Shown piece by piece: positions 1 to 64,000 of a stretch of DNA of 64,000 nucleotides. Origin of the DNA: Candidatus Dadabacteria bacterium (GTDB lineage: Bacteria; Desulfobacterota_D; UBA1144; Nemesobacterales; CSP1-2). Position 1 is the stretch's first letter. Each line of letters starts with the position of its first letter. The stretch is from positions 352,001 to 416,000 of the forward strand of contig CAWDVW010000002.1 of NCBI GenBank assembly GCA_963805855.1, read 5' to 3'. The position numbers and the translations under genes are program-made. The notes beneath the pieces were generated by a model. That model was not told where the DNA came from. It was given only the letters and a program-made list of their open reading frames with translations, and made no database searches.

Positions 1-491
1 ACGGTCGAACCGGGAGACTTCTTATCACGATTTATCTATGGTTAAGCGGCCTATTGGAAAAACCTGTTCTGTATCTATCCTCATATCTTAAGAAGCATCA
101 ACAAATCTATTATGAACGTTTAGACGGATACCGTGTTGGAAAAGTGGAGGAGTGGGTTAATTTCTTCTTAGATGGAGTGATTGAAACGGCCCAATCTGCG
201 ATTGAGACAGTTAGACTGATCACGGTTTTGCGAGAAGAAGACATGGGGAAAATTCAGTCACTCGGTAAAACCGCTTCGGAAAGCGCAACTGCTATTTTGC
301 CAAAGTTGTTTCAACTTCCAATTGTCAATGTAGCCGTAATTCAGGAATGGACCGGGTTTACTCGCCAGGGAGCCCAAAAAGTGATTGATAGATTTGTGGA
401 TCTAGGAATATTAGAATTAAAGGATGAGAATAAAACTTACGGTCGGTCATTTATATATCGACGTTATGTTAATATTTACATAGATAAATAA
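1..491 (+). CDS. Fic family protein, C-terminal part (5' end outside window)
   Basis: Frame 3 is open from the window edge and reads GRTGRLLITIYL..., the tail of the Fic HPFxDGNGRxxR motif. It continues with LYLSSYLKKHQQIYYERL and a C-terminal winged-helix-like segment. Confidence 0.85.
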   Translation, partial: GRTGRLLITIYLWLSGLLEKPVLYLSSYLKKHQQIYYERLDGYRVGKVEEWVNFFLDGVIETAQSAIETVRLITVLREEDMGKIQSLGKTASESATAILPKLFQLPIVNVAVIQEWTGFTRQGAQKVIDRFVDLGILELKDENKTYGRSFIYRRYVNIYIDK

Positions 492-1179
492 TCACAAAAG
501 AAGCATTTTCAGATGCTTGGAAAAAGGCAACCTTGAGAAGAATCTGTTTGAAAATTGATATTAGAGCAACTCCAGAGGGAAGACAAGAGTCATATAATGA
601 AAAACGCTTTTAAAGGGTAGCGTTGTAGATGCTCAGTAATTATGTCCCTCTTTTCCAATAACGAAGAAATCTTAATTTAACAAATAGAGGAGCTGAACTT
701 TTATCTCTAAAAACCATATAATAATTTATTTAATCAAATAATTGTGTGTCTAAGTAGTGTGTTATCTTAAATTTGTGATTTTCATTCTTGAATTAAGTGA
801 TCTAAGAAACCTTTTTTTAACGAATAATGAATCACTTACTAATAAGTCGCAAAAAGTTACCGAATTAGTGAGCTAGTACAAGCGTCCCCTTTATTCTCCT
901 AGAAAGTAGATATTTTATGGGATGTCAGTGAGGGAATAGCTGGCTTAAAAAGGAGATACAAATTATCTAAGTTTATTGAAGCATGTAGCTATCACGATTA
1001 CGTGCGGCCAACATAGGTTTGACCTTTAACACCCCCAATAAACCATTCTTTCTTAATATTTGCCACCATCAATCATCTATAAAAGGAAAATGCTTAAGCG
1101 TCTTTTTGAAGCATTTCTCTCTTATATCAAACAATACTTTTCTATAATATTTTTATCTTTTACGGTTTGAAGTTTTAAA

Positions 1180-2040
1180 TTAGGATAAATCCTTCCATCC
1201 TTTTACACTTGTAATTTTTTCATATTCTTCTTTACTAAGAACTTTCCAAGGCGACTGAGCAGAGTTAATAAATGACTTTCCTTTGAAGAATGCAAATTCC
1301 TTTTTTAGTCGAAATGCAACCGAAAATGATATGAAATCCTCGCACAACATGAATAAGTTTTGCCACACAGTATTCATAAAAGTCCTTATATCCTGGTCGT
1401 TTGAATACATTGGAACTTTCAAATGCTCTTTTCCGTTTTCTATGAATGAATAGACAGCGAAATGCTCAAAATTAATACCGCCATCTAAAAAGTGGTTTAT
1501 TTTGTCTCTAGCGTTTATTGTATCATCAAGCCAAACCTCATGCAGATTTATAGTATGAATTATTCCTTTTGAATTATTTCTATATTTCTTTGGCAAGTTG
1601 TTGGATAGTGCTTTTACTACATCTTTTCCTTTTGACCCAAACGTGTATATATTCCAAACCTTTCTTCCCAATATAGGAGTCAATATCTTGACAACATAGT
1701 CTAGAGAACTCTTAAGTTGAGTCAGAAATTCATCAAACTCGAAAAACAATGCTTGAGGGTAATCGAGATAAATTACGGCATCCTCTTTTCTTATCGGTTT
1801 CTCCTTCGCAGAAGCAATCAACTCATCTTCAATTTTTATATAGTCTTGATAGTGTCCCCACACTGCAGCCAGTTTCTTACAAACCAATAAAAGAATATAG
1901 AATATTTGCTGCTTTTCCTCATCGTTGAGATCAGTGAAGTCCATCAATCTCATTACGTTTAAGTGTAATCTCTGATTTAAGATCCCATTAGGTGTAGGAT
2001 CATCAAATAATTTGCTGACCCGTAATTTTGGACTTACCAT
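1180..2040 (-). CDS. Hypothetical protein, probable HEPN-superfamily (Cthe_2314-like) RNase
   Basis: 286-aa AT-rich ORF, apparently helical, with EFLTQLKSSLD followed later by RDKINH (R-x4-H HEPN motif). Confidence 0.55.
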   Translation of the reverse strand: MVSPKLRVSKLFDDPTPNGILNQRLHLNVMRLMDFTDLNDEEKQQIFYILLLVCKKLAAVWGHYQDYIKIEDELIASAKEKPIRKEDAVIYLDYPQALFFEFDEFLTQLKSSLDYVVKILTPILGRKVWNIYTFGSKGKDVVKALSNNLPKKYRNNSKGIIHTINLHEVWLDDTINARDKINHFLDGGINFEHFAVYSFIENGKEHLKVPMYSNDQDIRTFMNTVWQNLFMLCEDFISFSVAFRLKKEFAFFKGKSFINSAQSPWKVLSKEEYEKITSVKGWKDLS

Positions 2041-2243
2041 ACTTTGAAAACGTGAAGCGAATGATTGGTTTCTTGTTCCTTAAAATTATACCTTAGTAAT
2101 TGCTTTCCATCCTACTCGGATAATCGCCCTTTCCTTGTGGAGCTTAGCAAAAAGCAATGAGAGTCGCACGTTCACGGGCTGCTGTTGTCTAAACTCTAAA
2201 TTTAATTGCAAAGCAATGAATGGTCAGGAAGATCCTTTCTTCT

Positions 2244-2459
2244 TTATGAGCCTTTCCAATTTATTGAAGGCTTGATTTTATTCCGAGCACAGCTTCTCAG
2301 GTAGAGATTTATCAATTTTTGATAGGGAATATCTGTCTCTGCCGCAATCTTTTTAAAATATTCGATAGTTTCTGTTTCCAGACGAATCGTAATCTGTTTT
2401 TTGAGTTTTTTCGTATACGGGTTTTTTACGGATTTGGAAAAATCATATTCTTTTCTCAT
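2244..2459 (-). CDS. brnA: BrnA family antitoxin
   Basis: MRKEYDFS...KQITIRL...IEYFK...IPYQKLINLYL pattern, directly downstream of BrnT. Start placed at the second Met (2459); the ORF track starts at 2477. Confidence 0.85.
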   Translation of the reverse strand: MRKEYDFSKSVKNPYTKKLKKQITIRLETETIEYFKKIAAETDIPYQKLINLYLRSCARNKIKPSINWKGS

Positions 2460-2460
2460 T

Positions 2461-2751
2461 TTATTTTTTCCCTTCATATAAATTTGTTTCGTTCTTTGTT
2501 GCTTTCCTGGCAGATATAATCCTTACGACTTTTTCTTTTTCCCCATAAATATGAACAACTACCAACATTCGAAGTTTGTCGCTTAAACCCAACAAAATGA
2601 AACGATCTTCCTCCAGAGAATGGTCTGGATCGACAATTAGTCTGGCGTTATCATCATAAAAAACACTTTCCGCCTCCTCAAAAGAAACTTTATGCTTTTT
2701 CTCATTCTTGCGATTCTTGTTATCGTCCCATTCGAATTTGATTCCGCTCAT
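2461..2751 (-). CDS. brnT: BrnT family toxin (RNase)
   Basis: FEWDxxKNxxNxxKHxVSFEEA...EDRF...RIISARKAT signature. Confidence 0.92.
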   Translation of the reverse strand: MSGIKFEWDDNKNRKNEKKHKVSFEEAESVFYDDNARLIVDPDHSLEEDRFILLGLSDKLRMLVVVHIYGEKEKVVRIISARKATKNETNLYEGKK

Positions 2752-2901
2752 AATTATATCATAATTATTTTAGCAATATGAAAGTGCCGGGTGCCCGGGA
2801 TGCAAGTTGGGGCAACAAAAACCGGGGGGGATGTCGACAATGTATATCCGGCTGCGAGGTTTGTGCAACATGCCGTTGAGACTTAAAGAAAGCGTAAGAC
2901 G

Positions 2902-3141
2902 CTAAATTTTAAAATCTCTCTGAGCGTCTTCAGGGGTTATTTGAATCAACTCTGGTGGACCGCCGCCATGTCCGTCTGCATATGGAAAGTATTCTTTCCA
3001 GAAAGTATTGGTAATTGGACACTGGTACAATGTTTCCCAATTGTCAAAATTGACCACGATTTCCTTAAGGTGGGATCTGGCATAACTCTTCGCTTCAGCG
3101 CCGTGGATAAATTTTATGTCCTTACATTTACACTCATTCAT
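2902..3141 (-). CDS. Imm27-like immunity protein
   Basis: WETLYxCP...W...HGGGPPxL motif. Its start overlaps the toxin stop by 4 bp (ATGA). Confidence 0.75.
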   Translation of the reverse strand: MNECKCKDIKFIHGAEAKSYARSHLKEIVVNFDNWETLYQCPITNTFWKEYFPYADGHGGGPPELIQITPEDAQRDFKI

Positions 3142-4742
3142 GGTACCACTCTAATAGTGAGATTCTTAGTCTCCGCACGCCGTAGGTTGGGCACTACAAA
3201 CTCTCTTGCTCCCCCTTTAGTCAATCCTCGTCCAACGAAACCAGGATTCTTCCGAAGGATTGGTGAAGCAATACCAGTCGGTGTCTCGAATTCGAAAATT
3301 GCAAATGGCCCTGGAACTAAATTTCCAGACTCATCAATTAACGTCAAGCGTTTAGCAAGATCCGTCGAGTTAGTTATATCTGCAATGTCATCGGCTGCTG
3401 TCACAAATACGTCATATACACCAGGACGGCCAAGTGTTGGTGCATTTGTATATTTAATGTCAACTACACGGGCGACTCTTGATGGTACGGGATTGTTAAT
3501 TCTAGTTTTAGTTAGGAGGGCCTTACCCAAACTCTTTGACATAACCGCGGTCTCAAGTGCTATCGGTCCGGGAATGGCACCTGATAATATTGCTCTTGGG
3601 TCTACCGGTAAGACAATATCAAGTAGAAAATCCGGAACGAAATCGAGTTTGTTACGTATACGATTATTACGTTCTATCTGCCCTCCAAAATCGACTACCT
3701 GCGCCCCATCGGGATCTACATATTTCAAAGGATTGTTCTGTACATACGCATACCGATTCCAGCTCTGGGGATCGGATGGGTCAGCTCCGGCGGGATCAAC
3801 GGACATGAATCGCCCAATGTCTGGGTTGTGGTATCTAGCTCCGTAGTAATAAAGCCCAGTTGCAGCCTCTAGTTCTTTCGCAGTGTATTGATGTGTGTTT
3901 TCTGTAGCCCCGGCTCCTGTGAAAGTCCCTCCATAAGGCAGATACATCCTGTCCCACACCTTCGTTGTCTCCTGATCCGTCAAACCAATCGTTGACCCAA
4001 GGTGATCGGGGTGATAAAAGGTCTTACTCACAGGAGCACCGGCGCCGTCAAAGTTTATCCGCGCTATATTCCTGCTTCCCGCATATATGTAATCAAACTT
4101 CGGAACCCCCGCCCCGCTCAATTCGGTCAGAACATTCAGCCCCACTCCATATGCAAAGATTGTGGTCTCCCCATTTATCGTCTGGCTTATCCTTCTGCCG
4201 TCTCCATCATAGCCGTAGGTGATTACATCGGCTCCATTCGTTACCTCTGTAAGCCTGTTCTCTGAATCGTATGTGTACGTGAATGTTCCATCACCTATTA
4301 TGTTTCCGTTCGCGTCGTATGAAAATCCGCCGAGACGATTGTCAGACGTCCCGTACGTGTAGCTTATGTTCTGACCGTTTATGTCCTTGCTCGTCCGGTT
4401 TCCCATTGAATCATATGTGAAAGCTCCGGCCCCCCAGGGCCCGTCTGCCACAGTTAATCTATCCAGGCTGTCATACTGCATGGAGCAGTTATTCTGTGGA
4501 TCCATGTAGTCGGTAATGCTGTCAACATTGCCGACTCCATCGTAGAAGTACTCGAGGTCTATGAATGGTATTGGTGTGAACTGGGCATAGGCATTCGATG
4601 CAAAGAGCACCGAAATAAGGATTAATATCAAGGAATCAATACAGGATGACATCCGACCTAACATTGAATTGCCCTTTGACCTCCTATCGCCCCATGTTTT
4701 TTTCAGATGGTTCGCGTCATGCTCGATATTAAACAACTGCAC
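3138..4742 (-). CDS. Short RHS repeat-associated core protein with C-terminal Ntox10-like toxin domain
   Basis: YD repeats, RHS core (TGLYYYGARY...GRFMSVDP...NRYAYVQNNPLKYVDPDG) and a toxin tip NPVPSRVARV...VFVTAADDI...GGAREFVVPN. The real start is probably 4664 or 4652, giving a signal peptide ending in AYA. Confidence 0.88.
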   Translation of the reverse strand: MQLFNIEHDANHLKKTWGDRRSKGNSMLGRMSSCIDSLILILISVLFASNAYAQFTPIPFIDLEYFYDGVGNVDSITDYMDPQNNCSMQYDSLDRLTVADGPWGAGAFTYDSMGNRTSKDINGQNISYTYGTSDNRLGGFSYDANGNIIGDGTFTYTYDSENRLTEVTNGADVITYGYDGDGRRISQTINGETTIFAYGVGLNVLTELSGAGVPKFDYIYAGSRNIARINFDGAGAPVSKTFYHPDHLGSTIGLTDQETTKVWDRMYLPYGGTFTGAGATENTHQYTAKELEAATGLYYYGARYHNPDIGRFMSVDPAGADPSDPQSWNRYAYVQNNPLKYVDPDGAQVVDFGGQIERNNRIRNKLDFVPDFLLDIVLPVDPRAILSGAIPGPIALETAVMSKSLGKALLTKTRINNPVPSRVARVVDIKYTNAPTLGRPGVYDVFVTAADDIADITNSTDLAKRLTLIDESGNLVPGPFAIFEFETPTGIASPILRKNPGFVGRGLTKGGAREFVVPNLRRAETKNLTIRVVP

Positions 4743-4815
4743 TAATATCTCCTTTTCTATACCACTAAGTATACGCCCAATTCTATCGTGAGTGTTTAAG
4801 TAAATTTATTCTTTA

Positions 4816-5058
4816 CTTCTTTGGCTTGATACAAAGAAGCAAAAATCAAGGGCTGACAAAAAACGCTTGCGTATCGAGCGAATGCGAGATATCTATTGCT
4901 ATAATTAATTAGTTCTCTCAGTCACTTTGTTCCTTCGAGATGACAGTAATGATTGTCACTTTTTTTAACGCTTCCGGAATTGATTTTGGCAATTTTTTGA
5001 ATGCCCATTTAAAATCTAAGATGCTGCCCCCAAATTATGTAACATCTACAGCAATGAC
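4816..5058. repeat. About 243-bp dispersed repeat, copy 1
   Basis: Near-identical to 15356-15598 in direct orientation (offset 10,540 bp). Confidence 0.92.
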
Positions 5059-5173
5059 GGAATGGGAAAACTGGATTCCCGCTAAAACCTGTACTCGAAT
5101 GTCTTGATCGGGTAATCCGCGGGAATGACAGGATGGGCTAGGTTCGTAATGAAGGCAGGAAGTTTTCCCAAAC

Positions 5174-6481
5174 CTATTTTTCCGGTGGTGTGGACTGCTT
5201 CGGTCTCACCAGGAACTTTAGCTGTACGATATCCCTGGGAAGGAACATGTCGAAGAACCAGTCAATGGCAACCCTGAATTTCCTATCCCAACCCGGTATC
5301 TTCGAAAGGTAGATCGATCGCCACATAAACCATGCTACAAACCCGGAGAACTTTAACCCCAATATTTCGGCTACTGCCGACCTGTGACCAAGCGGCGCAA
5401 GCATTCCCATGGCCTTGTATTTAAAAGGCTTCCTGCCCTTTTCTTTCCCCTTAATAGCCGCAGCAATATTTAAAGCCACGCGTTTGCCCTCACGAGTCGC
5501 GTGCTGTGCGGTGGGGGGATACGGTTTACCGGTCTGCGGGTCGGGTATCTGTGCGCAGTCACCGAGAGCCCAAACACCCGGGAAGTTAGGTACCTCCATG
5601 TATGCGTTGACTTCTATCCTTCCCCTCTCGTTAGCGCAGGGGAGTTTTCCAACAGCAGGCTGGGATGCCGTTCCAGCAGCCCAGATCGGGGTTTTTGTCT
5701 CCACAAAATTACCATCCTCAAATTCAACCCTGTCGGGCGTAACCGCCTTGACCCTGGTTTGCAATAAAAATTCCATCCCCCTTTTTCGGAGTAAGTTAAG
5801 GCCATAATCTGCCAACCCCTCGCTCATCTCGTGCATGATCCGAGTCCCTGGATCCACCACCAATACCTTGACTTCATCAGGACGAATAGTTCTGTAGAAC
5901 CTTTGACTCGATTCCACAAAATCATTGAGCTCGGCTGCTACTTCGATCCCGGTATATCCCCCACCAACAACCACGAATGTCAAAAGCTTACGTCGCAACT
6001 CAGTATCTTTCTCCAGATCAGCATATTCAAACATATCGATAACGTGGCTTCTAAGAATCATAGCATCGGAAAGACTCTTTAGTGGGAATGAATACTCTTC
6101 CGCTCCGGGAGCCCCATGATAACCCGTCGCGGAGCCCAAGGCTATAATAAGATAATCATAAGCAATCTCAAACAACTCGCCGGAACGATGATGAAATCCC
6201 GTTACCGTTTTTTTCTCCAAGTCTATGTTCTGTATCTCGAGTTCTTTGAAAGATGCTTTCTCAAGGCATTCTCGTATGGGTATTACTACGTGTTTGGCAT
6301 CAATACTGCTTGCAACAACCTCTGCAAGCATCGAAGCAAAAACCAGGTAATTATTATCATTAATCAGCGTTATCTCAACATCGTCGTCATCAGAGAAAGT
6401 CTTCTCAAGCTGCTGAGCAGCGTCAAGCCCCGCAAAGCCGCCCCCTAATATAAGGATTCTTTTGGATCCATTGTCGGTCAT
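5174..6481 (-). CDS. ndh: Type II NADH:quinone oxidoreductase
   Basis: GGGFAG and GGGYTGIEVAAE dinucleotide-binding motifs, plus WALGDCA and PPTAQHA. Confidence 0.88.
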   Translation of the reverse strand: MTDNGSKRILILGGGFAGLDAAQQLEKTFSDDDDVEITLINDNNYLVFASMLAEVVASSIDAKHVVIPIRECLEKASFKELEIQNIDLEKKTVTGFHHRSGELFEIAYDYLIIALGSATGYHGAPGAEEYSFPLKSLSDAMILRSHVIDMFEYADLEKDTELRRKLLTFVVVGGGYTGIEVAAELNDFVESSQRFYRTIRPDEVKVLVVDPGTRIMHEMSEGLADYGLNLLRKRGMEFLLQTRVKAVTPDRVEFEDGNFVETKTPIWAAGTASQPAVGKLPCANERGRIEVNAYMEVPNFPGVWALGDCAQIPDPQTGKPYPPTAQHATREGKRVALNIAAAIKGKEKGRKPFKYKAMGMLAPLGHRSAVAEILGLKFSGFVAWFMWRSIYLSKIPGWDRKFRVAIDWFFDMFLPRDIVQLKFLVRPKQSTPPEK

Positions 6482-6680
6482 TTAAAATCCCCCTCATTTG
6501 TCTATGATTCAAACCGGAAGCCGCAATTACTAACTGAATTTTCGGTAAAAGCGAAAAAGTTTTAATCTCATTCTTCCATGAATCGAGTATGTTTGTCAAT
6601 AATAAGGACCATGGTATTGCAGTTGGTATGATTTCCCCCGGAAGAGGGATATCAGCACATAAGCAAACAGTCTATACTAG

Positions 6681-6801
6681 GTCGTTACGAGGAGGCAAAC
6701 GACGAAGCAATCTCCCGCTCCATCGGCAGAGTGTTTCGTTATGAATGGTGTCATAGCATTAAAGTAGCAGATTGCTTCGGGATAAAACTCCTCACAATGA
6801 C
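6681..6801. repeat. Palindromic intergenic element (GAAGCAATCT...AGATTGCTTC type)
   Basis: Inverted arms gtcgttacgagg...cgaagcaatct and agattgcttcg...ctcacaatgac. A related fragment lies near 55770-55860. Confidence 0.6.
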
Positions 6802-7056
6802 GGAATTGGGAAGCCATTGACGCTGGTTGTCTCATTGGCCTTCCAACAATCGCGTCAAGAAAATGACAATAACTATCGTCATCTAGCCTTTGCTCGATAT
6901 GACAGGGTTTGGACAGCCTTGTCCTGAACTAAGTCGAATGAGACGAGGAAGCACTAAAATTCACGCTTAGCTCGCGAAGTGTCCATTCAGCGAGAATATG
7001 ATCATAATGATTATGATAATCGTCTAGCAGGCTACAGAGAATAACGAAGCCAACAA

Positions 7057-8577
7057 CTAATCTCCAACATTTAAGCCGATGAACAATGTGTTTCCTCCCC
7101 TATTAACTAGAAAGAGAGCAGAACCACCCTCTTTAACCTCATCCATCGCACTCCGATAATCATCCAAAGTTTTAATCGACTTTTTGTTAATTTCTAAAAT
7201 TACATCCCCGGGCCGAAGACCCGCTTCTGCGGCTACGCTACCAGCCTCAACATTTGTGATAACGACGCCCGTACTCTCTCCGAGATTAAATTGCGAAGCG
7301 ATTCGGGGAGTGATTTCATTCGCTGTTATCCCCATTTCCTCTTTGATTTCTTCCTCCTTAGATTCCGAAACGTTTTCTGGTAGTTTTCCCAGAGTGACCT
7401 TAAAATCGCTTTCCTTACCGTTCCTCAAAACCTTTACATCTGCTTCTGATCCAGGGGCCAATTGAGCAACCATACTGGTCAGTTCAGTAAGCTCATCAAC
7501 CTTAGTACCATTAAGATCCACGATAATATCACCTCTTTTGATACCCGCCTTATCGGCAGGACCACCCGGTGTTACATCCGAAACCAATATCCCCTTTACA
7601 TCCTTTAACCCTAATCCTTCTGCAATTTCAGGGGTTATCTGCTGAATCAAAACGCCCAGCCATCCGCGAACGACTGTTCCAGTCTCCTTCAATTGATCAA
7701 TAACAGATTTTGCCAGATTAATGGGAATCGCAAACCCTATCCCTTGCCCGCTATAAACTATAGCCGTGTTCACACCCACAACGTCTCCCTCCAGATTAAA
7801 TAAAGGTCCTCCGCTATTTCCGGGATTGATAGGGGCATCCGTTTGGATAAAATCGTCATAGCTTCCCATTCCAAGAACTCTACCCTCAGCACTTACGATA
7901 CCTGCTGTGACTGTGTGACCCAGACCAAACGGGTTACCTATTGCTATCACCCAGTCACCTATACGCAACTTTTCTGAATCTCCAAATGTTACGGCCTGCA
8001 ACTTCTTTTTGGGCTCTATTTTGATAAGCGCAAGATCCGTTTTTGGATCCTTACCAATAATTTCGGCCTTGTATTTTTCTCCATTTTCAAAAATGACTTC
8101 TATATCATCGGCTTTTTCAACCACATGGTTGTTGGTAACAACGTAACCATCCTCGCTTATAATGAAGCCTGAACCAAGTCCCTTTTGTTTAAATTCCCTC
8201 TGAGGCATTTGGCCGAAAAATTTTTCAAAAAATTCACCAAAGGGGTCATCCTTTCCAAAGGGCGACTTCCCAAAGGGTGAAGGATGCCGTCCCCCGCCCC
8301 GTACTGTGCCAGTAGTGCTTATATTGACAACAGATGGCTTTAGTTTTTCAACCAGGTCCGCAAAAGAAGGAAGCTCTTCAACCCTGACCATATCAGCCTG
8401 ACTTTTGGATTCTACACCCTTTGGTTGTTGTTCCTCATTCTTACCGCCTTCTAGGTTTACCGATTCCTGAACCTCGCTCTTCTGAGTTGATTTTTCTCTG
8501 TCAACCTTCTCACATCCCGAGAATATCATCATGACAAATAATGGAACAATTAGTCCAAACATTAATATCCGGGTCAT
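7057..8577 (-). CDS. degQ: DegQ/HtrA family serine endoprotease with two PDZ domains, likely lipoprotein
   Basis: TNNHVV, DLAL and GNSGGPL catalytic triad motifs, two PDZ domains, and an FSGC lipobox. Confidence 0.92.
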   Translation of the reverse strand: MTRILMFGLIVPLFVMMIFSGCEKVDREKSTQKSEVQESVNLEGGKNEEQQPKGVESKSQADMVRVEELPSFADLVEKLKPSVVNISTTGTVRGGGRHPSPFGKSPFGKDDPFGEFFEKFFGQMPQREFKQKGLGSGFIISEDGYVVTNNHVVEKADDIEVIFENGEKYKAEIIGKDPKTDLALIKIEPKKKLQAVTFGDSEKLRIGDWVIAIGNPFGLGHTVTAGIVSAEGRVLGMGSYDDFIQTDAPINPGNSGGPLFNLEGDVVGVNTAIVYSGQGIGFAIPINLAKSVIDQLKETGTVVRGWLGVLIQQITPEIAEGLGLKDVKGILVSDVTPGGPADKAGIKRGDIIVDLNGTKVDELTELTSMVAQLAPGSEADVKVLRNGKESDFKVTLGKLPENVSESKEEEIKEEMGITANEITPRIASQFNLGESTGVVITNVEAGSVAAEAGLRPGDVILEINKKSIKTLDDYRSAMDEVKEGGSALFLVNRGGNTLFIGLNVGD

Positions 8578-8695
8578 TAAAACTCCCTCCTTAAATCTCT
8601 GAATTAAGAATAATATAGTGTTAAAAACTGATTAGGCAAGTAAATCATGCCTTTTGCCATACAGGTCACACTCGATCAATAATTCAATAAGCATC

Positions 8696-9532
8696 TTATT
8701 TGAAGAACAGCAATATACCTAGCGGAATAAGGTTCAATGACCAGTGTGAAATCACAGAGGGCCATATAGAATGCGACCGAATCGTCATATAAGCGATCGC
8801 AATCCCGCCTGGAAGAGAAAGCATAAGCTCGAGATCGTTCTTACCGAGGTGAATCATTCTAAAGACAGCTCCAGATGCCACAATGGCAAACAGGGAAACC
8901 CAGGTGAGACCAAACCAGTCGAGGATACGATTGCTACCGGCATTCGCCGACCTCTGCGCCAACCCAAACCATCGGAGACCCTTTTCAATAAAATTCCCCT
9001 CAACCGGTTCAAAACTTATATCACTCGGCAAGCGCCGCCCCGGGAGCATCAAAGCTGTGCAGACCCCCGTCACCAGAAAATGCTCAGGAATCATGGATAG
9101 TAGAGTCATTATGTACTCCGGGCTGAGAGGGTTTTGACCGGTATCGTAATTTTTGCTGTTCAGTAGTACTATACCAAAGGGTATAGAAACCGCTATTCCT
9201 AATATTATCATCCTCAAGCCAAGGGTATTGGGCATTCCCATCCCAACATCAGTTAATTTTAGCCCCCTCAGATACAGGAGTGATGCAGGAACAATCATGC
9301 CCAAGACCACCCAAACCACTAGCCATAACGCGACTATCTGATCGTTCTCGTTCCATAATGTAAGAACGTGATCCACCCACCACGGCTTTAAGAATGCGCT
9401 CACTCCCCAAAAAGACCAAACAAAAACCAGTATGACGAAAAGAATCAGGAATGTGGTTAGCCAGCCGAGAAATGTATGCCCGACCCTGCCCCCAGTAATA
9501 TCCCTTTTGCAAGATTTTAAACCCTTTTTCAA
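8696..9532 (-). CDS. CPBP (CAAX/Abi) family intramembrane protease-like protein
   Basis: Multi-TM protein with PEHF, FRMIH and SIWPSVISHWSLN, resembling degenerate CPBP motifs. Confidence 0.6.
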   Translation of the reverse strand: MKKGLKSCKRDITGGRVGHTFLGWLTTFLILFVILVFVWSFWGVSAFLKPWWVDHVLTLWNENDQIVALWLVVWVVLGMIVPASLLYLRGLKLTDVGMGMPNTLGLRMIILGIAVSIPFGIVLLNSKNYDTGQNPLSPEYIMTLLSMIPEHFLVTGVCTALMLPGRRLPSDISFEPVEGNFIEKGLRWFGLAQRSANAGSNRILDWFGLTWVSLFAIVASGAVFRMIHLGKNDLELMLSLPGGIAIAYMTIRSHSIWPSVISHWSLNLIPLGILLFFK

Positions 9533-9557
9533 TTTTATGTGTCTACTTGTGGACTTA

Positions 9558-10280
9558 TCAACGCTTATAAGGTCTTATCACCGCTCGAGCAGGAGCTCCG
9601 TCACCCTTTTCTATTTTCATGGGTAGACAAATTAGGTCGTAATTTCCCTGCTTAACCCCCGACAGGTCGAGCCCCTCTATAATCCAGATACCGCACTTCA
9701 GAAGCACCTGATGAACTTGATTGATGTTTTTATTATATCCGCCTACCGAAAGATAATCGACACCGATTGTCCGAACCTTCCTATCGACAAGATATTTCAA
9801 AGAATCCGTCGAGATATATACAAAATCTTCCACAAATTCGTCGCTCTTCCAACAGCGTTCCGAGTTTAGAGTCTTGAAAAGTATTCTCTCACCCTTACGA
9901 ATACGATGGAGGCGTAGTTCCTCGGGTTTTATGGATTCGGTGTCCACTATTTCTATAACGCGGGCTTTCCCAATCACTGCCGAAAGTGGAAGATCGTGTA
10001 TTGCAGCACCTGATTTAACAAAATGATATGGGGAATCAATGTGCGTGCCGGTATGTGAGCTCATAAAGACAGTCGAGACGTTGCAGTCGTCACCGCTCTC
10101 TATCTTGAGCATCCTCTCAATCTTCACGTCGGGGTCGCCGGGCCAATGGACCATGCCGCTTCGAAGCGTTACAGACACGTCAATCCAGCCATAACCTGAT
10201 AGAAAGCCATTAAGACTAGCCATCTTGCTCGAAGAATATTTAGAAATTTGAAGCTCCCGAGATTTATTTATATCAGTCAA
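9558..10280 (-). CDS. Cyclase family protein (kynurenine formamidase-like)
   Basis: HTGTHIDSPYHF motif, IGVDYLS, and GDGAPARA. Confidence 0.9.
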   Translation of the reverse strand: MTDINKSRELQISKYSSSKMASLNGFLSGYGWIDVSVTLRSGMVHWPGDPDVKIERMLKIESGDDCNVSTVFMSSHTGTHIDSPYHFVKSGAAIHDLPLSAVIGKARVIEIVDTESIKPEELRLHRIRKGERILFKTLNSERCWKSDEFVEDFVYISTDSLKYLVDRKVRTIGVDYLSVGGYNKNINQVHQVLLKCGIWIIEGLDLSGVKQGNYDLICLPMKIEKGDGAPARAVIRPYKR

Positions 10281-10452
10281 AACTTAGAACTTCAACACAA
10301 TATTAACGTAGTTATGATAAAGATCTTAGCTACCAAATAGTTCACTATTCTGATGCCACTTTCAATCTATCATGGAGATGGACTAATCACACTATGGGCG
10401 GTGCCACCCCATTTCCCTACAGCCGCTCACTCAAATTGACTATCACTTACCT

Positions 10453-10986
10453 TTATCCAAAAGAGTCACTTAGCTGTCCAATTATATTATCGGCTATGTT
10501 TTCGGGAGATTTGTTTTCAGTTTCAATTACTATATCTGCTTTTTCATAAAGGGGCATTCTCAAAGAAAGTAGCTCACGCACCTTTTCGAACGGTTTTTCG
10601 ACCTGAAGGAGAGGGCGCGACGTATCATTTTTTATTCTATTCCAGAGGACATCAGGAGATGCTTTGAGGTAGATAGTAATACCCTCCTCTTTCATGATTT
10701 TCCAATTAGATTGGCGTAAAACAACTCCTCCTCCTGTTGCAACTATCTGCCCGCCGTTCTGAGAAACGGATCGGAGCGTCTTAGATTCCAACTCCCTGAA
10801 AAAGGCCTCTCCATGGTCCGAGAATATACTGGAAATCGTCTTACCACATTCAGCTTCTATTAACTCGTCAAGATCGCAATACTCAAGCCGAAGCTTTTCA
10901 GCGAGAATCCTTCCAACGCTCGTCTTCCCGGCCCCCATGAAACCAATTAGGTAGATGTTTTTGGAGATTTTATTTTTAATTACCAT
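10453..10986 (-). CDS. aroK: Shikimate kinase
   Basis: GFMGAGKTSVG P-loop, GEAFFRELE, ATGGG and RPLL. Confidence 0.95.
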   Translation of the reverse strand: MVIKNKISKNIYLIGFMGAGKTSVGRILAEKLRLEYCDLDELIEAECGKTISSIFSDHGEAFFRELESKTLRSVSQNGGQIVATGGGVVLRQSNWKIMKEEGITIYLKASPDVLWNRIKNDTSRPLLQVEKPFEKVRELLSLRMPLYEKADIVIETENKSPENIADNIIGQLSDSFG

Positions 10987-11015
10987 TTATATGAATTTAG
11001 CCACAAACGGTAAGA

Positions 11016-11138
11016 CAATTTCCAAATCCCAAATAACGAATCGCAAACAATGACCAAATTTTAAATTCCAAACGCCAAACATTTGAAATTTCGTGCTTGG
11101 AATTTATTTGTAATTTGTAATTTGTTAATTGGGGCTTC
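11016..11138. repeat. Palindromic 7-bp-periodic element, AAATnnC type, copy 1
   Basis: AAATCCC/AAATTAC-like units followed by their reverse complements. The reverse complement aligns with 53322-53450. Confidence 0.75.
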
Positions 11139-11162
11139 ATAATCCGAGGTTGAGCTTCTCTA

Positions 11163-11795
11163 TCACAACTTCTTAACAAGCTTTCTTAAATCTTTCTTCT
11201 CTTTCTTCTCCACTACAAAGTTTTCCACATATTTCCCAATTATGTCGCATTCTATGTTAACTAAATCCCCTGTTCTCATATCACCAAAAACTGTAGCGTC
11301 CTGTGTGTATGGGATGATATTCACCGAAAATTTATCTCCGTCCACTCTGTTTACCGTCAGGCTTACACCGTCGATCGCTATTGACCCCTTTTCAACTACA
11401 TATCTTGAAAGCTCCGGTATCAATGTCACCCAGACTTCCCTTGATTCTCCCTTCTGCTCAATTGAACTTATCCTTCCAACTCCGTCCACATGCCCATTGA
11501 CAATATGACCACCTAGCCTATCTCCAACCTTTACCGCGCGCTCAAGATTTACCCTACTACCTACCCTGACCTTTGAGAGATTTGTCCTGTTGAGCGTTTC
11601 ATGAGAGGCTTTTACCTCAAAAGCTCCCTTACTCAATGATATAACGGTCAGACAGGTGCCATTTACTGATATACTTTCGCCGTGATCCAGTTCATCAACA
11701 TTAATTTTGTCTGTCGAAATAACAAAAACAACATCTTTTGCCTTCTTCTTTATCGCTTCAATCTTACCTAAATCCTCAACGATTCCTGTAAACAT
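11163..11795 (-). CDS. ribE: Riboflavin synthase
   Basis: MFTGIVE N-terminus, SISVNGTCLTV and GGHIVNGHVDG. Confidence 0.96.
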   Translation of the reverse strand: MFTGIVEDLGKIEAIKKKAKDVVFVISTDKINVDELDHGESISVNGTCLTVISLSKGAFEVKASHETLNRTNLSKVRVGSRVNLERAVKVGDRLGGHIVNGHVDGVGRISSIEQKGESREVWVTLIPELSRYVVEKGSIAIDGVSLTVNRVDGDKFSVNIIPYTQDATVFGDMRTGDLVNIECDIIGKYVENFVVEKKEKKDLRKLVKKL

Positions 11796-11797
11796 AT

Positions 11798-12283
11798 TTA
11801 TTTGCCTCTTTTTAGGAAGAATGTGTCAAATAGTATTAGAATGACGCCGATCGTTATTGCCGAATCGGCAACATTGAACGGTGGCCATTGATAATGTAGA
11901 TTTCCGAACCAATGGAAACCAAGAAAATCGGTGACGTAGCCGAACCTGAATCTGTCAATTGAATTACCAATTGCGCCGCCAAGTATCAGCCCAAGAGAGA
12001 CAACTAACACCCTGTCATTTTCTGCTACTTTCCTTAGAAATATGAATATTGCCAATATAGCTATGATCAGCACGATGGCGAATAATGGAAATCTTAGACT
12101 CTCAGGTAAATCGCGGAGTATGCCAAAGGCCGCGCCTGTATTCCTGAGATGTGTGATATCGAAGAACGGTAATACGTTGATCCTGGTATAGAGTGGGAGT
12201 TCCGTCCTGATAATCCATTTAGTTATTTGATCAACTACTATTACTGCAAGAGAAACAGCAACTGCTAATCTATATTTATTCAT
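11798..12283 (-). CDS. lspA: Lipoprotein signal peptidase II
   Basis: DQITK, NTGAAFG, GAIGNSIDR and FNVADS. Confidence 0.96.
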   Translation of the reverse strand: MNKYRLAVAVSLAVIVVDQITKWIIRTELPLYTRINVLPFFDITHLRNTGAAFGILRDLPESLRFPLFAIVLIIAILAIFIFLRKVAENDRVLVVSLGLILGGAIGNSIDRFRFGYVTDFLGFHWFGNLHYQWPPFNVADSAITIGVILILFDTFFLKRGK

Positions 12284-12350
12284 TGTTTTAGCAAGATTAT
12301 ATCGGATTAACCTGTTACTTCAACAAAGTGGCTTCCGTCCATAATTTTGT

Positions 12351-12837
12351 GTAGGCACTGACTTGTCTATGCAGCCTCAGCACGAACAAGTTCGTGCCTA
12401 CAGGCATTAGAGAAATAAGACATATAAGCCGCTCTTACAAGCATTACGTCATTCCCAAGCAATAGGCGTCCTTCGGCAGGCCTGTACTGAGTGAAATCGA
12501 ATTGCTCAGGGCAGGCTTGGCGCGAGTTGGAATCGCGGCTGGAAGCCGCTCCTACGGTGGGATAGAAACATCTCTTCGATCCTTCGACATCACTCCGGCC
12601 CAGGACAAAGCCCTCCCTGCGAGCAACGCTATTTAAATAGTCTTTAACAACTCAAAGGTCGGCGCTTTATTAATTTTATCGTGGCTAGATGCCACTCCTA
12701 TGTGCGGGACTGGAAAATCCCGCCTATCTGAAGGATAGTTTAGAGAAATCTCCCTCTATCCTTCTTTTCATAATGACGGATCATTGCAGGCGCAGACTTG
12801 TGTCTGCAACCTCAGCACGAACAAGTTCGTGCCTACA
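12351..12837. repeat. Cluster of REP-like palindromes (GTAG and GATAG classes)
   Basis: 28-bp identical copies at 12375-12402 and 12810-12837. 12532-12555 is the reverse complement of the REP beside the RAYT. A GATAG-type palindrome lies at 12704-12728. Confidence 0.8.
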
Positions 12838-12852
12838 AAAATAACTTCCCTT

Positions 12853-15096
12853 TTATCTACCCTTTGCCCACCTACCGCGTTCGATAAAATCAATAGCGTA
12901 ATCTCTCGATTTACCATCTGGATCGATGAAAATAATCCGTTGGAACTTTCCTATTGCTCCATCATAGTCACCTACGGAAAAAAGGTTAATGCCGAGAAGT
13001 TTTAGATTCTCTATTTCTAGCTCTATTGAAGGCAAACCCAACCATTCGGATTGTTTGAGATATGAAGCGGCTTTTTCGAATTCCCCGTTTTTGTAAAATA
13101 TCCGCCCGAGCAAATAATACGCAGGTGAATAGTAGGGGTTATTCCTTATTAATTCCTCTAATGAACTAACGTGGATCAAATCATCTGTGGTGGAAAAAGA
13201 CTCCCGAATCCTTTCCTCTATCATCCCGCCAGCCGAGATCGCTGAGAGCTTCACATCTAATTCCCTCTCTAGACTGTCTGTAAGCGGACGCATGACCAGA
13301 TTTCTAAAGACTCGTTCCGCTTCCTCAACTTCCCCAGTTTGCCACAGAAGATTTCCTTTCAGGTTTTCGAGAATGGCTTTATCAATATCGGGAAACGAAA
13401 AGTCATTTTCGAGAAGCTTTCTCAGCTCGTCATAATCCTTGTCAAAATAGTAGGAGTAAGCGAGACTTTCGATAACTCCCGGATCATCCGGATTTAATTC
13501 AGACGCCTCGAGAAAGAGGTTCTTTGATCCATAGAAATTACCATCGTCAAAATCCTTAACCCCCATTTGTTTTAATTCCGCAATCCTTCTCGGACACCTC
13601 CCCTGAAATATACTGGGTTCCTGAAACATGTATTTAGCGAGTATATTTAACTTCGAAGGAATCGTAATTCCATCTAAGAAAGATCTCCATTCCCGTGTGA
13701 GTTCATCCAGACTCTTCCCATAAATCGAAAAGTCTCCGGTCTTATAAAGAGCTTTGAACCTTTCAATTCCGTAATTATCAATCAGAAAACGCGAAAAAGA
13801 ACCCATAAGTGTATAACTTTTTCTTGGAGGTGCGTACCAGAATCCAAAACCGACTATGGAGTTTATGTCGGGAGCATCGCCCAATTCGATCATTGCTTTT
13901 GACCATTGATGCGGTGTGTAGCTATCCCTGCTCCAATCCGAAGCTACTGCAAGCCCTTCAATCAGCCCAATCTTAGGGCTAACATGAAGGATTTTCATCC
14001 CGAATCCTGAAGCCATAACATGCGCAAGCTCATGTTTTAAGACCGGATCGGGAAATGTATCGTAAACAAGATGGATTTCATTCTTGACAGGATTTGCCAC
14101 GGTGGTCTCACCGGCGCCAATCAATTTTTTCCTCGTCTCTGTATCGGGATAGATATAGGATCGGATCTTCTCGCCCGGATTGATCTTTAACAGATCTTTT
14201 AATCGCCTGAACCTCCATTCATGATCTTCTGCGATGAGGCGAATATTTTGCGCCACTTCAGTACCCGGAGAATAATGAATCACAAAATGCTCTGTTTCAA
14301 AGGATGACTTCAGGTAATTTTGAGTTATATATTCTCTCGTATAGCTTATTCCGATTTCATTTTCATTTAAGTAAACTACAACTAAGACACCAACGATTGA
14401 TAAAAAAATCACGATATCCCAAAAACCCAATACTCCATGTTTAAAGCCATTAAGCAGCCTGGCGGAAAGCCTGGCGGAAATCAGGAATAGAATTCCCCAG
14501 CACAAGGTTAAAATTCGATAGACGATGAACGTTGTTGTGATGGGAATGACTTCATCGTATAGCGGACCCGGGAAGTACCCTATAACAATATTATAGAAAA
14601 AGAAGGAGGGGTCATTATAAACTTGCCATATGGAAAAACAGATCGTGGAAATAAGGATAAGCGCAGCTACCAAGAATCCCCATCTTCGGAAAAGGGTTCC
14701 GCATAGAATACCGAGCCCGGTCGAGAAAAACACCGTAACAAGAGGAATCAAAAGATAAAAATATAGTCCTTCTCTTACAAAGCAATCCTGTTTCAGCATG
14801 GAACTTGCAAGGCCTATTAAAAGGGGACAGACTGCGATCAGATAATTAGTTATGAAAATTGTAGATGCTAGATCACCGAATCCTTTTTCCGTTCCGAATT
14901 TTGTACGAAATTCGACGCCTGCAAATTTTGAGGAGATAAAAACTGATACAAAAGCTAAAATAAACGAAATCGCTAAAGAGTACTCATAGCCCAGTGTGCC
15001 AATTAAAGGTAGGAAGGTTATTGCTATTGATATCAGTATCACTAAAACAATTGATATAATGACTTTAGTCGAAAAGAATATCTCTCTAAAAAACAT
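12853..15096 (-). CDS. Membrane-anchored zinc metallopeptidase (HExxH, MA/gluzincin-like) with C-terminal TPR repeats
   Basis: About 7 N-terminal TM segments, HELAH followed by GLIEGLA, and TPR-like helices at the C-terminus. Confidence 0.7.
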   Translation of the reverse strand: MFFREIFFSTKVIISIVLVILISIAITFLPLIGTLGYEYSLAISFILAFVSVFISSKFAGVEFRTKFGTEKGFGDLASTIFITNYLIAVCPLLIGLASSMLKQDCFVREGLYFYLLIPLVTVFFSTGLGILCGTLFRRWGFLVAALILISTICFSIWQVYNDPSFFFYNIVIGYFPGPLYDEVIPITTTFIVYRILTLCWGILFLISARLSARLLNGFKHGVLGFWDIVIFLSIVGVLVVVYLNENEIGISYTREYITQNYLKSSFETEHFVIHYSPGTEVAQNIRLIAEDHEWRFRRLKDLLKINPGEKIRSYIYPDTETRKKLIGAGETTVANPVKNEIHLVYDTFPDPVLKHELAHVMASGFGMKILHVSPKIGLIEGLAVASDWSRDSYTPHQWSKAMIELGDAPDINSIVGFGFWYAPPRKSYTLMGSFSRFLIDNYGIERFKALYKTGDFSIYGKSLDELTREWRSFLDGITIPSKLNILAKYMFQEPSIFQGRCPRRIAELKQMGVKDFDDGNFYGSKNLFLEASELNPDDPGVIESLAYSYYFDKDYDELRKLLENDFSFPDIDKAILENLKGNLLWQTGEVEEAERVFRNLVMRPLTDSLERELDVKLSAISAGGMIEERIRESFSTTDDLIHVSSLEELIRNNPYYSPAYYLLGRIFYKNGEFEKAASYLKQSEWLGLPSIELEIENLKLLGINLFSVGDYDGAIGKFQRIIFIDPDGKSRDYAIDFIERGRWAKGR

Positions 15097-15355
15097 GGAT
15101 TAGTGCTCCGCGTTTATATCAAATAAGAACCATCAATATTGGATTCGTTGAAAAAATACATCATTTCTCTCAAATAATGAATAGCCCCGAGCGAATCTCT
15201 AGATTATTAGCGCATGAACCAACAGTCTCTTCGGTAATTGCTGTAAATGTCTCGTAATTCGACGACAGAATCCAAAAAATAATAAATCTTCTCGAAACTT
15301 ACTCATCCGTCATCCTCGAATGTTTTAATCGGGGATCCATGGTTTAGTCTTTTAT

Positions 15356-15598
15356 TTTCTTTGTCTTGATACAAAGAAACAAAAATCAATGGCTGACAAA
15401 AAACGCTTGCGTATCGAGCGAATGCGAGATATCTATTGCTATAATTAATTAGTTCTCTCAGTCACTTTGTTCCTTCGAGATGACAGTAATGATTGTCACT
15501 TTTTTTTACGCTTCCGGAATTGATTTTGGCAATTTTTTGAATGCCCATTTAAAATCTAAGAAATTGTCCCCGAATTATCTAACATCTACAGCAATGAC
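15356..15598. repeat. About 243-bp dispersed repeat, copy 2
   Basis: Near-identical to 4816-5058. Confidence 0.92.
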
Positions 15599-15614
15599 AG
15601 TGGATACCGTGTAG

Positions 15615-16052
15615 CTACAGGAAATTGGTATAGGACTATTCTATTCAACTATTACGACCGCGGCTGTTACTTCTCTGGATCCATCCCGTGCAAGTCTCGC
15701 CGGAGGTATTATCTATATGTTCCAGATTGCAGATGCAGCCTTGGGCCTTGGAATTACTACGAATATTTTCATTTCATCTTCTAGGGGTTTTCTTGCTCGT
15801 GAAATCAAAAGACTTGGGGTCTCAATAACGGATACACAGAAGAGTGTTATAAAAGGAATTCTGGCCGGCATTGAAATTATTAAAGATGCTAAAGAGTTTT
15901 TTAACCCGGAACTCTTCAACCGTATTATTTCAATCATACACTAAGCCTTTATGCACGGGCTCGAGGATGGATTTGCTTTTGCCGGCGCGTCAGCCCTAGT
16001 ATCATTCGTGATTGCGCTGTTATTCGTTGGGCGACGTTATAGCTCAAGCTAA
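15615..16052 (+). pseudogene. MFS (DHA2/EmrB-like) transporter remnant, 3' part only
   Basis: One frame reads IGIGLFYSTITTAAVTSLDPSRASLAGGIIYMFQIA..., hits an internal TAA (15942-15944), then reads AFMHGLEDGFAFAGASALVSFVIALLFVG. No 5' part is present. Confidence 0.72.
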
Positions 16053-16070
16053 AATTAGATTTATCTGCCT

Positions 16071-16649
16071 GTGTTAGCTTTTAATGGTAATATAGAAAAC
16101 CAAAATATGAAGGAGGAACACATAATGGACATTTCCTCAAAAATCAAAATTGCTGGAGTCAAACCTCTTAATTTGCCCACCCCCGAACATGCGCTACCAC
16201 TTCTTACTGCTGAGATCGAGGATGGCGATGACCGCCTATGGATGAAATTAACAGATACGGTTTATAGCCGTCCATTGGCTATCTTCACATCGACGGGAGG
16301 GTGGATTGAGTTTTTTAAATCGACAACCTCAGGCTTCATGAATCGCCATCGTCATGACACACCGGTAATGGTATACGGCATCTCCGGGTCGTGGGGCTAT
16401 TTAGAACATGAATGGATTGCTAGCCCCGGTTCATTCCTCTATGAACCCGTTGGTGAAAGTCATACCTTTGTTGTATATAGTAATGAAGGCATGAAAGGGC
16501 TGGCACATATGTTTGGTCCGATTACGTTCATAGATGAGAACGGAAAAGACTTGGCAAACGTCGGAGCACTAGATGTTCTTGATAAATACAAAAACCATTG
16601 TGCGGAAGTTGGATTGGGAGCCGAATATGCTGAATCTTTGATCCGGTAA
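16071..16649 (+). CDS. Cupin, 2,4'-dihydroxyacetophenone dioxygenase-like
   Basis: NRHRH...GSWGYLEHEW...YEPVGESHT cupin motifs. The start may be further downstream. Confidence 0.8.
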   Translation: MLAFNGNIENQNMKEEHIMDISSKIKIAGVKPLNLPTPEHALPLLTAEIEDGDDRLWMKLTDTVYSRPLAIFTSTGGWIEFFKSTTSGFMNRHRHDTPVMVYGISGSWGYLEHEWIASPGSFLYEPVGESHTFVVYSNEGMKGLAHMFGPITFIDENGKDLANVGALDVLDKYKNHCAEVGLGAEYAESLIR

Positions 16650-16691
16650 CCTATTTTAATCGATTAAATACGGCTATTTCAACGGATTGTC

Positions 16692-17441
16692 ATGAAGTCA
16701 AAATTTCTGGGTCAGACCCTATCGAATTTTAATACGCTTTCCTTTCACCATTACCCGATAAGGAAAATATTAAAAGACTCATTAGTCGCCCTCTTTATCA
16801 TTTTTGTTCTGATTTTAATTGCTCAATATGTGGGGGATTATATAACTCCCACCGAGGAATGGATTAAGGCTCAAGGCGTATTCGGACCGATAATTTTCAT
16901 CCTTGCATTCTGGATTTGTACCATAATCTTCATTCCTGGAAATTTATTCGCAATAGCTTCGGGGCTACTCTTCGGACTCAAATCGGGATTCATATATACC
17001 AGCATGGCCGAAGTATCAGGCGCTATTATTCTATTTTTGATTGCAAGGTATCTGGCCAGGAATACGGTTGAGACATACCTGAAAAACCATCCAAAATTTT
17101 TTGAGATTGACAAGCTGGTCAGCAAAAAGGGGAAGAAGGTTATGATGCTGTTACGTCTCGTGCCATTGCCATATACTTTCTTATGCTATTTGTTTGGAGT
17201 TAGTGAGGTCTCCTTCAAAGATTACGTAATTGCTCTACCCGTCATTTTCCCAAAACTGTTTTTAATGGTCTATTTTGGATATGTGGCCAACAAACTGACA
17301 AAATTATCGGCTGGCTCAGCCAGTAATTACTCTGACATTCACTATATTTCGCTGATTTTTGGCGTTATCGTTTCGATTATTGCCATCGCATACATAGGAC
17401 ATTTTGTCCTTCTGGTTCTGAGAAAAGCTGATCAACAATAG
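16692..17441 (+). CDS. TVP38/TMEM64 (DedA/VTT) family membrane protein
   Basis: FIPGNLFAIASGLLFG, FLIARYLAR and LRLVPLPY motifs. Confidence 0.88.
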   Translation: MKSKFLGQTLSNFNTLSFHHYPIRKILKDSLVALFIIFVLILIAQYVGDYITPTEEWIKAQGVFGPIIFILAFWICTIIFIPGNLFAIASGLLFGLKSGFIYTSMAEVSGAIILFLIARYLARNTVETYLKNHPKFFEIDKLVSKKGKKVMMLLRLVPLPYTFLCYLFGVSEVSFKDYVIALPVIFPKLFLMVYFGYVANKLTKLSAGSASNYSDIHYISLIFGVIVSIIAIAYIGHFVLLVLRKADQQ

Positions 17442-17576
17442 TGATAATTATATTAATTCGGGTATCATTTACGCTTTATCTATCTTTTCTCAAAATAACT
17501 GAGCTTTTCGAGTTATAATATTAACGCCTTTTACTTTATATCTTTCTCAAAATCACTAATGCCAAGCTAAGACGTA

Positions 17577-18362
17577 ATGTTACAATCACCAATTATTACA
17601 TATATTGGGCATGCCACAGTTTTAATAGAAATGAACGGCATGCGTATCTTGACCGACCCTGTCCTTCGCCACAGACTAGGATTACTCAGACATCTGAGAA
17701 CAGTCATAGCTCCGGCTGATTATGATAATATCGATGCCGTGTTAATATCTCATGTCCACCTAGACCACCTGGATATCCCCTCACTCAGGTTAGTTGAAAA
17801 GGGTACCCCGATAATAGTTCCTCAAGGGACCCGGAAGTTACTCCATAGGCGAGGTTTCAGAAACGTAGTCGAAATGCATATCTGCGATTCCATAAATATT
17901 GGTTCAATCAGCGTTAGATCTACATATGCACGTCATGGAGGAAAGCGATATCCGTTTGGTACGCAGGCTGATAGTATGGGTTATATCATTGATGGTTCCC
18001 ATAGTATTTACTTCGCGGGTGATACTGATTTATTCCCCGAAATGGCTGATCTTTGGGATGATCTAGACCTCGCCCTCCTCCCTATTTGGGGTTGGGGACC
18101 AACGTTGAGCAAAGGCCATTTGAACCCATATAGCGCTGCGGAAGCGCTGAGACTCCTATCTCCTCGTTTCGCAATACCCATTCATTGGGGAACACTTCAC
18201 CCATTGGGTATGGGCTGGATGAAGCCAAGATTCCTTTACGATCCACCCGACGACTTCGTCCGTCACGCGGCAACTATTGCTCCTGATGTGAAGATTCATG
18301 TGGTCAAGCCCGGTAGCATTGTAGACATATCTGGAGATTATCGACCCGATGCGCCTACGTAG
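17577..18362 (+). CDS. MBL-fold metallo-hydrolase (NAPE-PLD/UlaG-like)
   Basis: SHVHLDHLD, YFAGDT and PIHWGT. Confidence 0.9.
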   Translation: MLQSPIITYIGHATVLIEMNGMRILTDPVLRHRLGLLRHLRTVIAPADYDNIDAVLISHVHLDHLDIPSLRLVEKGTPIIVPQGTRKLLHRRGFRNVVEMHICDSINIGSISVRSTYARHGGKRYPFGTQADSMGYIIDGSHSIYFAGDTDLFPEMADLWDDLDLALLPIWGWGPTLSKGHLNPYSAAEALRLLSPRFAIPIHWGTLHPLGMGWMKPRFLYDPPDDFVRHAATIAPDVKIHVVKPGSIVDISGDYRPDAPT

Positions 18363-20415
18363 GGAAATATCCGAATTTTTCACCCTTGCATGGTTTACCA
18401 GAGTATTGATAATATGGGCCTTGGAAGTAGCTGGTCTCCTATTTCTTGTGGCGATATTACCAGGTTTGACAGTCATAAACTGGGATACCGCCATTTGGAC
18501 TATCTTATTAATAAGTCTCTTGAACGCCCTGATATGGCCGACACTTGTATACCTAACAGTGCCGTTTACCGTGCTTACATTCATACTTTTAACACTCGTG
18601 TTTAATGGCTTCATAATATGGTTATCAGGTCAGATTGATCCGAGCTTTGAATCGATAGGATACTGGAGTATATCGCTTGGAGCTTTGGGATTGACAGTCG
18701 TTAACGCATTGCTGATCGGCTTTCTTGCTATTGACTTCCACGAATCCTATCATCGCTATGTAATTCAACAATTCTCATCTAAGAAAGGAAATTCTGCAAA
18801 ATTTAACACACCGGGTGTAATGTTCTTAGAGATTGACGGACTCTCGGCTCCCGTATTAAGAAATGCGATTGAAATGGGTCAAATGCCGACTTTAGCCCGC
18901 TGGTTAAACAGTGGGAGCCACAGACTGATTGAATGGGAGTGCGATTTATCTTCCCAGACTGCTGCAAGTCAGGCAGGAATTCTACACGGAAACAACTTCG
19001 ACATACCCGCCTTCAGATGGTACGAAAAAGACAATGGAAAGATTATGGTATCCAACCATCCTCGTCACACGGCTGAGATCGAACAGCGTATGTCGGATGG
19101 TAATGGGCTGTTGGTGAATGAAGGAGCAAGCAGGGGCAATATGTTTTCAGGCGATGCTCCCGATGTCATGTTTACATTCAGCACACTTGCAGGACTTTCC
19201 AATGTTCATACCAAAACTTACTACCATTACTTCATAAATCCATATAATTTTGCCCGGATGATCGAGTTGTTTATCTGGGATATCATACTGGAGAAATATG
19301 CCGCATGGAAACAGAAGCTAACGGATGAACGTCCTCGAGTAAAGAGAAGAGGGGCATATCCGATTCTCAGGGCATTTACGACCATTTTCCTTAGGGAGCT
19401 CAGTATTTATATGTTGATTGGGGATATGTTCAAGGGGATACCTTCGGCTTATACCACCTTTGTCGGCTACGATGAGGTTGCACATCATTCCGGTATTGAA
19501 CGGGCCGACGCAATTGATGTCTTAAGAAAGCTGGACCATCAGTTCGCAAGACTTGAGGAAGCGGCAAATCAATCCCCGAGGCGATATCATTTTGTCGTTC
19601 TATCAGACCACGGTCAAAGTCAGGGCGCTACGTTCCTGCAAACACACAATATGACTCTAGCAGAATGCGTAAGGAGATTGATCTCAGAGGAGCACGCCGT
19701 TGAAAGCACAGAACACGCAAGCGAGGGATGGGGAAGCCTAAATGCATTTCTCACCGAATTCATGAAGGATGAAGAGCGCCGAGCGTCGCGTATTCTGAGA
19801 GGGATTATTAAACCAAGGACCTACAGTGGTAATGTAGTTTTGGGACCGGATCACAGGCACTATGTGCATGATAAAAAGCCCATAGAAAAAAGGGCAGCCG
19901 AAGTGGTAGTGCTGCCCTCAGGAAATTTAGGACTCGTTTATTTTACTGATTGGAAGGAACGATTAAGTTATGAAAAAATAAGGGAAAATTTTCCAAACGT
20001 CATACCTGGCTTGGTTCAGCATCCCGGAATCGGCTTCATCATGGTTCATTCTGAAGAAAACGGGCCAATGGCGATTGGGGCTAAAGGCACTCATTTTTTA
20101 GAAAATGGAATGATCGAAGGGGAGGATCCACTCAAGAATTTCAGCCCCAATGCTCCCGAACACCTTAGGCGAAGCGATACCTTCCCGCACGTCCCAGACA
20201 TCCTGGTAAACAGTCTCTATGACCCCCAAACCGGTGAAGTGGCCGCCTTCGAGGAACTCGTTGGCTCTCATGGCGGGCTGGGTGGATATCAGTCGAGGCC
20301 TTTCATATTTTATCCATCAGATTGGGAAACGCCTAACGAAAAAATAGTAGGTGCCACATCGGTATACTCATTACTAAAATCATGGGTTACACAGTGTTCA
20401 GGTACAGAAACTTAA
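18349..20415 (+). CDS. 4-TM holin-like (YvlD/DUF360) domain fused to an alkaline-phosphatase-superfamily (phosphodiesterase) domain
   Basis: N-terminal LLNALIWP...PFTVLT TM region, then EIDGLS, SQTAASQ, YDEVAHHSG, LSDHGQS and GSHGGLGG. Confidence 0.82.
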   Translation: MRLRREISEFFTLAWFTRVLIIWALEVAGLLFLVAILPGLTVINWDTAIWTILLISLLNALIWPTLVYLTVPFTVLTFILLTLVFNGFIIWLSGQIDPSFESIGYWSISLGALGLTVVNALLIGFLAIDFHESYHRYVIQQFSSKKGNSAKFNTPGVMFLEIDGLSAPVLRNAIEMGQMPTLARWLNSGSHRLIEWECDLSSQTAASQAGILHGNNFDIPAFRWYEKDNGKIMVSNHPRHTAEIEQRMSDGNGLLVNEGASRGNMFSGDAPDVMFTFSTLAGLSNVHTKTYYHYFINPYNFARMIELFIWDIILEKYAAWKQKLTDERPRVKRRGAYPILRAFTTIFLRELSIYMLIGDMFKGIPSAYTTFVGYDEVAHHSGIERADAIDVLRKLDHQFARLEEAANQSPRRYHFVVLSDHGQSQGATFLQTHNMTLAECVRRLISEEHAVESTEHASEGWGSLNAFLTEFMKDEERRASRILRGIIKPRTYSGNVVLGPDHRHYVHDKKPIEKRAAEVVVLPSGNLGLVYFTDWKERLSYEKIRENFPNVIPGLVQHPGIGFIMVHSEENGPMAIGAKGTHFLENGMIEGEDPLKNFSPNAPEHLRRSDTFPHVPDILVNSLYDPQTGEVAAFEELVGSHGGLGGYQSRPFIFYPSDWETPNEKIVGATSVYSLLKSWVTQCSGTET

Positions 20416-20492
20416 ACCCTAATACAAACATAGAAGACGGTTTAAGACCTCAGGTAGATTCGGGTTTCTTAACACCTTGTGTTTTTATACAC

Positions 20493-20690
20493 GATAGCCG
20501 AGGTTTCCAACCTCGGAAAGAATGGGTAGGTCGCGAGTCGCTCCGACAAAGCCTATCGTGAACCCTGCCAAACGGCTCGGGACAGGCCCTTCGGAGCGAA
20601 TATGGGGTTCGGAACCTACTAGAGGTATAATTTATTACCGTGCATCCTGAGCAGAGTCGAAGGATCTTATTATGTTCGCACTTCGACTTA
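20493..20690. repeat. REP-like palindrome cluster between convergent genes
   Basis: gatagccgaggtttccaacctcgg (20493-20516), a gtagg-led palindrome, and a catcctgagcagagtcgaagg unit related to units near 6920, 12480, 23220 and 55830. Confidence 0.55.
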
Positions 20691-22805
20691 CATCCTATAC
20701 CTTCCCCACACTCTCCTAATCACTATGAACAAGGGGATCAGCAGATATAGTGGCGCCGATGTTTTAGCACCAGTAAACGCGATAGAACATCCGCCTCCAC
20801 CTTGTGAGGTGTTATCACTACTATCCAGGTGGTCGAATACCCCATCTCCATCTGAATCAAGAAATTCAAGAGGTGTGCCGATATGCGGATCGACGCTGTC
20901 GGCAAGTCCATCCTCATTCAAGTCTTCGGAGTCATCAAGAAATCCGTCGCCATCTACGTCCATTCCGGTCGTTTCATTTGCATCCGATACTCCATCATTG
21001 TCGGAATCGGTATCGAGGAAGTCCGGTATTCCGTCACTATCTGTATCGGGAAGAGGCAGTACATTAGCAGTCTGATCTTCATCATGCTCATCGTGGAGTC
21101 CATCATTGTCTATATCTACAAAATTATCCGAATAACCATCTCTGTCGATATCATTGGTGCCGCCGCCTTCAAAGTGATCGGGAATTCCATCACCATCTGA
21201 ATCCAGATCGAGTTCGTTAGGAATCCCGTCTCCATCCGGATCATCAGGAATTTCCATCTGCTTGGACCCCGAACTTTTCCGGAGGATTATTTCACTTGAA
21301 GCAGCTTCATCTGTATTGGGTATCCCGTCATTGTCCGAATCAGCATCAAGTGTATTAGGTACTCCATCATGATCTTTATCACCATCACACCAAAATGTAA
21401 CTGTATAGTTTTGACCACCGTTTGGTGTAGCACTGCTTGGGCAAGTGTATAGCCCGCCAGATAATCCACTCGGTCCAGGCGGGCTGGGAGTGTCATCGAA
21501 GGCCCAAGCATAAATTCCACCACCATTTGTATTGTTGCCACATGCCTTTTGGATGTTTTCAATATAGATTGTAGAAGATGTTTGAGTCATTGTGCTGGGA
21601 TTTGTAAAAGACGGCCAAACGGCGGTTCTATTTAGTTCTTTATCACATTCCCCATAAGGGTCGCAGAATACTGCACCTAAGCCGCAAGCAGAGAGGGTGC
21701 ATGTCCCTCCTTTTCCAAATGTAGAGAAGCAATTTCCAACTGGTTGGATAGGTGATATGTGATAGGGGGCGGGATTACAGCCAAGTCTAGCTTCTTCATC
21801 TGAAGTAAAATTTGTGAATGGTGGAATTCCAGGGGAAGCCGCCATATTACTTGGGGACAGGCATGTCCCTATACCCTTATCTGTATCTTTTTTTATTTCC
21901 CATTGATTAGTTGTAGGATTCCAAAGAACTTGATTGTATGGGCATACACTACTATCCAGACTTTTACACTGCCCTCCCGCAACTGTACAATCAGGATTAT
22001 TTGGTTCAATATTTACTCTTAAATTGAAGCCTGCTACCGCACTTACATCATAGTTATCTAAACCTTCACACTTTTTTACTTCTCCCCCCTCAAAAGTGAA
22101 TTCGGCCAGTGTGACTGGCTGAGGCTGTTTACCATTTGTACCACAATTTATTAAACCAGCGCAATCGCCACCCGTACATTCCAGGCTATCTCCTTTTTGT
22201 GTGCAACCGGTACGTGCTGCAAAAGTAGCTGAATCATAACAAAATGGAACAGTAAGACTCCTTGTCTCACCCTTAGGTATTTCCCAAGTTGCACTTCCAT
22301 CATTCCCCCAAGGCGGTGGTCCTTTCCAGTTTGGGTTTGGGTTTTTACATGCGGTATCACCACCTTGAGTGCAACCACAGTCGCCAGTAACAGGTTTCCC
22401 AGCACTACTTGTAGCGCAAAGCAATGGCTGATCTCCACCGTGACCATTATAAGCAGCAATCCAAATTGATTCGGTACCGCAGCTATTGATGAATTTTATA
22501 GTTGATGGAGTTTTGGGAGGAGCAATTACCTGACAGATCATATCTTGATCCGAACCTTTACATGTTGTAAATGTGCACAAATCTTTATAGCTATCGTTGC
22601 AGCTACCGGGATTGCTTTTTGGGCAGCAGAATTGATTTGTACTGCAGCCACTGCAAATTGTTAAATTATTCCCAGAGCATGCCGGAACGGAAGCCGGTTG
22701 TTGACAATCCTGTCCTCTCACGTCAATGTGTCTCTCAACCCATAAAGAAGTAAATAAAACAAGCACAAACAACCCTAAAACTTTAATCCAATTATCTTTA
22801 AACAT
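20688..22805 (-). CDS. Exported thaumatin-domain protein with Asp-rich (TSP3-like) Ca-binding repeats and a GG-Cys-TM-RR C-terminal sorting signal
   Basis: ARTGC, TGGDC, TLAEFT, DNYDVS, YAWAFDD and NYTVTFWC thaumatin motifs, followed by DxDxDG repeats and GGGGCSIA...LYLLIPLFIVIRR. Confidence 0.8.
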   Translation of the reverse strand: MFKDNWIKVLGLFVLVLFTSLWVERHIDVRGQDCQQPASVPACSGNNLTICSGCSTNQFCCPKSNPGSCNDSYKDLCTFTTCKGSDQDMICQVIAPPKTPSTIKFINSCGTESIWIAAYNGHGGDQPLLCATSSAGKPVTGDCGCTQGGDTACKNPNPNWKGPPPWGNDGSATWEIPKGETRSLTVPFCYDSATFAARTGCTQKGDSLECTGGDCAGLINCGTNGKQPQPVTLAEFTFEGGEVKKCEGLDNYDVSAVAGFNLRVNIEPNNPDCTVAGGQCKSLDSSVCPYNQVLWNPTTNQWEIKKDTDKGIGTCLSPSNMAASPGIPPFTNFTSDEEARLGCNPAPYHISPIQPVGNCFSTFGKGGTCTLSACGLGAVFCDPYGECDKELNRTAVWPSFTNPSTMTQTSSTIYIENIQKACGNNTNGGGIYAWAFDDTPSPPGPSGLSGGLYTCPSSATPNGGQNYTVTFWCDGDKDHDGVPNTLDADSDNDGIPNTDEAASSEIILRKSSGSKQMEIPDDPDGDGIPNELDLDSDGDGIPDHFEGGGTNDIDRDGYSDNFVDIDNDGLHDEHDEDQTANVLPLPDTDSDGIPDFLDTDSDNDGVSDANETTGMDVDGDGFLDDSEDLNEDGLADSVDPHIGTPLEFLDSDGDGVFDHLDSSDNTSQGGGGCSIAFTGAKTSAPLYLLIPLFIVIRRVWGRYRM

Positions 22806-23395
22806 AATTGTCCCCCTTGTTTTTGGAAGTTATTAGAGGGTATTTACCTTCAGCTTGAGTTGAGAGGGTGAAGTCAGATACTAAAGCCTTGATAGATCTT
22901 CGAGAATCTTGCCAGCTGTCGCTAAGTTCTCGCCAGTTGATTTTAGGTCATTTTCCATCCATATCCATCTAAACAATTTCTTCGCTAATTATAACCTACG
23001 AATTTCATAAGAGTGAAGAGAGTCTTATTTGTTAAAAATTGTTTCAGCGGAACTTTTGATGCACTTTATTTGAATTGGTTCCGTTCCGCTAGATCTTACC
23101 TGACGGAATTAGCCGAGGAGTTCGTTTTTATCATCGTTCAAAATAACTTCAAACCCAGATAGAAAAAATCGTCGCACATCGCAAGGTCATGAGTCCCCTC
23201 AACTGAACTCGGGACAGGCCATTCGACGGACTCAGGACACGCTTGGCCGTGACATTTGATAAACCGGACAGCAATCCTGATCTTCTGCGCACATAGAGGA
23301 AAAGAACTATCAGACCCCATGTTTCCGGTGCCAAAGTCACTATTTTTGGTGACAGGCTCTCAAATTTTCAGTTAACTTAATACTTAGGTTCAGAA

Positions 23396-23701
23396 ATGGA
23401 ACGGAAATTTAAAAACTTTTCCGAATTTTATCCCCATTACCTCTCCGAACATAGTGATCCGGCGAATCGTAGAATACACTTTCTCGGATGCTTGGCGGTA
23501 ATTATAGTAATTTTCTATTCTCTCCTTACTCAAGTGTGGCTTGCTCTTATTCTTGTTCCTTTAGTTGGTTATGGCTTTGCATGGATCGGCCACTTTTTTA
23601 TAGAAAAGAACAGACCGGCTACGTTTAAACATCCAATCTACAGTCTAATGGGTGAATGGAAAATGTTTTTAGATATTATTACAGGTAGAATCAAATTTTG
23701 A
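23396..23701 (+). CDS. DUF962 / Mpo1-like membrane protein
   Basis: FYPHYLSEH...NRRIHF...GYGFAWIGHFFIEKNRPATF. Confidence 0.9.
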   Translation: MERKFKNFSEFYPHYLSEHSDPANRRIHFLGCLAVIIVIFYSLLTQVWLALILVPLVGYGFAWIGHFFIEKNRPATFKHPIYSLMGEWKMFLDIITGRIKF

Positions 23702-23953
23702 TAAATTCCTTATTTTAGACTTTATAGTGTCCAATAGGCAGCAAATTAATCTATTCCTTAGAAATGTCTGACCTAAAATCATCTTGATATTTATCCATAA
23801 TTTGTAATCTAATATGATTTGATATGATAATCTTAATCCACTAAATTTAAAGGCAATTTGGAAACCCGCGGATTGAATTATTGTGTAAGCGAGTTTATAC
23901 ATTAATTGAACATTTGAACTCACGGCGAAATAGAGTTTAACGAAGATTAAGTA

Positions 23954-24631
23954 ATGATTTCTGGAAGCAATAAAGAAGATGGCGCAAAAGAAACCTTAAT
24001 AATTTTGAAGGAATGTAACGCCATAATTGAGAACGACCACTTCGTCTTCGTTTCCGGTGACCACGGAAGCAGTTGGATTAATAAGGACGCTATCTTTCCT
24101 CACACAAAGTACATTAGCAGGCTTGGGCTACTTTTAGCTGAAGCTATTATGGAATTAAAGCCAGAGGTGATATGCGCTCCCGCGATAGCAGGCATCATTG
24201 TAGCACAGTGGACCGCTTATCATCTTGGGGTTTTATCCGTTTTCGCAGAGCATGACCGATCGAGGCAAAGTGAAGGAGAAGCTGGACAGGGCGGTGTATT
24301 GAGAGCACCCTTTATACTGAAGCGTGGCTACGACAAATTGGTGTCAAACCGCAGGGTAATCGTTGTGGATGATATTATAAATACTGGTTTTTCCGCTTTA
24401 TCCACTGTAGAAGCTGTTTCCAGGTCCGGCGGAACTGTAGTTGCATTAGCTGTCCTAATAAATCGTGGGAATATTCGTGCCAGCGAATTAGGAGTGGATG
24501 AGTTTATCTTTCTCCTTGAATATGACATCCCTGTATGGCCCGCATCGGAATGTAAATTATGCTTGAAAGGGGTGCCGATAAATACCGATTATGGCCACGG
24601 ACGCGAATTTCTCAATGCCAAGTCTCGTTGA
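23954..24631 (+). CDS. Type I phosphoribosyltransferase, orotate PRTase-like
   Basis: HFVFVSGDH, PRPP-binding VVDDIINTG, and C-terminal CxxC-x-G-x-P. Confidence 0.75.
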   Translation: MISGSNKEDGAKETLIILKECNAIIENDHFVFVSGDHGSSWINKDAIFPHTKYISRLGLLLAEAIMELKPEVICAPAIAGIIVAQWTAYHLGVLSVFAEHDRSRQSEGEAGQGGVLRAPFILKRGYDKLVSNRRVIVVDDIINTGFSALSTVEAVSRSGGTVVALAVLINRGNIRASELGVDEFIFLLEYDIPVWPASECKLCLKGVPINTDYGHGREFLNAKSR

Positions 24632-24736
24632 CCCTTCAGGAATGATGAAAATGAAAGTTCGTCTTGGAGCCCATCTCTTTAACCCTAACATGATCAGGAT
24701 CAGGGTTCGGCGAACACATCATTTCCGCGACTATTC

Positions 24737-25084
24737 CTAGACCAAATGATAGATGAGCATAAATATATATTTGAAGTTGGTAATACTTTTCTGCAACTCT
24801 AATTTCGGACTAAGTGAATCCACGCGTGGAGTGAGGCAATCGTTATAAATTTCCGCAATCGCTTTGAATTCGTCAAAGGTTATAAATGCCGGCTCATACA
24901 ACTTAAGGGGCCTAACATTTTTATTGGCGCTTTCAATTCTTATCCTCTCTCCATCCAAAGTGGCTAAAAACCAGCGTTCCGTATCCGGCAAGGGCAATTC
25001 AATCCCGTCTCCAACCTTTACCCTAATTTGATTCCATTCTTCCTGCTTCGAGTCGCTAAAGGCGAGTTTCCTGTCAAATAACAT
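24737..25084 (-). CDS. Hypothetical protein
   Basis: 115-aa ORF with a GGAGGA RBS upstream and no recognised motif. Confidence 0.6.
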   Translation of the reverse strand: MLFDRKLAFSDSKQEEWNQIRVKVGDGIELPLPDTERWFLATLDGERIRIESANKNVRPLKLYEPAFITFDEFKAIAEIYNDCLTPRVDSLSPKLELQKSITNFKYIFMLIYHLV

Positions 25085-25366
25085 CTTTAGTATCCTCCGA
25101 GGTCAAAGATTTCCAAATATAATATATGGTCTGTACTTAAATACTATCAGGTTCCCAAAGAATTGAATATTTTCTTCAAAACTCCATAAAACTTGCAAAC
25201 AATTTTAGCAGATATTGCTCCTGGTTTTTTATTAGCCTTTAGCTGCATCAGACAAGCAATCATTAAGGCTTTATTGGAACCCGATTTTGGATGTGAACTA
25301 AAAACTTGTATAATTTTTTAAATACTCCAATCTTAATCATCAAGAGTCTGAAAAGGGGAAAGCAAG

Positions 25367-26053
25367 ATGACATCAATATTGAGAAGTGAAGGAAAAGACT
25401 TCGAAATACCACCTATAGACCTAAAAGCGCCAAGCAAAAAAGAGACTGCGACATTGGCGCTGGGATGTTTCTGGGGCCCTGATGCGCAGTTTGGTGTCAC
25501 TCCTGGGGTGATAAGAACACGAGTCGGATATGCCGGAGGACAGCAACCCGATCCGACATATTATAATCTCGGTGATCATATTGAGACTGTGCAGATTGAA
25601 TTCGATCCGAAGGTCACCTCGTATCAGGAATTATTAGATATATTTTGGCATAGTCATAATCCACATAAGCCAGGGTGGCTGAGGCAATACATGTCGGCAA
25701 TCTTCTATCACAATAATGCTCAAGAAAATTTAGCGCGGGAAACATTAGACAGAGAGTTTAAACGGACAAATAGAGAGATATTTACAGAGATCATGCCCTA
25801 TACGAAGTTTTACATGGCAGAAGGTTATCATCAGAAATATAATCTCAGGCAGTACCGCGATTTAGTGAAAGAATATATTAAGATTTATCCTGATGAAAAT
25901 GATTTTATAAATTCAACGTCAGCAGCCCGTGTGAATGGCTATGTAACCGGTTACGGCAATTTAAGAGTTCTAGAGGAAGAGATTGAAAGCCTTGGCCTAT
26001 CGGATAAAGGAAATGGAGTGCTGAAAGAAATTGTCTTAAGAGTTTCCAAGTAG
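25367..26053 (+). CDS. msrA: Peptide-methionine (S)-S-oxide reductase
   Basis: GCFWG active site, RVGYAGG and AEGYHQKY. Confidence 0.93.
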   Translation: MTSILRSEGKDFEIPPIDLKAPSKKETATLALGCFWGPDAQFGVTPGVIRTRVGYAGGQQPDPTYYNLGDHIETVQIEFDPKVTSYQELLDIFWHSHNPHKPGWLRQYMSAIFYHNNAQENLARETLDREFKRTNREIFTEIMPYTKFYMAEGYHQKYNLRQYRDLVKEYIKIYPDENDFINSTSAARVNGYVTGYGNLRVLEEEIESLGLSDKGNGVLKEIVLRVSK

Positions 26054-26268
26054 GACTGATATTCAGCTCATTAAAATAAGTATAGTTGGTCTACTCACAC
26101 TTAGATGTAATAGTTATGATTGTTAAAAGTTTGGAAGATCACATAGGCTCCAGGAAAACACAAATCGCGTGTGATTAGCGTACCCCCATTCCATGAAAAT
26201 GACGAACATCTTTCTAATCGGATCTGGATCAACCCGAACTCTTACCCTACTTTAAGTGGAGGACTCGT

Positions 26269-26547
26269 ATGATTGATATTGATAAGGCTTTACATAATCC
26301 CGCAACTGTCTTCGAAACACCGGATGAGGTGCTTAAAGCTGAGGAATTATCTCGAGAACAAAAGATCGAGATACTGAGACGGTGGGAATTTGATGCAAGA
26401 GAGCTTCAGGTAGCTGAAGAAGAAAATATGATTGGTACCAATGCTGATATCTTAGGCCAAATCATGAGGGCACTACTCCAACTTGACGAAAAATCAGAAG
26501 TAGAGCGCCTAGAGCGTTCGACCTCGTCAAAACAAGGTGGCGAGTGA
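26269..26547 (+). CDS. Conserved hypothetical protein
   Basis: GGAGGA RBS. The LSREQKIEILRRWEFDARELQVAEEENM pattern is familiar from small proteins of unknown function. Confidence 0.7.
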   Translation: MIDIDKALHNPATVFETPDEVLKAEELSREQKIEILRRWEFDARELQVAEEENMIGTNADILGQIMRALLQLDEKSEVERLERSTSSKQGGE

Positions 26548-26601
26548 TCAGTGCTGGTATGACGTTTGTTACTCCCTGTCACTTAATGGCTTTTTCTATG
26601 T

Positions 26602-27996
26602 TTGAAACTATATGAGAATGCACGGAGTCAACCAGTGAAGGTAAATACTCTAATTGTTGTTTTTCTACTTTTCTTAGCGGCATGTAGAAGAGATGATCCT
26701 GAAATGATGGATAAGATGGTAAGACACACACTTACCTCCGCCAAAGTTAATATTTTGAAAACACCTGAACCCCGGGATCCTAAACTTGTTGAATTAGGCA
26801 AAAATCTTATGTTCGACAGAATATTGAGCGGTAGGAAGGATATCTCGTGTGCAACCTGTCATCATCCGTCGTTATATACAGGCGATGGGATTTCGCTATC
26901 TATAGGAGTCGGAGGAAAAGGCTTAGGTACAGCCCGCGTGCCGGGTCAAGGCCGGATTTTTAGTACCCGAAATGCCCCAGATTTATTTAACAAAGGCATG
27001 TCTGAGTTTAAAGTAATTAATTGGGATGGTAGCATATCTTTAGCGAAAGAGAAGTTAGAAACCCCCGCAGGAAAAGATCTTCCACCCGGCCTTGATGGTC
27101 CGTTAGCCGCCCAGCATCTATTTGAATTGGCCTCTCGCCGAACAATGCGTGGACAATCCGATGACTCAGTTGCCATCGACAAGACACACAATGAACTGGC
27201 ATCCATTCCCGATGACGATTTCAAGGCAATATGGAAAGCTTATATGACTAGATTAATCGGAGATCCTCCTGGTAAGGGCGGAATCCCCGAATATATAGAA
27301 CTATTTAAAGCTGCTTATCCAAAAGTCGATCTCGCCGAAATTGGGATTCAACACGCTGTCAACGCAATAGCTGCTTGGGAAATAGATACATGGACCTTTA
27401 CAAATTCTCCATTGGATCGCTATTTGTCAGGAGACAACGACGCCCTGACTATAGCACAGAAGCGTGGCGCCCTAATCTTCTATGGAAAAGCACGGTGTTA
27501 CGAATGCCACTCGGGAAACCTATTGACCGACATGAAATATCATAACATTGGAGCACCACAGATTGGTCCCGGAGTTGCGGAAGTAGCTCCACTCGATCTA
27601 GGTCGTGGAAGCATAACCAAGAAACCTGACGACAAATTTAAATTCCGCACCCCACCCCTAAGAAATGTTGCACTAACAGGTCCATGGATGCACTCGGGTG
27701 CATATACAAATCTCGAGGCTGCCGTTCGCCATCATTTAAATCCTAAAGAATCGCTAAGAAATTATGATTCCAGCCAGCTTGATCAACAGTATCAGGATAT
27801 GGTTCATAATAAGGAAATAATCGAGACTGGCGTATTAAACACGGTTGATGGAGTAGTGGCTAATCCAATAAATCTGAGTGACCAAGAATTTTCCGACCTT
27901 ATGGAGTTCCTTCAGTCCCTTACAGACCCGAAAGCGCTTGATCGGTACAATGAAATACCCAAAAAAGTACCCAGTCGCCTCCCGCTATATGACTAG
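26602..27996 (+). CDS. Di-heme cytochrome c peroxidase / MauG family lipoprotein
   Basis: CATCH and CYECH heme motifs, FRTPPLRNVALTGPWMHSG, and an LAAC lipobox. The start may be slightly downstream. Confidence 0.9.
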   Translation: MKLYENARSQPVKVNTLIVVFLLFLAACRRDDPEMMDKMVRHTLTSAKVNILKTPEPRDPKLVELGKNLMFDRILSGRKDISCATCHHPSLYTGDGISLSIGVGGKGLGTARVPGQGRIFSTRNAPDLFNKGMSEFKVINWDGSISLAKEKLETPAGKDLPPGLDGPLAAQHLFELASRRTMRGQSDDSVAIDKTHNELASIPDDDFKAIWKAYMTRLIGDPPGKGGIPEYIELFKAAYPKVDLAEIGIQHAVNAIAAWEIDTWTFTNSPLDRYLSGDNDALTIAQKRGALIFYGKARCYECHSGNLLTDMKYHNIGAPQIGPGVAEVAPLDLGRGSITKKPDDKFKFRTPPLRNVALTGPWMHSGAYTNLEAAVRHHLNPKESLRNYDSSQLDQQYQDMVHNKEIIETGVLNTVDGVVANPINLSDQEFSDLMEFLQSLTDPKALDRYNEIPKKVPSRLPLYD

Positions 27997-28078
27997 ACGG
28001 AAGTCACCCTTGGTTATTCAAATGGATTTATCACCGTCAATTGACAGGAAGGACTGATAAAAGCTTAAAAAATGCAAA

Positions 28079-28106
28079 CGGGGAGAGTAGACATACTCTC
28101 TCCCCG
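28079..28106. terminator. Intrinsic terminator hairpin between convergent genes
   Basis: cggggagag...ctctccccg stem, with a U-rich tail on the minus strand. Confidence 0.7.
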
Positions 28107-28131
28107 GTTATCTTTCATAGAAAGTTAAAAC

Positions 28132-28803
28132 TCACTTTACGAATAGCACCCACGCACCCTGCTCACCTTGAACCTGGCCCTGGAGCTTAACCTCTTCTCT
28201 GCTGGACATGCCTTCAATCTTGGCTATCGATTCTTCGGATCCCTCCAAAGCGTAGACTTGTCCACTTTTTGTCTTTATGACATGCAAATGCGGCTCAAGT
28301 TCATTACACGGTCCACTTGCTACAACCTGTTTAAAGTCTAAAGACTTATAGTTAGGCAGCAAACAGACTATCGTACCTGTGATTTCGGTTTCCTCTGCGG
28401 GCGCTGGTTGTGCCGCTGATGGCGACGCTAGGACCCAGCCTCTGGTATTGCCTTGCACTATCCCTTCAACTGTCTTGGTTTTACTAGGCTGCTTCATCAT
28501 CATCGCGACGTCTTCGGCTGTCCCTTTTATTACATAGGCTTTGCCGTCTTCCCCAATTTCAACCAAGGAACCTTTGCACATTGCTACATCTTCCTTCATC
28601 ATAAGATTCCCCTGATCATCTTCCTCAACGCAATACACCTTCCCGGTAATGGACTCCGTGTCCATCTTGTCCATCTTGTCCATTTTTTTCATCCCTTCAT
28701 CGCCCTGCATTTCACCTTCCTGTGCCATCACCGTATTGGATAAAGAGATTGAAAACATAAATGCAAACATAAGGAACATTAAATACATTATCCCTTTTTT
28801 CAT
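28132..28803 (-). CDS. Exported Met-rich hypothetical protein with an internally duplicated domain
   Basis: Signal peptide ending in VMA, MKKMDKMDKMD, two ITGxxxC...YxxxG repeats, and an AGGAGG RBS. Confidence 0.7.
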   Translation of the reverse strand: MKKGIMYLMFLMFAFMFSISLSNTVMAQEGEMQGDEGMKKMDKMDKMDTESITGKVYCVEEDDQGNLMMKEDVAMCKGSLVEIGEDGKAYVIKGTAEDVAMMMKQPSKTKTVEGIVQGNTRGWVLASPSAAQPAPAEETEITGTIVCLLPNYKSLDFKQVVASGPCNELEPHLHVIKTKSGQVYALEGSEESIAKIEGMSSREEVKLQGQVQGEQGAWVLFVK

Positions 28804-29051
28804 ACTTAACTACCTCCTTGCTTTTAGTTTCTTAATTCAAATTCATTCGACATCTAGCGTTTCGTTATATTATACAGGAAGAAAAACAATTAATGAATAC
28901 CCCCATAGCCTTTCTGTGGTTATCCGGCTGAATCATGGCCCGCAACATAAGCTATACACCTAGTATTATAATTTCAAATATAAACTTATCAAGTATTATA
29001 AAAGTTACAAAAAATAGTATCAATCGCCACTATTTCTATAAAAAGCCGTAC

Positions 29052-29079
29052 TTGTCGTTTTATGAATCGGGTGTATAAT
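29052..29079 (+). promoter_or_regulatory. Sigma70-type promoter of the tRNA locus
   Basis: TTGTCG-N16-TATAAT ending 15 nt upstream of tRNA-Pro. Confidence 0.6.
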
Positions 29080-29094
29080 CTTTTTTCTCATTGT

Positions 29095-29170
<76 letters not shown>

Positions 29171-29177
29171 TTTTCCA

Positions 29178-29314
29178 ATGCAGGATGCAGAAAGAAGGAT
29201 GCAAGATACAGGATTCACGATGCAGGATACAAATATGGAAAAAAGAACGTGGATCGTGAGTCGTGCATCATGCATCAGCATTTACTTATCATGCATCTTG
29301 TATCATGAATCATG
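29178..29314. repeat. Palindromic 7-bp-periodic element, GATnCAn type
   Basis: GATGCAG/GATACAG units, an A-rich spacer, then TGCATCA/TGAATCA units. Confidence 0.85.
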
Positions 29315-29322
29315 GTTTATAG

Positions 29323-29364
29323 GCGCCCATAGCTCGGTTGGATAGAGCAACGGCCTTCTAAGCC
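29323..29364 (+). repeat. att site: 42-bp 5' fragment of tRNA-Arg(TCT)
   Basis: 41/42 identical to 33354-33395. The sequence diverges just after the anticodon loop. Confidence 0.93.
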
Positions 29365-29667
29365 TGTCAGACCTCTTTTCTTAATCCCTGGCAATCATTA
29401 AAAACTCTTCAAACATAAGGGGACTAAGTACGCCTAAATGTTTTAGAATGTGTCGGATAAATTTATTGTGCTAACTGCATTATAGACACCTCAGTAGCAA
29501 ACCCCGTGCTTGCAAGGATAGCCGAATATAAACAACTGATACCCGAGGTGGATTTATTTTTTTACGTAATCTACCGAAAAGATACTCAATTCTCAATACT
29601 CAACAATTAAATCTATTTAGTGTCCAGACAGGTGTCTATGACTCCCATTTATTGGGGGTTATTTTTT

Positions 29668-30075
29668 TTAGGGATTCATACATCTGAATAGTATGAATTG
29701 AAGAGTTTCTTCTGAATGTGGAAAAAATATTTTAAGCATTATGTTAAAAAGTCGATCTTCTTCCCATAAGGGTGGAGTCCGTGAATCTCGAAAATCAAAA
29801 ATTTGCACATTACCACAATGATCACAGGCGTATATTCTTAAGTCATGACCACGGAGCTTACAGGGAAATTTTAATTCAGGATCAATGAGGGAAGCGTTTT
29901 CTTTAATTACCGATTGGATTTGATTTACTTCCTCTAGAAGCATTCCAACATTCGCGGCCGGTACGTGAGGTTTGTGGACGAGGGGTATTGGCAAGAAAGT
30001 TGAAGCGTTGAACGTTCGACTCCAACAGGTTTGAGAGCCGTCAGATGTCCCCTGGCGGCTCAGTTGGCTCGGCAA
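29668..30075 (-). CDS. Hypothetical protein or 5'-truncated remnant with a CDHCG zinc-knuckle
   Basis: IYACDHCGNVQIF motif in AT-rich sequence. Its 5' end runs into the GC-rich block, so the start is doubtful. Confidence 0.3.
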   Translation of the reverse strand: MPSQLSRQGTSDGSQTCWSRTFNASTFLPIPLVHKPHVPAANVGMLLEEVNQIQSVIKENASLIDPELKFPCKLRGHDLRIYACDHCGNVQIFDFRDSRTPPLWEEDRLFNIMLKIFFPHSEETLQFILFRCMNP

Positions 30076-32201
30076 TCCAGACCCAGGTTCTGCTGGATGA
30101 TCGACTGGTCGGCAGCGTTGGTCAGCCCGTCGAGGTTCAGGTCGTAGACGCTCGAGAGGCCGGATGACTCGCTGTAGAAGCGCCAGTCGGCGAGGTCCTT
30201 GCCATCGACGACGAAGTCGATGTTGCCGTCGCCCGGACAGGGCGGAGCGGAATCGAGAATCGCCTCGAGCTGTGCCGAGAGCGCATCATAGTTACGCTGC
30301 TCCTCGGGCGTCAGTTGATCGAGTGGCAGCTCGTCGCCCTCTTTGTCGAGCTTCGGAACCGGAACGGCCTCGTTGATCTCGTAGAACTCGGTAGTGACAG
30401 TGTCGACGCACGGCTCCTGCTGCGACACGTACTCCTTAAAGGAGTTCTGCACGATCTTGTAGCGATCATTGCGGATCGCGACCGCCGTCAGAGGCGTAAT
30501 ATCGTAGGGATCGTACCCATTCTCGACGACGAACGCGTTCACCTCACAGCAGAACTTGAAACCCGCTTCCGGGGCCCCCTTGGTGATCTCGGCATCGTGG
30601 CCGGCGCCCCACCAGGTGCCATTGTTGTCCTCGCAGACGCTCTGCGAGACCGGGATCTGCGTGCAGCCATTGCCGATGGTGCAGGGGCCGTTGATAGCGC
30701 CGCCGACCTGCAGGTTCACCCCGATCTGGGTGAAGTTCCACTCGCGGATGCTGCTCTGTGTCGCGTTCGTGAGGTAGGGCAGCATGGGCATGGCGTCGAT
30801 CGGCCGTGGCACCGCCTGCTGCACGTCGTCAATGCCGGCGATCTCGCCGAATAGCGCATAGAGGTCCGCGATATTCACCATGTCCGATACGACGCGGCCG
30901 GGCTCGCGCACCAGTGGTCCGGCGACGATCAGCGGCACCCAGACGCCGGTCTGATATACCGTGCCCTTGGTTCGCATTCTATCGAATGGCTCCTTGACCG
31001 TCGGGGCGAAGCTGCCGTTGTCGTCGACGATGATCACCATCGTGTCGCCGCCCCCCGGTTGATAGACAAGGCGGCCGTCTCCGCCGCGCTGTGCGATCCC
31101 CGTTTCCACCAGCAGGCGGCCCACCTCGGTGTCGATGTACTCGATCATAAGGTTCGAGAGCACCCGCTGCGCCGGAATATCGGAGCAATCCAGGTTGCTG
31201 CTCTCCACATTGCCCGACTGTGCCTCGTCGACCGGCGGCTGCACCAGCGGGGTATGGTCCGACGAGAAGCTGACCGTCGCCATCCACGGCTGATCCCCCG
31301 GGCGGTCGTTGATCCACGCGACTGCCTCATCGACGGCGAACGTGTCGCGAAATCGGCGCGCGCGCGGATCGGAGAGTGGCACCTGCTCGACCGAGCCGTC
31401 CGGGTAGTTGAACACCATCGGCGAGACATAGTGGCTATTCAGAGTCGTGAAGTTCAGATAGTCCGGTGGCGGCATCTGACAGGTCTTGTTCGGATCCAAG
31501 ATGCCGCCCTGATCCAGGCAGGTGCGCCCTGGCGGGACCGGTCCGCTACTTGTAAGCTCGCGGCACGTGCCGTCCGCCATGTAGCAGGCGCCCGAATCAG
31601 CTCCGCCGGTGGCGCTTGCCCCGGGGACGAAACCGCACGAGTAGGAGGTGTCGGGCGGTGCCACTCCCCCGGCCGTCTTGTCGATGGACGATGGCTCACC
31701 GGTCTCGTCGAGCCAACCCGCGAAGTAATTCCAGCCAAGGTTGTACGGCATGGCGAAGCCGGCCGGATCGTGCCCCTGCAGGGCCAGGTGGAACTTGCCG
31801 AACAGGGCGCTGTCGTAGCCGCGCTGGGCAAGCAGCTTGGGCGTCGTCATCTCAAAGGGGGAGACCATCGAGTTGGCCAGGTCGTCAGGGCCCAGGGCGC
31901 CGAGCACGTTGGTGCGCAGCGGGAAGCGTGCGTCGAAGATCACCGCGCGGCTGGGCGTACAGGCCGGCATCGACCAGGTGTTGTGAAAGCGAATTCCGGC
32001 ACCGGCAATCTGGTCGATGTTTGGCATGCTCGGTGGTGTCTCCCCGCCGTAGCCGAAGACCTGCATCTGGTCGATGCCGACATCATCCATGATGACGAGC
32101 AGGATGTTTGGCGTTTTGCTCGTCGCGGCGTTGTCATCGCTTCCGTCACAGCCCGACAATGCCAAGACCAGAAGTCCCACCAGCGCCGACGCGATCTTCA
32201 T
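30060..32201 (-). CDS. Cys-type (formylglycine-dependent) sulfatase, lipoprotein, with a C-terminal dockerin/EF-hand-like domain
   Basis: PNILLVIMDDVG, CTPSR, GKFHL, DDNG, an LSGC lipobox, and GDGNIDFVVDGKDL/DLNLDGLTNAAD. An AGGAGG RBS favours the ATG at 32201. Confidence 0.9.
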   Translation of the reverse strand: MKIASALVGLLVLALSGCDGSDDNAATSKTPNILLVIMDDVGIDQMQVFGYGGETPPSMPNIDQIAGAGIRFHNTWSMPACTPSRAVIFDARFPLRTNVLGALGPDDLANSMVSPFEMTTPKLLAQRGYDSALFGKFHLALQGHDPAGFAMPYNLGWNYFAGWLDETGEPSSIDKTAGGVAPPDTSYSCGFVPGASATGGADSGACYMADGTCRELTSSGPVPPGRTCLDQGGILDPNKTCQMPPPDYLNFTTLNSHYVSPMVFNYPDGSVEQVPLSDPRARRFRDTFAVDEAVAWINDRPGDQPWMATVSFSSDHTPLVQPPVDEAQSGNVESSNLDCSDIPAQRVLSNLMIEYIDTEVGRLLVETGIAQRGGDGRLVYQPGGGDTMVIIVDDNGSFAPTVKEPFDRMRTKGTVYQTGVWVPLIVAGPLVREPGRVVSDMVNIADLYALFGEIAGIDDVQQAVPRPIDAMPMLPYLTNATQSSIREWNFTQIGVNLQVGGAINGPCTIGNGCTQIPVSQSVCEDNNGTWWGAGHDAEITKGAPEAGFKFCCEVNAFVVENGYDPYDITPLTAVAIRNDRYKIVQNSFKEYVSQQEPCVDTVTTEFYEINEAVPVPKLDKEGDELPLDQLTPEEQRNYDALSAQLEAILDSAPPCPGDGNIDFVVDGKDLADWRFYSESSGLSSVYDLNLDGLTNAADQSIIQQNLGLDCRAN

Positions 32202-32586
32202 GGTTATACTCCTCCTATTGGCTGAGCCGTTCTCTGGAAAGCCCTTCGGCCCGGGGTCAATCATCTGTCGCCGCAGCCACCTCGTTGTTGCGCCTCAAGC
32301 GTGAGCGACCGGACATTCCTCCCCGTCTAACTACTGGCTATGCGGAAATCTTTGTGCGCCCCTAGTCGTATGGGAAACATAAATCCATTTATGCATAAAA
32401 CTTCTTTATCAATTTTCATACCGTATCAAGAAAATAGATTTGTGTCAAGTATTGTTTCTAACATATACGTATTAAAAATCCACCGAGGGCAATATCATCC
32501 ACAATCTACGAATTGAGTAGGTTTAAATCTTATAGACTAACTCATAACCCCATTTTCAATTTTCACTTTAGATATATATTTTAATC

Positions 32587-32742
32587 ATGAGACAAAGATC
32601 GGCGCAATTCCTTGTAAGGCTTGATGAAAATATTCTTGATAGGCTAAGGGTACTAGCAAAGAAAGAGCGTAGAACTGCCAACGAGTTATTGAGGGAAGCG
32701 GTGGCAGACTTATTAAAAGAGAGGGAAATGCATAAATCTTAA
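32587..32742 (+). CDS. Small ribbon-helix-helix (Arc/CopG-like) DNA-binding protein, 51 aa
   Basis: Translated by hand: MRQRSAQFLVRLDENILDRLRVLAKKERRTANELLREAVADLLKEREMHKS. It is below the ORF-track cutoff. Confidence 0.7.
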   Translation: MRQRSAQFLVRLDENILDRLRVLAKKERRTANELLREAVADLLKEREMHKS

Positions 32743-32774
32743 GAAATCAAAATTTAAAAGGGGGGTAAATTGAT

Positions 32775-33300
32775 ATGGCTGTGTATAAAAAAGATAGTCG
32801 ATGGTATACGGTATATAGATTATTATTTGCCAAATGGCAAAAGGAAAAGGTATTAGACAGGGTGAGATATTCGATCTTAAATGGCAAAACCTACATTTCA
32901 AAGAAGGTTATATCTTAGTGAGAGAGAGCAGGAACAATCACTCAAGGGTAATACCTATCAACAAAGTATTGATGGACACTTTAAAATCAGTTAAAAATAA
33001 TGGCTCAGGCAAATATATATTTTCCCACAATTACGGGAACGACCCTGTTAAGACTTTCAAAACAGCATTTAATTCAGCAATCAGAGGATCAGGGGTAGAG
33101 AAGTTTAGATTTTATGCTCTGAGATATGCCTTTGCAAGTAAATTGATTATGGCCGGCGTAGACATTGTTACGGTTCAAGAGCTAATGGGACATAAGAGTG
33201 TTAACATGACAAAGAGATATTCTCAACCCTACCCCTGAGCACAAAAAACAGGCTGTAGAGAGGTTAAATTGGTCTGCTATGGACACCTATTTGGACACTG
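32775..33300 (+). pseudogene. Tyrosine integrase pseudogene
   Basis: The N-terminal arm MAVYKK..WY/YIDYYLPNGKRKR is frameshifted and joined directly to catalytic box I (GIRQGE). HxxRH has become YALRY. LMGH and RY are retained, and a further frameshift precedes PTPEHKKQAVERL. Confidence 0.85.
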
Positions 33301-33353
33301 ATTATACTAATAAGAGTGTCCGAGGGATTGTAAGTATCTGAAATTATTAGATT

Positions 33354-33427
<74 letters not shown>

Positions 33428-33439
33428 GAAAAAATCAAT

Positions 33440-33515
33440 GGTGGGTGTAGCTCAGGCTGGTTAGAGCACTGGGTTGTGGCCCCAGAGGTCGCCGGTTCAA
33501 GTCCGGTCACCCACC
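33440..33515 (+). tRNA. tRNA-His(GTG)
   Basis: G-1 plus GTGGGTG/CACCCAC acceptor stem, anticodon loop TTGTGGC and GGTTCAAGTCC. CCA is not encoded. Confidence 0.95.
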
Positions 33516-33567
33516 CTCTTTTCGCTAGTATTTTCAGAGAGTTATCCAATAATTAAAGGATATTCCG

Positions 33568-34236
33568 TCACGTAGGAATCAAATCACAATAATAAAAGCG
33601 GTTATTCCTCAGGACGACTCCCCCCTTAGCAAATATTATGGGAATTTCAAAAATATGCCCGGCATATACGAATGTATGGAATTCTCCGTTTTCTCCACAA
33701 GGATCGACCCCAGCAGGAAGGTCAGATAAAAATTGCTCATCGTATTCTCTGCCTGCGAATGATTTGTCTAATGCTTCTGCATCTACGCATGTGATAACCG
33801 CCTTGAATCCCGACGCTATAAACGTGTTGGCGAGGTCAATGGAATTTTTCCCCCAAATAGGGAATAAGCCCCTCATGCCTATTCCGCTTAGAAAATCTTC
33901 CCGGTACGTTCTTATATCTTGTAGGAAGATATCCCCAAATGCTACAGAACTAATGCCCATTTTCTTATATTCAAGGACTACTTCACTGAACTTTGATTCA
34001 TATTCCTCATTTGAAGCCTTGTGTGAGATAAAAATCTTTTCCAAGGGTATACCAATGGAATCTGCCTGCTGTTCGAGAAGGATTCTTCTTATACCGTGCA
34101 TGCTGACCCTGTCATAATCTTTGGTGATAGTCGTTATCAAGGCGACTATCTCAAAATTGTCGTTTTTTCGAAGCTCACGTAGAGCTAATACACTATCTTT
34201 TCCACCACTCCAGGATAGAAGAACTTTTTCGGCCAT
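33568..34236 (-). CDS. PP-loop ATP pyrophosphatase, diphthine-ammonia ligase-like (MJ0570/Dph6-related)
   Basis: SWSGGKDS, AFGDIFL and DPCGENGEFHTFV. Confidence 0.88.
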   Translation of the reverse strand: MAEKVLLSWSGGKDSVLALRELRKNDNFEIVALITTITKDYDRVSMHGIRRILLEQQADSIGIPLEKIFISHKASNEEYESKFSEVVLEYKKMGISSVAFGDIFLQDIRTYREDFLSGIGMRGLFPIWGKNSIDLANTFIASGFKAVITCVDAEALDKSFAGREYDEQFLSDLPAGVDPCGENGEFHTFVYAGHIFEIPIIFAKGGVVLRNNRFYYCDLIPT

Positions 34237-34420
34237 TGCGATTCTCCAAATTTAAGTATTGATCATTAGAGGATAAATCATTAAGAAAAGCGCGTCACCT
34301 TTTTAGGAGTCGGAAGTCAGAATTGAATGTATAATTATATAGGCAGGTTTGGAGATTGAAAGTAAGAATTTCAAATCGATTATGCCTTCATTCTCCGGGC
34401 TCCGATTTTCCACCTAATCT

Positions 34421-34443
34421 GTAGGAGCGGCTTCCAGCCGCGA
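34421..34443 (+). repeat. GTAG-type REP upstream of RAYT
   Basis: GTAGGAGCGGCTTCCAGCCGCGA, a GTAG tetranucleotide followed by a hairpin. Confidence 0.85.
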
Positions 34444-34455
34444 GAAAGGAAATAC

Positions 34456-34920
34456 ATGAGAAATACGCAACCCCATCAAAAAAGCCTTCGAAACGGTCGC
34501 TATATCGAGGAAGGTCTTTTCTACTTTGTTACTTCAGTAACAAAAGACCGTAGTGCCTAGTTTCTTAAATCTCACGCCGCGCTAACCGTGCTGGATGCCC
34601 TGAAATGGCTGGACCAAAAAGATCGAATAATCTTGGTGGTTGCGGTGGTTATGCCTGACCATCTTCACTTCATTGCTCAACTTAAGGACAAAACACTGTC
34701 TCGGCTGATGCATTCACTGAAAAGCTACACGGCAAATGAAATTAATAAAATCTTGGGTAGACGAGGTCATGTTTGGGAACACCAGTATTACGAAAGCGGC
34801 ATAAGATCTGAGCGGGCCTTGAAAGAGAAAGTCGAATATTGCTTAAAGAACCCCGAAAGAAGAGGTTTGGTGGAAGACTTCAGGAAGTATCCATATTGGT
34901 ATTGCAGGTATCAAGTCTGA
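34456..34920 (+). pseudogene. REP-associated tyrosine transposase (RAYT, Y1 HUH), interrupted by an in-frame TAG
   Basis: ATG 34456 with RBS reads SLRNGR...YFVT...R, then TAG at 34558-34560. The same frame continues to MPDHLH, KSYTA, VWEHQYYE, YCLKNP and YPY. Confidence 0.85.
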
Positions 34921-34991
34921 TCGCGCCAAGATGGCGCTCCTACGGAAGGGGCGGAACTTGGATTGTTGTAGGAGCAGCTCCCAGCCGCGAT
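34920..34991. repeat. Two GTAG-type REPs downstream of RAYT in opposite orientation
   Basis: 34920-34943 (minus strand, GTAGGAGCGCCATCTTGGCGCGAT) and 34968-34991 (GTAGGAGCAGCTCCCAGCCGCGAT). Confidence 0.85.
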
Positions 34992-35107
34992 AATCAGATC
35001 GCACAAACGGTAACCCTGAATAAATCATTGGATTACAAACGAGGGTAGCTTCGTTTATTATTGGGTAATATATATCGTTCATTGAAAATTAAGCGCTATT
35101 TACTTAA

Positions 35108-36211
35108 ATGTATAAACAAATAATAAGACCGATACTAGATCGGTTGGACTCAGAGACATGGCATGATATAGCCCGCGAATCATTGCACTTTGCAGAGGTG
35201 TCTCCCTTTACCCTTAAATTATTGGAGAAATTTGCTTACAGAGGAAGTCGATTTGTCGATGATAGGCTTCGAGTTTCACTGGGCGGGGTAGAATTGGAAA
35301 ACCCCCTTATAGTGGGCGCAGGATGGGATAAAGCCGGCCGTGCCGTGAAGGGACTATGGCAATTCGGGTTTGCCGGCGTAGAGGTCGGGTCGGTCCTCGA
35401 GTATCCACAGGCTGGAAATCCTAAACCCAGGATGTTCATGCTGTCATCGGGTGTTGCTCTAAATTGGCTAGCCTTTAACAGCCCTGGGGTTGATCTTGTC
35501 GCAAGAAATCTCGAGAAGTATAAGGATAGCGGCATACCCATTGGAATAAGTATAGGCATCAACCGGGACGTTGACGCGAAGGATGCCCCAATTGCCCATG
35601 CTGTAGTGGCAGAGGAGTTATACGATCATGCGAGTTATTTTGTCATTAATATTAGCTCGCCAAATACACCGGGGCTCAGACGACTCCAGGTCAAAAATTC
35701 TGTTACAGATATAGCGCGAGCCGTTAACCGAGAAATGGATGAGAAGGGCGAAAGAAAACCCCTGTTCGTAAAAATAGCTCCTGACCTCAATCAGAATGAC
35801 CTGGATGGCATTATTGACGCAGTCGTTGATAATGGTTTGACAGGAATAATAGCGGCAAACACCGCCGATATTCCTGAGCTAAGAGCGAAGTACGGTGAAA
35901 GATGGAGGAATGTTAGTGGCGGAATAAGCGGTGACGATGAGGATTATAGGAGGATGACGACCGAAAAAATCACCCATATCTACAGGCAAGCTGGCAAATC
36001 GGTGGAAATTATAGGGGTCGGAGGCGTAAACGATACCGAGACAGCCATTGAAAAAATCAAAGCAGGGGCAAAAGCGCTTCAAATCGTTACAGGCATCAGG
36101 GGAGAAGGCCCCACCCTGCCCGGCAGGATCAACCGCGGGCTTGTCGAGTATATGGAGAAAGAGGGCATCAAAAACCTTGATGAGATAGTGGGAATTGATG
36201 TTAGGAAATAA
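35108..36211 (+). CDS. pyrD: Dihydroorotate dehydrogenase (quinone), class 2
   Basis: AGWDK, QAGNPKPRMF, NISSPNTPGLR, VKIAPD and IGVGGV. Confidence 0.93.
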   Translation: MYKQIIRPILDRLDSETWHDIARESLHFAEVSPFTLKLLEKFAYRGSRFVDDRLRVSLGGVELENPLIVGAGWDKAGRAVKGLWQFGFAGVEVGSVLEYPQAGNPKPRMFMLSSGVALNWLAFNSPGVDLVARNLEKYKDSGIPIGISIGINRDVDAKDAPIAHAVVAEELYDHASYFVINISSPNTPGLRRLQVKNSVTDIARAVNREMDEKGERKPLFVKIAPDLNQNDLDGIIDAVVDNGLTGIIAANTADIPELRAKYGERWRNVSGGISGDDEDYRRMTTEKITHIYRQAGKSVEIIGVGGVNDTETAIEKIKAGAKALQIVTGIRGEGPTLPGRINRGLVEYMEKEGIKNLDEIVGIDVRK

Positions 36212-36311
36212 TATAATCAACGATAGACGGGACTTTTCCAGCCCCCTCTTTCGTTCCCCCCCAATTCATTGGGGGAGAGTATGATTGTATGATTCGAGGT
36301 GATTTCTGAAT

Positions 36312-36334
36312 GTAGCGGCGACCTTAAGGTCGCC
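36312..36334 (+). repeat. GTAG-type REP-like palindrome
   Basis: GTAGC followed by GGCGACC-TTAA-GGTCGCC, between the convergent pyrD and argJ. Confidence 0.6.
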
Positions 36335-36363
36335 ATGCTGGATTGGAGAACACTTGCCGTACC

Positions 36364-37542
36364 TTAGGTCCTATAATGGGCATTTAGCTTCAAGTATTCC
36401 ATCGTTATATCGCTGGCTATGACAAAAGAACTTGCCTTGCCACTTTTGATGTCTAGGGTAACTGTAAAATTTGGCTGTCTTATAACATGCTCAAATTTAT
36501 TTCCATCCATAACCTCGACACCGTTTCTGACTACCTTATAATTTCCAAAATAAAGGTCCACCTTCTCAGGATCGAATTTAACCCCTGCCCTTCCAGCGGC
36601 GGCAATTATTCTGCCCCAATTCGGGTCTTCGCCATAAAAAGCGGTCTTGACCAGCAATGAGGACCCGAGTGTTCTGGCAATGAGATTTGCTTGACTCTCG
36701 GTTTTCGCATTCTTAATTATGATCTTTACAACCTTGGTAGCCCCTTCCCCATCTCTCACAATCATCTCTGCGATCTCAGTGCTAAGTTCGGTCAATGCCC
36801 TTTCAAACTTCTTATACATCCTATCTCCCTCAGCGATTGCCTTGTTTCCCAGTATCCCGTTTGAAAGCATGATCACAGCATCATTAGTTGAGGTGTCACC
36901 ATCTACAATTATCCGATTAAACGATGTTTCAACTGACCTCTTCAGAGATTTCACCATGGCCCTTCTTGTTAGGTTGATATCAGTTAGGATAAAACACAGC
37001 ATGGTAGCCATCTGAGGGGCAATCATTCCCGCCCCTTTTCCAATTGCGCATATTGTCCCCAATTTCCCATCTACCTTTAACCTTGAAGATGCGTATTTAG
37101 GAAACTGATCCGTCGTCATTATTGCCTCAGCCATATCTACCAGTCCATCGTGCCTTAAACTAGAAATCAGATTCGGGACTGCTTTCTCTATCTTTTCCAC
37201 GGGCAGAAACTCGCCTATTACCCCTGTCGAAGAAGGTATTACTAGTGATTCCTCAATCTTGAGCCTATTTGCGACTATTCTCGTTGTAAGTTCAGCATCC
37301 TTGATACCTCTTTTAGCAGTGCAGGCATTTGCATTGCCGCTGTTTACGATTACTGCCTGACAGAACCCGCCCTTAACGCGCTCCATAGCAATTACTACAG
37401 GTGCAGCTTTTACAACGTTGGTTGTAAAAACCGCCGCAACTCTTGCCGGAATCTCAGAAAAAATCAGACCCAAATCTTTCTTCTCTTTCTTCTTTATTCC
37501 TGCATATATTCCCGAGCTAAGAAATCCTGGCACCTCGATCAT
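36364..37542 (-). CDS. argJ: Glutamate N-acetyltransferase / ornithine acetyltransferase
   Basis: NSGNANACT, KGAGMIAPQMATML, DGDTSTND and RDGEGATK. Confidence 0.96.
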   Translation of the reverse strand: MIEVPGFLSSGIYAGIKKKEKKDLGLIFSEIPARVAAVFTTNVVKAAPVVIAMERVKGGFCQAVIVNSGNANACTAKRGIKDAELTTRIVANRLKIEESLVIPSSTGVIGEFLPVEKIEKAVPNLISSLRHDGLVDMAEAIMTTDQFPKYASSRLKVDGKLGTICAIGKGAGMIAPQMATMLCFILTDINLTRRAMVKSLKRSVETSFNRIIVDGDTSTNDAVIMLSNGILGNKAIAEGDRMYKKFERALTELSTEIAEMIVRDGEGATKVVKIIIKNAKTESQANLIARTLGSSLLVKTAFYGEDPNWGRIIAAAGRAGVKFDPEKVDLYFGNYKVVRNGVEVMDGNKFEHVIRQPNFTVTLDIKSGKASSFVIASDITMEYLKLNAHYRT

Positions 37543-38252
37543 TTACAAAGCTCCTCGACTAATTTAAATGACTTAAATTCTTTCCCAGTATGATATTCGG
37601 TGAATTTTCGAAATAGATTTATATACTTAAAAGCCCTTCCATGGTCCTCATCTATTAATCGTGAATCTAGCAAAAAATCCCTCGATAAAACAAGTCCAAC
37701 GGTCTTACTCGAATTACAACTTGAGCAAATAAATCCTCCCATTTTGATGCTGAAGGACGATCTTTCATCAATAACCTGACCACATTCAGCACAGGAAGTG
37801 AGGTTAGGCATTAACCCTGACAATTTAAGAATAGAGAGTTGAAACCTCAAAAGTTCTGGAAGAGCGGATGTCCCGGAATCAAGAGACGAGAATGTATCCA
37901 CCAAGAGGCTAAAAGTTTTTTCGTTGGGTTCTTCTTTTGGCACGAGGATTTCTATATTCTCCATAATGAAACTCCCCAGAGCAAAGAGGTCTAAATTCCG
38001 CATTAAACTAGAAAAAACATTTATAGTCTCGCAGTCCTCAACGAAACTCATTCTGCCCGATCTTTCCCGAAAACGAATGCGAAGATGTATAAATGGCTCG
38101 AGCCTTCCACCAAACCGCCTACTGCTCTTCTTAGCATTCTTTGCAAACCCGGTAATTTTCCCGTAATCCCTGGTGAAAATCGAGAGTATGAAATCCGCTT
38201 CACCGTAGATATTCTTCTTAAGTATAAATGACTCAGAGAGCTGCATTAACAA
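37539..38252 (-). CDS. recO: DNA repair protein RecO
   Basis: GEAD...FTRDYGKI...AKKSSRRFGGRLEPF and a C4 zinc finger. Confidence 0.9.
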   Translation of the reverse strand: MLMQLSESFILKKNIYGEADFILSIFTRDYGKITGFAKNAKKSSRRFGGRLEPFIHLRIRFRERSGRMSFVEDCETINVFSSLMRNLDLFALGSFIMENIEILVPKEEPNEKTFSLLVDTFSSLDSGTSALPELLRFQLSILKLSGLMPNLTSCAECGQVIDERSSFSIKMGGFICSSCNSSKTVGLVLSRDFLLDSRLIDEDHGRAFKYINLFRKFTEYHTGKEFKSFKLVEELCK

Positions 38253-38261
38253 TATTATTGT

Positions 38262-39614
38262 CTAAAAAATCATCATAGCAATAAAGAGATAAACAACCGA
38301 ACCAAATAAATCATTAAACATCGTCAGAAACGGACCAGAAGCGGCGGCGGGATCAAACTTTAATTTGTACAGGGTAAGGGGTCCGGCCACCCCAATGAAT
38401 GAGGTAGCGATGGTCGCCGTAACCATCGCTACGAAAACCGCAATGGCTAGTTTTCCAACTTGTGGCTCGTTCATGCTAATTACCGAGCCAACAACCGCCG
38501 CAACTGAACCACAAATCAAACCAATAATCAATCCCACTTTTAATTCTGCAAGAATCAACGTTATCATTTCTCCAAAGTGTATCGTTCCCATGCCGAGACC
38601 CCTGATGACAATCGTTACGGTCTGAAGCCCGACATTTCCACCGGTAGCCATTATAGCAGGCATAAATGCAGCTAGGATCGCAACCTTTTGTAGCGTCGGT
38701 TTGAATGTATGAATTATCACCAAGGCTATCATAAGCTCTCCAAAGAGTGTTAAGATAAGCCAAGGTGTCCTCAATCTTACTCTTGTGGCCGTTGGTGTGT
38801 ATATTGGATGAAGATATTCTTGAACGCCTGCTAATTGATACATGTCTTCAGAAGCTTCTTCTGTTATGACATCGATGATATCGTCTGCAGTGATCCGTCC
38901 AATCAGTTCTCCGTTTTCTCCTACCACCGGGAGAGAGAAAATATCGTACTTTTCGAACAGATTGCCAACCGCTTCCTGATCCATAGACGGGGTAGCCGTT
39001 ATTTCAACAGGCTCCATTATACTCTTTACCGTTGCTCTGGGATTTGAAAGAAGCAGTTTCTTTGGCGTGACTACTCCGAGGAGTTTTTCATTGTCATCTA
39101 CCACGTATATTTCATGAAAATCTTCCACATCTTCAGCAATCAGACGAATCCAATTTATTGCTTCTGCGACGGTGGAATCCTCTTGTACCTCGACCAGTTC
39201 CTTCTGCATAATACCACCGGCGGAATCTTCAGCATATTTGAGAAGAGTCTCTACCTCTTCTACCTCTCGAGGCGGTAACTTTTCAAGTACCAATCTTGCA
39301 GTTTCATCGGGTAATTCTCCAATCAGGTCAGCAGCGTCATCTGAATCCATTTCTTCAACCAATTCAGCTATTTCACCTAGGTCAAGTGTCTTTAGAACCT
39401 CCTGCCGAACCTCTGGCTCGATCTCTAAAATCACTTCAGAGGCCGTTTTCTTATCTAGGCTATTGATTACCCTCGATTGATCTTCAGGTTCAAGAGCTTG
39501 GATCAAGTCAGAAATTTCGAATGGTTGAAGCTTTGAGAGCAATTCCTCAATCTCCTCTGCTTTTCCCTTCAAAATTAAATTGGAAAATTCCTCTTTATAC
39601 TTTTGTTCTTCCAT
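38262..39614 (-). CDS. mgtE: Magnesium transporter MgtE
   Basis: N-domain DDAAD, CBS pair, GGNVGLQ and DPAAASGPF...ND. Confidence 0.95.
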   Translation of the reverse strand: MEEQKYKEEFSNLILKGKAEEIEELLSKLQPFEISDLIQALEPEDQSRVINSLDKKTASEVILEIEPEVRQEVLKTLDLGEIAELVEEMDSDDAADLIGELPDETARLVLEKLPPREVEEVETLLKYAEDSAGGIMQKELVEVQEDSTVAEAINWIRLIAEDVEDFHEIYVVDDNEKLLGVVTPKKLLLSNPRATVKSIMEPVEITATPSMDQEAVGNLFEKYDIFSLPVVGENGELIGRITADDIIDVITEEASEDMYQLAGVQEYLHPIYTPTATRVRLRTPWLILTLFGELMIALVIIHTFKPTLQKVAILAAFMPAIMATGGNVGLQTVTIVIRGLGMGTIHFGEMITLILAELKVGLIIGLICGSVAAVVGSVISMNEPQVGKLAIAVFVAMVTATIATSFIGVAGPLTLYKLKFDPAAASGPFLTMFNDLFGSVVYLFIAMMIF

Positions 39615-39960
39615 GATGCCGATTTGACATTTTAGGGTCTAATCAAGCTAGTCTAAGTGAGAAACCTAAAATGTAAAGCAATATATGTTCTATTCAATAC
39701 AAAAGAATAATAACTGCATTATGCTCCTTTAAAATTCATGATATCAGATATTGATTCTGCATATGTCAAAGCCAGTGATCCAACATCTAAACAACTACTT
39801 ATTCGAATAATAATATTTAGCCACCCGAAGAATTTCTTTATTTTATAATTCATTAAGATAATATAAATAGATCGAGAAACAGACGGTGTAAATCATTTGA
39901 AACTTGGTATAGTTAAGAAATAGTCAAACAAAGCAATCATTTGTTGTTAATGGAGGTAGT

Positions 39961-40374
39961 TTGATGAATGTGGAACAAAACAAGTCTATTGCCCTGCGTT
40001 ATATAGAAGAGATGCACAATAAAAGGAATCTAGACGTAGCGGATGAGTTATTCTCGGATGAATGTAAAATCCATTTGGGACAAGCATCATTCAATAGCGA
40101 AAATTATAAGAATATCATACTCAGATCCTCATCTACTTTTTCAGATATAACAACAACCGTAGACGACCTCATTGCTGAGGGAGATAAGGTTGTAACAAGA
40201 TGGACGAGTCGATTTACTCATCAAGATAAATTCATGGGGGTTGATGCTACATATCAGCAAATCAAGATATCTGGTATCTCCATATACAGGATTAACCAAG
40301 GCAAAATTGCCGAAATCTGGATCAGCTGGGACAGGTTATCATTGATGCAGCAAGTGGGCATTATTCATCCCTAG
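39961..40374 (+). CDS. SnoaL-like ester cyclase (NTF2 fold)
   Basis: IAEGDKVVTRW...GISIYRINQGKIAEIW. Confidence 0.85.
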   Translation: MMNVEQNKSIALRYIEEMHNKRNLDVADELFSDECKIHLGQASFNSENYKNIILRSSSTFSDITTTVDDLIAEGDKVVTRWTSRFTHQDKFMGVDATYQQIKISGISIYRINQGKIAEIWISWDRLSLMQQVGIIHP

Positions 40375-40623
40375 ACAGTCCATGATTCCGATCGGATCTT
40401 TTTATTTTTCCTGATTATTACTAGTAAAAGCCCCGTTGGGAGTTTGTTAAACCTAATGACTTTCCGATGATCCTATCTCTGGCACCGAAAATTATTTTTA
40501 TTGAACGGGACAGGAATGTCCCACCTATCGTATGAACTTATGGTTTGGTCGTTTCGTAATACCAAATATCATATTATAATATATTGTTGATGGATGTATT
40601 TTAAACTTTAAGATAAATTATCC

Positions 40624-41181
40624 ATGTCTAGTAATAAATATGATTTAATTATTTTCTTGTCTCTATCTTGTCTCATAGCTCTTAACATTGCATCCAAAAT
40701 AAATACATTTGCTTCGGGAGGAAATAGTATGGAACTTAAAAGCCCTGCGTTCGAAGAAGGGAGTATGATTCCCCAAAAATACACCTGTGATGGTCAGGAT
40801 ATATCTCCTCCTTTAACATGGACATCAGTGATAGATGGCACGAAGACTCTTGCTCTAATATGTGATGACCCAGATGCTCCGGGTGGAACATGGGTTCACT
40901 GGGTTATTTTTAATATACCCGGCGACACAAGAGGCTTGGCCGAGAACATACCCCCTCAGAAAGAACTTCCCAACGGTGCTAAACAGGGAACTAATGATTT
41001 TAGAAAGATTGGCTATGGAGGGCCTTGCCCTCCCGGGGGGACTCACAGATATTATTTCAAAATTTATTCCCTCGATACAGATCTTGATCTAGAAGCCGGT
41101 GCTACCAAGGCTCAATTACTCCAAGCAATGAAAGGTCACGTTCTTGGAGAGGACCAATTGATTGGTAAATACAAGAGATAA
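40624..41181 (+). CDS. YbhB/YbcL family (PEBP) protein
   Basis: DDPDAP, WVHWV and YGGPCPPGGTHRYYF. The start is uncertain. Confidence 0.92.
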   Translation: MSSNKYDLIIFLSLSCLIALNIASKINTFASGGNSMELKSPAFEEGSMIPQKYTCDGQDISPPLTWTSVIDGTKTLALICDDPDAPGGTWVHWVIFNIPGDTRGLAENIPPQKELPNGAKQGTNDFRKIGYGGPCPPGGTHRYYFKIYSLDTDLDLEAGATKAQLLQAMKGHVLGEDQLIGKYKR

Positions 41182-41267
41182 TAGTTCTATATAACATTCT
41201 AGCCACTCAATTAGAGACGAGAGCAATAAAGAATATAAGCTTTGCCGGTAGCTTAAATAATACTGTT

Positions 41268-42407
41268 TTAGTGAAGTTCCTCACAAGTTCTACTTATTAC
41301 ATCGACAGCACGATCCACTTCTTCCATAGTGTTTTCAATGGAAAAGCTAAATCGAATACTCGAATAAGCTTCCTCGTCTGTACGACCCATTGCCGTTAAC
41401 ACGAAAGAGGGATCAGGCTGTGAATTGGTGCATGCAGAGCTTTGCGAGCACCTTATTCCCTTTGCGTCTAGTTTCTTTAATAATATTCTTCCGTCTATGC
41501 CTCCAAATAAAATGTTTGTTGTGTTGCAAATCCTATTTGAAGGATCCCCGTTTATACTCGTATTTGGCACCATTTCAAGTACTTTAGACTCAAAGTAGTC
41601 GCGCAGTTCTCGCATCTTCCCAATATGCTCCTTAAGATTCTTCCGTCTGAGTTCCGCTGCCTTACCCATTCCCACAATTCCAGAAACGTTCTCGGTACCG
41701 GGACGGAAGCCGTTCTCTTGAAAGCCCCCGAAGAAAATGGGCGCTAACAAGAACTTATCCCTACAGAATATCGCCCCTATCCCCTGGGGCGAGTGAAATT
41801 TGTGCCCAGTCAAAGAGAGAAAATCTACCGCAGTTTCATCCATGTTTACCTCTAACTTTCCCACGGCCTGGGCTGCGTCCGTATGAATGACTTTTCCATG
41901 TTCATGGCATATAGCGACAATTTCTGCCAATGGCTGAATTACTCCCGTTTCATTATTCACCCATTGTATCGATACAAGGTCTATGTCCTCGCTAACAAGT
42001 CGTCTCAGTTCCTCAAGGTCTATATGTCCCCTTGAATCAACGGGGAGCAAAATAATATCAACACCCTTAATCCTTAGATGACTGCACATCTTTCGGATCG
42101 AGGAATGCTCAATGGTAGTCGTCAGTATACGACAACGCTCATATTTGCCACGTGTAGCGGAGTAGAAAGCCATGTTATTAGCTTCTGTGCCAGAGCTTGT
42201 GAAGACAACATTGTTAGGATCAGCTCCTATCAATTGTCCCAGTTGCTTTCTAGCTTCTTTAATACACCCTCTGACCCTCTCCCCTGCCGAATGAGAGCTA
42301 GACGGATTCCCAAAGCCACTGCTGAGGATCGGAAGCATTAATTTAATCACATCCGGTAATGGCCTTGTGGTTGCATTATTGTCTAAATAAATTTCTATGT
42401 TTGCCAT
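41268..42407 (-). CDS. Cysteine desulfurase (IscS/NifS group)
   Basis: YLDNNATT, GNPSS, SGTEANN, TGHKF (PLP Lys), PGTEN and SSAC. Confidence 0.93.
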   Translation of the reverse strand: MANIEIYLDNNATTRPLPDVIKLMLPILSSGFGNPSSSHSAGERVRGCIKEARKQLGQLIGADPNNVVFTSSGTEANNMAFYSATRGKYERCRILTTTIEHSSIRKMCSHLRIKGVDIILLPVDSRGHIDLEELRRLVSEDIDLVSIQWVNNETGVIQPLAEIVAICHEHGKVIHTDAAQAVGKLEVNMDETAVDFLSLTGHKFHSPQGIGAIFCRDKFLLAPIFFGGFQENGFRPGTENVSGIVGMGKAAELRRKNLKEHIGKMRELRDYFESKVLEMVPNTSINGDPSNRICNTTNILFGGIDGRILLKKLDAKGIRCSQSSACTNSQPDPSFVLTAMGRTDEEAYSSIRFSFSIENTMEEVDRAVDVISRTCEELH

Positions 42408-42619
42408 AGCCTCTTACATTACATAAACAGTATAATATACAAACCTATAACCTGTACAGTAAATATTAATCGCTAAAGAACAACGGATGAATCATAAGCA
42501 ATAGGCATTCGGATAGGTAGTCCTCGTTCGGTTGATAAGGTCAGGATTGACTTGTGTTTACGCTCTTACGGATATTATTTTTCTGCTCATAAGCAAGTTA
42601 TAATAAACATTCAAATAAT

Positions 42620-43531
42620 ATGGCTATCATCACAATTTCAGAAAATCTGGATGGCTTGGGTGGCGAAATTGCAACTAAGGTGTCACAAAGACTGGGTTTT
42701 TCTTTAGTCGACAGTACCTTAATACTCAGGGATTTGATCGAGACGGGCTCTATAGACAGTATGAGCTTATTCGATTATGTGGCAAGGGAAAAAATCCCGC
42801 CCGAAATAATAAAAAATCTAATCATAGAAAAAGCACTTAGGGACAATGTCATCATACTTAATCTAGGCGGAGAAGTCTTGTTTCGGAAATTGCCAGGGAC
42901 ATTACACGTAAAGGTGCGGGATATTAACAGCTATAGGGCAGGCAAAAGGGCTTTAAGGCAAACGAGAAAAAATTATTTAAACTTCATGAGAACACTTTTT
43001 CGAAAAGTAACAATAGGAGCTGAATTTTATGATTTACAGATAATGTTAAAGAGACTGGATACCGATTTTGCAGTGGATCTAATACTCACTGCAGTTGAAA
43101 CCAAAGGTATAACCCTGAAGGCTGGAATTACGTGGAAGGCTCTTCAGCTACTTAAGTCAAGCCTGAGAAAAAAAGAAAAGCGTTCCAATACAGCCAAATA
43201 TGTTAAAAAATTGACAATGCCTTCATTTGCCCACCCTAGCGAAAAAGAATTTGCAAAGGTTCTGGATTTTTACAGGATAAAATGGGAGTATGAGCCTAGA
43301 AGCTTTCTTCTTAAAGCCGACAAAAACGGGATGGTTAAAGAGGAGTTCACACCTGATTTTTATCTTCCTGAGCTAGACCTTTACATAGAACTCACAACCC
43401 TTAAGCAAAAGCTTGTTACAAAGAAGAATAGAAAATTGAGAAGATTAAAAAAGCTCTATCCCGATGTAAACATTAAGTTATTCTATGGAAGGGATTATAA
43501 TAAGTTACTGCAGAGGTTCGGAATTAGATAA
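42620..43531 (+). CDS. Cytidylate-kinase-like domain fused to a PD-(D/E)XK-like nuclease domain
   Basis: N-terminal IITIS...GGEIA...LGF...D, and C-terminal FAHPSE...WEYEP...FTPDFYLP...YIELT. Confidence 0.65.
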   Translation: MAIITISENLDGLGGEIATKVSQRLGFSLVDSTLILRDLIETGSIDSMSLFDYVAREKIPPEIIKNLIIEKALRDNVIILNLGGEVLFRKLPGTLHVKVRDINSYRAGKRALRQTRKNYLNFMRTLFRKVTIGAEFYDLQIMLKRLDTDFAVDLILTAVETKGITLKAGITWKALQLLKSSLRKKEKRSNTAKYVKKLTMPSFAHPSEKEFAKVLDFYRIKWEYEPRSFLLKADKNGMVKEEFTPDFYLPELDLYIELTTLKQKLVTKKNRKLRRLKKLYPDVNIKLFYGRDYNKLLQRFGIR

Positions 43532-43653
43532 AAAAATGCGACCCCAAGTGACCTTGTTCCTCCATTGAAAACCCCTTTCTCTACTCGAGTCTCCTCTTTC
43601 GATACTCTTTTTAATTAGTTTTCAAAGTAGCCTCAGCCCCTTGGAATCGCTTA
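43530..43653 (-). ncRNA. Candidate structured small RNA (about 120 nt)
   Basis: Minus-strand TTGACA-N17-TATAAA promoter, an 11-bp terminal stem, an 8-bp inner stem and a U-run end. Confidence 0.5.
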
Positions 43654-43659
43654 CTTATA

Positions 43660-43688
43660 TTTATACAAAATATAATTCCCCGTGTCAA
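43660..43688 (-). promoter_or_regulatory. Sigma70-type promoter, minus strand
   Basis: TTGACA (43688-43683), 17-nt spacer, TATAAA (43665-43660). Confidence 0.6.
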
Positions 43689-43776
43689 GAGAAAATTTTT
43701 ATACATAAAAAATTACTGAAACTCAGCAAGTTATGATACACTTAATCCTGGTAATTAACGATAACTCTCGTATGGG

Positions 43777-44337
43777 ATGATCCAATCCTCTCCATTAACA
43801 GTGCTTGAAGATATACAAAAAATACTAATTACTGAAAAAGAGATTGACGATAGGGTAAAGCAGCTGGGCGCCAAGATTTCACAAGATTATAAAGGAACAA
43901 ATCCTGTTTTAGTCTGCGTGCTTAGGGGTTCAATCGTATTTATCTGTGATTTAATAAGACAGATTTCCATACCTATCACCCTGGATTTCTTATCTATTTC
44001 AGGTTACACAGGTAACAAACCGACCGGAATCGTACGAATATTAAAGGACCTAGATGAGAACATTGAAAATAAAAGCGTCATCTTGGTTGAGGATATTATC
44101 GATACGGGTTTAACCCTCAACTATATACTGAGGACTCTAAAAGCAAAGAAACCGGACAATGTCCGGGTATGCGCTCTACTTGATAAAAAGGTAAGACGAA
44201 TCGTCGATATACCTATTGATTATCGTGGCTTTGAAATACCAGATGAGTTTGTTATAGGTTATGGAATGGATTACAGGCAGCGATACAGGAATCTACCATT
44301 CATCGGCGTTCTTAAGGAAGAAATTTTAGGAAGTTGA
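43777..44337 (+). CDS. hpt: Hypoxanthine phosphoribosyltransferase
   Basis: VLRGS, LVEDIIDTGLTL, LLDK and FVIGYGMDY...YRNLP. Confidence 0.95.
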   Translation: MIQSSPLTVLEDIQKILITEKEIDDRVKQLGAKISQDYKGTNPVLVCVLRGSIVFICDLIRQISIPITLDFLSISGYTGNKPTGIVRILKDLDENIENKSVILVEDIIDTGLTLNYILRTLKAKKPDNVRVCALLDKKVRRIVDIPIDYRGFEIPDEFVIGYGMDYRQRYRNLPFIGVLKEEILGS

Positions 44338-44469
44338 GCAGCTAAAAGCGTCAACTTTACAAAAAGTTGCGAAATTCGCCCATAGGGACCGGATTGGAAA
44401 CAATTTTTAGGTGACTTACGATCTCATAGGATCATATATCCCCGATTGAAACCATAGACTTGTTTTCAA

Positions 44470-45327
44470 ATGAAAAGGGTAATTTTGTTAACTTCACTTT
44501 CCGTTGTAATTATTTCATACGGGTTATTTACGCTAAATTCTTCGGCTCAGTCTGGCGTACTCACTTTTAAGCGACATGGAAATGATTTCAGAACGATACC
44601 TCTTGAAAAACTGAAAAAACTTATTCCACCACTTAACGTAGAAGTGTTAGAACCTCTAGAATCTGTAAAACGAGAGTACGTTGGGTTTCCCGTAAACCAA
44701 CTCCTGACGATAGTTTATGGTGATAGCTGGAAAGATGCCGATGATATTTTGTTTACATGCAAGGACGGCTATCAGGCATCTATTCCCACCGAAAACTTTA
44801 TAAGATTCAGTAGCTATCTTGTATATGATCGTCCTGACAATAAAGGATTTACATTAATAAATAAACTACAGGGCGATGAGTTTGTGAGGCTTGGGCCGTT
44901 TTACCTCATATGGGATGATATTAAATTTCCCGAGGTCCTAAAAATGGGTGCTGTGCATTGGCCTTATCAAATAACAACAATTGACCTTATAGACTTCTCC
45001 GACCGTTTTCCCGGTATGGCTCCTCCGAAAAATAGCTCACATGATGTAAAGAGCGGATTCAACTTCTTCCGAACGTACTGCTCGAGTTGCCACACTATAA
45101 ACGGGGAAGGCGGAAAGAAGGCCAAGGAGCTTAATTACCCGGTTAACGTCACTGAATATTTCAAAGAACCCTGGCTAAAGAAATGGATCAACAACCCAAG
45201 AGACATCAGCTACGATTCAACTATGCCAGCACTAGATGCCGAGGCTAAGGACAGGGAAAGAATCATTGAGAACATTATTTCGTATCTTAAAGTCATGAAG
45301 GATTACAAACATAAACCCGAAACGTGA
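44470..45327 (+). CDS. Exported protein with a C-terminal mono-heme cytochrome c domain
   Basis: Signal peptide, N-domain with CKDGY...GPFYLIW...WPYQ, CSSCH heme motif and a distal MP. Confidence 0.8.
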   Translation: MKRVILLTSLSVVIISYGLFTLNSSAQSGVLTFKRHGNDFRTIPLEKLKKLIPPLNVEVLEPLESVKREYVGFPVNQLLTIVYGDSWKDADDILFTCKDGYQASIPTENFIRFSSYLVYDRPDNKGFTLINKLQGDEFVRLGPFYLIWDDIKFPEVLKMGAVHWPYQITTIDLIDFSDRFPGMAPPKNSSHDVKSGFNFFRTYCSSCHTINGEGGKKAKELNYPVNVTEYFKEPWLKKWINNPRDISYDSTMPALDAEAKDRERIIENIISYLKVMKDYKHKPET

Positions 45328-45366
45328 TATAAATACAGCAGACAGGGAATAACCCATACTGCCAAT

Positions 45367-46170
45367 TTAATTTTTATGAGGGATGAGAGCGACGATCCGG
45401 AGCGGTCCTCCGCTACCACCTTTGATCTTCATAGGCAAGGCAAAAACGATTGCCCCTTTCGCCGGCAATTTATCCAGATTAGCCACGTTTTCAAATGCCG
45501 GCACGCTGTCTTTAAATAATGTGACGTGTGATTCAAATAACTGCGATTGACCATAATCGATGCTCGCCGTATCCAGTCCTATTGCCTTTAGTCTTCGATT
45601 TTCAATCAACCACTTTGCCGCTTCCGGATCCAATCCTGGGAAGTGAAGATTCTTCACGGCTTCTTCACCGCGATTTTCTGTTCCCAGATATTTAACCTTA
45701 TCCGGCCAATACTTTGAGTAACCGGTGTACAATAAGATAATCGAATGATCCGGAATCCGACCATTTTCATCCTCCCATTCCTTGAAATCATCTATCCCAA
45801 TCTCGTAATCGGGATTCTCGTCTGCCTTCCTGGAAACATCTACGACGACGGCTGTGCCGATTAGCCGATTTAAGGGTATTTCATCCAACGTTTCTTTACC
45901 TTCAGCAAAATGAATTGGCGCGTCAACATGTGTCCCACCATGTTCAGCAGCTGAATAATTTTTCGCTTCATAAAAGAACCCCTTATCTGTGATGCCCTCA
46001 AATACGACTTCGGATTTGAAGGTTTCAGAAGTTGGCCAGTAGATCGTTTCCGATGAGAAATTATGTGTGAGGTCGACCCATTCCCCTTGGGGAAATGAGT
46101 CTGATTTAGAACACCCTAGAATAGTAATTAGGGTTGATAACAATAAAGCCGGTAAATTATAACTGGACAT
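45367..46170 (-). CDS. Cyclase family protein, probable lipoprotein
   Basis: EHGGTHVDAPIHF, GGSGGPLR and an ILGC lipobox. Confidence 0.88.
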   Translation of the reverse strand: MSSYNLPALLLSTLITILGCSKSDSFPQGEWVDLTHNFSSETIYWPTSETFKSEVVFEGITDKGFFYEAKNYSAAEHGGTHVDAPIHFAEGKETLDEIPLNRLIGTAVVVDVSRKADENPDYEIGIDDFKEWEDENGRIPDHSIILLYTGYSKYWPDKVKYLGTENRGEEAVKNLHFPGLDPEAAKWLIENRRLKAIGLDTASIDYGQSQLFESHVTLFKDSVPAFENVANLDKLPAKGAIVFALPMKIKGGSGGPLRIVALIPHKN

Positions 46171-46213
46171 CTTTTCTTCCTCTGTATGTGTAAGTTATTG
46201 ACAAGATTATATA

Positions 46214-47212
46214 GTGGGTGTGATAATATCAAGAAATCACCGGCCAGAATGGAGGAATAATTTTATGACAAGAGCGTGGAGCAGAATAATACTAGCTTTT
46301 TCTTTCGCCATATTTATATTGCTGAATATTTCATGCCAAGACCAGACTACAGACACCAGGATACTAATATTTCCCGGTGGGTTGGCAGTGGCAGAAGATG
46401 GCAATATTTTTTTAACCACGGTAAATCCACCAACAGTATTACGAGTCGATCCCGAATCAGGCGAGGTTACAACAATCTCGGGAGCTGGCGTTGGTAACGG
46501 CCCTGCATTTTCTGCTCCAAGGGGTCTTACAATTGACGATGCAGGAATTCTATTTGTCACAGACTCCGATCTCAGGGCTGTTTTTAGCGTAGACCCCATT
46601 ACCGGTAATCGGAATATCATATCCAGTTCCAGCGTGGGCTCTGGTGATGATTTAAGAAATCCTGTCGATGTTACGGTAGTGTTCGATGGAAATCTAGTAG
46701 TTGCCGATCCAAATCTTAAGGCAATCGTCATGGTAAATCCCATAGATGGCAACCGAAGCATAATATCCGATAGCAACACCGGGAGCGGAACAGAGTTCAA
46801 GGCACCGGTGGGTGTGACCGTCGATGACCAAGGAATATTATTGGTGGCGGATGAGTTCCGTAGAGCAGTTTTTGCAGTCGATCCCGATACGGGAGACCGA
46901 ACTGTGATATCGAACAGGAAGACCGGCAACGGTCCGTCATTCGTTCAAATCACGGGTCTAGCCCTTGATCAAGATGGAAATATCGTGGTTATGGACACAG
47001 GCGGTAATAGTGTAATTGGTGTAGAAATTCTGACTGGAGATCGTGTTACGATTTCATCAATTCTAAAAGGTTCGGGTCCATTTTTTCAGTTTCCCAGGGC
47101 AATTGCTGTGGAGGATGATGGAAATATTCTGGTTTTAGACAGCGCTAATTTTAGACTCTTGCGCGTTAACCCAGTAAACGGCAATCGTACGGTACTGGTA
47201 CAGGCTGGGTAA
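46214..47212 (+). CDS. NHL-repeat beta-propeller protein, probable lipoprotein
   Basis: Six repeats of about 48 aa (P-x-G-L/V-x-V...VDP-x-x-G-x-R) and an N-terminal hydrophobic segment ending in Cys. The start is probably downstream. Confidence 0.8.
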   Translation: MGVIISRNHRPEWRNNFMTRAWSRIILAFSFAIFILLNISCQDQTTDTRILIFPGGLAVAEDGNIFLTTVNPPTVLRVDPESGEVTTISGAGVGNGPAFSAPRGLTIDDAGILFVTDSDLRAVFSVDPITGNRNIISSSSVGSGDDLRNPVDVTVVFDGNLVVADPNLKAIVMVNPIDGNRSIISDSNTGSGTEFKAPVGVTVDDQGILLVADEFRRAVFAVDPDTGDRTVISNRKTGNGPSFVQITGLALDQDGNIVVMDTGGNSVIGVEILTGDRVTISSILKGSGPFFQFPRAIAVEDDGNILVLDSANFRLLRVNPVNGNRTVLVQAG

Positions 47213-47280
47213 TAAATGTGCATTGTATGTAGAATAAATTCACAGTTGCTTAGTTAATCCATAACCAAAGAAAACAATTA

Positions 47281-47817
47281 TTATTCACGGAACAATTTTA
47301 TGTACTCTTTTTCGGTAATCACCTCACTTACTCTCTCCAAACGGTCGAGAAATACTATCCCCTTAAGATGATCGTATTCGTGTTGAAATATCCTCGCTAT
47401 GAAATCAGATAATTCTTCTGTCTTCTTATCCCCATTCCTGTTGGTATATTCAACAGCGATGGATTTGTGACGCGATACCAATCCCCTTATTCCTGGGATG
47501 CTTAAACATCCTTCCCAGTCCTTAATCATTTGATCGGAGCTAGATAAAATCTTCGGGTTGATTACTTCTATCGGTTCCATTTTCGGTGCATCCGGATATC
47601 GAGGGTTTGGACTGGAGGCAACTATAAAAATTTGATAGGATTCATTTACCTGTGGAGCAGCAATCCCCACACCATTTACCGCTCTAACAGTCTCGATCAA
47701 ATTGTCGATTAGTACCTGAATATATTCATCACCGATATTCTCCACATGTTTGGCATTCTCCCTTAATATGGGATTGCCCAGCTCTTCAATTTCCAATATC
47801 TTTGCCATTTCCCCCAA
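47281..47817 (-). CDS. def: Peptide deformylase
   Basis: GVGIAAPQ, EGCLS and QHEYDHLKG. Confidence 0.96.
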   Translation of the reverse strand: MGEMAKILEIEELGNPILRENAKHVENIGDEYIQVLIDNLIETVRAVNGVGIAAPQVNESYQIFIVASSPNPRYPDAPKMEPIEVINPKILSSSDQMIKDWEGCLSIPGIRGLVSRHKSIAVEYTNRNGDKKTEELSDFIARIFQHEYDHLKGIVFLDRLERVSEVITEKEYIKLFRE

Positions 47818-47963
47818 TTATAATATTAAAATGAATTTAATAAAGGACTCATTCTTAACTGTCTGAATAGATCCACCAATAATGGGAGAATCTTTTGAAT
47901 GGATTTAGTTTTCCGTAAATAGTAATTAAACTCTAATATCTAACTTAAAAAAACTCAATTATG

Positions 47964-47993
47964 TTGACAAAGGCTTTCCAATTGTGAGATAAT
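47964..47993 (+). promoter_or_regulatory. Sigma70-type promoter
   Basis: TTGACA-N18-GATAAT with a TG extension. Confidence 0.55.
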
Positions 47994-48066
47994 TGGGGTT
48001 GCTTAAGTAGTTGGCTTTATAGTTCTTGTCACTTTACCAGAATCCTGAAGGGGTCTCAAGCACGGT

Positions 48067-48240
48067 ATGATGACAGCAGTTCCACCTTCCCAAGCTGCGC
48101 CCACGGAGTCTATGCCAACGCACGACGAGGGTGGACACATATCCATGTCGAAAGCGGCTGGAGTTTTTATCATTACCTTTGCTTTCCTTGCAATATCAGT
48201 CTGGTTTACCAACCTTTTTGTGGAACTCAGGCTCTGGTAG
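48067..48240 (+). CDS. Small single-TM protein, 57 aa
   Basis: Translated by hand: MMTAVPPSQAAPTESMPTHDEGGHISMSKAAGVFIITFAFLAISVWFTNLFVELRLW. It lies between the promoter and the VOC gene. Confidence 0.5.
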   Translation: MMTAVPPSQAAPTESMPTHDEGGHISMSKAAGVFIITFAFLAISVWFTNLFVELRLW

Positions 48241-48246
48241 GAAATC

Positions 48247-48684
48247 ATGAAATGGATAAAAAATCTGGTGAGTAGCGACAACATGATCACGGGAATAGAC
48301 CACGTTGCGATAGTTGTAAGCGATATGGACAGGTCTATTGAGTTTTACAATGAGGTGTTAGGGCTGAGAATACTGAAAGACGGACGAAATGAAGGAGGGA
48401 AGAAAAAGTCCTTCCTCGGAACTAAAGACCACACTTTAATCGCTTTAACAGAAGATAAAAAGCTCAATAGTGATAAATCTCAAATTGTGGAGAGTGTTGC
48501 TCACGTGGCTTTTAAAGTAAATGATGTGGAAAAATCGAGCAAAGCCCTTAAGGGCAAAGGGGTCACATTCATAGAAGAAAAGGTCGAAAAGGACGGAAAG
48601 ATAAAAGCATATCACTTCCTTGATCCAGATGGTCTCGAACTAGAGATCTATGGCGAAACGGGAGAATCTGTCCCGCCTTACTAA
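48247..48684 (+). CDS. VOC / glyoxalase family protein
   Basis: IDHVAIVVSD...FY..VLGL, HVAF and FLDPDG.ELE. Confidence 0.9.
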   Translation: MKWIKNLVSSDNMITGIDHVAIVVSDMDRSIEFYNEVLGLRILKDGRNEGGKKKSFLGTKDHTLIALTEDKKLNSDKSQIVESVAHVAFKVNDVEKSSKALKGKGVTFIEEKVEKDGKIKAYHFLDPDGLELEIYGETGESVPPY

Positions 48685-48890
48685 ATTAAAGTTGAGCCTT
48701 AACACATCATTTTCTGACCTCAAACGTTAAATTGCTCACAACGCGTACAGTAGTTATGAAAGGTGACCGGGTCATTGATGAGCATATTCCCTTAAACCGC
48801 AAAACTAGTAAAATCAGTCGATCAGGTTAACCGACTTAATTTGCGAGCCGGAGAGATTTTGGGTATAAATTCCTGACTTCACAACCACTC

Positions 48891-49949
48891 ATGAGGTTTT
48901 GGATGAACCTGAAAAAACTCGCCCAACAAGTGTCAAATAAATCAAAGATCAAGGTTACCTTAAATGATATAGAAAGGTTGCTGGGTACGCTAAGAAAGAG
49001 CAAGAATCCCTGGGATGTTATAGACAAGTCTGATTTTCCGGTTCCCGCAGTATTCGAATCCATTAAGGCACTGGAAAAAATCAGACTTGTTTCAGTATCG
49101 GGAAATGGATTTTACCTCACGGATGAAGGAAAAAATGTCGCAAAACGTTTACATCCGGTGGACGATCTCTCATGTAAAACTTGCGAAGGAAGGGGAATCA
49201 TTCTGGAAAAATTCTCGGAAATCAAAAATAAATTCCTCAAGATTCAGAAGAGACGTCCGGCTCCATTGAGAAAGTTTGACCAAGGATACGTAACCCCTTC
49301 CACTACTCTCTCACGTTTTGCCCTTGCCTATGAAAGGGGCGACATACATGGAAAGGAAATATTCGTCCTTGGAGACGATGATCTGATAAGTATAGTTCTT
49401 GGAATCAGCCGTCTACCGAAGAGAATAACAGTAGTGGAAATTGACAACAGACTAACAGATTTCATTCAGGAAATCGGTGTAATAGAAGGGTTCAAAGTGG
49501 ACGTTCACACTTTCGATCTACGACGTTCTATTCCCCGCGATCATAGGAATAAATATGATACCTTTTTCACCGATCCTCCTGAGACATTGAAGGCGGCGGA
49601 CGCTTTTATTGGCAGGGGAATTGCGACACTTAGTCAACCTGGTTCCGCTGGATACTTTGGTTTTACAAGGAGGGAAGCGTCTCTCACGAAGTGGTATGAG
49701 CTCCAGAAAATGCTACTTAAATACAAGATCGTATTCACTGATATAATTCATAATTTTAACGAATATATAAACTGGGGTTACGAAGAGGAAACAAGGGCTT
49801 GGAGACTGTCTCCCTCAAAAGTCAAGCCCAATAAGAACTGGTACAGATCGGCGCTATATAGACTTGAAACTCTTGAGGGCTTCAGGGGTAATCACAAGGA
49901 ATACATCAAAGAAAATATATATGAGGACCATGAGAGCTCGACAACCTGA
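48891..49949 (+). CDS. bpsA: Branched-chain polyamine synthase-like protein (N4-bis(aminopropyl)spermidine synthase, BpsA/DUF43)
   Basis: FDQGYVTP, LGDDDL, EIDNRL, FDLR, FFTDPPET, FNEYINWGY and terminal ESSTT. Confidence 0.8.
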   Translation: MRFWMNLKKLAQQVSNKSKIKVTLNDIERLLGTLRKSKNPWDVIDKSDFPVPAVFESIKALEKIRLVSVSGNGFYLTDEGKNVAKRLHPVDDLSCKTCEGRGIILEKFSEIKNKFLKIQKRRPAPLRKFDQGYVTPSTTLSRFALAYERGDIHGKEIFVLGDDDLISIVLGISRLPKRITVVEIDNRLTDFIQEIGVIEGFKVDVHTFDLRRSIPRDHRNKYDTFFTDPPETLKAADAFIGRGIATLSQPGSAGYFGFTRREASLTKWYELQKMLLKYKIVFTDIIHNFNEYINWGYEEETRAWRLSPSKVKPNKNWYRSALYRLETLEGFRGNHKEYIKENIYEDHESSTT

Positions 49950-50013
49950 ATATGTTAAATCATACTCCTTAGCTAAGAATCTAACATAGATTAGCCGGAC
50001 TGAAGTTAACTTA

Positions 50014-50117
50014 GATGCAAGATACATGATGCATGATACAGGATATAAAAGGCCAAATAATCTTGCATCTTGTATCCTGGATCATGGATCCTGCATCCTG
50101 CATCATGCATCATGAAT
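50014..50117. repeat. Palindromic 7-bp-periodic element, GATnCAn type
   Basis: GATGCAA GATACAT GATGCAT GATACAG, a spacer, then TGCATC/TGGATC units ending next to the carB ATG. Confidence 0.85.
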
Positions 50118-50119
50118 AA

Positions 50120-53100
50120 ATGCCTAAGCGAACCGACATCAAAAAGATACTCCTGATTGGCTCAGGGCCCATTGTTATCGGGCAGGCCTGTGAGTTTGAT
50201 TATTCCGGAACGCAAGCCTGTAAAGCACTTCGAGAAGAAGGCTATCAGATCGTACTCGTAAACAGCAATCCAGCAACAATAATGACAGATCCAACAGTCG
50301 CGGAAAGAACCTATATAGAACCGCTCGTACCCGAAATTGTTGAAAAGATCATCGCGAAGGAACTTCCTCAAGCATTGCTGCCAACCCTTGGAGGACAGAC
50401 AGCCCTGAACCTCGCCGTTCAGCTTTCCGAGACAGGGGTTCTGGATAGATTCGGAGTCGAATTAATTGGGGCGAAACTAAGCGCAATAAAGAAAGCCGAG
50501 AACAGGAATCTATTCAAAGAATCAATTAATAAAATCGGGCTAAAGGTTCCACCAAGCGGAGTTGCTCATTCCATAAACCAAGCATGGGATATTGTAAGCG
50601 ATATTGGATTCCCCGTTATCATTCGCCCTTCATTCACGCTGGGAGGTACTGGAGGAAGCGTAGCCTATAACAGAGAGGAGTTTGAGGAATATGCAAAAGC
50701 CGGCCTAGATTTAAGCCCAGTAAGCGAGATCCTGATAGAACAATCAGTATTGGGCTGGAAGGAGTTTGAGCTTGAGGTCATGAGGGATGGAGAGGACAAC
50801 GTAGCCATAATATGTTCGATTGAAAATTTTGACCCAATGGGTGTTCATACCGGAGATAGCATTACTGTCGCGCCGGCCCAAACCCTGACTGATAAGGAGT
50901 ATCAGAGGATGAGAGACGCCGCTATCGCGATAATCAGGGAGATAGGGGTTGATACCGGTGGGTCAAATATTCAATTCGCAATTAACCCAGAGGATGGCGA
51001 AATCGTCGTGATTGAAATGAACCCGAGAGTCTCAAGGAGCTCAGCGCTTGCTTCCAAAGCGACCGGGTATCCAATCGCTAAGATCGCAGCCAAGCTTGCT
51101 ATTGGATATACACTCGATGAGATTCCCAATGATATAACTCGTTATACCCCTGCTTCGTTCGAACCCACAATTGACTATGCTGTAGTAAAAATACCTAGAT
51201 TCGCGTTCGAAAAATTTCCACAGACCGAGCCTTTACTGACGACCCAGATGAAATCCGTCGGCGAGGTTATGGCGATCGGAAGAACATTCAAGGAAGCGCT
51301 ACAAAAAGCTATCCGTTCTCTAGAAATCGATTCTTCAGGGTTGGAGCCAATCACCACCAACTTGGAGTTGATTAGAGAAAAATTATTAATACCTAATCCT
51401 GAAAGATTATGGTATATAGCAGACGCAATCAGGTGTGGACTTGATATCCAGGAAATTAACTATCTAACTAAGATCGACCCGTGGTTCCTTGAAAATATAA
51501 ACCATATCGTTGAAACGGAAAATCAGATAAGGATATTCAATTCAGATGATTTGCCAGGTCCCATGCTGCGACATGCAAAGGAAATTGGGTTTTCAGATAT
51601 AAGATTGGCCGAGCTTACGAATACGAGCCAGGACGAAATCCGAAAAAAGTCCGAAGAGCTCAAAATCAAAAAGGCATACAAAATGGTGGATACATGCGCC
51701 GCCGAATTTGAGGCATACACTCCATATCTTTACTCAACTTACGAAGGGGAAGACGAAGCACTTCCAGACCAGAAAAGAAAGATTGTCATTTTTGGAGGGG
51801 GCCCAAACAGGATAGGACAGGGTATAGAATTCGATTATAGCTGTGTTCATGCATCCATGTGTTTAAAGGAAGAAGGATTCGAATCCATAATGGTCAATTG
51901 TAATCCAGAAACCGTGAGTACAGATTACGACACCTCAGATAGATTATATTTTGAACCCCTGACTTTAGAAGACACATTATCGATTATCCAAAAGGAAAAA
52001 CCATCGGGTGTGATTGTACAGCTCGGGGGTCAAACACCTCTTAAGCTCGCAATTCCACTTGCGAGTAGGGGCGTAAATGTAATCGGGACATCTCCTCAAG
52101 ACATTGATCTTGCAGAAGATCGGGAAAGATTCAGAGATCTAATAATAGATTTAGGTCTCAAGCAGCCTAAAAGCGGTATCGCGAGAAGTGTGGATGAAGC
52201 GAAACGTATCGCTTTCGAAATTGGATTCCCCGTAATGGTTAGACCCTCCTATGTACTTGGCGGCCGAGCCATGGAAATTGTCTATAGTGAGGGAGCCCTA
52301 ATAAGTTACACGAATGCAGCTGTAAAGGTATCGCCCAATCAACCGATACTCATAGACGAATTTATAAAGGATGCCAAGGAACTGGATGTGGACGCCATTT
52401 CTGACGGGGAACTAGTAGTTGTAGGAGGTATTTTGGAGCACATAGAAGAGGCCGGTGTCCATTCTGGGGATAGCGCCATGGTGCTCCCCCCCTTTTCTGT
52501 AGAAGCTCCTCTCATCGAGGAAATCATTCGTCAGACTAAAACTCTTGCATTAGCCCTCAATGTAAAAGGCTTGATGAACATCCAATTCGCGATTAAAGAT
52601 CAAGATGTCTATGTGCTCGAAGTAAATCCGAGGGCAAGCCGCACAATTCCATTTGTTAGTAAGGCCATAGGAATTCCACTCGCTAAACTGGGAACAAAGG
52701 TAATGCTAGGGAAAAGTCTGAATCGACTAGGCTTCACAAAGGAAATTGTGCCAAAACACATATGTATAAAAGAATCGGTTTTCCCCTTCATAAAATTTCC
52801 AGGCGTAGATACTATTCTGGGCCCTGAAATGAAGTCAACCGGGGAAGTGATGGGGATAGACACCGAACTCAGACGTACATTTGCAAAGGCGCAGATCGCA
52901 GCAGGCACGTTCCTCCCCCTCGAGGGCACAGCTTTCGTAAGTGTCAAGGATGAGGACAAACCTAAGGTAATATCCATAGCTAAGAAGCTAAAGGATCTTG
53001 GTTTTAAGCTGATGTGCACAATGGGTACTGCTTTATATCTAGAGAAGCATAAAATTAATTGCGATACGGTAAACAAGGTCATAGAAGGAAGACCTCACAT

Positions 53101-53356
53101 CGTCGACCACATAAAAAATGGCGATGTACAACTAGTTGTCAACACTACCTTTGGCGAAAAGGAGATTTCACAGTCTTACTCAATAAGAAGGGAATCTCTT
53201 ATCAAGAACGTTCCTTACTTTACAACAATCGCAGCCTCAAGGGCTGCAGTAGACGCTATAGAAGTATTAAAAACGGAGGGATTAGAGGTAAGAGCACTTC
53301 AGGATTACTATAACGATACTACAAATCCCAAATTACAAGCACCAAATTTCAAATAA
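50120..53356 (+). CDS. carB: Carbamoyl-phosphate synthase large subunit
   Basis: [30 protein letters not shown] start, two ATP-grasp halves and an MGS domain. Confidence 0.98.
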
Positions 53357-53450
53357 ATTTAAAGCACCAAACTCCAAATCAGAAGTATTTATATCTGGAA
53401 TTTGAAATTTTGGGTTTGTTTGGGATTCGTAATTTGATCATTGGTGCTTG
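53322..53450. repeat. Palindromic 7-bp-periodic element, AAATnnC type, copy 2
   Basis: AAATCCC AAATTAC AAGCACC AAATTTC ... GGAATTT GAAATTT. It overlaps the last codons of carB. Confidence 0.78.
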
Positions 53451-53481
53451 TTAATTTAAAGTAAAAGGAGGAAAAGATAAT

Positions 53482-53958
53482 ATGTCTTCTGATAGGGTCC
53501 CAATAACACCGGACGGCTTTAGGAAGCTTCAAGAAGAGCTAAATAGGTTAATTTCTGAAGAGCGGCCACGGGTCATAAAGATGATAGAACATGCGAGATC
53601 ACTGGGGGACCTCTCCGAAAACGCCGAATATGATACTGCAAAGGATCGACAGGGTTTCATCGAGGCAAGGATACAGGAGCTAAAGAGCAAGGTAGCACGG
53701 GCTGAAGTAATAGACCCTGAAAAACTTCCTCGGAAAGACAGAGTTATGTTTGGCGTTCGCGTGAGGCTTGAGGATATTGAAACCGGGAATACCGTTGCAT
53801 ACCAACTCGTAGGACCGGATGAATCAGAACCCGAGAGAGGGCTTATTTCCGTAGCGTCCCCCATCGGTAGAGCATTACTTGGAAAGCGAGTTGACGACGA
53901 GGCCCGGGTTCACACACCCGGGGGCATACGGGAATTTGTGATCCTGGAGATCGAATGA
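53482..53958 (+). CDS. greA: Transcription elongation factor GreA
   Basis: GDLSENAEY and ISVASPIGRALLGK. Confidence 0.96.
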   Translation: MSSDRVPITPDGFRKLQEELNRLISEERPRVIKMIEHARSLGDLSENAEYDTAKDRQGFIEARIQELKSKVARAEVIDPEKLPRKDRVMFGVRVRLEDIETGNTVAYQLVGPDESEPERGLISVASPIGRALLGKRVDDEARVHTPGGIREFVILEIE

Positions 53959-54367
53959 TTTACCCCCTAATTTCTGCTGAATCGGCAAGACCTTCGGTTG
54001 AAAGTGATCGCGCGGCTTAAATGCCCACAGGCAACCCCGATCATGACCAGACGGTGCTTGGGAGTCGATCGTAATGGCAATTTGTCGCATATCATCTTCA
54101 AAGCCAATTCTGTTTTCTATATCAGTTCCATTTTCGACCCGATCGTGCTGAGCCAGGTTGAAGCACGTAAACGGTAGTCTTATCATCTTTTGAGGATTCC
54201 CGATTCACTAAATCCAATCTAGCCTTTTGCCATTTAAGCTAATTAAGATTCGGTCTTGACATATTTGTTTTATCTTCTCGTTGTGAACCTAAAATCGTTT
54301 GATTTTTCCTATTTGTAGAGGAAAAAATCTATGATAAGGTAATACACCCAAAAAAAGGAGTTAATGA

Positions 54368-55726
54368 GTGATGCAGGATAATCTAGTAAAAACGCTTTCC
54401 GACATAAGCGGCCTTATCTGGGGCATGCCTCTAATCATACTTCTTCTGGGCACCGGAATATATCTCACGATAATACTAAGAGGGATTCAATTTCGGGCTC
54501 TAATACCCTCATTATATCTAGCTCTTATCAAAAGGAAAGAGAAGGAATCATCAGAGGGAGATATTACACACTTCCAGGCGCTCATGACCGCCCTTTCCGC
54601 CACAGTCGGAGTTGGAAACATTGCCGGTGTTGCTACGGCTATCGCGTTAGGTGGGCCAGGCGCACTTTTCTGGATGTGGGTAACCGGTCTATTCGGAATG
54701 GCTACCAAATACTCTGAGGCCGTGTTAGCGATTAAATATAGAGAGGTAGACAAGTTCAACACTATGAGCGGCGGCCCGATGTACTATATATCTAAAGGGC
54801 TGGGAATCAAATGGCTCGGAGTAATTTTTGCAGTTTTTGCTTCAATCGCCGCCTTCGGAATTGGCAACATGGTCCAATCAAACTCAGTGGCAAAGGGACT
54901 GGAGTCAACTTTTGGGATTTCACCATGGGCTACAGGGGCTGTATTGTCTATTGCAACTGGGATGGTGATTCTCGGAGGGATTAGAAGTATAGCAAGGACT
55001 GCAAGTGCTATTGTCCCGTTCATGATAATCCTGTATATCGTTGGCGCGATTTTGACGCTGATCGCACACTATACAAACATTCCACAGGCTTTTAAATTGA
55101 TTTTCGTTCATGCATTCAGCCCCACTGCCGTAACTGGCGGATTTTTAGGAACAGCTTTGTCACAAACGGTCAGGATCGGGGTCGCAAGGGGAATATTCTC
55201 AAATGAATCCGGGCTTGGAAGCTCTCCCATAGTCGCCGCCGCGGCAAAGACCCGTAACCCCGTCGCACAGGGCCTAGTTTCTATGACACAAACCTTCATT
55301 GACACAATCGTAGTATGCACATTTACCGGGCTCGTCATTATCTCCAGCGGCGCATGGACAAGCGGAGAGACGGGAGCCGCGCTTTCAACGCTTGCTTTCG
55401 AAAAGGGTGTGCCATATAAATTAGGTGCTAAAATAGTTTCACTAAGTCTTGCATTCTTTGCTTATTCCACTCTACTTGGATGGTCTTATTACGGAGAGAA
55501 ATCTATAGAGTATCTGTTTAAAGAGCGTGCTGTGAAACCGTATAGAGTAATTTTCACGGTTGTAGTTTTAATTGGTGCAGTCGTTCAACTTGATTTAGTC
55601 TGGACTTTCGCAGATATCATGAACGGACTCATGGCATTCCCAAACCTTATCGGCCTCCTCGGGCTCTCGAAGGTTGTTGTGGAGGAGACAAAGAAATATC
55701 TGGATCTCGAGATATCAGGAAAGTAG
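54368..55726 (+). CDS. Sodium:alanine (alanine/glycine:cation) symporter
   Basis: [14 protein letters not shown]...[16 protein letters not shown] and FSNESGLGS. Confidence 0.93.
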
Positions 55727-55950
55727 GATCACTTCCTTTTTAATCAACAATGCATGAAGAATGTTGCCGTTGCTAACGATAGCGAAGTAACCTCTATTTT
55801 CTAGATTGCTTCGCCACGGAGCTTGCCGCTCACCCTGAGTGATGTCGAAGGGTGAACGGTTCTTTTTATTAAAACAATGCTCTTCCTCCGAAGTAGCCAT
55901 TAATAAGAAATCAAAGTGAATTATTCTTAACCATTTTTCTAAAAACCTAT

Positions 55951-55979
55951 TTGACTTTATTTCCTAAAGTTAATAAAAT
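55951..55979 (+). promoter_or_regulatory. Sigma70-type promoter with an overlapping inverted repeat (candidate operator)
   Basis: TTGACT-N17-TAAAAT, with a TTGACTTTA-N5-TAAAGTTAA dyad. Confidence 0.6.
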
Positions 55980-56012
55980 GTGGAATATAGTTAACGCCTA
56001 ATCGGGGAAAGA

Positions 56013-56462
56013 ATGTCGAAATATATCATTAAAATCGCTGAAACTGATGATGAACTAAAAGAATATTTTCGTGTTCGCAACGAGGTTTTTGTAAAGGAGC
56101 AAGGGATATTTACCGAGACAGATGTTGACGAACATGATCCGAGCGCAACTCACATAATCGCAGTCGAAGCCTCAAGCAGTAATGTAGTAGGCGTTGTCAG
56201 ATGCTACAGTAAGGATGGAAACACATGGTTTGGCGGCAGACTGGGAGCCTTACCAGATTACCGCAATGGCAGGGTTGGGTCTCGTCTTGTGCGATTTGCT
56301 GTGAGTACTGCTAAATCAAAGGGCTGCAAAAAATTCCTGGCATACATACAGCCCAACAATGTGAGATTCTTCCAGAGACTTGATTGGGAAAAAATAGGAG
56401 AGCCAATTATCTATGAAGGCATGCCACACCAATTGATGGAAGCGAATTTGGATTCGTACTAA
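56013..56462 (+). CDS. GNAT acetyltransferase, MSMEG_0567/Sll0786-like (Nit1C-associated)
   Basis: R..VFV.EQGIF...D.DEHD, WFGGRL, LVRFAVSTA...GC..FLA.IQ..NV.FF..L.W and PHQLMEA.L. Confidence 0.85.
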   Translation: MSKYIIKIAETDDELKEYFRVRNEVFVKEQGIFTETDVDEHDPSATHIIAVEASSSNVVGVVRCYSKDGNTWFGGRLGALPDYRNGRVGSRLVRFAVSTAKSKGCKKFLAYIQPNNVRFFQRLDWEKIGEPIIYEGMPHQLMEANLDSY

Positions 56463-56465
56463 TAT

Positions 56466-56562
56466 CACGATGCACGATGCAGGATTCAGGATGCAACTAT
56501 GAAAAAAAAGAACTTACATCGTGCATCATGCATCATGGATCATGTATGGTGAATCGTGCATC
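56466..56562. repeat. Palindromic 7-bp-periodic element, GATnCAn type
   Basis: GATGCAC GATGCAG GATTCAG GATGCAA, an A-rich spacer, then TGCATC units. Confidence 0.85.
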
Positions 56563-56610
56563 CGCAATTGTTGACGATACCGTGTTATTAAAAAAGAATG
56601 GGAATCCACT

Positions 56611-57600
56611 ATGGATGAGCTAATAACTGCTTTACGCAGCTCCACACGTTTAGCCGAAAAGGTAAATTTAAGGAACCTCTGGGACATCATACCGGGTGTC
56701 TGCGAAGTTGACGGTAGAAATGTGATTCTTGGTGACGATGCGGCTGCTATAGAGACAAACGATGGTTATCTATTGGCGGCGGCTGAAGGCGTTTACCCCG
56801 AACTTCTGAAATCAAATCCCTACCTTGCAGGGCGCACCTCAGTCCTCACAAATGTGAGCGATATTTACGCTATGGGTGGAAGACCAATAGCGATCCTGGA
56901 TGTACTATTTTCACCCAATTTAGAAGAAGTCAATGATATAGTGCGAGGTATAAAGGATAATGCGTACCGATATCATGTACCACTTGTAGGAGGTCATTTA
57001 AATCGCCGAACAAATTTCTCTTCCCTCTCAGTCTTTATCATAGGTAGGGCTACAAGCCTACTCTCCAGTTTTAATGCCCAAGAAGGCGATGACTTGGTTT
57101 TCGTTTGCAGCCTAGATGGAAAATTCTATTCGGGATTTAATTTCTGGGATTCCTCCAGCGAATTGAGTAGTGAAGACGCTCTCAGACAATTGGAATTGTT
57201 TCCGCGACTTGCGGAAGAAGGAAAGGTTGATACCGCGAAGGACGTTAGCATGGCAGGTTTAATTGGATCAGTACTGATGCTTTTGGAGTGTTCCGGAAAA
57301 GGTGCGGAGATACAAATAGAGAGGATTCCGAAGCCTGATGAGATCCCATTGAGGGATTGGTTGATTACCTTCCCGAGTTACGGATTTATTCTATCGATAA
57401 GACCGCAATACACCGCAGACGTTAAGAAGATATTCGATTCCATTAATCTCACGTGCGAAGTGATCGGTAAGATTATCGGCGGCAGTAATGTCTCATTTGT
57501 AAAAAATGGCGCTGAGAAAAGACTATTCTGGGACACCGAAGTCCAGCCCTTAATTGGTATTGGAAAAGATAGATTTAATAAGGTGAAAAATGGGAAATGA
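56611..57600 (+). CDS. AIR synthase/PurM-superfamily protein, Sll0787-like
   Basis: GDDAAAI, NVSDIYAMGGRP, VPLVGGH, AKDVSMAG and WLITFPSYGF. Confidence 0.87.
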   Translation: MDELITALRSSTRLAEKVNLRNLWDIIPGVCEVDGRNVILGDDAAAIETNDGYLLAAAEGVYPELLKSNPYLAGRTSVLTNVSDIYAMGGRPIAILDVLFSPNLEEVNDIVRGIKDNAYRYHVPLVGGHLNRRTNFSSLSVFIIGRATSLLSSFNAQEGDDLVFVCSLDGKFYSGFNFWDSSSELSSEDALRQLELFPRLAEEGKVDTAKDVSMAGLIGSVLMLLECSGKGAEIQIERIPKPDEIPLRDWLITFPSYGFILSIRPQYTADVKKIFDSINLTCEVIGKIIGGSNVSFVKNGAEKRLFWDTEVQPLIGIGKDRFNKVKNGK

Positions 57601-58177
57601 ACAGAATCAGATAGAGGACATAGTTTCCAAACTAGGTGAAAAAATCAAACGAATCCGATTGGATAGGGGCCTGTCCCTTAAAGACTTGTCGGTAAAATCG
57701 GGGATCTCCGCAGCAGCCATCCACAAGATAGAGTCTAATGGAATAATCCCGACTATAACGACCATGATGAAGATCTCCGACGCCCTGGGAAAAGAAGTAA
57801 GCTATTTCATCGAAGAAAAACGGGGGAAAAAAGATGTCTTTTACGTACCTGCTCGAAAACGTGAAAGCATTTTCACATTTAAGAAGGGATTAAAGCTTCG
57901 TGGCATTTCCGCAAAGAAATACGGAGATTTCATGATGACGGCCGCCTATGCGGTGGTTGATGTAGGGGCCTCAAGCGGTAGAAAACCAATGAAACATAGA
58001 GGAGAAGAGCTCGTATATTGCCTTAAAGGAAAAATGGAACTGCGAATAGGTAATGAAACATATACCCTTGGACCCGGCGACAGCATTCACTTCAGGACTG
58101 ACATCAATCATAGCTGGAAAAATACCGCCGACACTCAAGCAGAGTTAATTTGGGTGCTAGCCGTCGAGCCTTCATGA
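57590..58177 (+). CDS. XRE-family HTH plus cupin transcriptional regulator
   Basis: LGEKIKRIR...SLKDLS...IE...PTI HTH, and HRGEE...LGPGDSIHF...H cupin. Overlaps the upstream gene by 11 bp. Confidence 0.92.
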   Translation: MGNEQNQIEDIVSKLGEKIKRIRLDRGLSLKDLSVKSGISAAAIHKIESNGIIPTITTMMKISDALGKEVSYFIEEKRGKKDVFYVPARKRESIFTFKKGLKLRGISAKKYGDFMMTAAYAVVDVGASSGRKPMKHRGEELVYCLKGKMELRIGNETYTLGPGDSIHFRTDINHSWKNTADTQAELIWVLAVEPS

Positions 58178-58178
58178 G

Positions 58179-58286
58179 GCAAGATACATGATGCAAGATG
58201 CAGGATACAGGATACAAGACAGTAGAAGAAAATATAAGTTAATCGTTAATCGTGAATCGTGAATCATGGATCGTGGATCATGCATC
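58179..58286. repeat. Palindromic 7-bp-periodic element, GATnCAn type
   Basis: GATACAT GATGCAA GATGCAG GATACAG GATACAA, a spacer, then TGAATCG/TGGATCA units. Confidence 0.85.
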
Positions 58287-58299
58287 TCTTATTAAGAAC

Positions 58300-59602
58300 A
58301 TGGTTGCTAAAATAAAAAGTCAGAAAAAAACAGAAACTAGGACATTAACGTATCTAGGTCAGCGAATTAATGAAGCCAACACACTTGCGGTAGACAGGAT
58401 CTTATCGGTTGAACCGGTTCTTCATTGATGTTGATACCGCAGTTAATGTAATACCGGGCATGACTCCCGATACTGTACTACATGCAGGTCCTCCGATTGA
58501 ATGGGAAAGAATGTGCGATCCGATGAAGAGGGCAGTTAGAGGAGCTTTAGTGCTCGAGGGCCTTGCGGAAAATGACGAGGCCGCGGACCAACTACTAAAA
58601 AGAAAAAAGGTAAAGCTCTCGCCAAATCATCACCATGACGCAGTGGGGCCTATGACCGGAATTATCTCGTCTTCAATGCCTGTTATTGTTACAAAAGACT
58701 CAACCTTCGGCAATAAAGTCTATTCCACGTTTAATGAGGGCGCAGGCAAAGTCCTATGGTTTGGGTCATTCGGAAAAGAGACCCTTGAGCGTCTCAAGTG
58801 GATTCGGGACATTTTTGGTCCCGTAATGAAGAAGGTTATCAAAAAAGCACAAGGCATCCCAATATGGAGCATCCTGGCCCAGGGAATTCAGATGGGAGAT
58901 GAGTGCCATAATCGTCACGCGGCATCATCAAATCTTTTTCTTAAAAGAATCCTAGAACCACTCGTTTCAATCGATCTTTCAAAAAAAGTCTTGTTGCAGG
59001 TCTATAACTTTATTGCCGGAAATAGCCATTTCTTTCTGAACATGACCATGACTGCATGTAAACTCTCGATGGACGCGGCAAGGGATATAAGAGAATCAAC
59101 CGTTGTCACAGCAATGTCTAGAAACGGGACTGATTTTGGTATTCGAATAAGTGGACTTGGGAATGAATGGTTCACGGCACCTGCTCCTTATCTCAAGGAT
59201 GCCCTTTATAACCCTGGATATAACTTCAATGACGGAGCCCCAGATATAGGCGATAGCTCAATCATAGAAACAATGGGACTTGGAGGGTTCGCCATCGCAG
59301 CCGCACCTGCAATGGCATCGTTTACCGGAGGAGGCTTTCAAGAGTCCATAAGAATTACAAAGGAGATGGGTCTAATAACTCTCGTAAAGAATCAGAAGTT
59401 CGGGATCCCGGTTTTGGATTTCGAGGGAACTCCCACAGGCATTGATTTACGAAAGGTCGTCGAAATTGGCATTAGTCCAAGTATAAACAGCGCCGTAGTA
59501 CATAAAAGCTCAGGCGCCGGTCAGATAGGCGCGGGAATCGTAAAGGCCCCATATGAATGTTTTTCGAAGGCGCTAAAGGCTTTTGGAAGGAAATACAGAT
59601 GA
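58300..59602 (+). CDS. DUF1116 / YlbE (AllG)-like protein with an apparent +1 frameshift near 58420-58424
   Basis: ATG 58300 gives INEANTLAVDRILSVEPVL and then TGA (58426-58428). The +1 frame continues IDVDTAVNVIPGM...LHAGPP...MGDECHNR...NSHFFLN...RNG...PDIGDS...GQIGAG. Confidence 0.85.
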
Positions 59603-59684
59603 TGCACGATACAGGATGCAAGATGCAGGATAATAAAAGAAAGTATGGGTTCATCGTGAATCATGCGTCATGAATCTTGAATCA
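59598..59684. repeat. Palindromic 7-bp-periodic element, GATnCAn type
   Basis: GATGCAC GATACAG GATGCAA GATGCAG, a spacer, then TGAATC units. Confidence 0.85.
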
Positions 59685-59697
59685 TTAAGAGAAAACC

Positions 59698-61257
59698 ATG
59701 GCTATAGTCAGCACGGTTAAGAAAAACTTCTATCAGGATTCGATGAAGCTTATGCAGATTAGCCAAAAGCTAAGCAATCTTAGCGGAATCAAAAAGGCGG
59801 CAGCAATCATGGCAACTAAAGCTAATCTAGCTATGCTGAAGGAGACGGGATTACTTAAGAAAGAAACTGATTCAGCCAGTCCTAACGATCTTATAGTAGC
59901 AATTGAAGCAGAATCTGAAAAAGAAGCAAATGAAGCTCTAAAGATGTTGGACACCCTTCTTGCCCCTCATCAAGCCGGCATTACCGCAAAATTTGAATAT
60001 AAGGATCTTGATTCAGCCCAAAATGATTTGCCTCAGTCGAATATTGCAGTCATTTCCGTTCCCGGAGAATATGCAAAGTTGGAGGTCGCGAAGGCTGTTG
60101 ACAGGGATCTCCATGTCTTTCTGTTTAGCGATAACGTATCAATCGGTGAAGAGATTGAGCTCAAGCTTAGGGCAAAAGAGAAGGGCTTACTAATGATGGG
60201 TCCTGGTTGTGGAACCGCGATCATCAATGGAGTAGGACTTGGATTTGCAAATGTCGTCAATCGGGGTCCAATAGGGGTTATCGCAGCCGCCGGGACTGGA
60301 ATGCAAGAAGTTACTAGCCTGATAAACAATTGGGGATCAGGAATTTCGCACGCAATCGGAGTCGGCGGTAGAGACCTGTCTGACAAGGTGGGGGGAATAA
60401 TGACGATAGAGGCAATAAGGATGCTTCAGGGCGATGAAGGAACAAAAGCCCTTCTTCTGGTTTCCAAGCCCCCTTCAGATAAGGTAGCAAGAAGGGTCAT
60501 AGATTTTATTCGCAAAGGTGGCCTACCAGCTGTTATATGCTTTCTCGGAATGAAAAACATTAAGGCTAAAGATTCAAAAACGCAGTTTGCCACAAATTTG
60601 GACCAATCCGCGCTTGACGCAATTAAACTGGTGGGAGCAGGGAATACCGCTCCCAAGGTTCTTTCTCACAACAAGTGGAAAAAAGCCGCTCAGAAGTGTC
60701 AAAGCCTTTTAAATACCGATCAGATTTATCTTCGCGGTTTATTCTCTGGTGGAACCCTTTGCTATGAAGCCCAGCAAATCCTGACGCCAATGCTCGGCAA
60801 AATATATTCCAATGCCCCACTCGATAAGCAAAACAAATTAAGACATTCAAACGTTAGCAAGCAGCACACATGTATTGATCTGGGCGAGGAAGAGTTTACG
60901 AAGGGACGCCCTCATCCGATGATTGATGCGACACAGCGAAATGAACGGTTACTACAAGAGGCATCCAAGCCCGATGTTGCCGTGATCCTATTCGACGTGG
61001 TACTTGGATATGGTGCAAGCTCTGACCCTGCCGGTGATCTGATTCCGGCTATAGATGAATCAAACAGATTAGCGAAAAAGAAAGGCCGTTCTATCGCATT
61101 TGTAGCACATGTTTGTGGTACAGAGCAAGACCCTCAGGATCTAAAATCGCAGGTCAAGAAGCTGGAAAAAGCCGGAGTCATTGTTCTTCCCACAAACGCT
61201 TTAGCGTCCAGAGTAGCAGGGTTAATAGCAAAAGGCATGAAGACTAAAATATCCTAA
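59698..61257 (+). CDS. fdrA: FdrA (AllF)-family protein, succinyl-CoA-synthetase-alpha-like fold
   Basis: YQDSMKLM, ISVPGEYA, FSDNV, MGPGCGT, GVGGRDL, GLFSGGTL and GRPHPMID (His of the phospho-His loop). Confidence 0.92.
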   Translation: MAIVSTVKKNFYQDSMKLMQISQKLSNLSGIKKAAAIMATKANLAMLKETGLLKKETDSASPNDLIVAIEAESEKEANEALKMLDTLLAPHQAGITAKFEYKDLDSAQNDLPQSNIAVISVPGEYAKLEVAKAVDRDLHVFLFSDNVSIGEEIELKLRAKEKGLLMMGPGCGTAIINGVGLGFANVVNRGPIGVIAAAGTGMQEVTSLINNWGSGISHAIGVGGRDLSDKVGGIMTIEAIRMLQGDEGTKALLLVSKPPSDKVARRVIDFIRKGGLPAVICFLGMKNIKAKDSKTQFATNLDQSALDAIKLVGAGNTAPKVLSHNKWKKAAQKCQSLLNTDQIYLRGLFSGGTLCYEAQQILTPMLGKIYSNAPLDKQNKLRHSNVSKQHTCIDLGEEEFTKGRPHPMIDATQRNERLLQEASKPDVAVILFDVVLGYGASSDPAGDLIPAIDESNRLAKKKGRSIAFVAHVCGTEQDPQDLKSQVKKLEKAGVIVLPTNALASRVAGLIAKGMKTKIS

Positions 61258-61274
61258 TAAGCGGAGGAAATGTA

Positions 61275-62213
61275 ATGAAGGTAGCTGTAGTAGCATTTGG
61301 CGGAAACGCCCTCATGGGGCACGAGGGTAAAAGCAATTATGCAGACCAGATTAGGAGAACAGATACAATATGTAGAAAACTACTCGGCCTGTTTCAATTG
61401 GGATATAGGATTATAATCACCCACGGTAATGGTCCGCAGGTAGGAAATATCCTGATGCAGCAGGAATGTCTAATAGATTCTCTACCGCCAATGCCACTTG
61501 ACGTATGCAACGCAATGACACAGGGACAGATTGGATATATGATAGAACAGAGGTTACGAAACATATTGGAGGAAAAAAAGATCAAGAGGTCCGTTATAGT
61601 TTTAGCTACACAGGTAGTAGTGTCAGAAAATGATCCCGCATTTAAAAATCCAACAAAGTTCATCGGGCCTTTTTTCAGACAAGAGGAAACCGAAAGACTC
61701 GAAAAGGAGAAAGGTTGGGATATGAAAGAGGATTCAGGTCGGGGTTACAGACGTGTAGTTCCATCTCCAAGACCAATAGATATAGTAGAAAAGGACGAAA
61801 TCTCAGACATGGCAAACAGAGATTTAGTCGTAGTAGCATGTGGGGGTGGAGGAATTCCAGTGCTTAGAGACAAAAAAGGGAAACTAAAGGGCGTTGCCGC
61901 CGTCATTGATAAAGATTATGCAGCTGAAAGACTCGCGAGTCTCATAGGCGCGGATTCGCTGATTTTAATAACGCCCGTCGACAAGGTATCAATATTCTAC
62001 GGAACATCAAAACAGAAAGACCTTGGAAGAATATCACTCGAAGAATTGAAAGGTTACTACGATGAAGGGCATTTCCCGGCAGGGAGCATGGGGCCTAAGA
62101 TCGAGGCCACTATGAAGTTTATCAGCGAAGGCGGAAAAAGGACGATTATTACCTCGATAAAAGGTCTCGATGATGCGATAAAAGGCAAAGATGGTACAGT
62201 AATAACGCAATGA
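61275..62213 (+). CDS. arcC: Carbamate kinase
   Basis: AFGGNAL, THGNGPQVG, PTKFIG, YRRVVPSP, GGGGIPV, VIDKD and GSMGPK. Confidence 0.96.
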   Translation: MKVAVVAFGGNALMGHEGKSNYADQIRRTDTICRKLLGLFQLGYRIIITHGNGPQVGNILMQQECLIDSLPPMPLDVCNAMTQGQIGYMIEQRLRNILEEKKIKRSVIVLATQVVVSENDPAFKNPTKFIGPFFRQEETERLEKEKGWDMKEDSGRGYRRVVPSPRPIDIVEKDEISDMANRDLVVVACGGGGIPVLRDKKGKLKGVAAVIDKDYAAERLASLIGADSLILITPVDKVSIFYGTSKQKDLGRISLEELKGYYDEGHFPAGSMGPKIEATMKFISEGGKRTIITSIKGLDDAIKGKDGTVITQ

Positions 62214-62403
62214 AACAATGTCAAAAACCAGGAGCAGTTTGTAGAGGATTAATCTATAGAAATAATCTAAAATCGTTATTTGAAATGAATTTGGTAATCG
62301 ACTAAAGAGCTTCAGGGAATTTGCGAGTTTTCGGAATCTACGAGATGATTTGCTTTATGGGACATCTAATTACCGAGATTCTTATTCATTAAAAATTTAC
62401 TTG

Positions 62404-62432
62404 TTGCTTTTGTTGAACTTTTGTAATATGAT
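62404..62432 (+). promoter_or_regulatory. Possible sigma70-type promoter
   Basis: TTGCTT-N17-TATGAT upstream of the amidohydrolase gene. Confidence 0.45.
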
Positions 62433-62506
62433 GGGATAATAAGGGGTATGAGTGAACCGATTAAGCATCAGAATTAACTACACAACAACATTAGGAGGTG
62501 ATCTAA

Positions 62507-63352
62507 GTGAAAGTAAACAGAAAGGTTTTTGATGCCCATTCACATATAGGCGAGCTAGCAGCATATAAATTCTATGATTTGGCAGAACCTGTTAAACCCA
62601 CCGTAATCGAGTATCCAACTTATAAAGAATATCTAAAACATATGGACGAGTATGGAGTTGATCGAGCGATGGTGATTTCTAATTATGGAGTGCCGGACTC
62701 AGGTCAACCATTTACATTGAATCCAATTGTGATTGATGGTGTCCATCAGGCAGACCGCCTTGTTGGAGCTATTTGGGTTTCTGGTCTTGCAAAAGACAAA
62801 GAACGGACGGCTGAGGCATTAAAACACGTTAAAGAAAAAGGTATAGTTGCTCTAAAATCTACATGCCTTCTTGGGGGCACATACAATCCTGGAGAATGGG
62901 ATGATGAAGCGCGAGCATTATGGGAAAGCATCATTAACGCCGCCGAGCAAAATCACCTTGTATTACATATTCATACAAGCCCTGGCGGAGGTTCAGACAT
63001 CTCAAACGCACTCGAGCTAGTTAAACAGTATGGGAAAAGAATCAAAATACATCTGGTACACATGGGTGGATTTGTCAGCGGACATATAAAGCTGGTGCCA
63101 AAATTTATTAATTTGGTGAAAGAAGGTTTTATGGTTTATACGGATACAACTTGGGCAGTTGGCTTTGGGTCACGCTGGTTACTCAATGAGATTGAGAAAA
63201 CCGGAGTTGGTTCTGATAACGTCCTTTTTGCATCCGACACTCCGTGGAGTGACTTTCCTTCGGAGTTCTGGAAGATTGAAGGCGCAAGTATTTCTGAGGA
63301 ATTGAAAAATAAGATCTTTTGGGAAAATGCCCAGAAACTTTATTCTAGATAA
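62507..63352 (+). CDS. Metal-dependent amidohydrolase (amidohydro_2-like TIM barrel)
   Basis: DAHSH, HIHT, LVHMGG and FASDTPW, with an AGGAGG RBS and GTG start. Confidence 0.88.
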   Translation: MKVNRKVFDAHSHIGELAAYKFYDLAEPVKPTVIEYPTYKEYLKHMDEYGVDRAMVISNYGVPDSGQPFTLNPIVIDGVHQADRLVGAIWVSGLAKDKERTAEALKHVKEKGIVALKSTCLLGGTYNPGEWDDEARALWESIINAAEQNHLVLHIHTSPGGGSDISNALELVKQYGKRIKIHLVHMGGFVSGHIKLVPKFINLVKEGFMVYTDTTWAVGFGSRWLLNEIEKTGVGSDNVLFASDTPWSDFPSEFWKIEGASISEELKNKIFWENAQKLYSR

Positions 63353-63379
63353 AAAATATCATATAAGGAGGTAGTAAAA

Positions 63380-63871
63380 ATGGCAGTCGACAGAGTAAAA
63401 GGAGAGAAACCAACTAAAGGAAAGGCGTTGGTAGATTATGAGGAGAAAGTATTTCCAGATCATAAAGCAAAGGAAGGGGAAAAGGCGTTATTCCTTATCC
63501 ACTCGGTGCCCTATGAAGGATCTGTGGCTGGTATTAACATGCTTACAGCTATAAGGGCTAAAAAGAAGGGTTATGATGTTAGTGTACTGTTTTACGGCCC
63601 CGCTTCCGGCATACCAGTATATCGGGGCTGGCCCAACGTTGGGGACGACGGCTATGGTGCTGGGATACAGTTATACCCAAACCTTGTCGCAAGATTGATT
63701 AATGAAGGAATAACGGTCTATGCATGTCGCTTCTCAGCTGCTTCGCTTTGCGGTCTCAGAGAAGATGACTTTCTGGAGGGTGTAAGGCCGATACATCCGA
63801 CCGACATTTTGGACATAGTAATCGAACACCATAGAGCCGGTGCAATGATGTTCAGCACTTGGACTGTTTGA
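63380..63871 (+). CDS. MSMEG_0572/Sll0783-like (DsrE-fold) nitrogen-starvation protein
   Basis: LVDYEEKVF...GEKAL...EGS...YGP...RG.P..GD...VYACRF...WTV pattern. Confidence 0.85.
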   Translation: MAVDRVKGEKPTKGKALVDYEEKVFPDHKAKEGEKALFLIHSVPYEGSVAGINMLTAIRAKKKGYDVSVLFYGPASGIPVYRGWPNVGDDGYGAGIQLYPNLVARLINEGITVYACRFSAASLCGLREDDFLEGVRPIHPTDILDIVIEHHRAGAMMFSTWTV

Positions 63872-64000
63872 GAACAATTTATTTATTAGCAGTTAGCTGT
63901 TTTAATATTGATTTTTAGAGATACAATAAAACGATCATTCTTTGGTATGCAAGGCCATAGAGTGGTTGAGTGGGTAATATTGCCAAACTTATCCGGGGGT

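Follow-up and report, generated by a model that had tools for sequence, protein, structure and literature searches.

Is the run of genes at the end of this stretch of Candidatus Dadabacteria DNA a local hybrid of two nitrogen-related gene sets, or is it a cluster type of its own, and what chemistry would it carry out? The window, that is, the whole stretch analysed, was 64,000 nt long (GCA_963805855.1, contig CAWDVW010000002.1, 352,001-416,000 of the forward strand). A sequence-only reading had seen in it genes of the Nit1C cluster (Podar et al. 2005, PMC1199592; nitBCDEFGH of Pseudomonas, sll0783-0787 of Synechocystis) interleaved with genes for carbamoyl transfer.

The eight co-oriented genes that it had described were recovered in the ORF listing as eight plus-strand ORFs with exactly the same coordinates, and all eight family calls (8/8) held in profile matches against curated cut-offs (Table 1). 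Continuation of the cluster past position 64000 had been predicted. Indeed, a radical SAM (rSAM) gene starts 6 bases after the window end, and the cluster extends about 5.2 kb beyond it. The whole cluster consists of 13 co-oriented genes, of which the window contains the first two thirds. It runs, in the order of Table 1, from the GNAT gene to the MSMEG_0565 glycosyltransferase gene.

Table 1. Features of the cluster. Positions beyond 64000 are window-equivalent; positions in locus L002 are in brackets.
Feature	Length	Position	Strand	Match (score; cut-off) or remark
Promoter-like site TTGACT-17-TAAAAT		55951..55979 (2952-2980)	+	34 nt upstream of GNAT start
MSMEG_0567/Sll0786-family GNAT N-acyltransferase	149 aa	56013..56462	+	TIGR04045 (161.4 bits; 68.45)
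Sll0787-family AIR-synthase-like (PurM superfamily) ATP-dependent enzyme	329 aa	56611..57600	+	TIGR04049 (335.8; 321.3)
XRE-type HTH + cupin regulator	195 aa	57590..58177	+	PF01381 (HTH_3), PF07883 (Cupin_2)
AllG/YlbE (DUF1116)-like subunit, oxamate-type carbamoyltransferase	397 aa	58409..59602	+	PF06545 (279.5; 27)
FdrA/AllF-like subunit	519 aa	59698..61257	+	NF004760 (501.8 bits; 433)
Carbamate kinase	312 aa	61275..62213	+	TIGR00746 (383.5 bits; 358.25)
Amidohydrolase-superfamily (Amidohydro_2) metal enzyme	281 aa	62507..63352	+	PF04909 (59.5; 26.4)
MSMEG_0572/Sll0783-family DsrE-like protein	163 aa	63380..63871	+	TIGR04044 (174.2 bits; 109.85)
MSMEG_0568 radical SAM		64006-65136 (11007-12137)	co-oriented	TIGR04043 (336.1; 303.7)
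CoA-disulfide-reductase-like (CoADR-like) flavoprotein		65271-66647 (12272-13648)	co-oriented	
orf96	96 aa	66634-66924 (13635-13925)	co-oriented	
AllH/DUF2877		66930-67910 (13931-14911)	co-oriented	PF11392 (73.9; 25)
MSMEG_0565 glycosyltransferase (GT4)		67894-69078 (14895-16079)	co-oriented	

The promoter-like site is the best sigma-70-like match of the region (10/12) and lies within a block conserved among Dadabacteria loci. The region contained fewer sigma-70-like sites than its shuffles, so we treated the site as a consensus match only. Its -35 element and the adjacent words ATTTCCTA / AAAGTTGA were seen again in 14-15 of 25 upstream regions. Inside the cluster there are intergenic gaps of 231 and 293 bp, and a strong hairpin sits between the rSAM and flavoprotein genes. 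These suggested that more than one transcript is possible.

The GNAT, AIRS-like and DsrE-like proteins each scored above the curated cut-off of their Nit1C/MSMEG family, as had been proposed. The last had been described as divergent. It is instead a full TIGR04044 member and not especially divergent; its Cys116 was invariant in the 14 sequences compared, and its model (pLDDT 77.6) had a DsrE/YchN/TusD-like fold (3mc3, E 8e-7). The GNAT also matched PF00583, and the FeeM-like PF21926 at 29.6 bits. The AIRS-like protein has AIRS and AIRS_C domains, and the rSAM is BioB/LipA/PylB-like.

FdrA, DUF1116 and ArcC each had a clear homologue in E. coli (AllF, AllG and AllK, respectively): identities were 40% for FdrA (506 aa aligned), 44% for AllG against YlbE (391 aa) and 39% for the carbamate kinase against YbcF/AllK. 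The lack of a YlbF-like gene was literally correct inside the window, but an AllH gene is found about 2.9 kb past its end in the same co-oriented run, so that a full three-subunit enzyme is encoded. This AllH was 29% identical to the E. coli homologue over the C-terminal 127 aa and has about 190 extra N-terminal residues. Unlike in the E. coli AllF-AllG-AllH and AllK system (PMC11326118, as excerpted), the cluster is outside an allantoin context and AllH is apart from its partners, five genes away from AllG and FdrA and amid Nit1C-type genes.

AllG is present in a single copy in this genome. In the AllG tree, 29 cluster-linked sequences formed one clade (99/98) that left out E. coli YlbE and six unlinked paralogues, five of which came from three genomes also carrying the cluster. 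The tree indicates that the cluster-linked AllFGH is a dedicated paralogue of the oxamate-type carbamoyltransferase, and the separate clade makes a different carbamoyl substrate likely. In the genome (93.8% complete), there was no match to the Ldh_2/AllD family, no allantoinase match above cut-off, and no route to oxalurate was found. The substrate is probably other than allantoin-derived oxalurate.

Linkage of the two gene sets was followed in other genomes. TIGR04044 was found in 51 of the 120 genomes of the phylum searched, and together with AllG in 22 of the 41 genomes of the order. In 18 of these 22 relatives, AllG and the MSMEG_0572 gene shared contig and strand and lay 3.6-5.1 kb apart; in the remaining four the two were on separate small contigs. 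This linkage is far more than chance would give. Of the 80 loci whose MSMEG_0572 protein is closest to that of the window, 72 contained at least one of FdrA, AllG, AllH and ArcC. FdrA, AllG, ArcC, rSAM, AIRS, flavoprotein and orf96 were each present in all 25 Dadabacteria-type loci of at least 15 kb. In the 27 loci of this size from other phyla, AllG and AllH were present in just 15, which is partly explained by limited flank, but two loci, of 20.5 kb (L063) and 13.2 kb (L088), contained none of FdrA, AllG, AllH and ArcC.

The same gene set in shuffled order was seen in Actinomycetota, including cultured Pseudonocardia and Actinomycetospora, in one Anaerolineales locus (Chloroflexota) and in one Acidobacteria locus (Acidobacteriota). 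Among 301 sampled Actinomycetota, the 11 holders of TIGR04044 comprised nine with AllG and two of type B, and none with both. Among 301 sampled Chloroflexota, all three holders had AllG within 6.8 kb. The two sets are thus linked in four phyla including Candidatus Dadabacteria, and what had been taken for a local hybrid is a widespread, stable cluster type with its own AllG clade. A literature search found no paper joining Nit1C-type genes and the carbamoyltransferase module.

Of the genes looked for downstream, radical SAM and YlbF were both found (Table 1). On the other hand, no nitrilase was found there, and MSMEG_0569 and MSMEG_0570 were absent, with the CoADR-like flavoprotein and an unrelated 96-aa protein (no match to TIGR04042) in their place. 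The genome yielded neither a Nit6803-type nitrilase nor a flavoprotein of the MSMEG_0569 type. Nit6803 nitrilase above cut-off was found in 0/41, 0/5, 0/10 and 0/2 genomes, and type-B CN-hydrolase and MSMEG_0569 in 0/80 related loci each. Conversely, the type-B genomes G184 and G345 had CN-hydrolases and MSMEG_0569 and no AllG, and the control Synechococcus elongatus matched TIGR04044 and nitrilase, not AllG. The type-B CN-hydrolase resembles N-carbamoylputrescine amidase weakly (106.9 bits vs a cut-off of 410).

Other members of the cluster were also compared. The XRE-cupin gene, whose first 11 nt lie within the AIRS gene, had PuuR as its best NCBIfam match (64.8 bits, under the cut-off of 211). 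It was present in 23/25 Dadabacteria-type and 22/27 other-phyla loci of at least 15 kb, and OsmC was linked in 17/25 and 16/27 of these. In the PF04909 enzyme (model pLDDT 93.7), H11, H13, K117, H154, H156, H185 and D244 were invariant (n=27 sequences). Its closest solved folds were gamma-resorcylate decarboxylase, ACMSD and a LigI-like lactonase (TM about 0.6-0.7, 14-19% identity). The proposal that this enzyme opens an N-carbamoyl ring was not supported, the nearest folds being decarboxylases, lactonases and hydratases; hydrolysis would nevertheless be compatible with its invariant H-x-H, K, H, H, D set.

In the flavoprotein, an SPCG motif contains an invariant Cys47, and the closest proteins are NADH oxidases, CoA-disulfide reductases and CoA-persulfide reductase. 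Binding of orf96 to it was predicted with a score of 0.89 in three runs (at least 94% of contacts agreeing, partner pLDDT at least 79), and the best of three controls scored 0.00. The scoring mark was reached by 58/80 solved complexes and 2/110 mismatched pairs; the predictions here used alignments made for this analysis, so that these counts hold only roughly. This predicted pairing is new here.

The cluster is thus a distinct conserved form, designated type C, of the Nit1C/gpr nitrogen-starvation cluster. Type C retains the DsrE-like protein, rSAM, GNAT, AIRS-like enzyme and GT4, and is without a nitrilase-superfamily gene or MSMEG_0569-type flavoprotein. In their place stand the carbamoyltransferase paralogue with carbamate kinase, and the single-Cys flavoprotein with its small predicted partner. 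The swap is not a clean one-for-one exchange: the flavoprotein is also exchanged, and the hydrolase, OsmC and regulator are added.

Like Nit1C, the cluster has a DsrE/YchN-like protein of 160-163 aa, radical SAM, GNAT and AIRS-like members of the same curated families over cut-off, a protein of about 100 aa with a pyridine-nucleotide-disulfide-type flavoprotein, and a glycosyltransferase as in the beta-proteobacterial form. Unlike Nit1C, it occurs in a genome without a Nit6803-family nitrilase, its flavoprotein is CoADR-like rather than of the MSMEG_0569/COG2072 type, its small protein does not match TIGR04042, and it adds AllF/G/H-like genes, carbamate kinase, PF04909 hydrolase, XRE-cupin and often OsmC. 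The gpr cluster of M. smegmatis, MSMEG_0565-0572 (PMC6039565, as excerpted), was represented by G184 (L090) and G345 (L091). MSMEG_0565 GT4, MSMEG_0568 rSAM, MSMEG_0567-type GNAT and AIRS functions and MSMEG_0572 are in common. The gpr-type loci have CN-hydrolases, the MSMEG_0569 flavoprotein and a fused GNAT-AIRS protein and lack AllG, whereas here GNAT and AIRS are separate genes, CN-hydrolases are missing and the carbamoyl module is present. A 100/100 branch split the MSMEG_0572 proteins of the two types (32 type-C vs 2 type-B rows). A possible functional analogue is the HypF/HypE cyanide-ligand pathway, which likewise brings together carbamoyl phosphate chemistry, an ATP enzyme of the PurM superfamily and a carrier with a cysteine; no HypF or HypE family membership was found here, the AIRS-like enzyme being TIGR04049 and the carbamoyltransferase of the AllFGH type.

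We tentatively favour, at slightly below an even chance, a reading in which nitrogen release by phosphorolysis to carbamoyl phosphate replaces hydrolysis in type C. The shared core would make or process a nitrogen-bearing intermediate. In types A and B its nitrogen would be released hydrolytically, by nitrilase or CN-hydrolase, as NH3. In type C a carbamoyl (ureido-type) group would be phosphorolysed, and carbamate kinase would convert the carbamoyl phosphate to ATP, NH3 and CO2. The family roles and the mutually exclusive distribution of CN-hydrolases are consistent with such a route from an N-carbamoyl compound, and this distribution suggests that AllFGH and ArcC may replace the nitrilase. 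Nitriles rather than ureides are the substrates of the Nit1C nitrilases characterised so far (excerpted text of PMC7815647), which makes an N-carbamoyl intermediate shared by all types only putative. The flavoprotein, orf96, the DsrE-like protein and the often-linked OsmC may form a redox side, which would fit the raised NADPH/NADP and peroxide resistance conferred by characterised relatives (excerpts of PMC6039565, PMC3901256).

The GT4, GNAT, rSAM and AIRS-like enzyme look biosynthetic more than catabolic, which counts against this explanation, and the diiron-hydroxylase-like and methyltransferase genes downstream in Dadabacteria likewise look biosynthetic. The cluster might instead build a modified small molecule, e.g. 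a glycosylated, acylated, carbamoylated redox-active metabolite, with carbamate kinase (or CarAB) giving carbamoyl phosphate and the AllFGH-like enzyme carbamoylating an intermediate. A GT4 of the BshA/MshA-like group, FeeM-like GNAT, BioB/LipA/PylB-like rSAM and PurM-superfamily ATP enzyme are typical of tailoring, and MiaE-like and Methyltransf_20 proteins lie downstream in 16/25 and 15/25 long Dadabacteria loci. The reaction of the E. coli enzyme runs both ways, and its assay followed synthesis (PMC11326118, excerpt); the gpr and sll0783 phenotypes described in the excerpts of PMC6039565 and PMC3901256 are redox, not nitrogen-source. Such a product appears rather unlikely, since FdrA has a dedicated carbamate kinase as its neighbour, an arrangement that mirrors the catabolic allFGHK operon (PMC11326118, excerpt), induction of relatives occurs under nitrogen starvation, when a product rich in nitrogen is expensive to make, and mutual exclusion with NH3-releasing CN-hydrolases is left unexplained.

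That genes are interleaved rather than juxtaposed, and kept together in four phyla despite extensive reshuffling, argues against two independent modules, an ordinary ureide/oxalurate-type ATP-yielding catabolic one and a Nit1C-type redox one, brought together only for co-regulation under nitrogen limitation with no common intermediate. So do the distinct AllG clade, the position of AllH among Nit1C-type genes, the lack of AllD and allantoinase matches in the genome, and the presence of the carbamoyl module in nitrilase-less clusters with its absence from three CN-hydrolase clusters (G184, G345, Synechococcus elongatus). We consider this arrangement improbable, even with allFGH and allK also next to unrelated nitrogen-scavenging genes such as the triuret/biuret pathway (PMC12625717, excerpt), with unlinked FdrA-AllG-ArcC sets in cluster-bearing genomes, and with gaps and a hairpin that allow separate transcripts. 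Lastly, the DsrE-like Cys protein, the flavoprotein with orf96 and OsmC could detoxify peroxides, reactive sulfur or cyanide species, the remaining enzymes making or recycling a dedicated low-molecular-weight thiol. Cys116, the CoA-disulfide and CoA-persulfide reductase relatives, OsmC linkage and the peroxide resistance from gpr fit such a defence. The GT4 and GNAT are reminiscent of mycothiol and bacillithiol enzymes, but BshA and MshA matched at 93 and 77 bits, far under the cut-offs of 274 and 462. Neither a cysteine ligase nor a thiol-specific enzyme was identified, and the carbamoyltransferase, carbamate kinase and type-A nitrilase would be left unexplained, making this highly improbable.

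With phosphorolytic nitrogen release as the tentatively preferred reading, the conserved operon offers a testable clue to the chemistry of the Nit1C cluster.

The eight ORFs described by the sequence-only reading were present in the ORF listing at exactly its coordinates, all on the + strand. Pfam and NCBIfam confirmed all eight family assignments, most of them above the curated cut-offs. This included the GNAT, AIRS-like and DsrE-like proteins, which lie inside the Nit1C families TIGR04045, TIGR04049 and TIGR04044, all above cut-off. The co-oriented gene run continued past window position 64000, as had been supposed. Of the genes that were looked for downstream, the radical SAM gene and YlbF/AllH were found, but a nitrilase, MSMEG_0569 and MSMEG_0570 were not.

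Features of the cluster and its surroundings. Positions are those of the window unless another locus is named; L002 is the stretch covering the cluster and its downstream sequence (window position = L002 position + 52999; the window lies at G000:C2:352001-416000 of the source genome, G000). Scores are in bits, followed by the cut-off where given.
Feature	Position	Strand	Match or content
RHS/Ntox10 protein, 534 aa	3138-4742	-	RHS repeats; C-terminal Ntox10 toxin domain (PF15520, 104.9)
MsrA, then di-haem cytochrome c peroxidase	25367-27996		MsrA with 'selenoprotein MsrA helical domain'
134-aa ORF	32834-33238	+	only positions 33-168 of phage-integrase family
BpsA-type protein	48891-49949	+	branched-chain polyamine synthase C-terminal domain (PF01861, 316.9)
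Inverted repeat	55954-55970		ACTTTA-N5-TAAAGT
GNAT		+	TIGR04045, 161.4 / 68.45
AIRS-like		+	TIGR04049, 335.8 / 321.3
XRE HTH + cupin regulator		+	weak PuuR likeness
AllG/DUF1116		+	PF06545, 279.5 / 27
FdrA		+	NF004760, 501.8 / 433
Carbamate kinase		+	TIGR00746, 383.5 / 358.25
Amidohydro_2		+	PF04909, 59.5 / 26.4
MSMEG_0572/Sll0783, 163 aa		+	TIGR04044, 174.2 / 109.85
MSMEG_0568 radical SAM	start 6 nt beyond window end	+	TIGR04043, 336.1 / 303.7
rSAM-flavoprotein hairpin	L002 12187-12214 (window-equivalent 65186-65213)		perfect 12-bp stem, short T run
Pyridine-nucleotide-disulfide oxidoreductase, 458 aa		+	nearest CoA-disulfide reductase, NADH oxidase
orf96, 96 aa		+	overlaps 3' end of flavoprotein gene
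AllH/YlbF		+	PF11392, 73.9 / 25
MSMEG_0565 glycosyltransferase		+	TIGR04047, 387.6 / 259.85
FdrA-like stand-alone protein, 163 aa	L002 17766-18257	+	only N-terminal ~90 residues (NF004760, 74)
Two MSMEG_0572-family genes and hydrolase	L046 9340-11269		

Past the glycosyltransferase gene came one minus-strand ORF, followed by genes for OsmC, the FdrA-N-terminal-like protein, a MiaE-like protein and a Methyltransf_20 protein. These four genes came after the cluster in 15-17 of 25 long Dadabacteria loci, but in no locus of the 27 from other phyla. The 5' neighbours were carB, greA and the Na+/alanine symporter gene agcS. They were rejected as cluster members and are local context only: among 37 Dadabacteria-type loci, agcS adjoined in L010 alone and greA nowhere. 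The BpsA-type gene is immediately 5' of carB.

Elsewhere in the window, the RHS/Ntox10 protein looks like a polymorphic-toxin-type effector, and the 134-aa ORF near a sulfatase gene is probably a truncated integrase remnant. The MsrA and cytochrome c peroxidase genes (oxidative stress) are by position unrelated to the cluster.

The presence of AllH downstream, together with FdrA and AllG, means that a complete three-subunit AllFGH-type enzyme is encoded. AllFGH is described as the oxamate carbamoyltransferase and allK as the gene of its carbamate kinase (PMC11326118), and here each of the three subunits, like the kinase, has a homologue in a single cluster. Identity with the E. coli K-12 proteins was 40% over 506 aa for FdrA, 44% over 391 aa for AllG and 29% in the C-terminal 127 aa for AllH (E 8e-10); ArcC was 39% identical to E. 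coli YbcF/AllK. AllG was present in a single copy in the whole G000 genome.

The allantoin/oxalurate context of E. coli AllFGH was missing from G000 (93.8% complete). There was no match to the Ldh_2/AllD family in this assembly, and the best allantoinase match scored 247 bits against a cut-off of 357.85. This makes allantoin-derived oxalurate an unlikely substrate, as judged from gene content. In Nitrospira MAGs, allFGHK is reported to adjoin triuret genes (PMC12625717).

In Synechocystis and M. smegmatis, few gene sets are induced as strongly by nitrogen starvation as Nit1C. Pseudomonas needs it to assimilate cyanide, and it also influences NADPH balance and resistance to peroxide. To our knowledge, its function, substrate and product have stayed unexplained since 2005. 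The defining study (PMC1199592) described seven genes, none of known function. Cinnamonitrile and fumaronitrile are described as the preferred substrates of the Nit1C nitrilase, at modest efficiency, and cyanide as a poor one (PMC7815647). In an sll0783 mutant, NADPH/NADP is reported as not raised upon nitrogen starvation (PMC3901256); for gpr, more than 500-fold GlnR induction on nitrogen starvation and a requirement for peroxide resistance are reported (PMC6039565). Among the papers found to name two or more of the Nit1C or carbamoyl genes, none brought Nit1C-side and carbamoyl-side terms together.

Compared with Nit1C (Podar 2005), the cluster has the YchN/DsrE-like protein of 160-163 aa and all three of the Nit1C-specific radical SAM, GNAT and AIRS-like clades, above cut-offs, but it lacks the subfamily-1 (Nit6803-type) nitrilase. 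No such nitrilase was found in the whole G000 genome (93.8% complete); the two best profile matches (225 and 207 bits, where the cut-off is 502.6) sit on another contig. Pfam and NCBIfam found no CN-hydrolase among the cluster genes. The cluster's flavoprotein is CoADR/Nox-like instead of the COG2072/MSMEG_0569 type of Nit1C ORF7, and no MSMEG_0569 flavoprotein was found in G000, where the best TIGR04046 match (22.9 bits) was elsewhere in the genome.

Nit1C ORF6 (about 100 aa, MSMEG_0570 family) corresponds to orf96, the gene behind the flavoprotein gene, by positional analogy only. That orf96 is a divergent MSMEG_0570 was rejected, since TIGR04042 did not match it at E up to 10. Nor did TIGR04042 match anything in G000 or three other genomes (G041, G044, G045); in G184, a chance-level match lay elsewhere (E 0.655). 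A protein atlas placed orf96 in unnamed clusters only.

The cluster shares the MSMEG_0565-family glycosyltransferase with gpr (MSMEG_0565-0572), but it lacks the gpr CN-hydrolases, the MSMEG_0569 flavoprotein and the fused GNAT-AIRS protein (MSMEG_0567; TIGR04050 149.4 bits against 312.2), all of which are present in the gpr-type comparison loci L090 and L091. In L019, a Dadabacteria-type locus, GNAT and AIRS between Amidohydro_2 and XRE-cupin are apparently one fused ORF, like mycobacterial MSMEG_0567. Alternatively, this could be a frame or start-codon artefact of ORF calling.

Among G000 and 40 relatives of the same order, TIGR04044 was found in 22 of the 41 genomes and AllG in 23, both in the same 22. 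In 18 of these 22 the two genes were 3.6-5.1 kb apart on one strand; in the other four they were on separate small contigs. A nitrilase above cut-off occurred in none of the 41. In the phylum, 51 of 120 genomes carried TIGR04044.

A species-genome search with the MSMEG_0572 alignment found at least 575 relatives, and the best 80 loci were analysed, their genes being typed by BLASTP and iterated HMM searches with the cluster proteins. Gene order was identical, wherever the contig allowed, in the 37 Dadabacteria-type loci. The remaining 43 (41 Actinomycetota, one Anaerolineales and one Acidobacteria) shared that gene set but arranged it differently. At least one of FdrA, AllG, AllH and ArcC was present in 72 of these best 80 loci. 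Six of the eight without carbamoyl genes were shorter than 11 kb, leaving L063 (20.5 kb) and L088 (13.2 kb) as real exceptions. The 27 non-Dadabacteria loci of at least 15 kb all had flavoprotein-orf96-MSMEG_0572, with FdrA in 23, ArcC in 19, AllG in 15 and AllH in 15. Cultured carriers among the best 80 loci were Pseudonocardia parietis DSM 45256 and P. hydrocarbonoxydans NBRC 14498; further ones were Actinomycetospora cinnamomea DSM 45771 and A. callitridis DSM 101857. In L046, from a Deltaproteobacteria-labelled MAG, the PF04909 hydrolase gene has an MSMEG_0572-family gene on either side, and both are 69% identical to the one in the window.

The interleaving of Nit1C genes with fdrA, DUF1116 and arcC, from which the sequence-only reading had proposed a joint pathway, therefore held beyond this genome: the genes were linked in Dadabacteria, Actinomycetota, Chloroflexota and one Acidobacteria locus. 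A maximum-likelihood tree of AllG was built from 36 rows: 29 cluster-linked, E. coli YlbE and six unlinked (from G044, G153, G260 and G338). Thinning had removed 18 of 27 Dadabacteria rows. The 29 cluster-linked rows formed one clade (99/98) that contained neither E. coli YlbE nor the six unlinked paralogues. Cluster-linked AllG thus did not share a clade with E. coli AllG (YlbE) in this tree, in which the outgroup was only seven rows. The unlinked genes (L093-L098) are one or two extra paralogues elsewhere in cluster-bearing genomes. That at L093 belongs to a plain ArcC-AllG-FdrA set, and those of L097 and L098 split off on a very long branch of their own.

In an even sample of 301 Actinomycetota genomes, 11 held TIGR04044, and nine of the 11 had AllG, within 7.1 kb of it in seven. 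Two Actinomycetota genomes, G184 and G345, were of the gpr type, with MSMEG_0572, CN-hydrolase (a second one in G184, at L090), MSMEG_0569, radical SAM and fused GNAT-AIRS; AllG was found in neither. Three of 301 Chloroflexota genomes held TIGR04044, all with AllG within 6.8 kb. The Nit6803 nitrilase was found in none of the 11 Actinomycetota holders, and a nitrilase in none of the three Chloroflexota holders. The type-B CN-hydrolases and MSMEG_0569 had no counterpart in any of the best 80 loci. In the control genome, Synechococcus elongatus, TIGR04044 and nitrilase were matched and AllG was not.

This distribution of nitrilase, CN-hydrolases and AllG among TIGR04044 loci distinguishes three cluster types. 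Type A is the classic Nit1C with nitrilase, type B is gpr with CN-hydrolases, and type C is the present cluster.

In the PF04909 enzyme, H11, H13, K117, H154, H156, H185 and D244 were invariant in 27 sequences, and the model was confident (pLDDT 93.7). Foldseek placed closest to it, all at 14-19% identity, the solved folds of decarboxylases (gamma-resorcylate, ACMSD, IDCase), of a LigI-like lactonase, of LigJ hydratase and of diiron AibH/SfbO. A specific reaction could not be assigned from these generic PF04909 folds and a PDB sequence match of only E 1e-3 (gamma-resorcylate decarboxylase).

The flavoprotein contained Pyr_redox_2, Pyr_redox and Pyr_redox_dim domains. Its Cys47, within an SPCG motif, was invariant in 20 sequences, and the motif aligned to RCG of 6pfz and to the region around the redox Cys in NADH oxidases and CoA-disulfide reductases. 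The FAD and NAD(P)H domains and N-terminal redox cysteine of single-Cys CoADR/Nox/Npx flavoproteins were therefore all present, and the matches included CoA-persulfide reductase.

The orf96 gene always followed the flavoprotein gene; its product had no conserved Cys and no family match. Complex prediction for the pair scored 0.89 in three runs, against 0.00 for the best of three controls. Of 80 solved complexes, 58 attained the mark for this score; among 110 mismatched pairs, 2 did (approximate counts, with self-made alignments). Contact agreement between runs was at least 94%, partner pLDDT was at least 79, and the predicted interface on the flavoprotein covered residues 177-210, 255-292 and 318-351. 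The prediction supports binding of orf96 to the flavoprotein. The MSMEG_0572 protein, in its model, has the DsrE/YchN/TusD fold known from the DsrE/TusD sulfur-relay proteins. Its own Cys116 was invariant.

The best promoter-like site was 34 nt 5' of the GNAT start, and the surrounding block was kept in 14-15 of 25 Dadabacteria loci. The inverted repeat overlaps its -35 element and spacer. Exact copies numbered one in the window and one in a further locus (L010, same genus), and the right half alone was kept more widely. The repeat was rejected as an XRE-cupin operator, since it recurred exactly only in L010 and the pattern was derived from this very sequence. The sequence upstream of GNAT is taken as no more than a conserved promoter-like block.

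That the hairpin in the rSAM-flavoprotein spacer is a repeat was rejected, as the window has no second copy. Rfam (E up to 1) found neither a riboswitch nor any other RNA in the gaps between the genes, only a chance miRNA match outside the cluster. Matches listed from one salt-marsh metatranscriptome (contigs) included eight near-identical pieces (0-2 other letters). They lie on greA, the hydrolase, rSAM and the flavoprotein, and also on the spacer between MSMEG_0572 and rSAM, where the rSAM start is included. None spans two genes, and DNA carry-over is possible. Contigs of runs X1 and X2 end at the hairpin. These pieces are a weak hint that the parts they cover are expressed.

The cluster is a conserved, multi-phylum, nitrilase-less form of Nit1C/gpr. 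Type C combines a dedicated paralogue of the AllFGH type with a carbamate kinase and a PF04909 enzyme, and it carries a CoADR-like flavoprotein for which a small partner is predicted. We suggest, at somewhat short of an even chance, that this phosphorolytic module replaces the CN-hydrolases in nitrogen release. The AllFGH-type enzyme would form carbamoyl phosphate by phosphorolysis, and carbamate kinase would convert it into ATP, NH3 and CO2.

A chance meeting of two operons was ruled out by the conserved linkage and the separate clade of cluster-linked AllG. That the cluster consists of two modules merely co-regulated is improbable. A biosynthetic role for the whole set, carbamate kinase included, is rather unlikely, though less so. 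A function chiefly in thiol/persulfide redox defence is quite improbable.

A long shot, the least probable of these readings, is that a one-carbon nitrogen unit is held, as S-cyano (thiocyanate) or S-carbamoyl, on the DsrE-like protein's invariant cysteine and handled by the AIRS-like enzyme. This PurM-superfamily enzyme would interconvert the two forms with ATP, by analogy with HypE, and the only difference between the cluster types would be the means of discharging the unit: nitrilase in type A, which would account for the connection with cyanide assimilation, amidase-like CN-hydrolases in type B, and in type C AllFGH-like phosphorolysis to carbamoyl phosphate, with ATP gained. The CoADR-like flavoprotein and orf96 would reset the carrier thiol, which could explain the NADPH phenotypes.

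Returning to the phosphorolytic reading, a variant that consistently replaces nitrilase by carbamate kinase and an enzyme forming carbamoyl phosphate narrows the terminal-step chemistry of Nit1C. Type C points to a group able to leave either as NH3 (hydrolysis) or as carbamoyl phosphate. The occurrence of type C in cultured, non-pathogenic actinomycetes makes genetics and enzyme assays feasible. If the reading is true, the recently defined AllFGH transcarbamylase class would extend beyond oxalurate.
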